Shown here: piece after piece, positions 1 through 32,000 of the stretch
Layout of the letters: the number at the start of each line of letters is the position of its first letter
Position numbering within the stretch: position 1 is the first letter of the stretch
Source: Candidatus Scalindua sp.
Lineage (GTDB): Bacteria > Planctomycetota > Brocadiia > Brocadiales > Scalinduaceae
Direction: 5' to 3'
NCBI GenBank assembly: GCA_031316235.1
Contig: JALDRA010000001.1
Span: 1,380,001 to 1,412,000 of the forward strand
Length of the DNA: 32,000 bases
The notes under the pieces: generated by a model
What the model was told of the DNA's origin: nothing
What the model saw: only the letters and a program-made list of their open reading frames with translations
Database searches by the model: none
Program-made: the position numbers and the translations under genes

Positions 1-1373
1 CTTCCAACATAGTAAAGAAAACCCTCTTCGTCTGATTTTACCAGATCACCGGAGTAGACAACCTTCTCCGTAAGCAAGGTCTCTTTGGAGGCAAGAGGAT
101 TCTGCCTGAACACCTCATCTGTCTTTACCGGATCATCCCAATATCCCAGGGATATCAATGCCCCACGGTGTACAAGTTCTCCAATTTCTCCCGGCCTGCA
201 CGGCTTATCTTCTTTATCCAGAATATAAATCTCAACCCCGGGGATTGCCTTTCCGATAGAGTCCGGTCTAGACCTTACTAACGATGGGTCCAGGTACGTT
301 GACCTGTGTGCCTCAGTTAAGCCATACATCAAATACAATTGAGTTTCAGGGAAGAGATCCAAAAGTCTGAATATAGTCTGCCTGGAAAGTTTCCCGCCGG
401 AATTGGTTATGTATCTCAGGTGTGCAAAATTATCATCCTCCCTCTTGTCCTTCATTTCTGCTATTCGATTCCAGATAACGGGTACTCCAGCAACACCCGT
501 TATCTTCTGTGCTCCTATGACCTTCAACAGGTCTTCGGGAAAAAGAAAATCATGAAGCACAATCGTCCCGCCTACTTTAATCGTTGTGAGCAACTGGTCT
601 AAACCATAATCGAAACTGAAGGGCAGGATACTGAGAACAATGTCATCACTATTCATATTCAGATAATTCGAAATTATTTCTGCACCATCCATCAGGTTTT
701 GGTGGGTAGTCATTATCCCTTTTGGAGAACCGGTACAACCAGAGGTATACATGATTGTTGCAAGATCTGAAGGTATACTAAAACCGATTTGGTTTTCGGT
801 TTTACCGGAAACCAAATCTTGGTTAATGGTATACTCGCTCAAATTTATCTCGGATTTTATCCGAAATCCAGTATGAGAGGAGTATATACAGACGGTTTCA
901 ATCAAGCAGTTCTTACTCTCTTCAGGGAGCCCACAAACGGACAGTACCTTTTCTGATCGAATCTCCGGAACAGGTTCAGCGTTTTCTTCAAAAAGGAATA
1001 TTCTTGAGATGGAGGTAAATCTACGTCCCACATAATCAACAGTTCTCAGTTTAAGGCTGTTACTGATGAGTAGTTTTATCCCGCAATCATTTGAAATATG
1101 TTCCAACTGGCTCTCTTTTAAAACGGGATTTAATAAAACGAATATCCCGCCAGCTTTAACAATTGCGAAAATAGATATTGCCTCTTCGATGGATTTTGGA
1201 AGATAGAGACCGATCCGATCTCCCTGTTTTGCGCCATTTTCCCGCAGCAATACTGCAAGCTTGTCGGATAATTCATCAAGTTCTCTGTATGTTATGGATT
1301 TAGAGCCAGAAACAATGGCCTTTTTCTCTGAAAACCCTGCACAGGAGTCTCTAAGAATTGCCTGTGTTGTCAT
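1..1373 (-). CDS. AMP-dependent synthetase/ligase (acyl-CoA or acyl-carrier-protein ligase family); the 3' end runs off the window
   Basis: Absent from the ORF track because the window edge truncates it. My reverse-strand translation from the ATG at 1373-1371 stays open to base 1. It begins MTTQAILRDSCAGFSEKKAIVSGSKSITYRELDELSDKLAVLLRENGAKQGDRIGLYLP. It contains the adenylation core motifs IMYTSGCTGSPKG and YSGDLVKSDEEGFLYYVGR. The start overlaps the ACP stop by 23 nt. Confidence 0.85.
   Translation of the reverse strand, partial: MTTQAILRDSCAGFSEKKAIVSGSKSITYRELDELSDKLAVLLRENGAKQGDRIGLYLPKSIEEAISIFAIVKAGGIFVLLNPVLKESQLEHISNDCGIKLLISNSLKLRTVDYVGRRFTSISRIFLFEENAEPVPEIRSEKVLSVCGLPEESKNCLIETVCIYSSHTGFRIKSEINLSEYTINQDLVSGKTENQIGFSIPSDLATIMYTSGCTGSPKGIMTTHQNLMDGAEIISNYLNMNSDDIVLSILPFSFDYGLDQLLTTIKVGGTIVLHDFLFPEDLLKVIGAQKITGVAGVPVIWNRIAEMKDKREDDNFAHLRYITNSGGKLSRQTIFRLLDLFPETQLYLMYGLTEAHRSTYLDPSLVRSRPDSIGKAIPGVEIYILDKEDKPCRPGEIGELVHRGALISLGYWDDPVKTDEVFRQNPLASKETLLTEKVVYSGDLVKSDEEGFLYYVG
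773..889. repeat. Family-1 117-bp TIR repeat, copy A, lying inside the AMP-ligase CDS
   Basis: Bases 808-889 match 25925-26032 almost base for base, apart from a 28-nt internal indel. Examples are gaaaccaaatcttggttaatggtat and actcgctcaaatttatctcggattttatccgaaatccagtatgagaggagtata. The ends are gtatac(t) and (a)gtatatac. The copy contains a 15-bp hairpin at 786-800/804-818. Its length of 117 nt equals 39 codons. Confidence 0.8.
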
Positions 1374-1626
1374 ATTCGATTGATACATTTTTTTTTGCCA
1401 GGAGTTTGCCGATTGCATCGATCGTTTCAAAATTTCTGTGTGTCATATCATCAGTTGTGAATTCCACCCCATACACTCTCTGCAGATGAGCAACAAGTTC
1501 AAGGATATTCATCGAATCCAACAATCCACTTTCCAATAAGGATTCACGTATAGTGATACCGGTTTCCTGAGGTGTGACATCAAGAAAAGATAAAATTTCT
1601 GATTTTAGTTTTGCAATCGATGTCAT
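1351..1626 (-). CDS. Acyl carrier protein / phosphopantetheine-binding carrier protein
   Basis: The 91-aa acidic four-helix-type sequence has the attachment motif GLLDSMNILELV (Ser of the DSM motif). It is translationally coupled to the downstream AMP ligase through an overlap. Confidence 0.8.
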   Translation of the reverse strand: MTSIAKLKSEILSFLDVTPQETGITIRESLLESGLLDSMNILELVAHLQRVYGVEFTTDDMTHRNFETIDAIGKLLAKKNVSIEYDNTGNS

Positions 1627-1761
1627 GTATTACTTTCCCAGGAATTCGCCAGACGTAACCATTACCCTGTTAGAATTTTTTAAAAAGCAATTTCTGGAAA
1701 TATCTGAAATGTTTCTCAACTCCTGCCAGAGAGAATCAAATAAAAACAAAAAACAGCGATG

Positions 1762-1796
1762 GTATACTCATCTTATAGTGGGTTTCGTATAAATAC
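1762..1796. repeat. Family-1 repeat, terminal fragment (solo end)
   Basis: gtatactcatcttatagtgggtttcgtataaatac aligns with the end of copy B (acatactcatcttgcaatggttttcggataaaat) and with the reverse complement of copy C. It lies in the gap between the EBP gene and the ACP gene. Confidence 0.55.
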
Positions 1797-1812
1797 CCTC
1801 AAGGAAACATAT

Positions 1813-2886
1813 TCATTTTGCATCATCCGTCCGAATGCCATAGTCCTCCATCTTTCTATAAATAGTCGACCGGCTGACACCCAGTTTTTCTGCGGCCTCA
1901 GAGATATTGCCTCTCGTAATACTTATTGCCTGGCGAATAAAGACTTCTTCAACTTCACTCAAAGGGATTACCTCTCCTCTTTTAAGGGATACCTCCAATT
2001 TTGACAACCCAAACTCAAGAGATTCTACCATTTTAAGGTTGCTCTCTTTCACATCGGGAAAATCAAAATGTTCAGGAAGTAAGACATCATGGTTTGCGGC
2101 GGCTACCAGGATAGCCCTGCGAATAGCATTCTGGAGCTGACGGATATTTCCAGGCCAGTGATAATTTACCAGTTTTTCCATGGCACTGGAATCAACTTTA
2201 GTTATCCTTCTACCGGATAACGTATTATATCTTTTAACAAAACAATGAACTAATTCCGGGATATCATCTTTCCTCTGGCGTAACGGGGGTATTTCTATTT
2301 TAAATACGGCGATCCTGTAATAGAGATCTTCTCTGAACCTGTTCGATTGTATCTCTTCCAAAAGATCCTGATTACTCGCAGAAACAATACGTACATCTGT
2401 TTTTATGGGTTTGTTTCCACCAACTCTTTCAAAAACCTGTTCTTCAATCACCCGCAAAATTTTCGACTGAGTAGTCAGACTCATTCCATTTAATTCATCA
2501 AGAAACAATGTACCGCCATTGGCTATTTCAAATTTCCCTATATATTGTTGTGTTGCTCCCGTAAACGATCCTTTTTCATAACCAAATAGCTCACTTTCTA
2601 TCAAATTTTCAGGAATCGCTGCACAATTGATGGCGCAGAAAGGTTTTTTACTTCTTATCCCCCGGTAATGCACTGCCCGTGCAACCAATTCCTTTCCGGT
2701 ACCCGTTTCTCCTTGAATAACTACCGGAACATCACTTTCCAGAACTGTTTGTATATTCTTCAGGACATCTTTAATTTCTTTGCTGCTCCCAATGATCCTC
2801 CAGAGATCAGGTTCCTCTCTGAGTCTGAATTCCTGTTGCAACTCTGAAGAGCTTTCAGCAGTTTCTGTTGCCGTATACTTGTCCAA
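1813..2886 (-). CDS. Sigma-54-dependent transcriptional activator (bacterial enhancer-binding protein) with no N-terminal sensory or receiver domain
   Basis: Walker A is GETGTGKE. The sigma-54 contact loop is a variant, GSFTGAT (consensus GAFTGA). [10 protein letters not shown] and Walker B LFLDEL are present. The C-terminal Fis-type HTH reads [20 protein letters not shown]. Only about 30 aa precede the AAA+ core. The TTG start at 2886 is preceded by an AGGGGA Shine-Dalgarno-like site. Confidence 0.85.
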
Positions 2887-2897
2887 AATACTTTCCC

Positions 2898-3809
2898 CTA
2901 TAAAGCAATTACGGAAATTCTGTATTTATTCGCCGACTCGATAACCTGCTCCTTATCGAGTATAAGTGTCATTCCAGCCTCTATTGCCAAGGTACTTACA
3001 CCTGTTTGCCTTAAATGATCAATTGTTTCCAGGCCGATAGTTGGTAAATCAAAACGTAAATCCTGATTTTTTTTACTTACTTTGATCACCACGACATCGC
3101 CCCGTCCGAGTAAAGCGCCACGCTTTATCGTTTCGTTTGTACCATCAACTGCTTCAACCGCGAGAACTGTCTTGTTCTTAAGAACAATGCATTGCCCTAT
3201 CTCCATCCTTGCTATATCTTTTGCAATGTCCCAACCAAACTCAATATCGGCCATTTCTCTTTCCGAAGGGGTCCGTTTCGTCAGACAACCCTTCCCTGCA
3301 ACAAGATGTTTCACGTATTCAAGAGAACTCATAAGTTGAATACCATCCAAAGCCAATTCATCAGCAACAGCTTCCAATATTGAGTGATCATGTTTACTCC
3401 TTACCTTTTTGTACCACATATTAATAGTTCTTAGATCCGGCCTGAATTTCAGGTGTTTGAGCCTTGAATGAATATGCGATTTTGTTAAACCACCTGCCAT
3501 GACAGCTCTTTCAATCTGTTCGCCTTTAAAAGTCTTGATCAGCTTGCCGATCTTGGCAACGCCGACCCAGTATAATTTATCCACATATTTTTCAATTTCC
3601 GGGGAGGCCTCATCCTTAATCCCCACAGCAATTATGTCTATTCCTTTGGCCCTGGCACTTTGGGCAAAAAGTATGGGAAAACGCCCGTTGCCGGCAATCA
3701 GACCTATTCTTTCCCTGCCCCCAACTGCTTTTCTAATTGGGTTACCTTCTTCTGCAGACTCTTTATTGTCTCCCTCATTTCCGGTAACTTCTGGAGAATT
3801 ACATAACAT
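2898..3809 (-). CDS. lpxI: UDP-2,3-diacylglucosamine pyrophosphatase LpxI (DUF1009 family); start uncertain
   Basis: The conserved N-terminus [16 protein letters not shown] and the overall LpxI-like sequence fit the family, and the gene lies immediately downstream of lpxD. The only ATG, at 3809, creates a 106-nt overlap with lpxD. The conserved core starts exactly at the lpxD stop. Confidence 0.7.
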
Positions 3810-4753
3810 CTTCTCATCCTTTCAATCTCTATTGCCGGTGTTCCCAGATACGTGTTATCTGGAGGTAGATCCTTAATAACCCCGGACCAGCCACCGACCG
3901 TTACATTATCCCCGACAGTAACATGGCCGGCAACTCCCGCCCCCCCTGCAAGAATCACATGATTACCGATCTTAACCGAACCAGCGATACCAACCTGTGA
4001 TGTTACCAGGGTATCCTCACCAATTTCAACATTATGCGCTATAATAACCTGACTGTCAATCTTGGTTCCTCTCTTTATCCTCGTTTCTCCCAGGACCGCG
4101 CGATTTATCGTTGTATTAGCACCAACATCGACATCATCTTCGATTACCGTTGTGCCTACTTGTGGAATCTTATAGTACTTATGCCCATCCGGGGCATACC
4201 CGTATCCACTGCAACCGATCACAACATTACTGTGAATAGTCACGCGTTCACCAATTTTAGTACCGTTATAAATTACGGTATTCGGGTATAGAATGGTATC
4301 CGTTCCTATTTGACAATCATCCCCGACATAAACACCTGGATGCAAAACAACATTGTCGGCAATCCTTGTATTTTCTCCAACAAAAACGTATGGATAAACC
4401 GTTACATTGGAACCAATTTCTGCAGACTCTCCGATTGTTGCAAACCTGTCGCAGGTACCAGGATATTTTGTTTCGGGATTCATCATCAGATCCATAATCT
4501 TCGCAAATGCCAGGTACGGATTTTTGGTAACCAACAGGTTTTTATCTCCAGTCTTTATGCCTGGGGAGACAATAACGGCTGAAGCCTTCGTCTGATCGAT
4601 CTTTTTAATATATTTCTCATTAGAGACAAAGGTTATATATCCCTCGGTGGCGACATCAATAGTCATTACCCCCCTGATTCGTATATTCTCGTTTCCGAAA
4701 ACATCTCCGCCCACATAATCAGCCAGCTCTCTTAATGTTTTTTCCATCTCCAT
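3704..4753 (-). CDS. lpxD: UDP-3-O-acylglucosamine N-acyltransferase LpxD
   Basis: The N-terminal domain (LRELADYVGGDVFGNENIRIRGV) is followed by a long run of left-handed beta-helix hexapeptide repeats and a C-terminal helical tail. Confidence 0.9.
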   Translation of the reverse strand: MEMEKTLRELADYVGGDVFGNENIRIRGVMTIDVATEGYITFVSNEKYIKKIDQTKASAVIVSPGIKTGDKNLLVTKNPYLAFAKIMDLMMNPETKYPGTCDRFATIGESAEIGSNVTVYPYVFVGENTRIADNVVLHPGVYVGDDCQIGTDTILYPNTVIYNGTKIGERVTIHSNVVIGCSGYGYAPDGHKYYKIPQVGTTVIEDDVDVGANTTINRAVLGETRIKRGTKIDSQVIIAHNVEIGEDTLVTSQVGIAGSVKIGNHVILAGGAGVAGHVTVGDNVTVGGWSGVIKDLPPDNTYLGTPAIEIERMRRCYVILQKLPEMRETIKSLQKKVTQLEKQLGAGKE

Positions 4754-5678
4754 CTACTCCTGAACAGTGTGTTGAATTTCCATAAATTTTCCTGATGACA
4801 AAAAAGATACACAGCAATAAAAGCCACGCCAGAACCCCTGTTACCAGCTGGCTATCACCAAACAACCACCCCAACCTCTCCCTGATACGAACGAGAAAGA
4901 TACCATCTGCCTTCATCATAAATACCCATCCAGAATGTAAGCCAATCGAAAGATAGAGTGATTTTGTTTTGATATATGCATATGAAAGCACAACACCAAT
5001 GAGAAACAGTCCGACCATTGCAGGTACATTCTCCATGAACTGAAAAAAGAGTGGTTTGAAAAAAGCTGTTATAGTTTTCACACCTACAAATACCTGGAAT
5101 CCCCGTGAAACAGGGTAATCCGCCTGGAAAAAGTGAAGCAGGGAATAAATTAGGCTGCTCACACAAATGGCAAGAGGAACAGACATATCCTCCATAAAAG
5201 ACTTTAAAAGAAAACCCCTGAAAAAAACCTCTTCTATAAATCCTATAAGGCATCCTATTAAGAGATATGTGAGAACTTTAGAAATAACAGTCCCAGCCGA
5301 ATGATAATCACAATGAACCATGCTGGCACCGAAAAACAGCGCAATAAGATAGAAAATGAGCAGTGATCCAATGGCAAGTGAACCTCCTAAGAAAAACTGC
5401 CGACACCAGCCCGTCTCTGCTTTTATGCCCGCAAGCATCAAAGTTCCCACTTTCAGAGATTTCCTGAAGACTAAAAATACCAGTAAGGCAGTAATCATTA
5501 AAATCCTTCGCATTACCTTTCCGAAGTCGTACACACCATCCTCGTAATCAACAGTTTCTGCCAAAAAATCAACTTTTCCCACCATAAAATCCAAAGGTAT
5601 TTTCTTTATTGGTGCAAAAATACAACTGAAAATTAAAATGAGAAAAAAAATGAGAATCAGGCTCTTGTATTTTTTCAT
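4719..5678 (-). CDS. CPBP-family (CAAX/Abi) intramembrane glutamic protease
   Basis: The protein is polytopic and carries the motifs FIEEVFFRGFLL (EExxxR), LIYSLLHF and GLHSGWVF. Confidence 0.75.
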   Translation of the reverse strand: MKKYKSLILIFFLILIFSCIFAPIKKIPLDFMVGKVDFLAETVDYEDGVYDFGKVMRRILMITALLVFLVFRKSLKVGTLMLAGIKAETGWCRQFFLGGSLAIGSLLIFYLIALFFGASMVHCDYHSAGTVISKVLTYLLIGCLIGFIEEVFFRGFLLKSFMEDMSVPLAICVSSLIYSLLHFFQADYPVSRGFQVFVGVKTITAFFKPLFFQFMENVPAMVGLFLIGVVLSYAYIKTKSLYLSIGLHSGWVFMMKADGIFLVRIRERLGWLFGDSQLVTGVLAWLLLLCIFFVIRKIYGNSTHCSGVDGDGKNIKRAG

Positions 5679-5746
5679 TTATTTTTCCTGACAGAGGTAT
5701 AACCCGAACCCGGTACATTCATGTAAGGGTAATCCACAGCTTCTGT

Positions 5747-5774
5747 ATTATATAGTTTCTTCTCTAATTATCAA
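5747..5774 (-). promoter_or_regulatory. Candidate sigma-70 promoter for the CPBP-lpxD-lpxI-EBP gene string
   Basis: On the minus strand the site reads TTGATA, a 16-nt spacer, then TATAAT. It lies about 70 nt upstream of the ATG at 5678. Confidence 0.4.
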
Positions 5775-5991
5775 TAGTACAGATAAGAACATTGCCTCTC
5801 TTTAAATACCTCAGCTTCTGAGCATCTCTCACCGTTACTCAGGCAAACCTGTTATAAGTGCAGGAGGAGAAGGGGAAGAACACACATACCTATTCAGTAA
5901 CAGACCACAAGAGATCAGATACAGGACTTTCTTCCGAGGCAGAATGATTCAATAGAGTGCAACCAAAAGGACCCCTTGCATTGTTTTTGGC

Positions 5992-6019
5992 TTGACATGT
6001 AAAATTTCAAATGTATCAT
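5992..6019 (+). promoter_or_regulatory. Candidate sigma-70 promoter upstream of the putative structured RNA or leader
   Basis: The site reads TTGACA (5992-5997), a 16-nt spacer, then TATCAT (6014-6019). An alternative -10 of TAATAT lies at 6028-6033. Confidence 0.35.
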
Positions 6020-6103
6020 GGCTGTACATAATATCCGGAAAATGATGAGACGGGGCTTGAACGAAACAACTTCTTTAAGCAATGATCAAGAGAAGACTTA
6101 GGG

Positions 6104-6313
6104 TCCAGATAAAACAGCAGGGTATTGTATCGCGTTCAGGTATGACAGAAAGAACCAGTCAGATCTGTAAGGGTCGTCTGAGAACCTCGGGGAGTCAGCG
6201 AGTGAAGTGTGAAGGAAGATGCTCTGATAATAAGAAACCCGGCAAGGGCGGACGGCATCCACTCTGGCAGGAAGAGGCGAGGATGAAACATTATTTCCCT
6301 CTGAGCGTCTGGA
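6104..6313 (+). ncRNA. Candidate structured non-coding RNA or long 5' leader, family not recognised
   Basis: The stretch is GC-enriched and stop-poor, with three overlapping junk ORFs in different frames, and is embedded in AT-rich intergenic DNA. The nested helices are as follows. 6104-6110 pairs with 6307-6313. 6115-6122 pairs with 6297-6303 with one bulge. 6145-6149 pairs with 6164-6168. 6173-6180 pairs with 6249-6256, using two G.U pairs that work only on the plus strand. 6256-6260 pairs with 6281-6285, enclosing 6262-6265 paired with 6273-6276. Confidence 0.35.
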
Positions 6314-6365
6314 ATACTTAAAAGGCAATAACATTTACACAATCAGCAGAGCGGGCAAAAGCGTA

Positions 6366-6617
6366 ATGCGCAAATCACGTACAACACCCTTTAAAATAAG
6401 AGTAAAAAAATATAAACAGATTTTCGGGTGGGTCTCCTCATGTGCATTTATTGCTTCCACAATTCTGCTGATCATGTCTCTTATGGAGAGCAAATTTAAA
6501 AAAGAGTATGCAACGGTCTCTTTTATCTACTTCCTAATCTCGGTTACCTTTTTCCTATCAATAGCCGCGTTGATCGGCTACATATCGATGGTGATAGTTT
6601 CAAAAAGACATAAATAG
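6366..6617 (+). CDS. Small hypothetical membrane protein (basic N-terminus plus two predicted TM helices)
   Basis: This 83-aa ORF has two clear hydrophobic spans (WVSSCAFIASTILLIMSL and FIYFLISVTFFLSIAALIGYISMVIV). I recognised no family. Confidence 0.4.
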   Translation: MRKSRTTPFKIRVKKYKQIFGWVSSCAFIASTILLIMSLMESKFKKEYATVSFIYFLISVTFFLSIAALIGYISMVIVSKRHK

Positions 6618-6805
6618 TGTTTCCGTTCAAGCACTGAATAGAAGCCAGTTTTTCAAAACCGTGCTGTCAAACACAAAAGAACCCTTCAGACTGTCAAAGC
6701 CTGCCGACATTGTATCGCACGTGGTTTATCCCTGCCGGGATTTCAGATTATTTCTGTAAAATTAAATCAGCTGTTCTCTGAATAAAATTTTCAGTAGTAA
6801 AAGAG

Positions 6806-8284
6806 CTACCGGACTCTTCTTTGTTCGAAAATGGAATGTTCGACTCTCAACGTTTCTTCTGAAATCAAATATTCATCTACTCTTTCTGCCACCTGGCGCC
6901 CTCTGAAAACAGCATCAACAACCAAGGTTGCTCCAAGCTCAGCATCACCAGCCGCAAATATACCCGGGAGTTTAGTCATCATATTTTCATCGATTTTAAT
7001 ATTCCCTTTTCTGTTATACTCCAGTTTCAGGTCCATGAGAAGAGGACTGTGTTCACAATGCTGAAACCCGATTGAAAGAAATACCAGGTCAGCCGGGAGT
7101 ACTTTTTCGGAATCTGGTATTTCAGCACAAGTTCCACGCGAGCCGTCTTCGGGCCTGGTCCAGTCAAGCTCCACCACCTTCACCCCTGTTAACCACCCCC
7201 CGTCACCAACAAATTCTTTTGTCTGCAATTTCCAGAATCTTTTACACCCTTCTTCCTGAGAAGTACTTGTCTTGAATATTTTCGGTCTCTCCGGCCATGG
7301 ATTGCAACGAGGGCGTTTTGGGGGAGGAATATCCTGATAATAGATATGTGTCACGCTGGCAGCACCCTGACGAATACTCGTCCCGATACAATCTGAACCC
7401 GTATCTCCTCCTCCGATCACAATAACCTGTTTCCCATTTGCCGTTATCGACTCATCTTCAGGAATAACATCACCGGCAACCCTCCGGTTCTGTTGAACTA
7501 AAAAAGGGACAGCAAAGTTGACACCCTTGAGATTTCTGCCCGGGATCTCCAAATCCCTTGGAACCTGTGCACCGATACAGATAATGACGGCATCAAATGT
7601 TCGCGACAGATATCTTCCCGAAATATCAACTCCAACATTTACCGAGGTTTCGAAAATCACTCCTTCCGCCCTGAGTTGCTCCAGTCTCCTATCAAGAACC
7701 CGGCGCTCTATCTTATAATCGGGAATTCCATATCGCATCATACCTCCAACACGGTCATCTTTCTCAAATACAATAACATCGTGACCCTTCCTCGCTAATT
7801 GTTGTGCAGCTGCCAGCCCCGCAGGACCTGATCCAACAATGGCGATACGTCTACCGGTTTTGATGGCAGCAGGTTGTGGTTCGATATAACCTTCCTCCCA
7901 TCCTCGCTCAACAATCTGTTTCTCTATCTGCTTAATGGCAACCGCATTCTGATTAATCGATAAAGTGCATGCAGGTTCGCAAGGCGCGGGACACACTCTT
8001 CCCGTAAATTCCGGGAAGTTGTTCGTTGAATGTAAAAGCTTCAAAGCTCTCTTCCAGTGGCCTCGATACACCATATCGTTCCAATCCGGAATTCTATTTT
8101 TAACAGGGCACCCATAGATATGGCAGGTTGGAATACCACAGTCCATACAACGGCTTGCCTGATCTTCCAGTTCGTCGGTAGAAAGATTTCCCTCAATTTC
8201 ATTAAAATCCTTAATCCGTTCTGCAATCAGGCGTTTTGCGCCAGTCTTTCTTGCCGTTTCAAGAAAACCGGTAGGCTTACCCAT
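6806..8284 (-). CDS. gltD: Glutamate synthase (NADPH) small subunit
   Basis: The Fe-S cysteine motifs CMDCGIPTCH and CPAPCEPAC and the dinucleotide fold VGSGPAGLAAA are present. The gene overlaps the gltB stop by 8 nt. Confidence 0.9.
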   Translation of the reverse strand: MGKPTGFLETARKTGAKRLIAERIKDFNEIEGNLSTDELEDQASRCMDCGIPTCHIYGCPVKNRIPDWNDMVYRGHWKRALKLLHSTNNFPEFTGRVCPAPCEPACTLSINQNAVAIKQIEKQIVERGWEEGYIEPQPAAIKTGRRIAIVGSGPAGLAAAQQLARKGHDVIVFEKDDRVGGMMRYGIPDYKIERRVLDRRLEQLRAEGVIFETSVNVGVDISGRYLSRTFDAVIICIGAQVPRDLEIPGRNLKGVNFAVPFLVQQNRRVAGDVIPEDESITANGKQVIVIGGGDTGSDCIGTSIRQGAASVTHIYYQDIPPPKRPRCNPWPERPKIFKTSTSQEEGCKRFWKLQTKEFVGDGGWLTGVKVVELDWTRPEDGSRGTCAEIPDSEKVLPADLVFLSIGFQHCEHSPLLMDLKLEYNRKGNIKIDENMMTKLPGIFAAGDAELGATLVVDAVFRGRQVAERVDEYLISEETLRVEHSIFEQRRVR

Positions 8285-11200
8285 TATACACCTCCTCTGT
8301 AGCTAAAACTGTCTCATCATCAAGATGTTCTTCCTGACGAATCCTCTCTAATGATTTTCTATATTCCATTGGTATAACTTTAACGAATAAAGGCAGACTG
8401 CTTTCCCAGTGATCAAGGATCTCTTTTCCCCTGACACTTTGGGTATATTTTACATGTTTTTCCAACAAGGCATAAAGGATTTTTTTGTCCTCTTCAGTCC
8501 AGACACTTTCCAAATCAACCATATCCAAATTGCACTTCATACCGAACCATTCGTGCTCATCATAAACATAGGCTATGCCACCGCTCATCCCGGCTCCAAA
8601 ATTGTTCCCTGTCTGCCCGATAACGACCACAATACCCCCAGTCATATACTCGCATCCGTGATCACCAACGCCTTCGACAACTGCCGTTGCTCCGCTGTTC
8701 CTCACAGCAAAACGCTCACCCACCATGCCATGGAGATATAGCTCCCCTTTTGTAGCACCATAGAGGATCACATTACCGGCGATAATATTTTCATGAGGTT
8801 TGAATGTTGTTCCCCGAGGAGGGTTGATGATAATTTTCCCTCCAGACATACCCTTGCCAACATAGTCGTTTGCATCACCTTCGACACGTATGGTTACCCC
8901 GGGAACCATAAATGCTCCAAGGCTCTGTCCGGCAGACCCGGTAAAATTAAGCTGAATCGTATCTTCAGGTAGTCCGAGTGAACCGAATTTCCGGGTTATT
9001 TCACTACACAGCATAGTCCCCACCGTTCGATTAACATTCCTGATCGGAAGATTGATGATAGTGGGTTCCTTTTTTGTTAATGTTCCTTCTGACAACCTGA
9101 TCAGTTCATTATCCAGCGCTTCTGACAACTCATGGTCCTGCGCTTTAACACATCGTAAGTTGTTCTTGCCTCCGGGATCGGAGTGCGTTAAAAGTGCACT
9201 GAAATCCAGATGCTTCGCTTTCCAATGGTTTGCAGCATCTTGTACCTCAAGTTTATCAACGCGCCCTACCATTTCATCCACCGTTTTCATACCCAACTCA
9301 GCCATATATTCGCGCATTTCCCGGGCTATAAATCGGAAATAACGCTCTACATATTCAACTTTTCCTTCAAACTTCTCACGGAGAACAGGATTTTGCGTTG
9401 CAACGCCGACCGGGCAGGTATTCATATGACATTTTCTCATCAAAACACATCCCAGGGTAACTAAAACGGATGTCCCGAATCCGTATTCCTCGGCACCAAG
9501 CAGAGCCGCAATCACACAATCTCGGCCCGTCTTGAGCTGGCCATCCGTCTGTACAACAATTCTGTCTCGCAGCCCGTTGGCTACAAGTGTCTGCTGGGTT
9601 TCCGACAATCCGAGCTCCCAAGGCACACCAGCATGTAATATGCTGGACCAGGGTGCCGCCCCGGTGCCCCCATCATACCCGCTGATAAGCACAAGATCTG
9701 CCTTCGCTTTCGCTACGCCTGCAGCAACGGTACCAACACCCGCAGCAGAAACGAGCTTCACCGATACCTTTGCTTTCGGATTGGAACAATGAAGATCATA
9801 AATTATCTGTTTCAAGTCCTCTATTGAATAAATGTCATGGTGAGGTGGAGGAGAAATCAGCGAAACACCGGGTGTAGTATGCCTTACTTTCGCAATTTCA
9901 GGACTCACCTTATGTCCGGGCAGGTGCCCCCCCTCTCCGGGTTTCGCTCCCTGGGCAATTTTTATCTGAAGTTCCTCTGCATTCAAGAGGTACTCGCTGG
10001 TTACTCCAAAACGGCCAGATGCAACCTGCTTGATTTTGGAGATTTTCCAGTCACCATTCGGGAGCTTCTTAAATCTTTCAGGGTCTTCACCCCCTTCTCC
10101 AGAATTACTCCGCCCGCCAATGCGGTTCATTGCTATAGCAATCGCCTCATGAGTTTCCCTACTGACAGAGCCAAAAGACATTGCTGCTGTAACAAACCGC
10201 TTCATGATATCTTCTATCGGTTCGACTTCTTCAATGGGAACCTTCACACACTCTTTAAATTTAAACAGACCTCGCAATGTAGCTAGCTCTTTCGTCTGAT
10301 TATCTATCAGCCGGGTAAACTCTTTGAAAACTTTATAGTCATCATTGCGGGTAGCCTGCTGGAGTTTGTATATTGTCTCGGGAACCCAGAGATGTTTTTC
10401 TCCTCCATATTTCACAGAAAAACGTCCCCCGATATCCAGGAGTTCATCAGGATGACCATTAGGTGGATATGCTTTCCGGTGCCGCGCATAAACTTCCTGT
10501 GCGATCTCCTCCAGGCCAATACCGCCTACCCGTGAAGATGTGTTACAGAAATATTGATCGATTACTGATCTATCTATCCCTATAGCCTCAAAAATCTGAG
10601 ACCCGAAGAAACTCCGGATAGTTGAAATACCCATCCGGCTAAACGTCTTCAAAAGACCTTTCTTAATTGCAGAGATGTAGCTGTCCATCGCATCTTCAGC
10701 AGACATCCCATTTCCAATGAGCGATTGTTCGGACAATTCCCTCACTGAACTGAAAGCAACATAGGGACAAATAGCTGAAATCCCGAAAGCAATAAGAAGA
10801 GAAAAGTGCATGACTTCCCGTGCCTCTCCCGTTTCAATAATCAATCCACATGCATTCCTGAGACCCTTCTTTATCAAATGGTGATGCAGACCGGACACAG
10901 CAAGAAGTGCTGGAATAGGGCATCGGTTCTTATCCATACTCCTGTCTGTGAGAATCAGAATATTGGCACCATCTTCGATATGTCTCTCCGCTTTTTCAAA
11001 TAGTGACTCCATAGCTGAATATAACGCGCTCCCCCCCCCTTCGGCAGAAAAAAGGATGTCGACTTTCCGAACCAACATGTGCGGATGGTTAGCGTTACGA
11101 ATACGCCACATATCAGTAGGACTGAGTATGGGATGTGACAACTTCAGCTGCCTGCACTGTTCCGGTGTTTCTTCAAGGAGTCCACCTTTTTTTCCGAGAA

Positions 11201-12902
11201 AACTCATCAGCGACATCACAAGCTCTTCACGCAAAGGATCGATAGGCGGGTTCGTTACCTGTGCAAACAATTGCTTGAAATAATGAAACAAAAGCTGGGG
11301 CTTATTGGACAGCACCGCAAGAGCATTATCATTTCCCATGGCCCCAATTGGCTCCTGCCCCTGACTGGACATAGGAACAATCAAGGAATTAACATCTTCT
11401 TCAGTATAGCCAAATGCATGCTGCTGGATCCGAAGCTCTTCCAGGTTAATTTTTGGCACCCTGGACGGATTAAAGAGTCCGCGGAGTTCAATCAGGTTTT
11501 CTTTCAGCCAACGCCGATACGGTGATTGTCTTGATATTTTTGCCTTGATTTCATTGTCCGGTACCACCCGGTTCTGCTGCAAATCTACCAGAAACATTTT
11601 GCCGGGTTGTAACCTCCCGCGTTGACGGACCTTATCTCCCGGGATATCAAGGACACCGGTTTCAGAAGCCATGACTATCATGCCGCCTTTGGTTACCGTG
11701 TAACGCGCAGGCCTTAATCCATTCCTGTCGAGCATGGCCCCTATATATCGCCCATCAGTAATAACAATAGCGGCGGGGCCATCCCATGGCTCCATAAAAG
11801 AGGCATGATACTCATAAAAGCCGCGTTTATCTTCACTCATATAGTATTTTTTTCCGTAGGCTTCAGGAACCATCATCATAGCTGCATGAGAAAGAGATCT
11901 GCCTGCATGGATGAGTAATTCAAACACGTTATCAAAAATTGCCGAATCGCTGCCAAATTCATCATGAATAATTGGCTTAATTTTATCTATGTCAGCACCA
12001 AATGATTCCGACCGTAAATCTTTCTCTCGGGATTTCATCTGATTAATATTCCCGCGCAGGGTATTGATTTCTCCATTATGTGCAAGGCAGCGGAAAGGCT
12101 GTGCCAGATTCCAGGCTGGTAAAGTATTTGTGCTGTAACGCTGATGAATAATGCCAAACGCCGACATAAAACGAGAATCACCAAGATCAGAAAAAAAGAG
12201 AGGCAATTGGGTGCCCGTCAGCAATCCTTTGTAAACAACGGTCTTACAACTCAAGCTGCAAACATAAAACTGGCTGAAATCTCCCGTCGTCCAGGAGGAA
12301 ATCTCCTTTTCTAGGGAACGCCTCATGATATAAAGTCTCCTTTCAAGCTCTTCACCTTCATGTGTGCCACCCGATACGAAAATCTGATATATTGTGGGTT
12401 GTGTTACGCGGCTGAGTTCACCCAAGCAATCACTCTTGACAGGAACACTTCTCCACCCAAGCAGTGTGCAATTTTCAGACTCAACCATTTCCTGAACTGT
12501 TTTTCTGCATTTTTCCCTCAATGATTCTTCCGGCGGAAGAAAAAACATTCCCACCCCGTACTTTCCGGGCTGAGGCAATACAATACCCTGACCCTCACAC
12601 ACTCTGCGGAAGAATTCATCAGGAATCTGGACCATAAGTCCACCGCCGTCTCCTGTCCTTTTATCACTTCCGACAGCACCTCGGTGTTCCAGATTTATTG
12701 AAACCCGGATCGCATTCTTTATCACATCATGCGTCGGAGTGCCGTCAATCTGTGCCACAAAACCAACACCGCAGGCACCGTGCTCAAACTTTGGATCGTA
12801 CATCCCATTCCGTTTAGGCTGACCCGCCAGATTAACGTTAAAGAAATTATTACTCTCAGGCATACCAGTTTTTTTCTTTTCCATTATCATTTCCATCCTC
12901 AA
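8277..12902 (-). CDS. gltB: Glutamate synthase large subunit (Ntn amidotransferase, FMN/Fe-S and GXGXG domains)
   Basis: The N-terminal nucleophile context is HGACGVGFVAQ. The FMN domain and the C-terminal beta-helix (GNNFGAGMSGG) are present. The track start is a TTG at 12902. ATGs at 12896 and 12890 follow a GAGGA site and are more likely starts. Confidence 0.95.
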   Translation of the reverse strand: MRMEMIMEKKKTGMPESNNFFNVNLAGQPKRNGMYDPKFEHGACGVGFVAQIDGTPTHDVIKNAIRVSINLEHRGAVGSDKRTGDGGGLMVQIPDEFFRRVCEGQGIVLPQPGKYGVGMFFLPPEESLREKCRKTVQEMVESENCTLLGWRSVPVKSDCLGELSRVTQPTIYQIFVSGGTHEGEELERRLYIMRRSLEKEISSWTTGDFSQFYVCSLSCKTVVYKGLLTGTQLPLFFSDLGDSRFMSAFGIIHQRYSTNTLPAWNLAQPFRCLAHNGEINTLRGNINQMKSREKDLRSESFGADIDKIKPIIHDEFGSDSAIFDNVFELLIHAGRSLSHAAMMMVPEAYGKKYYMSEDKRGFYEYHASFMEPWDGPAAIVITDGRYIGAMLDRNGLRPARYTVTKGGMIVMASETGVLDIPGDKVRQRGRLQPGKMFLVDLQQNRVVPDNEIKAKISRQSPYRRWLKENLIELRGLFNPSRVPKINLEELRIQQHAFGYTEEDVNSLIVPMSSQGQEPIGAMGNDNALAVLSNKPQLLFHYFKQLFAQVTNPPIDPLREELVMSLMSFLGKKGGLLEETPEQCRQLKLSHPILSPTDMWRIRNANHPHMLVRKVDILFSAEGGGSALYSAMESLFEKAERHIEDGANILILTDRSMDKNRCPIPALLAVSGLHHHLIKKGLRNACGLIIETGEAREVMHFSLLIAFGISAICPYVAFSSVRELSEQSLIGNGMSAEDAMDSYISAIKKGLLKTFSRMGISTIRSFFGSQIFEAIGIDRSVIDQYFCNTSSRVGGIGLEEIAQEVYARHRKAYPPNGHPDELLDIGGRFSVKYGGEKHLWVPETIYKLQQATRNDDYKVFKEFTRLIDNQTKELATLRGLFKFKECVKVPIEEVEPIEDIMKRFVTAAMSFGSVSRETHEAIAIAMNRIGGRSNSGEGGEDPERFKKLPNGDWKISKIKQVASGRFGVTSEYLLNAEELQIKIAQGAKPGEGGHLPGHKVSPEIAKVRHTTPGVSLISPPPHHDIYSIEDLKQIIYDLHCSNPKAKVSVKLVSAAGVGTVAAGVAKAKADLVLISGYDGGTGAAPWSSILHAGVPWELGLSETQQTLVANGLRDRIVVQTDGQLKTGRDCVIAALLGAEEYGFGTSVLVTLGCVLMRKCHMNTCPVGVATQNPVLREKFEGKVEYVERYFRFIAREMREYMAELGMKTVDEMVGRVDKLEVQDAANHWKAKHLDFSALLTHSDPGGKNNLRCVKAQDHELSEALDNELIRLSEGTLTKKEPTIINLPIRNVNRTVGTMLCSEITRKFGSLGLPEDTIQLNFTGSAGQSLGAFMVPGVTIRVEGDANDYVGKGMSGGKIIINPPRGTTFKPHENIIAGNVILYGATKGELYLHGMVGERFAVRNSGATAVVEGVGDHGCEYMTGGIVVVIGQTGNNFGAGMSGGIAYVYDEHEWFGMKCNLDMVDLESVWTEEDKKILYALLEKHVKYTQSVRGKEILDHWESSLPLFVKVIPMEYRKSLERIRQEEHLDDETVLATEEVYNG

Positions 12903-12926
12903 TGTCCATTTGACCGTAACAAATCA

Positions 12927-12955
12927 ATATCAGGTGGAACATACTCATCTTGCAA
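12927..12955 (-). promoter_or_regulatory. Candidate gltBD promoter whose -35 lies in the terminus of repeat copy B
   Basis: On the minus strand the site reads TTGCAA (12955-12950), a 17-nt spacer, then TGATAT (12932-12927). It lies about 25-35 nt upstream of the gltB start candidates. Confidence 0.3.
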
Positions 12956-13055
12956 TGGTTTTCGGATAAAATCCGAGATAAAATTGAGCGAGTACAAGTC
13001 CTCGGCAAGCTTTTGTCCGGGGATACCCAAAAGAGAGATTATAAGATGAGTATAC
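12939..13055. repeat. Family-1 117-bp TIR repeat, copy B (intergenic, between gltB and the START-domain gene)
   Basis: The perfect 11-bp terminal inverted repeats are atactcatctt (12941-12951) and aagatgagtat (13043-13053). The core ggttttcggataaaatccgagataaaattgagcgagtacaagtcctcggc is the reverse complement of copy C. Confidence 0.8.
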
Positions 13056-13068
13056 AAGCATGTACTGA

Positions 13069-13782
13069 TTAAGGATGCAGAGTAACGGTTGCCACTACAG
13101 GTATACGACGAAAACGGTCAGCCACCTGGATCTCAAGCTCCCTGAGAAACCGGTAAGGCACTTTACGATATCCAGAATTTACCAACCAGGCTGGTAACCA
13201 GCCACCCGGATCCACATCGGCATAGAGTTCAACATGGGTATGAGTTGAATCGATCTTCTTTAAAATCCAGTGAGATTTCAAGTGGGAAATCTTAACCCTC
13301 CTGGCAACTTTGTGTGTATCCTGACGATCAACAAGTTCTATATCTAAGCGTATAGCCCCGATAGCAGGATCTCGAATCAAGACCCTCCTGGCAGTGTATT
13401 CCCTGTCAGCAACAGGCCAGACACCTTTACAGGCAACATAGATAATAGTTTCACGATCATTGATCTGTTCAATATTTTGGGCCTCAATACAAAGAGGAAC
13501 CCAGTGAGGCATACTCTCTGTTTCCAGAAGTACTGACACGTAGTCAGAAATCGTACCACTGAGGCTTCCAACTGCCTTAAACTCGAAAAACCTTGAACCT
13601 TCCTTCATGCGCTTATAGACCTTAACCTCCTGCTGTACCATGACAGGTTGCCACCCCTCCTCTTCCGCTGTCAACGGGATACAGGAAAAGAGAGCAGCTA
13701 CCAGCAAAAAACTCAAAAAAAGAAGAAACTGCGCTCCTGTCTGCTTTCTTGATACCAATCTCTTACCTATCTTCATAACCAA
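13069..13782 (-). CDS. START/SRPBCC lipid-binding-domain protein with an N-terminal signal or lipoprotein-like anchor
   Basis: A hydrophobic leader ends in ALFSC. It is followed by a START-like fold signature (FEFKAVGSL...WVPLC...YVACKGVWPVADREY). The start codon is TTG. Confidence 0.55.
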   Translation of the reverse strand: MVMKIGKRLVSRKQTGAQFLLFLSFLLVAALFSCIPLTAEEEGWQPVMVQQEVKVYKRMKEGSRFFEFKAVGSLSGTISDYVSVLLETESMPHWVPLCIEAQNIEQINDRETIIYVACKGVWPVADREYTARRVLIRDPAIGAIRLDIELVDRQDTHKVARRVKISHLKSHWILKKIDSTHTHVELYADVDPGGWLPAWLVNSGYRKVPYRFLRELEIQVADRFRRIPVVATVTLHP

Positions 13783-14025
13783 CTCCTACAATAAATTACA
13801 AATAAACCATATACTCTAAAATCGCAGCAATTGTTATACCAATAAAGCAGATCCTAGTATGTGTATTTGTATATCCCGCGTAAGGGTGCAACCTGTAAAA
13901 TCTTATGAGAATGAATTTATCCTGACTATAATTTGTACAGGGTCCTTAATTTTATAAACCCATCTAAATTTCAATATTTTCGCATTTACCACAAAACGTT
14001 CCGAAATATTTACGCGGTGAATACC

Positions 14026-14054
14026 TTGAAATTACGAGAAATAAATTGTAATAT
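14026..14054 (+). promoter_or_regulatory. Candidate sigma-70 promoter for the 14129 gene
   Basis: The site reads TTGAAA (14026-14031), a 17-nt spacer, then TAATAT (14049-14054). It is followed directly by the inverted repeat GTACAT-N10-ATGTAC (14055-14076), then AAGGAG seven nt before the ATG. Confidence 0.45.
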
Positions 14055-14128
14055 GTACATATAAATTATAATGTACGTATCTTATCAATAGAAACAATTT
14101 TGCTAATACTTATTCAAGGAGATAAAAA

Positions 14129-14923
14129 ATGATCCGCAGTTTTTCTGTCTATCTATCAGGCCTTATCGTTATTGTACCTATTATCTGTCTGGTTCCCATT
14201 ACTGTGTTTGCAAAAGAGAATACCATAGGCGAAGAGCATCAGGGTATGAACACGGGAAGATTGCAGCGTATCAGCAATACGGAACCTGGCGATGCTCAAC
14301 CACCGATTTCAGGAAAAATAGTAGAAACAATGAATAGCGGCGGTTACACGTATCTCCTTTTAGAAAAAGAGGGAAAACAGACCTGGGTTGCTGTCAAGGA
14401 GATGAAAGTATCCGTCGGCCAGGAAATCTCCCTTGATCCGGGACATCAAATGGTCAATTTCACGAGTAAGACGCTAAACCGCACCTTCGATACAATCATT
14501 TTTTCTTCCGGCCCCTCTTCACTCCACGGTTCTTCTCAGTCTGACAAAAAGATGGGAATCGGGAGCAAGAACACAACCGTCCACAGTGAAGAAAAAGTTG
14601 AGGTAAAAAAAGCTGAAGGTGCTAATGTGTATACGATTGCAGAACTGTACCAGAAAGGTAAAAGACTTGACAAAAAAAGTGTTACTATTCGTGGTAAAGT
14701 AATGAAAGTTTCTGTCGGAATCATGGGCAAGAACTGGCTTCACATTCAGGACGGCACTGGGGATGAGAAGAACAATACACACGATCTTGTGGTAACCACC
14801 CAAGACCAACCCTCCGTTGACGATATCGTGAAGGTAAACGGAACCTTGTATCTGAACAAAGATTTCGGGAGTGGCTATAAATATGACGTTATCGTGGAGG
14901 AGGCACACATAAGTAAAGAATAG
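14129..14923 (+). CDS. Secreted two-domain hypothetical protein: an N-terminal 'GGYTY' beta-domain and a C-terminal BOF/YgiW-like OB-fold
   Basis: The signal peptide ends in ITVFA/KE. Domain 1 contains GKIVETMNSGGYTYLLLEKEGKQTWVAV...FTSKTLNRTFDTIIF. Domain 2 (VTIRGKVMKV...WLHIQDGTG...VKVNGTLYL...DVIVEEAHI) resembles periplasmic bacterial OB-fold proteins. Confidence 0.55.
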   Translation: MIRSFSVYLSGLIVIVPIICLVPITVFAKENTIGEEHQGMNTGRLQRISNTEPGDAQPPISGKIVETMNSGGYTYLLLEKEGKQTWVAVKEMKVSVGQEISLDPGHQMVNFTSKTLNRTFDTIIFSSGPSSLHGSSQSDKKMGIGSKNTTVHSEEKVEVKKAEGANVYTIAELYQKGKRLDKKSVTIRGKVMKVSVGIMGKNWLHIQDGTGDEKNNTHDLVVTTQDQPSVDDIVKVNGTLYLNKDFGSGYKYDVIVEEAHISKE

Positions 14924-14930
14924 GAGATTA

Positions 14931-14969
14931 AGGCACAGCTGACCCCCTGGCAGATAGTCAGCTGTGCCT
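14931..14969 (+). terminator. Perfect 13-bp stem-loop 8 nt after the stop codon (terminator-like, no U tract)
   Basis: aggcacagctgac (14931-14943) pairs with gtcagctgtgcct (14957-14969) around a 13-nt loop. Confidence 0.4.
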
Positions 14970-14997
14970 GAGTTGAATTCCATGGTATGAAATATAT

Positions 14998-15053
14998 ACT
15001 TCTCCCGCTTTAGGTTTCAAATGGAGAAGTACGATTAAAGCGCCTGCGCTTTA
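14998..15053 (+). promoter_or_regulatory. Two further hairpins in the leader of the molybdoenzyme gene
   Basis: acttctcc (14998-15005) pairs with ggagaagt (15023-15030). taaagcg (15036-15042) pairs with cgcttta (15047-15053) and is followed by gtgaaaatttta. Confidence 0.3.
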
Positions 15054-15093
15054 GTGAAAATTTTAGATTCTTACCTGCTTAAAAAGGAATAAC

Positions 15094-17190
15094 ATGCAGC
15101 AGAAAAAATCCGTGTGCCCCTATTGTGGAATAGGGTGTGGTTTATTAGTTGATTATGAGCATGGCGAGATTGTCCAAGTCAACCCAATGACAAACCACCC
15201 CGCAAATCAAGGGATTATTTGCCAATTACCCGTTAATCTGCCAAAGCTTTTCGCACACAAAGATCGATTGAGAAATCCGATGAGAAGGCAAAACAACCAA
15301 TTGATACCCGTCAGCTGGGACGAAGCTATCTCACATGTTGCGCTCGAACTTAACCGCATTATAAAGGATTACGGTCCCGATTCAGTTGCATTCTTTGGAG
15401 GTGCCGCCTGTTTTTCTGAAGAATATTATCTTGTAAACAAGTTAATGAAGACTGTTATCGGTTCTAATAATGTAGAAAGTACATCACGATTGTGTATGGT
15501 CAGCACAGCAATGGGCTTAATTTCAACACTCGGCGCTGATGCCCCCCCTGCCTGTTATGCGGATATAGAAGAAGCAGATCTTTTCTTTATTGCCGGCAAC
15601 AATATGGCTGTATCATTGCCCGTAATATTTAATCGTGTCCGTGCAGCTCGTGAGAAAAATTCCCACACGAAAGTAATCGTTGTAGATCCCCGAAAAACAG
15701 AGACTGCATCAATTGCCGACATCCATTTGCAGTTAAATCCCGGTACTGACGTTGCCTTAAACAATTCCCTGGCCTATGTCCTCATCAATAAGGGCTTTAT
15801 TGATGAGGACTTTATCAAGAAATACACTACAGGATTCGAAGATCTGAAAGAATTAGTACAAGAATATCCGCCCGCCCGTGCTGCCCAAATTACGGGTTGC
15901 AACGAAAAACAGATTTTTGAGACAGCACAAACAATTGGCCAGTCAAAGGCAATGCTCACGTTCTGGTTTCAAGGGTATAACCAATCAACACAAGCCGTCT
16001 TCAAAAACAACACCTTGCACAACTTATCATTGTTAACGGGTAATTATTGTCGTGTTGGCACTGGACCTCTGTCGATAACGGGTGAGGCAAATACGATGGG
16101 TTGCAGGTGGGGAGGAGCACTATCCCATCTCCTGCCTGGAATGAGGTTGGTTTCCAATAGTAAGCATCGAGAAGAGATTGCAGAACTTTTTGGTACTCCG
16201 GCAGAAAAAATAAATCCCATACCAGGTCTTTCTATCATAGATATCATCAAAGGCCTTCACTCCGGTGATGTGCGTGCACTGTGGGTCCTCGCATCAAACC
16301 CAGCTGCTTCACTCCCCGATACGGAATGGGTGAAAGCAGCACTGTCAAAAGCTGAATTGCTCATAGTGCAGGATATTTTCCATCCTACAGAAACATCGAT
16401 GCTTGCAGATGTTGTTCTTGCGGGGGCACAATGGTGCGAAAAAACCGGAACATTCATATCCTCAGAACGACGTATCGAACTGGTCGAGAAAATTGTAGAC
16501 CCCCCGGGAAATGCTAAATCCGATATCGAGATTATCTGTATGATAGCAAGAGAGATGGGATTTTCTGATAAATTTCCCTTTACCTCACCCGAAGAAGTAT
16601 TTGATGCGTTGAAAAAAACCACCCGTGGACGTATCTGTGATACAACTGGTGTAAGTTATGACCGGTTACGAAATAATACCGGTCCGCAATTACCTTGTCC
16701 CGAAGATGATCATCCCGGTACAATGCGATTATTTGAAGACAGGCAATTTCCCAGGCCGGATGGACGTGCAGCACTGCTTGCCCGACATTATCAAGGCCCT
16801 GCAGAAAAGACCGACAGTGAATATCCCTTTGCTCTCATAACTGGCCGCATGGCAAATCATTTCAACACGGGCACACGCACCGGCCGTCTTGCCGATAGTA
16901 ACGACACAGCACCTGTCAATTTTGTGGAAATCCATCCAGATGACTCCAGGGATATTGAACTTGCAGATGGGGATGAGGTAGATATCATTTCTCGCCGGGG
17001 CAGCGTTCGATGTGTCGTTTCAATCCAGGAAAGGATATTGACCGGGACTGTTTTCATGACTTTGCACTTTGGGGAAACTGTTTCAGGCAAAAAAAACACA
17101 CTGGCTAACCTTGTTTGCAATCCTGTTTACGATAACCATTCTAAGCAGCCGGAATACAAGTTCTGTGCAGTTAAAATTAAGAGAATTTAA
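15094..17190 (+). CDS. Cytoplasmic molybdopterin (bis-MGD) oxidoreductase resembling assimilatory nitrate reductase NarB/NasA
   Basis: There is no Tat or Sec signal. The N-terminal 4Fe-4S motif is CPYCGIGCG...C43. The putative Mo-ligand context is STSRLCMVSTAMG. The length of 698 aa and a C-terminal molybdopterin dinucleotide-binding domain fit the family. The substrate cannot be assigned from sequence. Confidence 0.7.
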   Translation: MQQKKSVCPYCGIGCGLLVDYEHGEIVQVNPMTNHPANQGIICQLPVNLPKLFAHKDRLRNPMRRQNNQLIPVSWDEAISHVALELNRIIKDYGPDSVAFFGGAACFSEEYYLVNKLMKTVIGSNNVESTSRLCMVSTAMGLISTLGADAPPACYADIEEADLFFIAGNNMAVSLPVIFNRVRAAREKNSHTKVIVVDPRKTETASIADIHLQLNPGTDVALNNSLAYVLINKGFIDEDFIKKYTTGFEDLKELVQEYPPARAAQITGCNEKQIFETAQTIGQSKAMLTFWFQGYNQSTQAVFKNNTLHNLSLLTGNYCRVGTGPLSITGEANTMGCRWGGALSHLLPGMRLVSNSKHREEIAELFGTPAEKINPIPGLSIIDIIKGLHSGDVRALWVLASNPAASLPDTEWVKAALSKAELLIVQDIFHPTETSMLADVVLAGAQWCEKTGTFISSERRIELVEKIVDPPGNAKSDIEIICMIAREMGFSDKFPFTSPEEVFDALKKTTRGRICDTTGVSYDRLRNNTGPQLPCPEDDHPGTMRLFEDRQFPRPDGRAALLARHYQGPAEKTDSEYPFALITGRMANHFNTGTRTGRLADSNDTAPVNFVEIHPDDSRDIELADGDEVDIISRRGSVRCVVSIQERILTGTVFMTLHFGETVSGKKNTLANLVCNPVYDNHSKQPEYKFCAVKIKRI

Positions 17191-17204
17191 CCTTTAAAAA
17201 ACTA

Positions 17205-19379
17205 ATGATTGAAAAAAACATGATAAACCAACCAGATATTCCTCTTCAAACAATCGGTTTTTTTGAAAAGTTATTAAGGGCTTCTGCGGATGGAATCATG
17301 ATTGTGGATGCATCCCATAACATCATTGTTGCAAATGAGGCATTCTGCGAATTTTTTCAACACAAGAGAAGCGAGATCATTGAAACGGACCTGTTTTACT
17401 GGCTAGAGCAACTTGACACCAATGCTATTAAAAACTGGACAAAACTTGAGAAAATAGTTCATGCAGAAGGCATCTGTCGTGACGCTGAGTTCAAATTTGC
17501 CACAGAACAATACGGATCAAAATATCTCAGTGTCAATGCCTCTGTTTTGAAACGTGTAGGATTAGAAGAAACCGGCGTTATCATCAGCATCTGGCGCGAT
17601 GTTACGGAGCAGAAAAAGACCGAAAAAGTACTGGAGCTGCGTGAAAAACAACAAGCCGTAATCAGTAATTTAGGCGTACTTGCACTCTCAACACAAACAG
17701 ACGTATCTGAGCTGATGAATGAAGCGGTTAATCAGGTCGCAAAGACACTTGAAGTCGATTATTGCAGCGTCTTTGAACTTCTGCCCGGAGGAGAAGAAAT
17801 GCTTATGCGATCAGGAGCGGGCTGGAACAAAGGTACCGTAGGAAACACAACCCTGGAAGCCAATCACAATCAACACACATTTGATACCATCTTATCCCGT
17901 GAACCTTCCATATTCCAGGATATCCGAACCGAAACAGCGTTACATGATACGAAACTATTCCATGATCACAAAATTGTCAGTGGTATGCATACTGTTGTCT
18001 ACGACAAGGAGAAACCATTTGGAATACTAGGAGTATACACTACAGACCTGCATCAATTCAGTAAAGATAACGTCCATTTTCTTCAAGCCATAGCAAACAT
18101 GCTCTCAAATTCAATGAAGCGAAAGCGCTTAGAGACAGATTTAAAGATCCTGAACAGATCATTGGAAAAACGTGTTAATGCCCGAACCGAAGAGCTTTCT
18201 GAAAAAAACCAGGAATTACTTTCTGAAATTTCCGAACGCAAGCAAATAGAAGAGACACTCCTGCAATCGGAAAAACTAAAGGCATTGGGAGTCATGAGTT
18301 CAGGTGTCGCCCATGAGTTCAATAATATCCTTGCAATAATCATGGGATATGCCCAACTGATGCAACAAGGATACGGGGATCATAAAAAACTCGGAAAAAG
18401 TATTCGGGTTATTATAGAAGCTACCAAAGATGGAGCTGAGATTGTCCGCAGGATGCAGGAGTTTACTAATCTAAAAAAAGATTCTGCACTGTATGTTTTG
18501 CTGGACATGAAGGATATGATACAACAGGCAATTGACTATACCATGCCTAAATGGAAACACATGGCCCAGGCCAATGGAATAGATTACCATATCGACTTTA
18601 CTGACGTAAGAGAAACACCTCCGGTATCCGGTAACACCGCAGAGTTGAAAGAGGTATTGGTAAATATAATTAATAACGCCTTAGATGCTATGCCTGAAGG
18701 AGGTACCCTTACCTTTAGTACATGGAAGAGGAACAACGTTGTTTTTGTCAGCATATCCGACACCGGTGAAGGGATGTATGAAGATGTACAGAAGCAGATA
18801 TTTGACCCTTTTTTTTCTACCAAATTACCAACTGGAAGTGGGCTGGGTCTGAGTGCTGCTTACGGCATAATGGTCAGGCACGGAGGTAATATAATGGTAG
18901 AAAGCGAGGTTGGGAATGGGAGTACATTCGTTTTGAGCTTGCCTGTATCTGAAGAAATTTCCAGGCCAACGATGTCGTCTGAGCCCTCTCTTGCCTTAAA
19001 AGAAAACAGCTTAAACATCCTGATCGTAGACGATGAGGAATATGTGTGTGAGTTTTTAAGTGAATTTTTTACTGAAGGAGGTCATACGGTTCGAAAAGCA
19101 TGCAATGGCAATGATGCCATCAAGATGCTCATGCATGGCAGTTTTGATCTTTTGCTCTGCGATCTGGTCATGCCTGACGTAACGGGAAAAGATGTTATAA
19201 AAACTCTGGAGACTTCAGGTAAAAAACCACATAAGGTTGGACTCATAACCGGCTGGAACTACAATGCGGAAGATGCGGATAAAGAGGACGTAAAAGTGGA
19301 TTTTATCATAAAGAAGCCTATTGATTTTGATGACCTGCTCAACAAGATCAATAATGCCTTCAGTTTTCAAAAAGTGTGA
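17205..19379 (+). CDS. Hybrid sensor histidine kinase (PAS, GAF, coiled coil, HisKA, HATPase_c, REC)
   Basis: The PAS region is LLRASADGIMIVD...WRDVTEQKK. The GAF region is LEVDYCSVFELL...FGILGVYT. The H-box is SSGVAHEFNNIL. The N and G boxes are NIINNALDAM, DTGEGM and GSGLGLS. The receiver is ILIVDDEE...LLLCDLVMPD. The gene starts 14 nt after the molybdoenzyme stop. Confidence 0.85.
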   Translation: MIEKNMINQPDIPLQTIGFFEKLLRASADGIMIVDASHNIIVANEAFCEFFQHKRSEIIETDLFYWLEQLDTNAIKNWTKLEKIVHAEGICRDAEFKFATEQYGSKYLSVNASVLKRVGLEETGVIISIWRDVTEQKKTEKVLELREKQQAVISNLGVLALSTQTDVSELMNEAVNQVAKTLEVDYCSVFELLPGGEEMLMRSGAGWNKGTVGNTTLEANHNQHTFDTILSREPSIFQDIRTETALHDTKLFHDHKIVSGMHTVVYDKEKPFGILGVYTTDLHQFSKDNVHFLQAIANMLSNSMKRKRLETDLKILNRSLEKRVNARTEELSEKNQELLSEISERKQIEETLLQSEKLKALGVMSSGVAHEFNNILAIIMGYAQLMQQGYGDHKKLGKSIRVIIEATKDGAEIVRRMQEFTNLKKDSALYVLLDMKDMIQQAIDYTMPKWKHMAQANGIDYHIDFTDVRETPPVSGNTAELKEVLVNIINNALDAMPEGGTLTFSTWKRNNVVFVSISDTGEGMYEDVQKQIFDPFFSTKLPTGSGLGLSAAYGIMVRHGGNIMVESEVGNGSTFVLSLPVSEEISRPTMSSEPSLALKENSLNILIVDDEEYVCEFLSEFFTEGGHTVRKACNGNDAIKMLMHGSFDLLLCDLVMPDVTGKDVIKTLETSGKKPHKVGLITGWNYNAEDADKEDVKVDFIIKKPIDFDDLLNKINNAFSFQKV

Positions 19380-19568
19380 TATCTCAGTCTCCTCATCTAC
19401 AATTCCCAGTCAAAAAACTCCTCATCTGTCGAGTTAGAGACTATTTTACCGTACCCTGTTTTCTTAAGGAAGCATCTTCACCCATTCCTGTACACAATAA
19501 AAGGCTGGTTATAACTCAGACATATTGTGGCAATAATACTTTTTGTATTTTTTTTCATGGAGTAAAAC

Positions 19569-20432
19569 ATGACAAAGATGAAACAACTCTATTCGATCAT
19601 GATAAGCGCAATGGGAGTAGAGAATTATGAAATTCCAATGACCGCTGTCAAATTTTTTAAAAAAGAGGATGAGATCCCGGAACCGGTACAAATGAATAAG
19701 CCATCTATCTCATTAACAAGTTGCCAAGCCACAAAACAGGCATCTCTGGGCGATGCAGCTCTTTTAACTTACGATAACATTGGCTGTGTAGCAGCCGCCA
19801 TAACCTTTGGCCTGGTGGATCAGAATCGGACCGAACCGCTTGGTGAATCAAGGGTATATACAGATATTATGCGCGATCAATCCGGATTAGGCGGGGACTT
19901 TAAGCCTCCCTCTCCAAAGGATTTTACCACTGGTACTGTTTATGCCTGTAAAGCCGCAGACCGTATGGATTTTGCTCTTTTCGGCAAGGATGATGTTGGC
20001 CGTTTTAAAGATGAGGAAACTGCCAAAAAAGCTATTGCAGACATGATGGCCATACAACCACCAACTATGAAGGGTGTCTTTTTTTATTCGATAGATTTTG
20101 ATGACCTGGATTTAATACCCGATGTGGTAGTCTTAAACGTTCGATCCGCTGAATTGTCCAGACTCATCCAGGCATATCAATTCAATACGGGAAAACGGGT
20201 AACAGCGAGTATGGGTGGTTTGAGGGTCGTTAACTCTGACCTCATAGTCCGTCCTTATCTGACCCAGGAAATCAATATTGCTCCATATTGTCTTGGAGCC
20301 AGACTTATAGCAGAGTTTGAAGCTGATCGATTGGGTATGGGTATGCCCTTTCACCTCTTTGAGGAGACCGTAAAGGGAATGGAAGACTCCAAGACCGGCT
20401 TCCCCTTCCACCTCTATCCGGGAGTTAGTTGA
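19569..20432 (+). CDS. DUF169 (COG2043) family protein of unknown function
   Basis: The pattern is typical of DUF169: AVKFFKKEDEIPE, SCQATKQA, NIGCVAAAITFGL, PDVVVLNVRSAELSRLIQA, and a C-terminal GMPFHLFEETVKGME. A GGAG site lies 8 nt upstream of the ATG. Confidence 0.65.
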   Translation: MTKMKQLYSIMISAMGVENYEIPMTAVKFFKKEDEIPEPVQMNKPSISLTSCQATKQASLGDAALLTYDNIGCVAAAITFGLVDQNRTEPLGESRVYTDIMRDQSGLGGDFKPPSPKDFTTGTVYACKAADRMDFALFGKDDVGRFKDEETAKKAIADMMAIQPPTMKGVFFYSIDFDDLDLIPDVVVLNVRSAELSRLIQAYQFNTGKRVTASMGGLRVVNSDLIVRPYLTQEINIAPYCLGARLIAEFEADRLGMGMPFHLFEETVKGMEDSKTGFPFHLYPGVS

Positions 20433-20492
20433 AGGAGTGCTGGTTTTTGGGATAAATTCGAGGAAAACGGAGTGAGTCTACCATTAACCAGG

Positions 20493-20532
20493 CTTTGATT
20501 TTTAGAAAACTCTAAAACCAAAGTGGTTTTTT
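20493..20532 (+). terminator. Candidate rho-independent terminator after the DUF169 gene
   Basis: An imperfect AU-rich stem pairs ctttgatttttag with ctaaaaccaaag (one mismatch, one bulge). It is followed by tggtttttt. Confidence 0.4.
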
Positions 20533-20620
20533 AATACAATACGCTTTTGTGATTTGTCATGGTTCCCGATAAACACTTTTTTTCCGCCTATTGTTGAAAT
20601 TTTTTATATGGACATTTTTC

Positions 20621-22057
20621 ATGAATAACCTTGTAAAGACGTTAATAAACAGGATGTCCAGGGTAACACAAACCCCTTTGACACAGAAGCATATGGACAT
20701 CCTTGAGTATGCTCACAATTATTATGAAAAAAACAGGGTAGGACCTCTCTATCTTAATCTAAAAAAAAACACAGGAGCAACCAGAGAAGAGATCGAGAAC
20801 CTGTTTCCCCATGGCCTTACATCTGTCTACACCTGGGTGGGTATTCCGATTCAAACGGGAAGAGAAATTTGTAAACCTATGGCTATGGTAGATGTTGAAG
20901 ACTACCGGGAAGTCTATTTCGATCACAATGCAACAAGCTATATTCGAGATGAAGTAAGAGAGAAGCTCATTAACTATTATCACGGTTCTTATGATTTTGG
21001 CAACCCAAGCAGCAGCACAAATCCTGGTAAAATAGCGTATGATACACTTCAAATGGCTCGCTCCCGGATTTCTGATTGCCTGAAAGTGAATTCGACTGAA
21101 ATATTTTTTACGGGGAGCGGTTCGGAAGCCAACAATATGGCCATTAAGGGAATTGCCTTTCAGCACCTGAAAAACAAAGGACACATTATCAGCAGCAAAG
21201 TGGAACATCCTTCAGTGCTGAAGACCCTCCAGTACTTAGAAAAATTGGGATTTCGAGTGACCTATTTAGATATAGAAAAAAATGGACTCGTTGAAGCCCA
21301 TTCCGTAAAGGACAGTCTGACTGAAGATACCCTCCTCGTTTCTCTTATGGCCGTAAATAATGAGATTGGAGCAATAAATCCTGTTAGTGAAATTGGGGAA
21401 GTCTGTAAGAAAGCAAATGTACCCTTTATGGTCGACGGAATACAGGGATTCTGTAAAATCAAGCTCAAGCCAAAAGAGATGGGAATCTCTTTACTCTCAA
21501 TGTCAGGACACAAGATTTATGCTCCAAAGGGTGTTGCGGCTTTATATGTCAACAAAGATATATCTTTGGAACCATTAATCCATGGAGGAGGACAGGAATT
21601 TGGATTACGCTCCGGAACAGAAAACGTGGGATCAATTATGGCTTTTGGACTGGCTGCTAAACTGGCTCATTCTGAAATGGAAAAAGAAAACAAACGTTTG
21701 CTTGAATTAAGAGATTACTTTTTAGAAGGTCTTCAAAAAATTGAGCCGGACATTATCATCAACGGTTCCCTGGAGCAACGAACCGTTAACAACCTCAACG
21801 TAGGGTTCCCAAATATTGACAGCGGTTCACTGCTGCTCAGCCTGAACCAGATCGGCGTCTATGTCTCTGCCGGGTCTGCTTGCAGTGCGGGAAGCAAAGA
21901 GGCCTCATACGTAATCAAGGCACTCGGAGTGGATACCGGACGTTATGGAATTATAAGATTTAGTTTTGGACTCTCCAATACCAAGGAGGATATCAATTAC
22001 CTCTTCAAGTACCTGCCCTCCATTCTGAAGCAACTGAAGGCCGAGAAAACAGATTGA
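20621..22057 (+). CDS. Fusion protein: N-terminal TusE/DsrC-like sulfur-relay domain plus a NifS/IscS-type class V cysteine desulfurase
   Basis: The N-terminal ~85 aa (LTQKHMDILEYAHNYYEKNRVGP...LFPHGLTSVYTWVGIPIQTGREICKP) parallel the E. coli TusE C-terminal half (LSPEHWEVVRFVRDFY...[23 protein letters not shown]), including the terminal Cys. The remainder is a canonical desulfurase. Its motifs are YFDHNATS, GNPSS, FTGSGSEANN, the PLP lysine in SMSGHKIYAPKG, GGGQEFGLRSGTEN, and the catalytic Cys in SAGSACSAGS. The track start at 20591 is a TTG. The in-frame ATG at 20621 is preferred but uncertain. Confidence 0.8.
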   Translation: MNNLVKTLINRMSRVTQTPLTQKHMDILEYAHNYYEKNRVGPLYLNLKKNTGATREEIENLFPHGLTSVYTWVGIPIQTGREICKPMAMVDVEDYREVYFDHNATSYIRDEVREKLINYYHGSYDFGNPSSSTNPGKIAYDTLQMARSRISDCLKVNSTEIFFTGSGSEANNMAIKGIAFQHLKNKGHIISSKVEHPSVLKTLQYLEKLGFRVTYLDIEKNGLVEAHSVKDSLTEDTLLVSLMAVNNEIGAINPVSEIGEVCKKANVPFMVDGIQGFCKIKLKPKEMGISLLSMSGHKIYAPKGVAALYVNKDISLEPLIHGGGQEFGLRSGTENVGSIMAFGLAAKLAHSEMEKENKRLLELRDYFLEGLQKIEPDIIINGSLEQRTVNNLNVGFPNIDSGSLLLSLNQIGVYVSAGSACSAGSKEASYVIKALGVDTGRYGIIRFSFGLSNTKEDINYLFKYLPSILKQLKAEKTD

Positions 22058-22280
22058 AATTTCAGCAGGAGTAATGAATGTAGCGGCTGGTTGCCGAAAG
22101 CACTCATACTCTGTAATGTAAATGCAATATCTCGCTTTTTTTTGGCATAAGATGGACAAAAACCTAACAGGACACTACTGGTTTTTCAGGTTTGAGAAAC
22201 CAAGCCTATAGATGTTTCAAGACGGGCTAAAAAGCTATCATTCTCAGGGGTACATTCCGTATACCTTTGTGCAAATTTAG

Positions 22281-22408
22281 CATTTATATATCATTTCAGA
22301 AGTTGCCAAGCCAAGAAATTCCTTCCAATCCTCTACCATTTCATTAAAAGCTGATAGCGATGGCGGAGAAAGTAGGTATCCTCTTGACTTTTCCCATAAT
22401 TGATGAGA
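22281..22408. repeat. Family-2 paralogous segment, copy 1 (degraded gene remnant or shared upstream element)
   Basis: ttcagaagttgccaagccaagaaattccttccaatcctctaccatttcattaa aligns with 26113-26165. The flanking tttcccataa block is also shared. Confidence 0.65.
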
Positions 22409-22530
22409 CACTTATCCCGCAGTAAGGTATTTTACTATCAGGGTACCTATTGAACAGGAAAGTACAGGGTAAAAATCTATCGTAGTGTTACCCTGTTACC
22501 CATACCAATTCAATAGAGATAACAATATAT

Positions 22531-24282
22531 ATGAAAGTATTTTCCATACCTCCCGCATATAAAAATTTTCTCACATACGTGAAACCGTACCGATGGTTAA
22601 TCCTCGCCGCAACACTATTTGGGCTTCTGAAATACAACATACCGTTGCTTTTCCCCTGGATTTTTAAAGGGATAATTGATGACTTGCTGAAGCCTTCTTC
22701 CTATGATATCAGGAAATTATACTTTACTATGGCAGCAATGATTTTGCTTTATGTTGTCTGGGCAGTAGCTTCGTATTTCAGGTCTTATTTTGCCGACAGG
22801 ACCGGGCAAAAGATTATTTTTGACTTACGGCAGGAACTCTATGCACACCTTCAGAGAATGTCACTGAATTTTTATGAAAGACGTCAGGTGGGTTCTGTTG
22901 CCGCACGTTTACTTGGCGACATTTCATCTGCACAGAATTTTGTGGGTGCTGCTTTCACCAATACTATAATGGATGCCAGTTCGCTTTTCCTGAATTCATT
23001 AATTCTATTTCATATGAATTGGAGGCTTGCACTGGTTTCTGTTTCCATTTTTCCCTTTCATGTTATGTTAAACAAGTATTTTAAAGCACGGATAAAAAAA
23101 ATGAGCAGGCAGATCCAGCAAAAAATGGAGGACATTTCGGGAAATGTCCACGAAAAACTCGGCGGTATTTCTGTTATACAGGCATACACCAGGGAAAAGA
23201 ATGAAGAAACAATCTTTCTTCAGGACAATCGTGAATATTTATCGTTTCAAATGAAAAATATCAACAATAATGCATTTGCCCATTCGATCATCGGCTTTTT
23301 GACCTATCTGGCTCCAGTGCTTGTCGTCTGGTACGGGGCACTTCAAGTAATCAATCACCGCCTTACCATCGGTGAATTAACGGCGTTTTATGCGTACCTT
23401 GGTTTGTTTTACACCCCTCTCAACCGGCTGACGGAACTGAATATCCTTTTAGCAAATTCCCAGGCAGCTATAGAGAGAATATTTGAGGTGCTTACCACCT
23501 CACCGGAAATCGCCCATGATTCCGGAGAAAGAGAACTTGGATCGGTAAAAGGAGAAATACATTTTGTCAACGTCGGTTTTTCATATCAACCGCCAGCCCA
23601 TACCTTGAGAAATATCAATTTATTCATTCCGGCAGGGTGCACGGTAGCATTGGTTGGCCCGAGTGGCGCAGGAAAATCTACCTGTGTAAAACTTATTCCT
23701 CGATTTTATGACGTGTCTGAAGGGATGATCACAATTGACAGTTTTGATATCAGGGAGTTCAAGCTTGAGGATTTGAGAAAACAAATTGCCACAGTACCAC
23801 AGGAGCCCATTTTATTTTCAGGAACAATATATGAAAATATTCTGTTTGGAAAATCAGACGCTACAGAAGTAGAGATAAAAAATGCAGCGACGTCAGCAAA
23901 TGCCCATGATTTTATTTGCAAACTTCCGAATGGGTATCAGTCTGAAATTGGGGAAGGAGGTTTGAAATTATCGGGGGGGCAAAAGCAGCGTATCGCACTG
24001 GCAAGGGCATTTGTAAAAAATGCGCCGATATTGCTGCTCGATGAGGCGACATCTTCATTAGATTCAGAATCGGAAAATCTCATACAACAGGCATTAAAAC
24101 GACTGATGACGGGCAGAACCACGCTTATTATTGCTCACCGCCTTTCCACAATCCAATCGGCCGATATGATTGTTGTATTTGATAATGGAAAAATTGTAGA
24201 GATTGGCACACATAAGGAATTATTACGGAAACAATATGGCCTTTATCGCCGGCTCTATGAAGAGCAGTTTAACAATAAATAA
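22531..24282 (+). CDS. ABC exporter, fused permease and ATPase (MsbA/lipid-exporter-like)
   Basis: A six-TM ABC_membrane domain is followed by Walker A GPSGAGKST, the signature LSGGQKQRIALARA and Walker B LLLDEATSSLD. Confidence 0.85.
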   Translation: MKVFSIPPAYKNFLTYVKPYRWLILAATLFGLLKYNIPLLFPWIFKGIIDDLLKPSSYDIRKLYFTMAAMILLYVVWAVASYFRSYFADRTGQKIIFDLRQELYAHLQRMSLNFYERRQVGSVAARLLGDISSAQNFVGAAFTNTIMDASSLFLNSLILFHMNWRLALVSVSIFPFHVMLNKYFKARIKKMSRQIQQKMEDISGNVHEKLGGISVIQAYTREKNEETIFLQDNREYLSFQMKNINNNAFAHSIIGFLTYLAPVLVVWYGALQVINHRLTIGELTAFYAYLGLFYTPLNRLTELNILLANSQAAIERIFEVLTTSPEIAHDSGERELGSVKGEIHFVNVGFSYQPPAHTLRNINLFIPAGCTVALVGPSGAGKSTCVKLIPRFYDVSEGMITIDSFDIREFKLEDLRKQIATVPQEPILFSGTIYENILFGKSDATEVEIKNAATSANAHDFICKLPNGYQSEIGEGGLKLSGGQKQRIALARAFVKNAPILLLDEATSSLDSESENLIQQALKRLMTGRTTLIIAHRLSTIQSADMIVVFDNGKIVEIGTHKELLRKQYGLYRRLYEEQFNNK

Positions 24283-24383
24283 CTATTCGAATGATTTGAT
24301 TTAACTTATCATGTGTACGCTATTCCACAAATACTGTTTTTAGAATATTATCTATGTTATTGATCTTTATAAAGGAGATGAAT

Positions 24384-24947
24384 ATGAATTTATGGAAAGA
24401 TTTACCTGTAGGCACTGATTCTCCAAACAGTGTAAACGTCATTGTTGAAATTCCGAAAGGTTCACGCAATAAATACGAATTTGATAAAAAAACAGGCTCG
24501 TTCAGGCTTGACCGTGTTCTCTATTCGTCAATTCACTACCCGGGTGACTACGGGTTGATACCACAGACATTTTATGATGATGGTGATCCACTTGATGTTT
24601 TGGTAATGGTGAATGAGCCGACTTTTTCCGGTTGTATTATACAGGCACGTCCTATCGGGCTGTTTCGGATGAAAGACCGTGGAGAGCCTGATGATAAAAT
24701 TCTTGCCATACCGGAACAAGACCCTTTTTTCAGAGATTATCATGATATTGCGGACATTCCGCAGCATTTTCTGCAGGAAATTGCACACTTCTTTTCCGTG
24801 TATAAGGATTTAGAGGGTTCACATGTTAAAACCATTGGCTGGGAAGGTGCGGCCAACGCAAGGAAATGTATTGTATATTCAGCGGGTTTATACAAAAAAA
24901 AGATGCGGGGAAAAAAGAGTAATACATCTTCAGCAAGGATAAAATAA
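24384..24947 (+). CDS. ppa: Inorganic pyrophosphatase, family I
   Basis: The motifs are NVIVEIPKGSRNKYEFDK and DGDPLDVLVM. The start was moved to the ATG at 24384, which lies 6 nt after AGGAG. The track start at 24354 adds an unlikely 10-aa leader. A lysine-rich C-terminal tail is present. Confidence 0.9.
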   Translation: MNLWKDLPVGTDSPNSVNVIVEIPKGSRNKYEFDKKTGSFRLDRVLYSSIHYPGDYGLIPQTFYDDGDPLDVLVMVNEPTFSGCIIQARPIGLFRMKDRGEPDDKILAIPEQDPFFRDYHDIADIPQHFLQEIAHFFSVYKDLEGSHVKTIGWEGAANARKCIVYSAGLYKKKMRGKKSNTSSARIK

Positions 24948-25056
24948 AGTTTTTTTGCTTGTTGTTCAATCAAAAGCCGTCACAAAACTCTTTCAAATTG
25001 AAAAATCAGCATTGTCGTAATTAAAGAACGGAAAGCAGCTATACGCTTTATGAGAA

Positions 25057-25770
25057 CTACTCGACTTTATACTTTTTTCTTACTTTGATGTTAATAACTT
25101 CAACGATTAAAGAAAAGAATACGGCAAAATAAATGTATCCTTTGGGGACATGATAATGAAAAGCTTCAATAGCCAGCATAAATCCTATTAACATGAGAAA
25201 AGATAATGCCAATACCTGTAAAGTAGGGTGTTTATTAATAAAGGCACTTATTACACCAGAAAATATCATCATTACAATGATAGAAACAATAACAGCAATA
25301 ATCATTAAGATGATTTTATCAGTTAATCCAACAGCAGTTAAAATAGAATCGAAAGAGAAAATCATATCAAGTAATACAATTTGAATAAGAGCCGAACTAA
25401 ATGCTGAAACTTTTTTTACTTCAGTTTCATGTTCATTACCTTCTATTTTGTGATGAATTTCTGAAGTACTTTTGCCAAGCAAAAACAATCCTCCAACAAA
25501 AAGAATGATGTCTCGCCAGCTAAATTCGAAAGAACTGACGGTCAAAACGGTTTTGGTTAAACCAATTAACCACGTAATACCCATTAATAAAAAAATTCTT
25601 AGAATTAGTGCTAACGAAAGCCCGGTTAATCGTGCTTTGTTTTGTTGATGCTCTGGTAGTTTTCCTGCAACTATAGAAATAAATATGATGTTATCTATTC
25701 CCAAAACTATCTCTAAAAAAGTAAGGGTCAGTAAAGCAATCCAGGTATCTAATTGAAGAAATATATCCAT
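25057..25770 (-). CDS. TerC-family integral membrane protein
   Basis: The motif LEIVLGIDNIIFISIV and a repeated TerC-type TM architecture are present. The gene is visibly more AT-rich than its neighbours. Confidence 0.8.
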   Translation of the reverse strand: MDIFLQLDTWIALLTLTFLEIVLGIDNIIFISIVAGKLPEHQQNKARLTGLSLALILRIFLLMGITWLIGLTKTVLTVSSFEFSWRDIILFVGGLFLLGKSTSEIHHKIEGNEHETEVKKVSAFSSALIQIVLLDMIFSFDSILTAVGLTDKIILMIIAVIVSIIVMMIFSGVISAFINKHPTLQVLALSFLMLIGFMLAIEAFHYHVPKGYIYFAVFFSLIVEVINIKVRKKYKVE

Positions 25771-25915
25771 TGTTTAACCATAAAAAAGTTTCTACTTCTG
25801 TTAATTTTTCATACAATCCATAATACGCAGAGTCAATAATCAATCGGGCGAGACCATACCTGTTATCTGTTTTTCTCAGATTTTCGTCCGGTTTTTCCAG
25901 GCTTAAGACGTGCCC

Positions 25916-26032
25916 GTATATATTGAAACCAAATCTCGGTTAATGGTATCCCCGGACAAAAAACGCCGAGGACTTGTACTCGCCCAATTTTATCTCGAAT
26001 TTTATCCGAAATCCAGTATGAGATGAGTATAC
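25916..26032. repeat. Family-1 117-bp TIR repeat, copy C (intergenic)
   Basis: The copy runs from gtatatattgaaaccaaatctcggttaatggtatccccggacaaaaaacgccgaggacttgtactcgcccaattttatctcgaattttatccgaaatccagtatgagatgagtatac. It shares its right 60 nt with copies A and B, its middle with B and its left module with A. Confidence 0.8.
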
Positions 26033-26097
26033 TTTTCATGACGGGTAAAAAACTATCCCTCCCGGGAGATCGTCCCAATACGTTTCTGCTGTTGTGA

Positions 26098-26210
26098 CAT
26101 TTTTATATTTTTTTCAGAAGTTGTCAAGCTAAGAAATTCATTCCAATTGTCTATCATTTCATTAAGCGGTGACTTTTTCAGTAAGATGTTCTCTTTCCCA
26201 TAAACGTGAG
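26098..26210. repeat. Family-2 paralogous segment, copy 2
   Basis: ttcagaagttgtcaagctaagaaattcattccaattgtctatcatttcattaa aligns with copy 1 at roughly 80-85% identity by eye over the core. The minus-strand reading gives ...AAAHVYGKENILLKKSPLNEMIDNWNEFLSLTTSEK, against copy 1 ...FNEMVEDWKEFLGLATSE. Confidence 0.65.
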
Positions 26211-26316
26211 CGGCAGCGCTGCTCAACTTCCACGACTCAGCTTTATCATTAAGTCAGAGCTCTTACGGGATTAATTCCAGGCATCTTAGTGCTTACGAAA
26301 CCTCACGGCTTCGCCC

Positions 26317-26345
26317 TTGCCTTCGGCTGATGGTTGGCGTATAAT
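26317..26345 (+). promoter_or_regulatory. Candidate sigma-70 promoter for sugE, which would give a leader of about 145 nt
   Basis: The site reads TTGCCT (26317-26322), a 17-nt spacer, then TATAAT (26340-26345). Confidence 0.4.
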
Positions 26346-26497
26346 GCCGCCATATCGAGATTCTCCCATAAGGAACTTTCACCCTATTAGTTCACATACA
26401 TGCTGGGCGTACACAATGCTAAATCAGCCGACACAAAAAGCCGAACGGCTGATTAAAAACGTAATGAGTCAACAGAATCAAGAATTGGAGTAGAAGT

Positions 26498-26830
26498 ATG
26501 GCGTGGGTTTATTTGGTAGTGGCTGGTTTGTTTGAGTGCGGGTGGGCAATTGGACTCAAACATACTGATGGTTTTATAAAACTTATCCCGTCGCTTCTGA
26601 CCATCATAGCTATGGCCATTAGCTTTTTGTTGCTGTCGGCTGCCATGAAAACAATTCCAGTAGGTACAGCATATGCTGTGTGGACAGGTATTGGGTCTGT
26701 AGGAGTAGCAATACTGGGTATGCTTCTATTGGGCGAATCAAGGGACATCATGAGAGTAATTTGTTTGCTTCTCATCGTATCCGGAATAGTAGGGCTTAAA
26801 TTGGTTTCATCATCACAAGCGGCCTCATAA
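26498..26830 (+). CDS. sugE: SMR-family guanidinium / quaternary ammonium exporter SugE (Gdx)
   Basis: The sequence is collinear with E. coli SugE throughout. Examples are [42 protein letters not shown] and LLGES. The membrane Glu in FECGW is present. Confidence 0.9.
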
Positions 26831-26883
26831 GCTATATGAGAAAACAATACTTTAAAGCCATTGGCAGTTTCAGCGGTAGTTGA

Positions 26884-27007
26884 AGTAGTTGAACCAACTA
26901 CCCAGGTACAAGGCGCGTAATAATTTCAGAACCAGAGCGTACTCAAGTACGTGAGGATTACGGAATTCTTACCGCAACGCTGTCGATGGGCAGTTGGTTC
27001 AACTACT
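26884..27007. repeat. Long-range 20-bp inverted repeat pair enclosing about 84 nt between the convergent sugE and yidD genes
   Basis: agtagttgaaccaactaccc (26884-26903) pairs with gggcagttggttcaactact (26988-27007) with one mismatch. The left arm is preceded by a tandem gtagttgaa repeat. The right arm overlaps the yidD stop. Confidence 0.7.
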
Positions 27008-27233
27008 ACTTGACAGGATCATATCCCGACCCACCAAAGGGATTACATCTGAGGATCCTCCAGATACCTTTTAATATCCCAACAAAAACCCCTCTTTTTT
27101 CAATTGCGTCAATTGTGTACTGTGAACATGAAGGACTAAACCGGCATGAGGGATTAAACAGGTGTGACAAAACCACCTGATATGCTTGTATTGCTTTAAT
27201 GAGAAGACATTTCATTTTTGAGTTTCTTATCAA
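27006..27233 (-). CDS. yidD: Membrane protein insertion efficiency factor YidD
   Basis: The signature is CRFSPSCSQYTIDAIEKRG...RILRCNPFGGSGYDPV. The gene overlaps rnpA by 38 nt. Confidence 0.9.
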   Translation of the reverse strand: MIRNSKMKCLLIKAIQAYQVVLSHLFNPSCRFSPSCSQYTIDAIEKRGVFVGILKGIWRILRCNPFGGSGYDPVK

Positions 27234-27564
27234 TCTGTATCATGAGATTCTTAAACTTTTCTTCAATGGATTTCAATGCAAGGTCAGAAAAACCTGATCT
27301 CGGAATTATTATCATGTCTACACCTCTATGAAATAACTGTTTATTTAATCTATACGCCTCTCGAAAGATCCGTTTAAGGCGGTTTCGCTTTACCGCATTA
27401 CCGAATTTTCTCCCCACCGTAATACCCAACCGGGAAACTTCGCTGTTATTCAACAATGCGTATACGATAATCTGATCGTTTTTAAAGACTTTTCCGTCAT
27501 GAAAGACCTTTTGAAATTCTTTTCTTTTTCGAAGCCGTTCTTTCCTGCTGAACCGATAATCCAT
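27196..27564 (-). CDS. rnpA: Ribonuclease P protein component
   Basis: The RNR motif region is GNAVKRNRLKRIFREAY. The N-terminus LRKRKEFQKVF and the size of 122 aa also fit. Confidence 0.9.
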   Translation of the reverse strand: MDYRFSRKERLRKRKEFQKVFHDGKVFKNDQIIVYALLNNSEVSRLGITVGRKFGNAVKRNRLKRIFREAYRLNKQLFHRGVDMIIIPRSGFSDLALKSIEEKFKNLMIQIDKKLKNEMSSH

Positions 27565-27646
27565 TGCCTAAATCGTAATGTTTTTCGCTCATTTATTCAA
27601 GGGGAAATACATTTTTGATAACGGTATTGGTGATTTTGCATTTTCC

Positions 27647-27674
27647 TTGACAGCATATTCTATATTGTTAGAAT
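27647..27674 (+). promoter_or_regulatory. Candidate sigma-70 promoter for lysS
   Basis: The site reads TTGACA (27647-27652), a 16-nt spacer, then TAGAAT (27669-27674). It lies about 65 nt upstream of the GTG start. Confidence 0.45.
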
Positions 27675-27740
27675 AACCAAGTTTGCAAGGTTTATGAGAG
27701 ATGGTTACAATATCTTGATAGTTAAGGTTTCGGGGATAGA

Positions 27741-29171
27741 GTGGAAACATTTTTAGAGAATAGAATTGAAAAGGCAGATAAACTCAGGGAGAAGGGACTT
27801 GATCCCTACGGTGAGCGTTTCAATCATACCGTCGCCTTGAAGCAGGTTGCCGACAATTTTTCAGAGGATAGAGAAAGCGAGAAGGTCCGGTGTGCCGGGC
27901 GTATCGCAACAATGAGGCCCCATGGCAAGGCTGCATTTTTTCACATTAAAGACTGGACAGGCAAGCTTCAGGTTTATATAAAGCTTGATAGAATTGGAAA
28001 AGAGAAGTTTGAGATCTTTCAGCTCTTAGACCTTGGAGATATCATTGGTGTTGAAGGTGAAGTATTCAAGACGAGAACCGGTGAGATTACTGTTTTTGCA
28101 GACGATATTATTGTTCTTTCAAAGGCACTCCTGCCACCACCTGAAAAATGGCACGGTTTAAAGGATATAGAGACAAGGTACAGACAGCGTTACCTGGATC
28201 TTTTGTCTAATGACAAGGTCATGGATGTTTTTTTAAAGAGATCAAACATAATACGATTGATCAGAAATTTTCTTGATGACAAAAAATTTATTGAAGTTGA
28301 CACACCAATGATGCAGCCGATACCAGGCGGTGCGGAAGCAAGACCTTTTATCACGCATCACAATGTCCTGGACATGGATCTCTATTTGAGGATCGCACCG
28401 GAACTCTATTTAAAGAGACTGCTTGTTGGAGGCATGGAACGGATTTATGAAATTAATCGCAACTTCCGCAATGAGGGCATTTCAACGCGACACAATCCAG
28501 AATTTACGATGATAGAACTCTACCAGGCATATAGTGATTACGAAGGCATGATGGAATTAACAGAGAGCCTGGTTACGTCGTTGGTAAAAGAGCTGTTTGA
28601 CAAGTTTGAGATCAGCTACGGTAACAATATTCTGGATATGACACCCCCTTGGCGTAAAAGTACCTTTTCTGAGCTTTTAGTCGAATATGCATCAGTTGAG
28701 CTGTCAGATGAAGAAGGGCTGAGAAAAAAAGGTCTTGAGTTAGGGATTACCGTTGAAGGAGTACATAAAGACATGATCGCCCAGGAAATCTTTGAACATA
28801 CTGTTGAAAAAAATTTATGGAATCCTACATTTGTGCTTGATTATCCAGTCAGTATCTGTCCGTTGACAAAATCTTGCCCTGATAATCCAGACCTGGCTCA
28901 AAGATTCGAACTGTATATGGCTACGATGGAAATTGCCAATTCGTATTCCGAGTTAAACGAACCCATCGAACAGAGTAAGAGATTTCATGAACAGGCAGAA
29001 GGAGGGGATTCAAAAAAAAAGATAGACGAAGATTTTCTGGAGTCACTTAAATATGGAATGCCCCCTGCCGGCGGGTTAGGTATTGGTATTGACAGGCTGG
29101 TTATGATATTAACAAACAGCCCCTCCATTCGAGACGTCATCTTATTTCCGTTGTTGCGCAGACAACAGTAA
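27741..29171 (+). CDS. lysS: Lysine--tRNA ligase, class II
   Basis: The N-terminal OB anticodon-binding domain (VRCAGRIATMRPHGKAAFFHIKD) is followed by the class II motifs FRNEG and GGLGIGIDRLVMIL. The GTG start follows a GGGGA site, and an in-frame stop lies just upstream. Confidence 0.95.
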   Translation: METFLENRIEKADKLREKGLDPYGERFNHTVALKQVADNFSEDRESEKVRCAGRIATMRPHGKAAFFHIKDWTGKLQVYIKLDRIGKEKFEIFQLLDLGDIIGVEGEVFKTRTGEITVFADDIIVLSKALLPPPEKWHGLKDIETRYRQRYLDLLSNDKVMDVFLKRSNIIRLIRNFLDDKKFIEVDTPMMQPIPGGAEARPFITHHNVLDMDLYLRIAPELYLKRLLVGGMERIYEINRNFRNEGISTRHNPEFTMIELYQAYSDYEGMMELTESLVTSLVKELFDKFEISYGNNILDMTPPWRKSTFSELLVEYASVELSDEEGLRKKGLELGITVEGVHKDMIAQEIFEHTVEKNLWNPTFVLDYPVSICPLTKSCPDNPDLAQRFELYMATMEIANSYSELNEPIEQSKRFHEQAEGGDSKKKIDEDFLESLKYGMPPAGGLGIGIDRLVMILTNSPSIRDVILFPLLRRQQ

Positions 29172-29401
29172 GAATACATTCGCTCTGCTCACTATTTCCG
29201 TAATGAACGTGGCTGCCGGGAGTTGAAAAACAAAGGGGGATCGAGAATACAGGTTGCAGGAACAATGAAATAATGCCTTTCCCCCCGGAATAAGTCATAA
29301 CCTTCACTGGGAACAGAAGCTGAAGGTGACTAATCAGGTATTTGCAAATGCCTGGTTCAAGCAGGGTGTGTAAATAATTAGGCTAAGAGCGTTTTTAAGT
29401 G

Positions 29402-30118
29402 ATGAGAGAAACCAGTGAAAATATAATACTCAGCGCAAAAGATATATACAAGGAATACCTGATAGGAAAGACCCTTCTCAAGGTACTGAATGGCATAAAT
29501 CTAGACATAAAAGAGGGTGAGGTTGTAATCATTCTGGGGGCTTCTGGTGCAGGCAAAAGTACGCTCCTTCATACATTGGGTATGCTGGATACACCAACTT
29601 CCGGTTCTATCTATTTTAAAGGACAGAATCTGAGTATCGCCAAACAAAGTGAACTGGCCGCTAAACGTAACAGGGTCTTTGGTTTCGTTTTTCAGTTTTA
29701 CTATCTCTTGCCGGACTTCACTGCCCTGGAAAACGTTCTGATGCCATGCCTTATCGGCCAAAGTCTATACAAGGCGAAATCAAAGAAGGAGAATACTGAA
29801 AAGGCTGTTGGGCTTTTACAGCGTGTTGGTTTGGGTAACAGGATACACCACAGGCCAGACGAACTTTCAGGCGGGGAAAAACAGAGGGTTGCAATCGTGA
29901 GAGCCTTAATAAACGATCCTGAAATACTCTTATGTGATGAACCAACCGGTAATCTCGATACACATACGGGAAGAGAAATTCAGGAATTGATATGGGAATT
30001 AAATGATCGGACGAAGCAAACGGTGGTAATAGTCACACATGATGAAAGGTTTGCGAAAGCAACAGAGTGTGTAGTGAGAATTGCTGATGGAAAAATTGTC
30101 AATTGTGCTAGGAATTGA
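29402..30118 (+). CDS. ABC transporter ATP-binding protein, LolD/MacB/FtsE-like subfamily
   Basis: Walker A is GASGAGKST, the signature is LSGGEKQRVAIVRAL and Walker B is LLCDEPTGNLD. No cognate permease gene is adjacent in this window. Confidence 0.8.
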   Translation: MRETSENIILSAKDIYKEYLIGKTLLKVLNGINLDIKEGEVVIILGASGAGKSTLLHTLGMLDTPTSGSIYFKGQNLSIAKQSELAAKRNRVFGFVFQFYYLLPDFTALENVLMPCLIGQSLYKAKSKKENTEKAVGLLQRVGLGNRIHHRPDELSGGEKQRVAIVRALINDPEILLCDEPTGNLDTHTGREIQELIWELNDRTKQTVVIVTHDERFAKATECVVRIADGKIVNCARN

Positions 30119-30133
30119 AAGGAGCAGTTGTAG

Positions 30134-31003
30134 ATGGGACTGAAAGTGTATATCAATGGGAAGTTCTACCCGAAGGAAGATGCTAAAATATCTGTTTTTG
30201 ACCATGGGTTCTTGTATGGTGACGGTGTTTTTGAAGGAATTAGATGCTATAATGGTCACATCTTTAAACTTAACCAGCACATCGATAGACTTTACAATTC
30301 CGCTAAAGCAATTGCCTTAAATATCCCGATTACCAAGGATGAGATGAAGGAAGATGTGAAGGCTACTCTTGAGACCAATAATTTACATGAGGATTCTTAT
30401 ATCAGATTGATAGTAACACGAGGGATTGGTAAGCTTGGGCTCGATCCGTTTAACTGTTCTAAAGCACAGATAATCATCATAACAGACTTTATTGAGCTTT
30501 ACTCAAAAGAGCTCTATGAAAAAGGATTGGATGCGATAGTCGTTCCTACAATTCGTAACCATTCTGAAGCGCTCAATCCCAAGATAAAGTCACTGAATTA
30601 TCTCAACAATATTATGGCGAAAATTGAGTGCATTAATGCAGGGGCAGCTGAAGGCATTATGCTAAATAAAGACGGGTATGTAGCTGAAGGAACCGGAGAC
30701 AACATCTTCTTAATAAAAGGTAACACAATTATTACACCTCCTACGTGCGCAGGCATCCTCGTAGGTATCACCAGAAATACTGTTATTGAGTTGGCTGCAA
30801 AGGAAGGTATGGTGGTAAAAGAAGAGCAGATTACCCGATACGATCTCTATGTTGCTGATGAGTGCTTTTTGACTGGTACTGCTGTTAGCATCATCCCTGT
30901 AGTGAAGATAGATGGAAGAGTGATCGCTTCCGGTCAACCTGGTAACATTACCCTTAACCTGTTAAAGAGATATCAGGAACTCACGAAACAACCCTCAGAT
31001 TAA
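30134..31003 (+). CDS. ilvE: Class IV (fold type IV) aminotransferase, probably the branched-chain amino acid aminotransferase
   Basis: The motifs are FDHGFLYGDGVFEGIRCY, the PLP-lysine context KIKSLNYLNNIMAK and ECFLTGTA. D-amino-acid aminotransferase cannot be excluded. Confidence 0.65.
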   Translation: MGLKVYINGKFYPKEDAKISVFDHGFLYGDGVFEGIRCYNGHIFKLNQHIDRLYNSAKAIALNIPITKDEMKEDVKATLETNNLHEDSYIRLIVTRGIGKLGLDPFNCSKAQIIIITDFIELYSKELYEKGLDAIVVPTIRNHSEALNPKIKSLNYLNNIMAKIECINAGAAEGIMLNKDGYVAEGTGDNIFLIKGNTIITPPTCAGILVGITRNTVIELAAKEGMVVKEEQITRYDLYVADECFLTGTAVSIIPVVKIDGRVIASGQPGNITLNLLKRYQELTKQPSD

Positions 31004-31434
31004 GCAGTTTTCTTCTGCTCTTTACGAAAGAGTGTTTCCCACACAAGCAGTCCTACACCTATACAGATAAAAGAGTCTGCAAAGTTAAAGGTTGGCCAAT
31101 GGTACCACCTGCCAGCATGAACATCGATAAAATCTCTTACATGGTGGTAAAAAAGCCTGTCCCATAGATTACCTACTGCTCCGGAGAGTATCAATCCAAA
31201 AGCAATATTGGTAGAAAATCCAGACTTGTAAAAGGAGTGGTAAAACCAGAAAATAGTTGCAATAGCAACAAAAGAGAGGATGATGAAAATACGGTTATTT
31301 CCTTGAGCCAGACCAAACACAATACCCTCGTTTTCACTACAGATAATACCGAGAACGTTTGGTATTATGGCTATATACCCTGCCTCTTCAAATTTTTCAA
31401 AGACAAATCGTTTCGTTAAAAGATCAAGCAGCAC
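31000..31434 (-). CDS. lspA: Lipoprotein signal peptidase II; the true start is probably upstream of the track start
   Basis: The motifs are FNFADSFICIGVGLL and LGNLWDRL. The track's GTG start removes TM1. The frame stays open upstream (…RKRKLANLRVSRDTGIFLLVTVCGVLLDLLTK), and only non-ATG candidates exist there, for example CTG at 31494. Confidence 0.85.
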   Translation of the reverse strand: MLLDLLTKRFVFEKFEEAGYIAIIPNVLGIICSENEGIVFGLAQGNNRIFIILSFVAIATIFWFYHSFYKSGFSTNIAFGLILSGAVGNLWDRLFYHHVRDFIDVHAGRWYHWPTFNFADSFICIGVGLLVWETLFRKEQKKTA

Positions 31435-31480
31435 ACCACAGACTGTAACAAGCAGAAATATTCCGGTATCCCTGGAAACC

Positions 31481-31861
31481 CTAAGATTCGCCAGCTTCCT
31501 CTTCCTCCTTCCGCTGGCAATCTATGCAGCACTTAACATAAGGGAGCGCTTGAAGACGCACTTTAGAAATCTTTTTTTCACACTCTACACAGATCCCATA
31601 TGTTTTATTCGCCATCCTTGCCAGGGCCTCATCAATAGCCCGCAGCTCTTCTTCACTATTTTGAATCAAACCAATAGTCAGATCGCGATCGTAGTTATCT
31701 GTTCCAACATCTGCCATATGAATGGGCACATGAGAAAGATCACCGGAATCATGACCAGATTTCCTTAGTGCCTCATTCTCCATAAAAGTTACATTGCCAA
31801 CAAGCTTTTCTCGGATTGCCAAGAGAGTTTTTTTAAACTGCGCTAACTCTGATACCTTCAA
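31481..31861 (-). CDS. DksA/TraR-family C4 zinc-finger protein
   Basis: A coiled-coil N-terminus is followed by CVECEKKISKVRLQALPYVKCCIDC. Confidence 0.8.
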   Translation of the reverse strand: MKVSELAQFKKTLLAIREKLVGNVTFMENEALRKSGHDSGDLSHVPIHMADVGTDNYDRDLTIGLIQNSEEELRAIDEALARMANKTYGICVECEKKISKVRLQALPYVKCCIDCQRKEEEEAGES

Positions 31862-32000
31862 GGTGTCCCCTTTGTTTTCTTTTTTTCAATGTAATAACGA
31901 CGATAGCATCTTAAATCTTCAAAAATCAATTACTGGAATTTATACTCTGCTCAAAGGCGAATGAGCGTTGAATATAACGAATAAAAAAAAGAAAGTCAAG

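Follow-up and report, generated by a model that had tools for sequence, protein, structure and literature searches.

How did a repeat that lies overwhelmingly between genes come to sit, in frame, inside a conserved enzyme gene of Scalindua, and what does its arrival there mean for the enzyme and for our picture of the repeat? The window, by which we mean the whole 32,000-nucleotide stretch analysed, opens with a minus-strand gene (positions 1–1388; the N-terminal 462 codons lie in the window and the coding sequence continues past its left edge) for an AMP-forming acyl-CoA ligase of the exosortase A system-associated type, whose full-length product is P0001 (575 aa, 100% match). This ligase is an ANL superfamily adenylating enzyme: it contains the Pfam AMP-binding domain (PF00501, E = 6.6e-82), its AF2 model adopts the ANL fold, with 4CL, CahJ and MenE retrieved by Foldseek at probability 1.0, and its adenylation P-loop motif TSGCTGSPKG (residues 215–224; positions 717–746, minus strand), which is invariant whether 15 or 116 orthologues are aligned, is intact. 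The gene directly upstream (1351–1626, minus strand) encodes an acyl carrier protein (ACP; PF00550, PP-binding, in the gene tables of contigs L001 and L128), the presumed partner of the ligase. The neighbourhood described for TIGR03098 is therefore present, with the ACP upstream and a PLP-dependent decarboxylase downstream; the latter was read in the syntenic contig L001, where an Orn/DAP/Arg decarboxylase gene follows the ligase, as the window ends before that gene. The protein nevertheless scores 588.5 bits against TIGR03098, below the curated NCBIfam cutoff of 592.35, with the insertion splitting the match in two. Since orthologues without the insert bear the TIGR03098 name, this shortfall may stem from the insertion, which appears to drop the protein just under the naming threshold.

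The DNA added to the ligase gene amounts to 111 nt, or 37 codons (window 776–886). It comprises a 109-nt MITE-like element of the basic size class with TACT...AGTA termini (copy A; 776–884, plus strand, read by the ligase on the opposite strand) and one duplicate of a TA target dinucleotide, so that TA stands on both sides of the element, at 774–775 and at 885–886. These borders follow from the comparison of the filled allele with the empty one and from the consensus of 123 family copies. The empty site is preserved to the base in the syntenic contig L001 of a sister strain (97–98% nucleotide identity), where the sequence reads CTGAAGG-TA-TACAGACGG. The target is the TA within GTATAC, at codons Cys167/Ile168; the repeated sequence is TA, at most TATAC, with a junction formally ambiguous over 5 nt, and the duplication is read from one clean empty/filled pair together with the family-wide flanks. 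The inserted peptide, IYSSHTGFRIKSEINLSEYTINQDLVSGKTENQIGFS, forms residues 168–204 of the 575-aa protein, 10 residues upstream of the IMYTSGCTGSPKG motif of the P-loop, and its junctions read ETVC-IYSSH and IGFS-IPSDLATIMYTSG (also given as …LIETVCIYSSHTGFR and …IGFSIPSDLATIMYTSGCTGSPK). In the alignment, each of 14 orthologues has a clean gap of 37 aa at this place, even one with 96% identity. The closest relative of copy A lies elsewhere in the sister strain (L123, 17097–17208; 93.75% identical). Together, these results demonstrate that a 109-nt mobile repeat recently jumped into the ligase gene of one Scalindua strain and left the reading frame unbroken. An earlier sequence-only reading had placed a repeat copy in open frame inside the minus-strand ligase, just upstream of the adenylation motif in a variable region, as is indeed the case; its estimate of 117 nt and 39 codons, and hence of an orthologue gap of about 39 aa, was too long, the GTATAC target being similar to the ends of the element.

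As the frame read through the element is stop-free, the gene still encodes a full-length enzyme. Mapping of the insert onto the AF2 model of P0001 (mean pLDDT 87), a check proposed with the earlier reading, placed the sole internal stretch with pLDDT below 50 at residues 169–202, a coil just ahead of the P-loop strand, where the length of the enzyme varies most. Over residues 114 to ~190 the PDB homologues fail to align and distant orthologues are gapped; pLDDT is low wherever the alignment is empty, so the low score of the insert is no proof of disorder or of a surface position. The 37-residue hydrophilic insert is probably a disordered loop and may lie at the surface. From the intact sequence, the ligase presumably retains its function with the insert in place.

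A different outcome would be that the insertion has inactivated, or is inactivating, the ligase, with the ORF open only through recency and with the loop or the mRNA hairpins abolishing folding, activity or translation. This alternative, which shares the insertion event with our preferred explanation and differs only in the consequence, is unlikely, though far from negligible. The polarised amino-acid changes point towards it, with 10 in the window lineage and 3 in the sister lineage, several of the former near the insert (L162P and D167N in alignment terms), but the asymmetry is weak (one-sided binomial p ~0.05). Similarly, the ligase dN/dS against the sister allele, 0.25, tops the range of the other local genes (0.04 to 0.22), but it is far below 1 and close to that of the adjacent ACP gene (0.22); the two observations are compatible with some relaxed constraint. 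P0001 also has a C-terminal tail unlike that of any orthologue, and the only other verified in-frame case of the element, P0269, occurs in a gene missing ~63 internal residues. Against these points, the 575-codon ORF is whole, every motif invariant among the 116 orthologues is kept, leaving the catalytic motifs unbroken, and the insertion falls where the length of the protein varies most. On the sense strand the hairpins fold strongly (~-39 kcal/mol), but a terminator and promoter consensus scan of positions 1–2000 found neither kind of site within the element.

The predicted structure of the element is dominated by two hairpins. Hairpin 1 (782–824) has a long stem and a TTTTA loop, with a helix kept in 28 family members; it includes the arms 786–800/804–818, earlier described as a 15-bp hairpin, which is present but complementary at 14 of the 15 positions. 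Hairpin 2 (833–883), defined by RNA folding and family comparison, has an outer stem TACTCGCTC/GAGAGGAGTA and an inner stem-loop TCGGAT-TTT-ATCCGA at 850–864. Folding of 774–886 on both strands gave dG values of -41.6 and -39.3 kcal/mol, and z scores against shuffles ranged from -6.4 to -7.4 for copy A and the consensus (copy A about -6.4). The helices are preserved in 28 copies, with double changes at 2 of 26 pairs, too few for a covariation verdict. Inspection by eye suggests that CGG..CCG and TAGA..TCTA, at the hairpin tips, are compensatory variants; they were left uncounted because the register shifts. Rfam gathering and tRNA/tmRNA scans of the whole window returned no matches, so the element belongs to no known RNA family.

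Four further copies lie in the window. Copies B (12939–13055, minus strand) and C (25916–26032, plus strand) are both intergenic and were recovered by BLAST within the 32-kb window with E-values of 5e-16 and 5e-13, which places their relatedness far beyond chance. The relationship had been taken for near-identity, but copy A matches copy B at 74% over 94 nt and copy C at 74% over 115 nt with indels; B and C are 84% identical to each other and differ from copy A in structural subclass. Copy B has a GC-rich module of 27 nt, resembles the right end at both of its termini and is partly deleted in the sister strain, and copy C, common to both strains, carries the 27-nt module and lacks half of hairpin 1. 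Two copies had been overlooked, as had the opposite orientation of copy B: the intergenic copy D (20440–20537, minus strand), truncated at one end, whose missing terminus is retained in the sister strain, and copy E (1762–1793, minus strand), an internally deleted remnant of which the right end alone survives, between the genes for the sigma-54 activator and the ACP, where L001 has a full ~147-nt copy. The identity of the intergenic copies to copy A is 72–84%, and two of them are inverted. At sites B, D and E the two strains are distinguished by deletions, which indicates family decay. In short-read assemblies such copies are break points: contig L122, which is of the same strain as the window and contains no additional empty sites, breaks inside copies B and C, and L128 ends inside copy A.

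Beyond the window, the repeat is an abundant, modular MITE-like family with TA flanks and two hairpins. Its termini TACT/AGTA are nearly invariant and belong to imperfect terminal inverted repeats with TACTnnnnnnnnnnTGGTTTTCGG at both ends (also written TACTAAAACCGATTTGG…/…GAGATGAGTA); in copy B the 11 terminal bases match perfectly. Family boundaries are sharp, TA is found on both sides of 108 of 121 copies, and the sizes fall into classes of ~113, 140, 166 and 194 nt, in steps of ~27 nt. The element has no ORF of its own, only read-through frames. It thus has the features by which MITEs are recognized: a length below ~400 bp, multiple copies, no transposase gene, terminal inverted repeats, a duplication seen in an empty/filled pair, and stable stem-loops. 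We counted 123 complete copies in ~953 kb, and a scan with the core 20-mer found at least 120 stretches, with 77 of 80 loci among the matches listed coming from Scalindua or Scalinduaceae; the family is essentially confined to these genomes. By rough extrapolation there would be hundreds of copies per genome, and the family is apparently undescribed so far. A search of ~1 Mb of Scalindua DNA for a transposase enclosed by matching ends found none, and the long intervals there contained an IS110-family IS, a group II intron or host genes (an IS110-family transposase lies inside an element in L087); the mobilizing enzyme and its IS630-like assignment are accordingly suggested by the TA flanks alone. 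A second, unrelated repeat family was also seen in Scalindua.

Is the ligase insertion one instance of a genic habit, as in the Rickettsia palindromic elements (RPEs) with which the locus had been compared? Of the 123 complete copies (~953 kb), only that in the ligase lies within a long ORF, and 114 are clear of any ORF of at least 150 codons; the search for further in-CDS copies that the earlier reading had proposed thus yielded none internal to a long ORF among complete copies in ~0.95 Mb. The added lengths modulo 3 are distributed 55 : 15 : 53, with no in-frame bias, and the 112-, 139- and 166-nt classes are as common as the in-frame ones. A word-indexed profile search with the element peptides across a 5.8-billion-protein collection returned 17 short ORFs and failed to return P0001 itself, so that search leaves room for other genic copies. 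An exhaustive phmmer search covering 1.84 billion representatives yielded 17 hits, of which 14 are ORFs of 55–106 aa and 3 are longer; these are 50%-identity cluster representatives, under which insert-bearing members of an insert-free representative are invisible, so the number is a lower bound. P0269 was verified as an in-frame case against PDB 1wd5, and P0267 and P0272 are candidates for further ones, giving one to three in-frame cases besides the ligase. With one copy of 123 in a long ORF, no length bias and peptide matches that are mostly short spurious ORFs, the Scalindua family is not habitually genic in the manner of RPEs. The comparison therefore holds for a selfish repeat in frame in a conserved enzyme, as seen from the empty site and the orthologue gap, and fails for the genic habit.

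Two related proposals would nonetheless make coding tolerance a property of the family. Under the first, the element would be a MITE tolerant of coding positions, supplying peptide loops time and again to proteins of a free-living anammox bacterium (candidate recipients being the ligase, a phosphoribosyltransferase-like protein and a putative secreted protein), with its 111-nt class selected for translatability; if true, it would be a counterpart of RPEs in function, in a host that is not an obligate intracellular bacterium, but we consider it very unlikely. The second, an RPE-like family adapted to genes, in which translatable, in-frame elements repeatedly supply loops to Scalindua proteins, is highly improbable. 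Its appeal lies in a basic class that adds exactly 111 nt, in size classes stepping by ~27 nt, in the verified P0269 and the two candidates, and in the frame used in the ligase, which is open in most 113-nt copies and in 44 of the 123 copies overall. By our own estimate, however, two of six frames would be open by chance in ~6% of AT-rich 113-mers, and the copies share ancestry, so that open-frame counts are non-independent. The single long-ORF copy is moreover the ascertained case, and both the abundance of out-of-frame size classes and the paucity of peptide hits among the phmmer representatives speak against such adaptation.

We also weighed an assembly or binning artefact, in which the repeat was misplaced into the ligase of the 4.15-Mb MAG contig. 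Only one protein-cluster member represents the filled allele, the exact protein is absent from the contig index, and repeats of this kind do break short-read assemblies. We reject this reading as scarcely credible: the independently assembled Logan contig L128 (SRR28338162) is 100% identical to window 849–11626 (10.8 kb), crosses the ligase/element junction at 886/887 and reads 38 nt into the element before ending, a support that covers one junction of copy A, and an artefact would not be expected to show exact element ends with a TA duplication. A scan of JGI metagenomes with the ligase 20-mer abutting the target gave zero matches and so carries no allele-frequency information. The idea that the intergenic copies are duplicated ligase fragments, or that the segment is ancestral ligase sequence lost elsewhere, has nothing beyond the initial similarity in its favour and is refuted, as the similarity of copy A to other copies ends exactly at the element ends, at least 120 copies occupy unrelated loci in at least three genomes, no orthologue, near or far, contains the segment or conserves its peptide, and the empty site has the single TA expected of a never-occupied target.

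These observations allow us to propose how the ligase acquired its insert. Very probably, copy A is a strain-specific insertion that arose when a non-autonomous MITE-type element recently transposed to a TA of the ligase gene, and it is tolerated or mildly deleterious. We suggest that a TA-duplicating transposase (IS630/Tc1-mariner-like) mobilized the element in trans and that it transposed into the TA of GTATAC. Element and duplicated TA would then have added 111 nt whose strand and frame happened to be stop-free, and the resulting 37-residue loop would have landed just before the beta-strand leading into the ATP-binding P-loop. The family itself is a selfish intergenic repeat of Scalindua that decays through internal deletions, and the ligase copy would be an exception that is tolerated or only mildly deleterious and not an adaptation.

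Several known systems resemble this one. Correia elements (NEMIS) of Neisseria, like other TA-duplicating MITEs, are ~100–160 bp long and non-coding, with imperfect terminal inverted repeats. Correia elements duplicate a TA target, as here, and are not known to have a cognate transposase, just as none was found here in ~1 Mb; they are unrelated in sequence, and the Scalindua element differs in having its two hairpins separate and, optionally, GC-rich modules inside. The RPEs (Ogata et al. 2000, 2002; summarized in PMC10969869 and PMC3184786) are likewise short (~105–150 bp), palindromic, selfish repeats found in frame in housekeeping enzymes, with a clean orthologue gap; the peptide that they add is hydrophilic, as here, and lies at a fold-compatible position, as the Scalindua insert may. 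Their genic in-frame insertion is unusually frequent (2024 review) and their hosts are obligate intracellular Rickettsia, whereas the Scalindua family, in a free-living chemolithoautotroph, is overwhelmingly intergenic without in-frame length bias, is clearly flanked by TA and comes in modular size classes; host and a core 20-mer nearly exclusive, among the matches listed, to Scalindua and Scalinduaceae mark it as distinct from RPEs, to which it is probably unrelated in sequence. QMITE1 and QMITE2 of Coxiella burnetii (PMC5896051) are sometimes in frame in ORFs or extend them, and are hot-spots for IS110-family (IS1111) insertion, which recalls the Scalindua element in L087, but they have other sizes, unrelated sequences, direct repeats of 2–3 nt and 7–11 nt with variable sequence, and commoner genic overlaps. 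A last group comprises MITEs of cyanobacteria (Nezha; MITEb and MITEe of Anabaena) together with intragenic ERIC and BOX copies; here MITE ORFs are joined in frame to chromosomal ORFs of free-living hosts, and empty/filled sites have demonstrated transposition (PMC3184786, PMC10969869). These belong to other families and hosts, and in the Scalindua case the insertion is internal to a well-defined catalytic domain and has an empty allele at 97% identity.

The ligase insertion thus has precedent, since several bacteria, both free-living and pathogenic, are known to have in-frame fusions of such repeats (PMC10969869, PMC3184786, PMC5896051). The earlier reading was aware of no equivalent description for this kind of genome, and for anammox bacteria we likewise found none in the literature. 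The insertion illustrates, in clean form, something already known to happen in other bacteria and is not itself a new phenomenon; it leaves the general understanding of how such elements behave unchanged. For the uncultured, biogeochemically important marine anammox Scalindua, the abundance of these repeats matters in that they fragment short-read assemblies. The same adenylating enzyme with and without a 37-residue MITE loop, in two 97%-identical strains, constitutes a natural experiment, and the filled/empty allele pair allows a direct test of how insertion beside the P-loop is tolerated in a catalytic domain.

Aligned with 14 orthologues, from the sister-strain ligase P0002 (96% identical outside the gap) down to ~45% identical proteins of other phyla, the 575-aa ligase of the window strain (P0001) showed the single clean gap anticipated by the sequence-only reading: its residues 168–204 (IYSSHTGFRIKSEINLSEYTINQDLVSGKTENQIGFS) occur in none of the others. 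The DNA that encodes P0002, on contig L001 (ENA contig_38347), shows synteny with the window at 96–98% identity and carries the empty site …CTGAAGG-TA-TACAGACGG…, which is filled in the window as …CTGAAGG-TA-[TACTAAAACC…GAGGAGTA]-TA-TACAGACGG…. This comparison bears out the claim of a selfish repeat in frame inside the ligase, with the added DNA (a 109-nt element and a second TA) amounting to 111 nt or 37 codons, not the 117 nt and 39 codons first read. The insertion junction is formally ambiguous over 5 nt (TATAC). A TA target duplication is favoured because the conserved family unit reads TA-TACT…AGTA-TA, conservation collapsing just outside its borders, and because 108 of 121 family copies have TA on both flanks. 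Since every outgroup orthologue lacks the segment, the insert was gained in the window lineage once this had diverged from the L001 strain.

An independent run speaks against an artefact of the MAG assembly: Logan contig L128 (SRR28338162), 100% identical to window 849–11626, extends 38 nt over the ligase/element junction before breaking in the repeat, support that is limited to one junction. The large glutamate synthase gene, a single 1541-codon ORF in the window (8277–12902), is called as three ORFs of 284, 347 and 911 aa in the ENA contig (L001/L123). The ENA assembly therefore has indels that shift the frame, whether through sequencing error or as true changes; small L001 indels should be read with care, and the 111-nt difference is unaffected. 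Together, a recent, strain-specific, in-frame MITE insertion in the ligase is well supported at base resolution.

The ligase ORF starts near 1388 on the minus strand and runs off the left edge of the Candidatus Scalindua window (G+C, 42%); it is 100% identical to P0001, whose gene is on a MAG contig of 4.15 Mb. Directly upstream is a gene for an acyl carrier protein (1351–1626), and a PLP-dependent decarboxylase gene follows the ligase in L001. Orthologues carry the name 'acyl-CoA ligase (AMP-forming), exosortase A system-associated'. P0001 is annotated only as 'AMP-binding protein', perhaps because the insertion leaves its TIGR03098 match, split by the MITE, under the cutoff (588.5 versus 592.35 bits); the bare name may thus be an annotation side-effect. 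The C-terminus of P0001, outside the window, is a second difference of the window-strain ligase: it ends …SQC-MKAAFGLY, and close orthologues are ~10–25 residues longer (…MKGPLSVYTDGFRASGCG; alignment columns 575–600).

An AlphaFold2 model of P0001, built on 116 orthologues, was confident (pLDDT 87, pTM 0.87) and adopted the ANL fold. Residues 169–202, the sole internal stretch with pLDDT below 50, were modelled as coil directly preceding the strand 209–215 that leads to the P-loop T215SGCTGSPKG. The low pLDDT is compatible with a disordered loop but does not prove one, as any stretch with an empty alignment would be modelled with poor confidence. The insertion site falls within the segment of greatest length variation among orthologues, where PDB homologues do not align, and the invariant residues of the ligase are all intact. 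The dN/dS of the ligase against the empty allele (0.25; neighbouring genes, 0.04–0.22) and the polarised replacements (10 in the window lineage versus 3 in the sister lineage) hint weakly, if at all, at relaxed constraint.

Sensitive self-comparison revealed five related repeat copies in the window: A (774–886, inside the ligase CDS), B (12939–13055, inverted), C (25916–26032), D (20440–20537, inverted and truncated) and E (1762–1793, a remnant). Their similarities lie far above chance (E-values as low as 1e-16 in the 32-kb window), yet the copies are not 'nearly identical', as had been stated: A shares 72–74% identity, with indels, with B, C and D, and B shares 84% with C. No similarity extends past the element borders, which rules out the alternative raised by the same reading, that the intergenic copies are pieces of ligase genes. 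Site C is common to both strains; internal or terminal deletions at B, D and E distinguish the window from the sister strain and therefore indicate neutral decay of intergenic copies. Copy B and a copy at L119 ~7743–7913 have right-end-like sequence (TACTCATCT…) at both termini in place of the usual left end, which points to subclasses of chimeric or recombinant origin. At 93.75% identity, the nearest relative of copy A is a family member at L123 17097–17208, within a 2.3-kb sister-strain insertion (L123 15675–18011; window 26293–26295) that also holds an AAA-ATPase fragment and a HicB antitoxin-like gene.

Scanning a single genome of each species for a 20-nt core motif yielded at least 120 stretches; among the matches listed, 77 of 80 loci belonged to Scalindua or Scalinduaceae genomes (SCAELEC01, RBC_AMX3 and one Scalinduaceae MAG), and by our own estimate the few matches elsewhere fit chance for this motif length. 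In ~953 kb of fetched DNA, 123 complete elements were paired. The basic form, of which copy A is typical, forms two hairpins and measures 112–113 nt with the TAs of both flanks counted; the bigger size classes (~139/140, 166/167 and 194 nt) contain optional ~27-nt GC-rich internal modules. The element folds much better than shuffles (z = −6.4 to −7.4), and its helices are retained in 28 basic copies, with double changes at just 2 of 26 pairs. No transposase was found between matching element ends in the fetched Scalindua sample; the TA flanks suggest mobilisation by an IS630/Tc1-mariner-like enzyme. Other mobile DNA also lands in the elements: ORF translations, assigned by eye, place a stop-codon-interrupted IS110-family transposase inside one copy (L087 4439–6277) and the reverse transcriptase of a group II intron inside another (L079 5395–7572, minus strand). 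Independent Logan short-read contigs of the window strain terminate precisely within copies (L122 at window 12977 in B and 25967 in C; L128 at 849 in A), and the family breaks up short-read assemblies of Scalindua.

A second, unrelated MITE-like element of 124 nt (26884–27007) with 21-nt terminal inverted repeats (AGTAGTTGAACCAACTACCCA / TGGGCAGTTGGTTCAACTACT) gave 59 BLAST matches in ~1 Mb of Scalindua sample and often adjoins first-family copies; the sister strain has ~480 extra nt at its position. A 61-nt intergenic direct repeat (22294–22354 and 26112–26172; 85–89% identical), of which the sister strain conserves the first site (L123 11672–11730), might be a regulatory or 5′ leader segment common to both regions. 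The sister strain also has 240 extra intergenic nt (L001, reverse complement, 16687–16926; window ~6311–6316), flanked by GGAATA and GGGATA and belonging to neither repeat family examined.

Among the 123 complete copies, the one in the ligase is alone in being enclosed by a long open frame; 114 are clear of any ORF of at least 150 codons, and 8 overlap just the upstream part of stop-to-stop frames. Added length per insertion modulo 3 was distributed 55 : 15 : 53. A profile of the encoded peptide retrieved 17 proteins, all of 40–76 aa, from a word-indexed collection, in a search that missed the positive control P0001. Exhaustive phmmer comparison of the window peptide with 1.84 billion representatives gave 17 matches, 14 of them 55–106 aa long. 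Among the three longer ones, P0269, a phosphoribosyltransferase-like protein from the metagenome that also yielded the sister strain (gene, L129 4001–4582), contains a 143-nt-class element in frame (L129 4327–4469) with the borders TA-TACT…AGTA-TA; its element-encoded segment, 109–156, maps between chain residues 166 and 172 of the solved homologue 1wd5. This gene lacks ~63 internal residues relative to 1wd5 and is possibly decaying. The others are candidates: P0267, with the peptide just past a signal-peptide-like N-terminus, and P0272. In-frame genic copies thus recur, but rarely.

According to reviews, it is 'not unusual' for a MITE ORF to be fused in frame with an ORF of the chromosome, as in ERIC, BOX, QMITE1 and Anabaena MITEs, and Rickettsia palindromic elements (RPEs) carry this habit to unusually high frequency (PMC10969869). 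Coxiella QMITEs are further in-frame examples and also IS110-family targets (PMC5896051); QMITE2 with IS1111 resembles the Scalindua elements that host an IS110-family transposase. The searchable literature, with few subscription journals, returned no description of MITEs from any anammox bacterium, Scalindua included. The proposed likeness to RPEs holds for the single in-frame insertion but not for the family, which lacks the RPE habit and is neither an RPE nor an RPE-like, gene-dwelling family. The phenomenon is already known from other bacteria, to which the Scalindua case adds another example, and the family itself is ordinary selfish intergenic DNA.

Follow-up and report, generated by a model that had tools for sequence, protein, structure and literature searches.

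The TA dinucleotide is the target of IS630-family insertion sequences (IS) and of the RUP repeat of Streptococcus pneumoniae, and it is also duplicated by the Correia elements of Neisseria. RUP has been linked to IS630-Spn1 on the basis of the similarity of their ends, and the link between the BOX repeat and ISSpn2 has been described as weaker (PMC3049150). BOX has a composite layout, with forms in which the middle unit is missing and with elements nested in one another (PMC3049150). The Correia elements (CREE or NEMIS) are abundant MITEs of ~100-155 bp, which lie mostly in intergenic regions; an internal segment distinguishes their long forms from their short ones (PMC10969869). In-frame fusions of MITEs with genes have been reviewed as not unusual, and for the RPEs of Rickettsia they are the rule (PMC10969869).

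We analysed a window of 32,000 nt (C1:1380001-1412000) from a Candidatus Scalindua genome (G000; 4.26 Mb in two contigs, C1 and C2, 41.7% G+C). Scalindua-group anammox bacteria account for much of the nitrogen lost from the sea, and most of what is known of them comes from metagenome assemblies. A sequence-only reading of the window had claimed three full copies and one terminal fragment of a short repeat. All of them are present, at slightly corrected coordinates (774-886, 12940-13054, 25919-26031 and 1764-1798). The list of copies was not complete, as a decayed copy at ~20440-20539 had been overlooked; blastn, nhmmer and repeat search together place three full copies, one decayed near-full copy and one fragment in the window. 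Full-text literature searches found no published description of this Scalindua repeat family, which is apparently an undescribed and real member of a well-known kind, the IS630-dependent MITEs.

The element resembles RUP (107 bp) in that it is a non-coding unit of ~110 nt, present in high copy number, with ends that resemble those of an IS630-family IS of the same lineage. It differs from RUP, a simple and non-modular unit, in that it strings hairpin modules together around a middle array that varies; its copy number is several times higher, and its cognate IS is degraded in G000. With BOX of S. pneumoniae and S. suis, arranged as boxA-(boxB)n-boxC, it shares two terminal modules, variable tandem internal units that fold on themselves, forms without the middle unit and elements inserted into one another. 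In contrast to BOX, the Scalindua element has ends strongly similar to those of an IS and a demonstrated duplication of TA. The host phylum is also different, and the middle unit, module M, is 27 nt long compared with the 45 nt of boxB. The likeness to BOX is architectural only, and no homology is claimed. Like the Correia elements, the Scalindua repeat is abundant, falls in the range of ~100-155 bp, exists in long and short forms through an internal segment and is mostly placed between genes. However, the 26-bp inverted repeats, promoters, IHF sites and RNase III processing of the Correia elements are not evident in it, and the Correia elements are not known to have a transposase partner.

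Copy A (774..886, plus strand) is a short form made of modules L and R, 113 nt in length including TA at both ends (nhmmer E 1e-28, model positions 1-139). Copy C (25919..26031, plus strand, 113 nt; nhmmer E 1e-28, model positions 34-139) is composed of the L terminus, the L tail, M and R; it is a long form without the first L hairpin, which has been deleted between the direct repeats AAAACC/AAACC. Copy B (12940..13054, minus strand, 115 nt; nhmmer E 3e-21, model positions 53-138) is inverted relative to copies A and C and lies in a 166-nt spacer between a START-domain gene and gltB. It is a chimeric long form, in which a 17-nt R-type terminus is followed by an L-tail-like stretch, module M and module R, and its left 38 nt are without a second match anywhere in the genome. 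The perfect 11-bp termini reported for this copy were confirmed, ATACTCATCTT at 12941-12951 and AAGATGAGTAT at 13043-13053, and they are perfect because the left end of copy B is an R-type terminus. The M region of copy B (12981..13024, minus strand) contains a variant of the 27-nt unit, which reads CCCCGGACAAAAGCTTGCCGAGGACTTG at ~12996-13023.

The three modules that the sequence-only reading had recognised from these few copies recur across the genome. The right module with TCGGATTTTATCCGA, shared by all three copies, is genome-wide module R; the middle module of copies B and C, ggtatccccggacaaaa..gccgaggac, is module M; and the left module of copies A and C, gaaaccaaatctyggttaatggtat, is the tail of module L. 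The description of the structure as modular is therefore correct, given the hairpin deletion in copy C, the chimera in copy B and the L/M/R modules of the whole genome. The fragment at 1764..1798 (minus strand, 35 nt) is a decayed terminal arm of module R, TATACTCATCTTATAGTGGGTTTCGTATAAATACC, and sits 3' of the sigma-54 activator gene. The overlooked copy at ~20440..20539 (minus strand; nhmmer E 4e-9, model positions 7-124) is a decayed short form placed between a DUF169 gene and a cysteine-desulfurase-like gene. It has an L of the TTTTAGA...TCTAAAA subfamily and most of R, its R terminus is gone, and it is an old copy.

The genes of the window are otherwise housekeeping: they include an adenylation enzyme, the sigma-54 activator, LpxI/LpxD, gltB/gltD, a molybdopterin oxidoreductase, a sensor kinase, an ABC exporter, a pyrophosphatase and a class II tRNA synthetase. 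No transposase was found among them, in agreement with what had been stated for the window. Two entries of the ORF track (12729-13049 and 25863-26078) overlap copies B and C, one of them being also antisense to gltB, and they are plausibly artefacts of the repeat, as had been supposed.

A blastn search of G000 with the three copies gave 1976 hits, which merge into 715 loci. With a profile built from full-length copies, nhmmer found 684 loci at E < 0.01, and this is the genome-wide copy number that the sequence-only reading had proposed to obtain. The 684 loci sum to 74.4 kb, which is 1.75% of the genome or one locus per 6.2 kb, and 26 of them are on the 106-kb second contig. Such recurrence goes far beyond what chance would give. 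A repeat confined to the window, or one always carried within a larger duplicated gene block, is not what was found. That the copies are by-products of larger duplicated gene blocks, or assembly artefacts, has practically no chance of being correct and is refuted: among 315 full-length copies the flanks show no relation to one another, even immediately outside the boundaries TATACT and AGTATA, and the family also occurs in independent assemblies of other species.

Two size classes dominate the census, a short form of 112 nt (229 loci) and a long form of 139-141 nt (214 loci). About 240 further loci are partial or deleted, among them 40 solo R units, ~50 solo L units and ~59 units without the first hairpin, and in another 12 units, 28-29 nt long, there is nothing but the two termini. 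The median divergence from consensus is 5.4% for the short forms and 9.4% for the long forms. At its low end the distribution has a young tail, in which 25 short copies are at <=2%, and five copies do not differ from the consensus at all. In each of the two forms, five of the six frames of the consensus contain stops. On the second contig, repeated segments with variant termini (TATACTCATCAGATAATGG...) occupy C2 ~82-104 kb, and three near-identical hairpin-deleted copies are found on the same contig at 94814, 95729 and 100078.

The element spans from TATACT to AGTATA, the TA at either extremity being a copy of the duplicated target. Module L is ~55 nt, the optional module M 27 nt and module R ~57 nt in length; in the short-form consensus, TATACTAAAACCGATTTGGTTTTCGGTTTTACCGGAAACCAAATCTTGGTGAAGGTATACTCGCTCAATTTTATCTCGGATTTTATCCGAAAACCATTATGAGATGAGTATA, an internal TATACT at position 56 splits L from R. 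The outer termini align in register, TATACTnAnnnC....TGGTTTTCGG. In the common form the inverted repeat is imperfect, with TATACT-A as its perfect part, and inverted termini of 13-17 nt are seen in copy B and in solo-R units. Modules L and R each combine a terminus with an internal arm that is roughly complementary to it, and each therefore folds as its own hairpin. The module hairpins fold independently, no single long stem joining the two ends of the element, and the RNA fold z-scores of both strands range from -5.4 to -7.4. Perfectly palindromic variants also exist. Module M (consensus CCCCGGACAAAAAGCGCCGAGGACTTT) is a GC-rich hairpin placed between the two TAs of the central TATA. It occurs 241 times in G000, in 239 cases inside catalogued elements and in two cases outside them, and its number per element is 0 in the 229 short forms, 1 (n=235) or 2 in tandem (n=3).

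The nature of the target site was analysed through nested insertions and an empty site, and the duplication that had been left for checking proved to be TA. There are two nested insertions, at C1:3205374-3205627 and C1:629175-629418. In the first, the interrupted host copy reads ...CGAATTT-TA-[element]-TA-TCCGAAATCC, and the uninterrupted copy reads ...ATTTTATCCGAAA; the layout of the second is the same. Several tandem pairs of elements have one TA in common. Two sister species, G001 and G002, have orthologous adenylation-enzyme genes without copy A, and their empty sites read CAG-TA-TCCC (G001) and CTG-TA-TTCC (G002). The filled site in G000 is CTG-TA-[TA TACTCC...TTTTAG TA-TA]-CC. It can be seen from the empty and filled sites that the target TA has therefore been duplicated. 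Copy B is missing from the orthologous spacer upstream of gltB in G002, a spacer too diverged to give the exact site, and no empty site was found for copy C, the flanks of which are unconserved in the sister species.

By its letters, the same TA-flanked arrangement would also be expected if the element inserted on the 3' side of a TA and did not duplicate it. A family of the REP/REPIN type, moved by a single-strand HUH transposase (Y1, RAYT or IS200/IS605-type), would behave in this way, if the enzyme recognised the module hairpins and inserted next to TA without a true duplication; the sequence outcome of such insertion is identical to that of a TA duplication. The stability of the module hairpins, with the z-scores given above, and the existence of solo modules and of perfectly palindromic variants would suit such an enzyme, and G000 has 11 matches to Y1_Tnp. 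However, none of the 11 is bracketed by modules, and the six that have a copy within 2.5 kb are about what chance gives at one locus per 6.2 kb. The flank preference beyond TA is weak and limited to an A, which precedes the element in 60% of copies. In addition, the termini match the end of an IS630-family IS over 26 nt and co-vary with it between genera, and insertion 3' of TA without duplication is unlikely because of that match. It therefore seems very improbable that a HUH enzyme moved these elements. The alternative of a REP-like structured repeat, which the sequence-only reading had left beside the MITE, found no support, no Y1 or RAYT gene being framed by the modules.

The insertion of copy A falls within a coding sequence. 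The AMP-binding (adenylation-domain) gene occupies positions 3..1430 of the window on the minus strand and matches Pfam PF00501 at 7.4e-82 in one stretch. Its frame is open through copy A, and the element codes for residues ~182-219. The stop-to-stop frame extends 185 codons upstream and 370 codons downstream of the copy, and it is ~593 codons long in G000 compared with 553 and 566 in the sister species. The length of copy A, 113 nt instead of 112 nt, is the only one that, added to the 2-nt duplication, keeps the frame. The net insertion is 111 nt, or 37 residues, and the product reads ...ETVCI-YSSHTGFRIKSEINLSEYTINQDLVSGKTENQIGFSI-PSDLATIMYTSG..., the insertion point being just upstream of the A3 motif, PSDLATIMYTSGCTGSPKG. 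In PDB alignments query residues ~128-204 are unaligned, a stretch that overlaps the insert, and the aligned block restarts at residue 205-210. We propose that copy A survived because the net 111 nt keep the frame and lie in a variable stretch before motif A3.

In this respect copy A is like the RPEs of Rickettsia, as it is translated in frame within an otherwise intact enzyme gene, to which it adds 37 residues. Unlike the RPEs, for which in-frame genic insertion is the rule (PMC10969869), such fusion is an exception in the Scalindua family: at most 6 of the 684 loci lie inside a frame that is open for at least 50 codons on both sides, and one is a clear case. Copy A thus provides a natural example of a 37-residue insertion that is apparently tolerated in an adenylation enzyme, the frame being open.

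A partner for the repeat was found by direct comparison of IS copies; a strict motif scan of IS630 loci (<=1 mismatch) had missed it. In the sister species G001 there are ~13 copies of a 1124-bp IS, which encodes a protein of 343 aa that scores 211.9 bits on the NCBIfam model NF033545 'IS630 family transposase' (cut-off 100). TA flanks both ends of this IS, and the end downstream of the gene is TATACTCATTACGAAATGGTTTTAGG. This right end agrees with the R terminus of the MITE at 21 of 26 positions and with the L terminus at 19 of 26. The sequence-only reading had advised a search for an autonomous IS whose ends are of the GTATACTCATCT type, and the IS630-family IS whose right end begins TATACTCATTACGAAATGGTTTTAGG answers to it, intact in the sister species and truncated in G000.

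The correspondence extends to the sister genus. In G021 the right end of the IS, TATACCCATTCCAAAATAGTTTTAGG, and a MITE terminus from that genome, TATACCCATCTCAAAATAGTTTTCGG, agree at 23 of 26 positions. Both kinds of ends in G021 have the genus-specific CAAAATAGTTTT, at which the Scalindua genus has ATAATGGTTTT or GAAATGGTTTT; the 23 matching positions include CAAAATAG, where the Scalindua genus has ATAATGG or GAAATGG. Because the 23/26 match includes genus-specific letters, the IS and MITE ends co-vary between genera, and this co-variation is the strongest argument for the pairing.

In G000 itself one copy of the 1124-bp type remains, at ~C1:76720-77700, and its protein is 82% identical over 304 aa. 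This copy has been cut at its 3' end by another IS, so that the last ~40 codons are gone; the PYSPNLNLIERLW region is present. Fragments of the partner IS and an orphan right end are found at ~29.6-33.7 kb. No intact gene for the cognate transposase was found in G000, and since the cognate IS is represented there by a truncated copy and remnants, present-day activity in this genome is uncertain. In G002, with ~400 candidate copies of the MITE, the partner IS is present as a C-terminal fragment only, with the same right end. The family is a clear case of a MITE that has outlived its IS630 partner.

Two other candidates for the partner were considered and rejected. The IS630-family IS of 1227 bp that is present in seven copies in G000 (C1:1631356-1632582 and six other places) has inverted repeats, CTAGTGTCACGTCAA, that are unlike the ends of the element. 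Its transposase is split between two frames (158 and 244 aa) that overlap, an arrangement that suggests a programmed frameshift. Orphan termini arranged in inverted pairs were also considered as the ends of a full-length IS. Three such pairs, at C1:510344-512573, C1:485272-487489 and C2:82261-84480, enclose unrelated, ordinary-looking ORFs of 620 aa (with a signal peptide-like start), 665 aa and 419 aa, in which no similarity to a transposase was seen. The spacings are nearly equal (2230, 2218 and 2220 bp), and these three are among five such pairs in the genome; the framed ORFs may be a coincidence or genes captured between element ends. A search with Pfam Transposase_1 (mariner-type) gave 0 matches, and the control genomes likewise gave 0.

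The hundreds of copies, the sharp ends TATACT...AGTATA, the TA duplication and the L/M/R architecture bear out the earlier view of the repeat as a non-autonomous, MITE-like element. Considered together with the ends of the IS, they point to an IS630-dependent composite MITE family that is mobilised in trans by an IS630-family transposase, a reading to which we give a probability of roughly 80%. We infer that transposition is carried out by this class of enzyme. The IS630 transposase would bind the IRR-like termini, excise the element and insert it at TA, and repair or replication would then raise the copy number. The short, long, hairpin-deleted, solo-L, solo-R and 29-nt micro forms, as well as chimeras of the copy B kind, might be the products of three processes: deletions between short direct repeats (AAAACC), slippage or unequal exchange within the M array, and recombination of one copy with another. 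Most of the insertions that fall within genes would be purged by selection.

The behaviour of the family in the genome was analysed on a crude gene map of non-overlapping ORFs of >=90 aa, in which gene positions are approximate. On this map, orientation relative to co-directional neighbouring genes is 191:190, which is no bias, and the density is 0.67-0.79 per kb across tandem, divergent and convergent spacers. Scans detected no promoter-like or terminator-like site inside copies B and C, and no Rfam match at the gathering score was obtained anywhere in the window. This pattern fits long-term selfish spread, with genic insertions removed by selection.

A different possibility is that the repeat is primarily a structured element with a function for the host, an RNA hairpin or a protein-binding site with the conserved M as its core, that serves transcript processing, attenuation or nucleoid organisation, and that its spread is secondary to this function. 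The lack of orientation bias, the equal use of all intergenic classes and the negative results with promoters, terminators and Rfam all speak against it. Moreover, M is absent from half of the full copies and stands outside the element in no more than 2 of its 241 occurrences in G000, and copies are present or absent at orthologous sites. The structural evidence on module M, in contrast, agrees with such a function, as does the behaviour of the stems in the copies of related genomes, and both are given below; on balance we regard a host role as the primary cause of the family as quite unlikely.

The family was present in 19 of the 40 related genomes searched, with the highest counts in the Scalindua genus. 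For the three genomes of this genus the first-look numbers are 687, 251 and 401, and they are mostly lower in the sister genus; all copy numbers for genomes other than G000 are candidate counts. An exact 22-mer scan of species-representative genomes matched four records, namely Candidatus Scalindua sp. SCAELEC01, Candidatus Scalinduaceae bacterium (CBDCUS01), Candidatus Scalindua sp. OFTM1 and one uncultured Planctomycetota MAG. The elements of the sister genus have the same termini and the same L and R hairpins, are 141 to ~270 nt long and carry 1-5 tandem M units together with extra GC-rich hairpins. At one locus (L136, G015:C83:82560-82780) a tandem M-M pair stands alone, without L or R. 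Short forms were also seen in two other families of the order (L145, G030:C3:20800-21010; L146, G025:C84:3990-4200). These two are 89-91% identical to the G000 consensus, compared with 75-83% for the sister-genus copies, a closeness that could be due to horizontal transfer or to contamination of the bins.

Module M is the best-conserved part of the element in G000, with a mean column identity of 92.7% compared with 84-90% for the other modules. The M of the sister genus is nearly identical to the G000 consensus, whereas L and R are at ~76-79%. In the same comparison the M stem is invariant and its loop varies, and the M hairpin is perfect on the minus strand only, through a G-U pair. Covariation was seen in the other modules: at one stem pair of L there are 62 double changes (T-A to C-G) against 69 single intermediates, and the arms of R co-vary between sister-genus copies. 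The conservation of M and the covariation of the stems exceed what selfish spread requires; the same features may equally result from inheritance within subfamilies or from homogenisation of the arms. We regard it as unlikely, though deserving of mention, that M has a function of its own, as a conserved hairpin, a site bound by a protein or a signal at the RNA level, and that the transposon has scattered it across the Scalinduaceae. If this were the case, the family would spread a regulatory or structural module throughout the lineage, as has been proposed for boxB in pneumococcus. M is in any event a natural example of a module conserved beyond the needs of selfish spread.

At ~700 copies per genome the repeat breaks short-read assemblies and gives rise to false ORFs, plausibly including the two in the window, and it should be masked or annotated. 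The family also offers hundreds of presence/absence markers for strain typing.

Two further features were noted in the window. A non-coding segment of ~120 nt at 26295-26417, which contains TTGGCGTATAATGCCGCC, is single-copy in G000 and has no Rfam match. It is kept at 86-96% at four places in G002 and two in G001, and a 54-nt piece of it occurs again at C1:3309471-3309524, adjoining a MITE copy. The second is a family of direct repeats at 19713-19736, 22294-22354 and 26112-26172, near gene ends, that read TTTCAGAAGTTGCCAAGCCAAGAAATTC...; they are 61 nt long and 85% identical, with the third copy shorter, and are unrelated to the MITE.

Follow-up and report, generated by a model that had tools for sequence, protein, structure and literature searches.

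A DsrC/TusE-family domain fused to a NifS/IscS-type cysteine desulfurase and encoded next to DUF169 in Candidatus Scalindua and other bacteria

All sulfur-containing cofactors and thionucleosides obtain their sulfur through cysteine desulfurases, and the choice of the acceptor sets the pathway. In the Escherichia coli relay IscS-TusA-TusBCD-TusE-MnmA, sulfur comes from a group-I desulfurase and is carried by TusE, a DsrC-family module with one arm cysteine (CysA), which passes it directly to MnmA. Bacillus possesses a dedicated desulfurase, YrvO, which works directly with MnmA. SufS-SufE and CsdA-CsdE are pairs of a desulfurase and its acceptor, and the eukaryotic Moco sulfurase ABA3/MOCOS combines a NifS-like domain with a Moco-binding domain. 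In these pairs and fusions a dedicated acceptor, adjacent or fused, channels persulfide to one destination.

The locus described here, located in a window of 32,000 nucleotides from Candidatus Scalindua sp. (all positions refer to this window), follows the same logic with different components. It encodes a desulfurase with an N-terminal DsrC-like domain and, immediately upstream, a protein of the family DUF169. Desulfurase type and carrier family are those of the E. coli Tus relay, but the carrier-type domain is covalently joined to the N-terminus of the desulfurase and is devoid of the first ~22-26 residues of its family. Genes for TusA, TusBCD or MnmA are not linked to the fusion; DUF169 is linked instead. 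In comparison to TusE, the arm of the fusion is longer by 2-3 residues, and its cysteine does not occupy the penultimate position but lies within the chain, ahead of KP and a linker. By sequence profile as well as by fold, the fusion matched best to DsrC of the DsrEFH-DsrC-DsrAB pathway (2v4j_C, 2xsj_C, 1yx3), which has in common with the fusion a helical core, the motifs LFPxG and xGxP, and a flexible C-terminal arm with a reactive cysteine. Unlike true DsrC, the fusion lacks CysB and the N-terminal hairpin region, has neither dsrAB nor dsrEFH in its context, and occurs also outside the sulfate reducers (anammox bacteria, nitrite oxidisers, Anaerolineae).

With NifS and IscS (TIGR03402, TIGR02006; 1p3w, 4eb5, 1ecx) the fusion shares the complete PLP fold, all catalytic residues and the SxGSAC loop, whereas it is without the C-terminal tail of IscS, carries the extra N-terminal domain, scores below the equivalog cutoffs and is encoded outside isc, nif and suf operons. 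The differences from SufS-SufE, CsdA-CsdE and ABA3/MOCOS concern the acceptor fold (DsrC-like instead of SufE/CsdE or MOSC), the position of the fused domain (N-terminal instead of C-terminal) and the downstream partner, here the uncharacterised DUF169.

A two-domain protein

The fusion gene and its parts are located as follows.

20621..22057, + strand: fusion gene, 478 aa plus stop (ORF, Pfam, NCBIfam, IscS alignment)
20621..20887, + strand: truncated single-cysteine DsrC/TusE-family domain, residues 1-89 (profile against PDB, AF2/Foldseek, alignment)
20870..20872, + strand: Cys84 codon TGT, candidate persulfide-acceptor cysteine (CysA alignment, invariance, AF2 disorder)
20873..20911, + strand: linker, residues 85-97, pattern KPxAxVxVxxxRx, fixed length of 13 residues (orthologue alignment)
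20912..22054, + strand: group-I (NifS/IscS-type) PLP cysteine desulfurase, residues 98-478 (Pfam, NCBIfam, IscS alignment)
21512..21514, + strand: Lys298 codon AAG, PLP-binding lysine (SGHK), equivalent to IscS Lys206 (alignment to 1p3w/3lvj, family conservation)
21881..21883, + strand: Cys421 codon TGC, catalytic persulfide-forming cysteine (SAGSAC), equivalent to IscS Cys328 (IscS alignment, invariant)

The open reading frame on the + strand extends from a TTG at 20591 or an ATG at 20621 to 22057. Homologues across many phyla start with MNN(L/Y)xKT(L/F)INRM, and since this N-terminus (MNNLxKTLINRM) is conserved and corresponds to the ATG at 20621, we regard the latter as the true start. The TTG was rejected; its ten additional residues are unconserved in the homologues. 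The initial annotation had considered that translation might begin downstream of the TusE-like region. The start lies upstream of this region, which is therefore translated. Pfam assigned both domains to the one reading frame, Aminotran_5 (PF00266) to residues 98-461 (E 5.7e-70, profile positions 1-371 of 371) and DsrC (PF04358) to residues 7-67 (E 7e-5, profile positions 24-91 of 107). The same fusion was retrieved as ~118 full-length homologues (59-78% identity) and in 48 species-level genomes, which speaks against an artefact and confirms the proposed architecture of a DsrC/TusE-family domain and a NifS/IscS-type cysteine desulfurase as a genuine two-domain protein.

The assignment of the N-terminal domain by single-sequence scores is borderline. 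PF04358 scored 23.6 bits, slightly below its gathering score of 24.9, and TIGR03342 (dsrC_tusE_dsvC) reached 24 bits against a cutoff of 53.5; precomputed PF04358 matches are present in many orthologues. The stronger tests agree with the assignment. A profile built from 33 N-terminal domains matched seven DsrC-family chains in the PDB with E-values from 5.8e-10 to 5e-3, the best being 2xsj_C (E 5.8e-10) and 2v4j_C (E 1.2e-8). The AF2 model of residues 1-89 (pLDDT 89) shows five helices and, after them, an arm without secondary structure (residues 74-89), and the top seven PDB hits in Foldseek were all members of the DsrC family (TMq 0.57-0.75, probability 1.0), among them 2v4j_C with a TMq of 0.75 and an rmsd of 1.6 Å. 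The helical core, a helix-turn-helix-like fold, is thus homologous to solved DsrC-family structures. Profile and fold together support membership of the domain in the DsrC/TusE family, and a match of residues 1-90, on which the earlier reading depended, is significant in both.

A MAFFT alignment with canonical DsrC proteins of 105 aa reproduced the segment LFPxG...G(I/L)P...C that had been recognised by eye, with LFPHG (residues 61-65) and GIP (residues 74-76) aligned to the DsrC motifs. The alignment to TusE/DsrC reported previously is real; its extent is not the C-terminal half but about three quarters of DsrC (positions ~24-105). Only the N-terminal hairpin region of ~25 residues is missing: the first ~26 columns of the MAFFT alignment (A3) are gapped, and the alignments to PDB chains begin at DsrC residue ~40, opposite residue 18 of the fusion.

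Cys84, the sole cysteine of the N-terminal domain, is invariant in all full-length homologues and falls in the CysA column of DsrC/TusE, three residues further from GxP than in DsrC. The column of CysB, ~10 residues before CysA, is occupied by Y/T (VYTW) in the window protein and in all orthologues, which places the domain outside DsrC sensu stricto. The conserved CysA follows LFPxG...GxP on a flexible C-terminal arm, as in the family; here the cysteine is not penultimate. Residues 74-89 have low pLDDT and no secondary structure in the AF2 model, as expected for a DsrC-type swinging arm. The segment G74..H102 measures 29 residues in 44 of 45 loci, and because the linker to the desulfurase is semi-conserved and looks strand-like, Cys84 may, judging from sequence, be held in place rather than swing.

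The C-terminal part of the protein was described in the initial annotation as a complete class V desulfurase with an SGHK lysine and a SAGSAC cysteine loop, and both motifs aligned to the corresponding residues of IscS. The domain aligns to residues 5-374 of E. coli IscS with an E-value of 1.6e-81, and the active-site residues H104, D180, Q183, K206, C328 and R354 of IscS correspond to His196, Asp272, Gln275, Lys298, Cys421 and Arg446. By its sequence it is a complete group-I cysteine desulfurase with an intact catalytic set. The scores remain below the equivalog cutoffs of both NifS (TIGR03402, 406 bits against 530.75) and IscS (TIGR02006, 361 against 643 bits; NF010611, 365 against 548 bits), and the protein stops at ~IscS residue 385. 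Among 45 orthologues no cysteine is invariant except Cys84 and Cys421.

DUF169 and its linkage to the fusion gene

Two further features precede the fusion gene.

19569..20432, + strand: DUF169 (PF02596) gene, 287 aa, conserved operon partner (Pfam, synteny)
20433..20620, + strand: intergenic spacer between DUF169 and fusion gene, 188 bp, unusually long for the module (gap survey)

The product of 19569-20432 matched PF02596 with 125 bits (gathering score 27, E 4.8e-36, profile positions 13-208 of 209). A DUF169 orthologue was located immediately upstream and on the same strand in every locus with available upstream DNA (46 of 46, from at least 12 phyla). The gap to the fusion gene has a median of 14 bp and lies between -8 and 30 bp in 34 of 48 loci, with several pairs overlapping by 4-8 bp; loci of the Scalindua type have gaps of 94-283 bp. 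Pairwise identities of DUF169 and of the fusion are correlated (r = 0.86, 990 pairs). DUF169 was the only gene family conserved in the flanking ±7 kb of 48 loci. The search covered small carrier genes of the size of TusA, ThiS or MoaD as well as tusBCD, mnmA and other PP-loop or thiolation genes, none of which were conserved in these flanks. In a scan of positions 13800-22600 the counts of promoters and terminators did not exceed those in shuffled sequence, and an Rfam search at gathering thresholds for upstream riboswitches or RNA elements in the window and eight loci retrieved one tRNA only. These comparisons are best explained by a self-contained two-gene operon of DUF169 and fusion, apparently inherited as a unit across many phyla. 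When approached from the DUF169 side, two of five sampled orthologues on long contigs (L054 and L055) had no fusion gene within 5-9 kb. An IS21-type element adjoins DUF169 in one of these two loci.

Orthologues of DUF169 are at least 51% identical across phyla. Cys52, Cys73 and Cys241 are invariant, and Cys127 is conserved in 91% of them. The AF2 model has a pLDDT of 93.7; relatives in the PDB were found neither by sequence nor by fold (best TM ~0.2). Literature searches on the fusion, on DUF169/COG2043 and on a link between DUF169 and desulfurases yielded no paper that describes either the fusion or the link. DUF169 is mentioned incidentally in a nitrate-fitness cluster of Desulfovibrio G20 (PMC4001038) and in archaeal SepRS neighbourhoods (PMC8762117).

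A putative persulfide relay and competing explanations

We propose that the two-domain fusion and DUF169 form a persulfide relay from Cys421 via Cys84 to DUF169, a proposal to which we give an even chance. As the active site is intact, the PLP site would take sulfur from free L-cysteine and leave a persulfide on Cys421. Cys84 on the flexible arm could then receive the persulfide, from Cys421 of its own chain or of the other subunit of the desulfurase dimer, so that the fused domain would stand in for separate carriers of the TusA/TusBCD/TusE type. In a third step, suggested by gene linkage, the arm would hand the sulfur to DUF169, with the three invariant cysteines as a putative acceptor site. 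Guilt by association makes DUF169 a candidate acceptor and the likely destination of the sulfur; it might act as a sulfur-inserting enzyme or as the assembly site of an Fe-S or other sulfur-containing cofactor. The covalent fusion would thereby short-circuit a multi-protein sulfur relay.

A broader version of the proposal is more tentative, and we consider it rather more probably wrong than right: DUF169 and the fusion would constitute an unrecognised, horizontally mobile system of sulfur insertion or cofactor assembly across phyla, in which DUF169, as an enzyme or scaffold of a new class, accepts sulfur from a persulfide relay contained in one polypeptide, possibly under the control of SsuA-like (HPCC-motif) sensors and PAS kinases.

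Carrier function is not a property of the whole DsrC family, as its RspA-type members are non-carriers without cysteines. The N-terminal domain might accordingly serve in docking or regulation, its helix-turn-helix-like core binding DUF169 or another partner and Cys84 acting as a redox or gating switch, e.g. by switching off the desulfurase through a disulfide or trisulfide bond to Cys421, with no onward transfer of sulfur. The fixed length and partial conservation of the linker after Cys84 suggest a held position beside the catalytic domain, and the recurrent sensor kinases and cytoplasmic SsuA-like binding protein (see below) suggest tight regulation. What distinguishes the carriers within the family, however, is an invariant CysA on a disordered arm, as seen here for Cys84, and cysteine desulfurases normally need an acceptor for turnover. 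We consider a docking or regulatory domain in place of a carrier unlikely.

The presence of CysA and the absence of CysB give the domain the single-cysteine pattern of TusE, which would also fit a role in tRNA thiolation. The fusion would then deliver sulfur directly to MnmA for s2U34 in place of TusA-TusBCD-TusE, and DUF169 would be incidental or accessory. Shortened s2U relays do exist, since YrvO of Bacillus serves MnmA directly and TusE is itself the direct donor to MnmA. Against this stands the gene context, with DUF169 as sole universal neighbour and no conserved mnmA or PP-loop gene within ±7 kb of the 48 loci. In sequence, the N-terminal domain furthermore resembles DsrC of sulfate reducers (E 6e-10) more than 7syb, a DsrC-family sulfurtransferase from the gammaproteobacterium Acinetobacter baumannii (E 0.77). 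A fused TusE for tRNA thiolation appears improbable to us.

Group-I desulfurases generally also act on selenocysteine. The NifS-like domain could thus be a selenocysteine lyase, with Cys84 carrying a selenosulfide to DUF169, and a DUF169 protein is listed among YedE-associated genes in a comparative-genomics study of selenium utilisation (PMC5322559). The domain scored only 99.8 bits with the selenocysteine lyase SclA (cutoff 525) in comparison to 406 bits with NifS, and selD, selA and yedE/yedF are not conserved in the flanks, which makes selenium instead of sulfur very improbable.

A desulfurase for DNA phosphorothioation or defence (DndA/SspA-like) is effectively refuted by gene context: the PADLOC models SspA and DndA match the domain with E-values of 1e-125 to 1e-127 and TIGR03235 (DndA) gives 330 bits, but these models represent generic IscS-like desulfurases, the DndA score falls short of its cutoff (480), dndBCDE and sspBCD are absent from the vicinity of all loci, and PADLOC gave no match for DUF169.

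Distribution of the module and its neighbouring genes

The survey of the fusion, suggested with the original reading, revealed carriers in many phyla, including Scalindua, Nitrospinia, Desulfobacteraceae, Anaerolineales, SAR324 and Gemmatimonadota. Databases already flag the architecture automatically, by precomputed Pfam matches and in some cases by the NCBI name 'TusE/DsrC/DsvC family sulfur relay protein'; it is thus less exotic than the initial annotation implied. New here is the conserved DUF169 partner, which defines a candidate two-gene sulfur-delivery module in at least 12 bacterial phyla. DUF169 is a widespread family without known chemistry or a solved fold relative, and the finding that a desulfurase with a built-in DsrC/TusE-type carrier is always paired with it offers a concrete, testable function for it. 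The module would do in compact form what the Tus and Dsr relays distribute over several proteins, and it is present in environmentally important groups such as marine anammox Scalindua, Nitrospinia, SAR324 and sulfate reducers. Sulfur trafficking in bacteria would gain a new branch if DUF169 were shown to insert sulfur as a new type of enzyme or to act as a new cluster scaffold. Experiments are feasible because carriers are available in culture, among them the sulfate reducers Desulforapulum autotrophicum and Desulfosudis oleivorans.

In the window, two further genes precede DUF169.

15094..17190, + strand: cytoplasmic Mo-bisPGD oxidoreductase, Fdh-alpha/NasC-like (Pfam)
17205..19379, + strand: PAS-GAF-HisKA-HATPase-REC hybrid sensor kinase, directly upstream of DUF169 (Pfam)

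The initial annotation had named a DUF169 protein and a molybdoenzyme as neighbours of the fusion. The former proved to be the strictly conserved partner. A molybdoenzyme is present in only ~7 of 50 loci, on either side and strand, and was rejected as a functional partner. The NCBIfam scores of the window enzyme are below all cutoffs, and the Mo enzymes of the other loci are distant relatives of it (E 1e-26 to 1e-39) rather than orthologues. Sensor kinases adjoin the pair recurrently, not universally, upstream in Scalindua and downstream in Desulfobacteraceae, and the hybrid kinase of the window is a possible regulator of the module. A cytoplasmic SsuA-like binding protein with the HPCC motif also recurs beside the module.

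The fusion gene and its two domains

The initial annotation had proposed a fusion of a TusE/DsrC-like domain with a NifS/IscS-type cysteine desulfurase, and the analysis confirmed this architecture. The open reading frame and the gene preceding it were read as follows.

19569-20432, + strand: DUF169 gene (PF02596, 287 aa)
20591 (TTG) or 20621 (ATG) to stop codon 22055-22057, + strand: fusion ORF

The motif MNN(L/Y)xKT(L/F)INRM, which forms the N-terminus of homologues in many phyla, agreed exactly with a start at ATG 20621, and the ten additional residues encoded from TTG 20591 lacked conservation among homologues. The protein thus comprises 478 aa with its first 90 residues translated, and the true start does not lie downstream of the TusE-like region. 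Several public gene calls begin later, among them P0025 (455 aa), P0011 and P0014-P0022 (468 aa) and P0087 (402 aa), one example being a Candidatus Scalindua japonica entry. These late starts cut off the DsrC-like domain partly or wholly and hide the fusion in annotations.

As a single sequence, residues 7-67 matched positions 24-91 of the 107 in the Pfam profile PF04358 (DsrC) with E 7.2e-5 and 23.6 bits, slightly under the gathering score of 24.9; with the NCBIfam model dsrC_tusE_dsvC the score was 24 bits, where the cutoff is 53.5. Because these scores were borderline, a profile was built from 33 orthologous N-terminal domains, each of 89 aa and aligned without any indel. Against all PDB sequences it retrieved seven DsrC-family chains and essentially no other match: 2xsj_C (E 5.8e-10), 2v4j_C (E 1.2e-8), 3or1_C, 3or2_C, 1yx3_A, 1ji8_A and 1sau_A. 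Fusion residues 18-65 corresponded to residues 40-87 of the 105 in DsrC. The domain was nearer in sequence to DsrC of sulfate reducers than to 7syb (E 0.77), a sulfurtransferase of the DsrC family from Acinetobacter baumannii, a gammaproteobacterium. For residues 1-89, AlphaFold2 gave a confident model (pLDDT 89.3) in which five helices precede a low-confidence, unstructured tail (74-89). The best seven Foldseek matches of this model in the PDB all belonged to the DsrC family, with noise-level scores thereafter; the best was 2v4j_C (TMq 0.75, rmsd 1.6 Å, 76 columns, probability 1.0). Judged by profile and predicted fold, the N-terminal domain is a DsrC/TusE family homologue, though below curated single-sequence cutoffs.

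When the domain was aligned by MAFFT to canonical DsrC proteins of 105 aa, the order LFPxG, (A/V)G(L/I)P and cysteine that had earlier been matched by eye was recovered. Cys84 fell in the column of CysA, one of the two conserved cysteines of DsrC, at a distance from GxP three residues longer than in DsrC. The domain lacks the first ~22-26 DsrC residues and the other conserved cysteine, CysB, with VYTW where DsrC has ACKW, and is therefore not a true DsrC. The alignment and model rather identify it as a truncated DsrC-family module with the single-cysteine pattern of the TusE type.

The remainder of the protein was confirmed as a complete desulfurase. Pfam assigned residues 98-461 to Aminotran_5 (E 5.7e-70), and residues 98-466 aligned with residues 5-374 of E. 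coli IscS (E 1.6e-81). The full catalytic set is present, namely His196, Asp272, Gln275, the PLP lysine Lys298 (SGHK), Cys421 (SAGSAC) and Arg446, so by sequence the active site is intact. The C-terminus of the fusion protein falls at about IscS residue 385, and the IscS C-terminal tail is thus absent. NCBIfam scores for NifS (406 bits) and IscS (361-365 bits) were all under the equivalog cutoffs; the domain classifies as a group-I desulfurase, not as a NifS or IscS equivalog. Since all PDB matches begin at query residue 91 or later, no solved structure carries a comparable N-terminal extension.

Distribution of the fusion and its DUF169 partner

Among 5.8 billion proteins searched there were ~118 full-length homologues of identical architecture (59-78% identity), all with Cys84. 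Many carry precomputed PF04358 and PF00266 assignments; both domains are thus already recognised by automated annotation. A few are named 'TusE/DsrC/DsvC family sulfur relay protein' at NCBI and others plain 'cysteine desulfurase'. Neither the fusion nor its link to DUF169 was described in the literature searched, where DUF169 received few, incidental mentions, several of them connected with sulfur or selenium. When 1.84 billion representatives at 50% identity were searched with the N-terminal profile, this domain subtype occurred only within fusions or evident fusion fragments, indicating that it is essentially always fused; canonical DsrC was reached only at E ~1e-7. The representative search also contained tandem DsrC-like repeats, five in P0256 and P0285 (541-542 aa) and two in P0259 (249 aa), with the CysB/CysA pattern in some repeats and missing from others.

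Scanning one genome per GTDB species yielded 48 fusion loci, a lower bound given that one peptide pattern was used. The closest was a Candidatus Scalindua locus (94% identity), which assigns the window to a Scalindua-like anammox planctomycete. The others included Nitrospinia, Desulforapulum, Desulfocicer, Desulfosudis and other Desulfobacteraceae, Syntrophobacteraceae, Anaerolineales, Caldilineaceae, Ignavibacteriales, Acidobacteria, KSB1, Spirochaetales, Gemmatimonadota, SAR324, Alpha- and Gammaproteobacteria, and Magnetocorallium, a magnetotactic Nitrospirota lineage. Among 45 orthologues from genome assemblies, Cys84 and Cys421 were the only invariant cysteines. The segment Gly74-His102, comprising arm, cysteine and linker, measured exactly 29 residues in 44 of them, with a semi-conserved pattern CKPxAxVxVxxxRxVY.

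A DUF169 orthologue (phmmer E 1e-106 to 1e-183) lay directly upstream on the same strand at all 46 loci with upstream DNA, and also on independently retrieved contigs. The intergenic gap had a median of 14 bp and was at most 30 bp in 34 of 48 loci, with several overlaps of 4-8 bp; the 188 bp in the window are at the long end of the range and typical of Scalindua. Pairwise identities of the two proteins correlated with r = 0.86 over 990 locus pairs, showing that the genes are transmitted as a pair. When the flanking ORFs were clustered all against all, no other universal neighbour emerged, large or small (TusA, ThiS or MoaD sized). The pair of a Nitrospinia MAG (L010) shared 74-78% identity with the Scalindua pairs (L005-L009), above most other pairs. 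Given the different phyla, this suggests horizontal transfer of the pair among marine nitrogen-cycle bacteria.

The DUF169 partners share at least 51% pairwise identity, with Cys52, Cys73 and Cys241 invariant and Cys127 present in 91%. By gene order, DUF169 is the obligate operon partner of the fusion. Its AlphaFold2 model (pLDDT 93.7, pTM 0.91) had no meaningful match in the PDB by fold, nor did its sequence. Viewed from DUF169 the linkage is less strict: five orthologues on long contigs were sampled, and the fusion came directly downstream in three (L053, L056, L057). The other two (L054, 9001-9867; L055, 5001-5867), 72-74% identical to the window protein and located on Mb-size contigs, had no fusion gene over the next 5-9 kb downstream. 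On L055, DUF169 is directly followed by an IS21-type transposase pair, then by a toxin-antitoxin pair and Cas6.

Putative sulfur transfer and rival readings

The fusion presents a predicted DsrC-fold carrier domain whose invariant cysteine sits in a predicted disordered arm on a tether of fixed length. Cys84 would take over the persulfide sulfur of Cys421, either in cis or from the other subunit of the dimer, and would hand it on to DUF169. Cys84 lies 14 residues ahead of the position equivalent to IscS residue 5. In IscS and NifS structures, the small domain that carries the Cys loop also includes the N-terminal strand, which runs on into the 'NAT(T/S)' segment of the active site. By this analogy the geometry is in principle permissive for transfer. 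A carrier role for the N-terminal domain is likely, and the sulfur destination would narrow to DUF169.

The semi-conserved linker after Cys84 would also fit a docking or redox-gating role of the N-terminal domain, a possible alternative. Selenium trafficking is a more doubtful reading. Gene context gives no backing to a TusE-like fusion that supplies MnmA, and it argues for rejecting a Dnd/Ssp-type role.

As a carrier, the module would act like a shortened form of the IscS-to-TusE or DsrEFH-to-DsrC relay. Its logic resembles that of the dedicated desulfurase-acceptor pairs SufS-SufE and CsdA-CsdE and of the fused Moco sulfurase ABA3/MOCOS, but the fold differs. The main value of the finding is a testable role for DUF169.

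Looser neighbours and the rest of the window

Sensor kinases adjoin the pair, upstream in Scalindua and downstream in Desulfobacteraceae. An SsuA/NMT1_2-like protein of ~310 aa, cytoplasmic, without signal peptide and with a conserved HPCC motif, occurs near the pair in at least 10 loci of different phyla; the Anaerolineales version lies inside a REC-NMT1-CheW fusion. This protein may act as a sensor and form a third part of the module.

Neighbouring genes in the window and in retrieved loci (L numbers)
15094-17190, + strand: cytoplasmic Mo-bisPGD oxidoreductase with N-terminal 4Fe-4S domain
17205-19379, + strand: PAS-GAF hybrid histidine kinase, upstream of the pair
L003:9462-10394, L034:4038-4973, L041:5570-6526, L051:8500-9438, L057:7375-8307: SsuA/NMT1_2-like protein
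L001:5151-7115, L053:7017-8984: SsuA/NMT1_2-like protein as fusion
6806-12902 (-), 1813-4753 (-), 24354-24947 (+): other window genes, housekeeping

The initial annotation had named a DUF169 protein and a molybdoenzyme as neighbours. The former held at every locus with upstream DNA; the latter was rejected as a conserved partner because Mo-bisPGD enzymes occur in only ~7 loci and are not orthologous to one another. The window enzyme scored under every NCBIfam cutoff (Fdh-alpha 600 < 666; NasC 509 < 1100), and is directly followed by the PAS-GAF hybrid kinase, an arrangement shared with two further Scalindua genomes (L005, L006). The ORF that shortly precedes the Mo-oxidoreductase (14129-14923, +; 264 aa) had no Pfam, NCBIfam or PADLOC match. 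The rest of the window encodes the large and small subunits of glutamate synthase, LpxD, LpxI, a sigma-54 activator, an ABC exporter and an inorganic pyrophosphatase.
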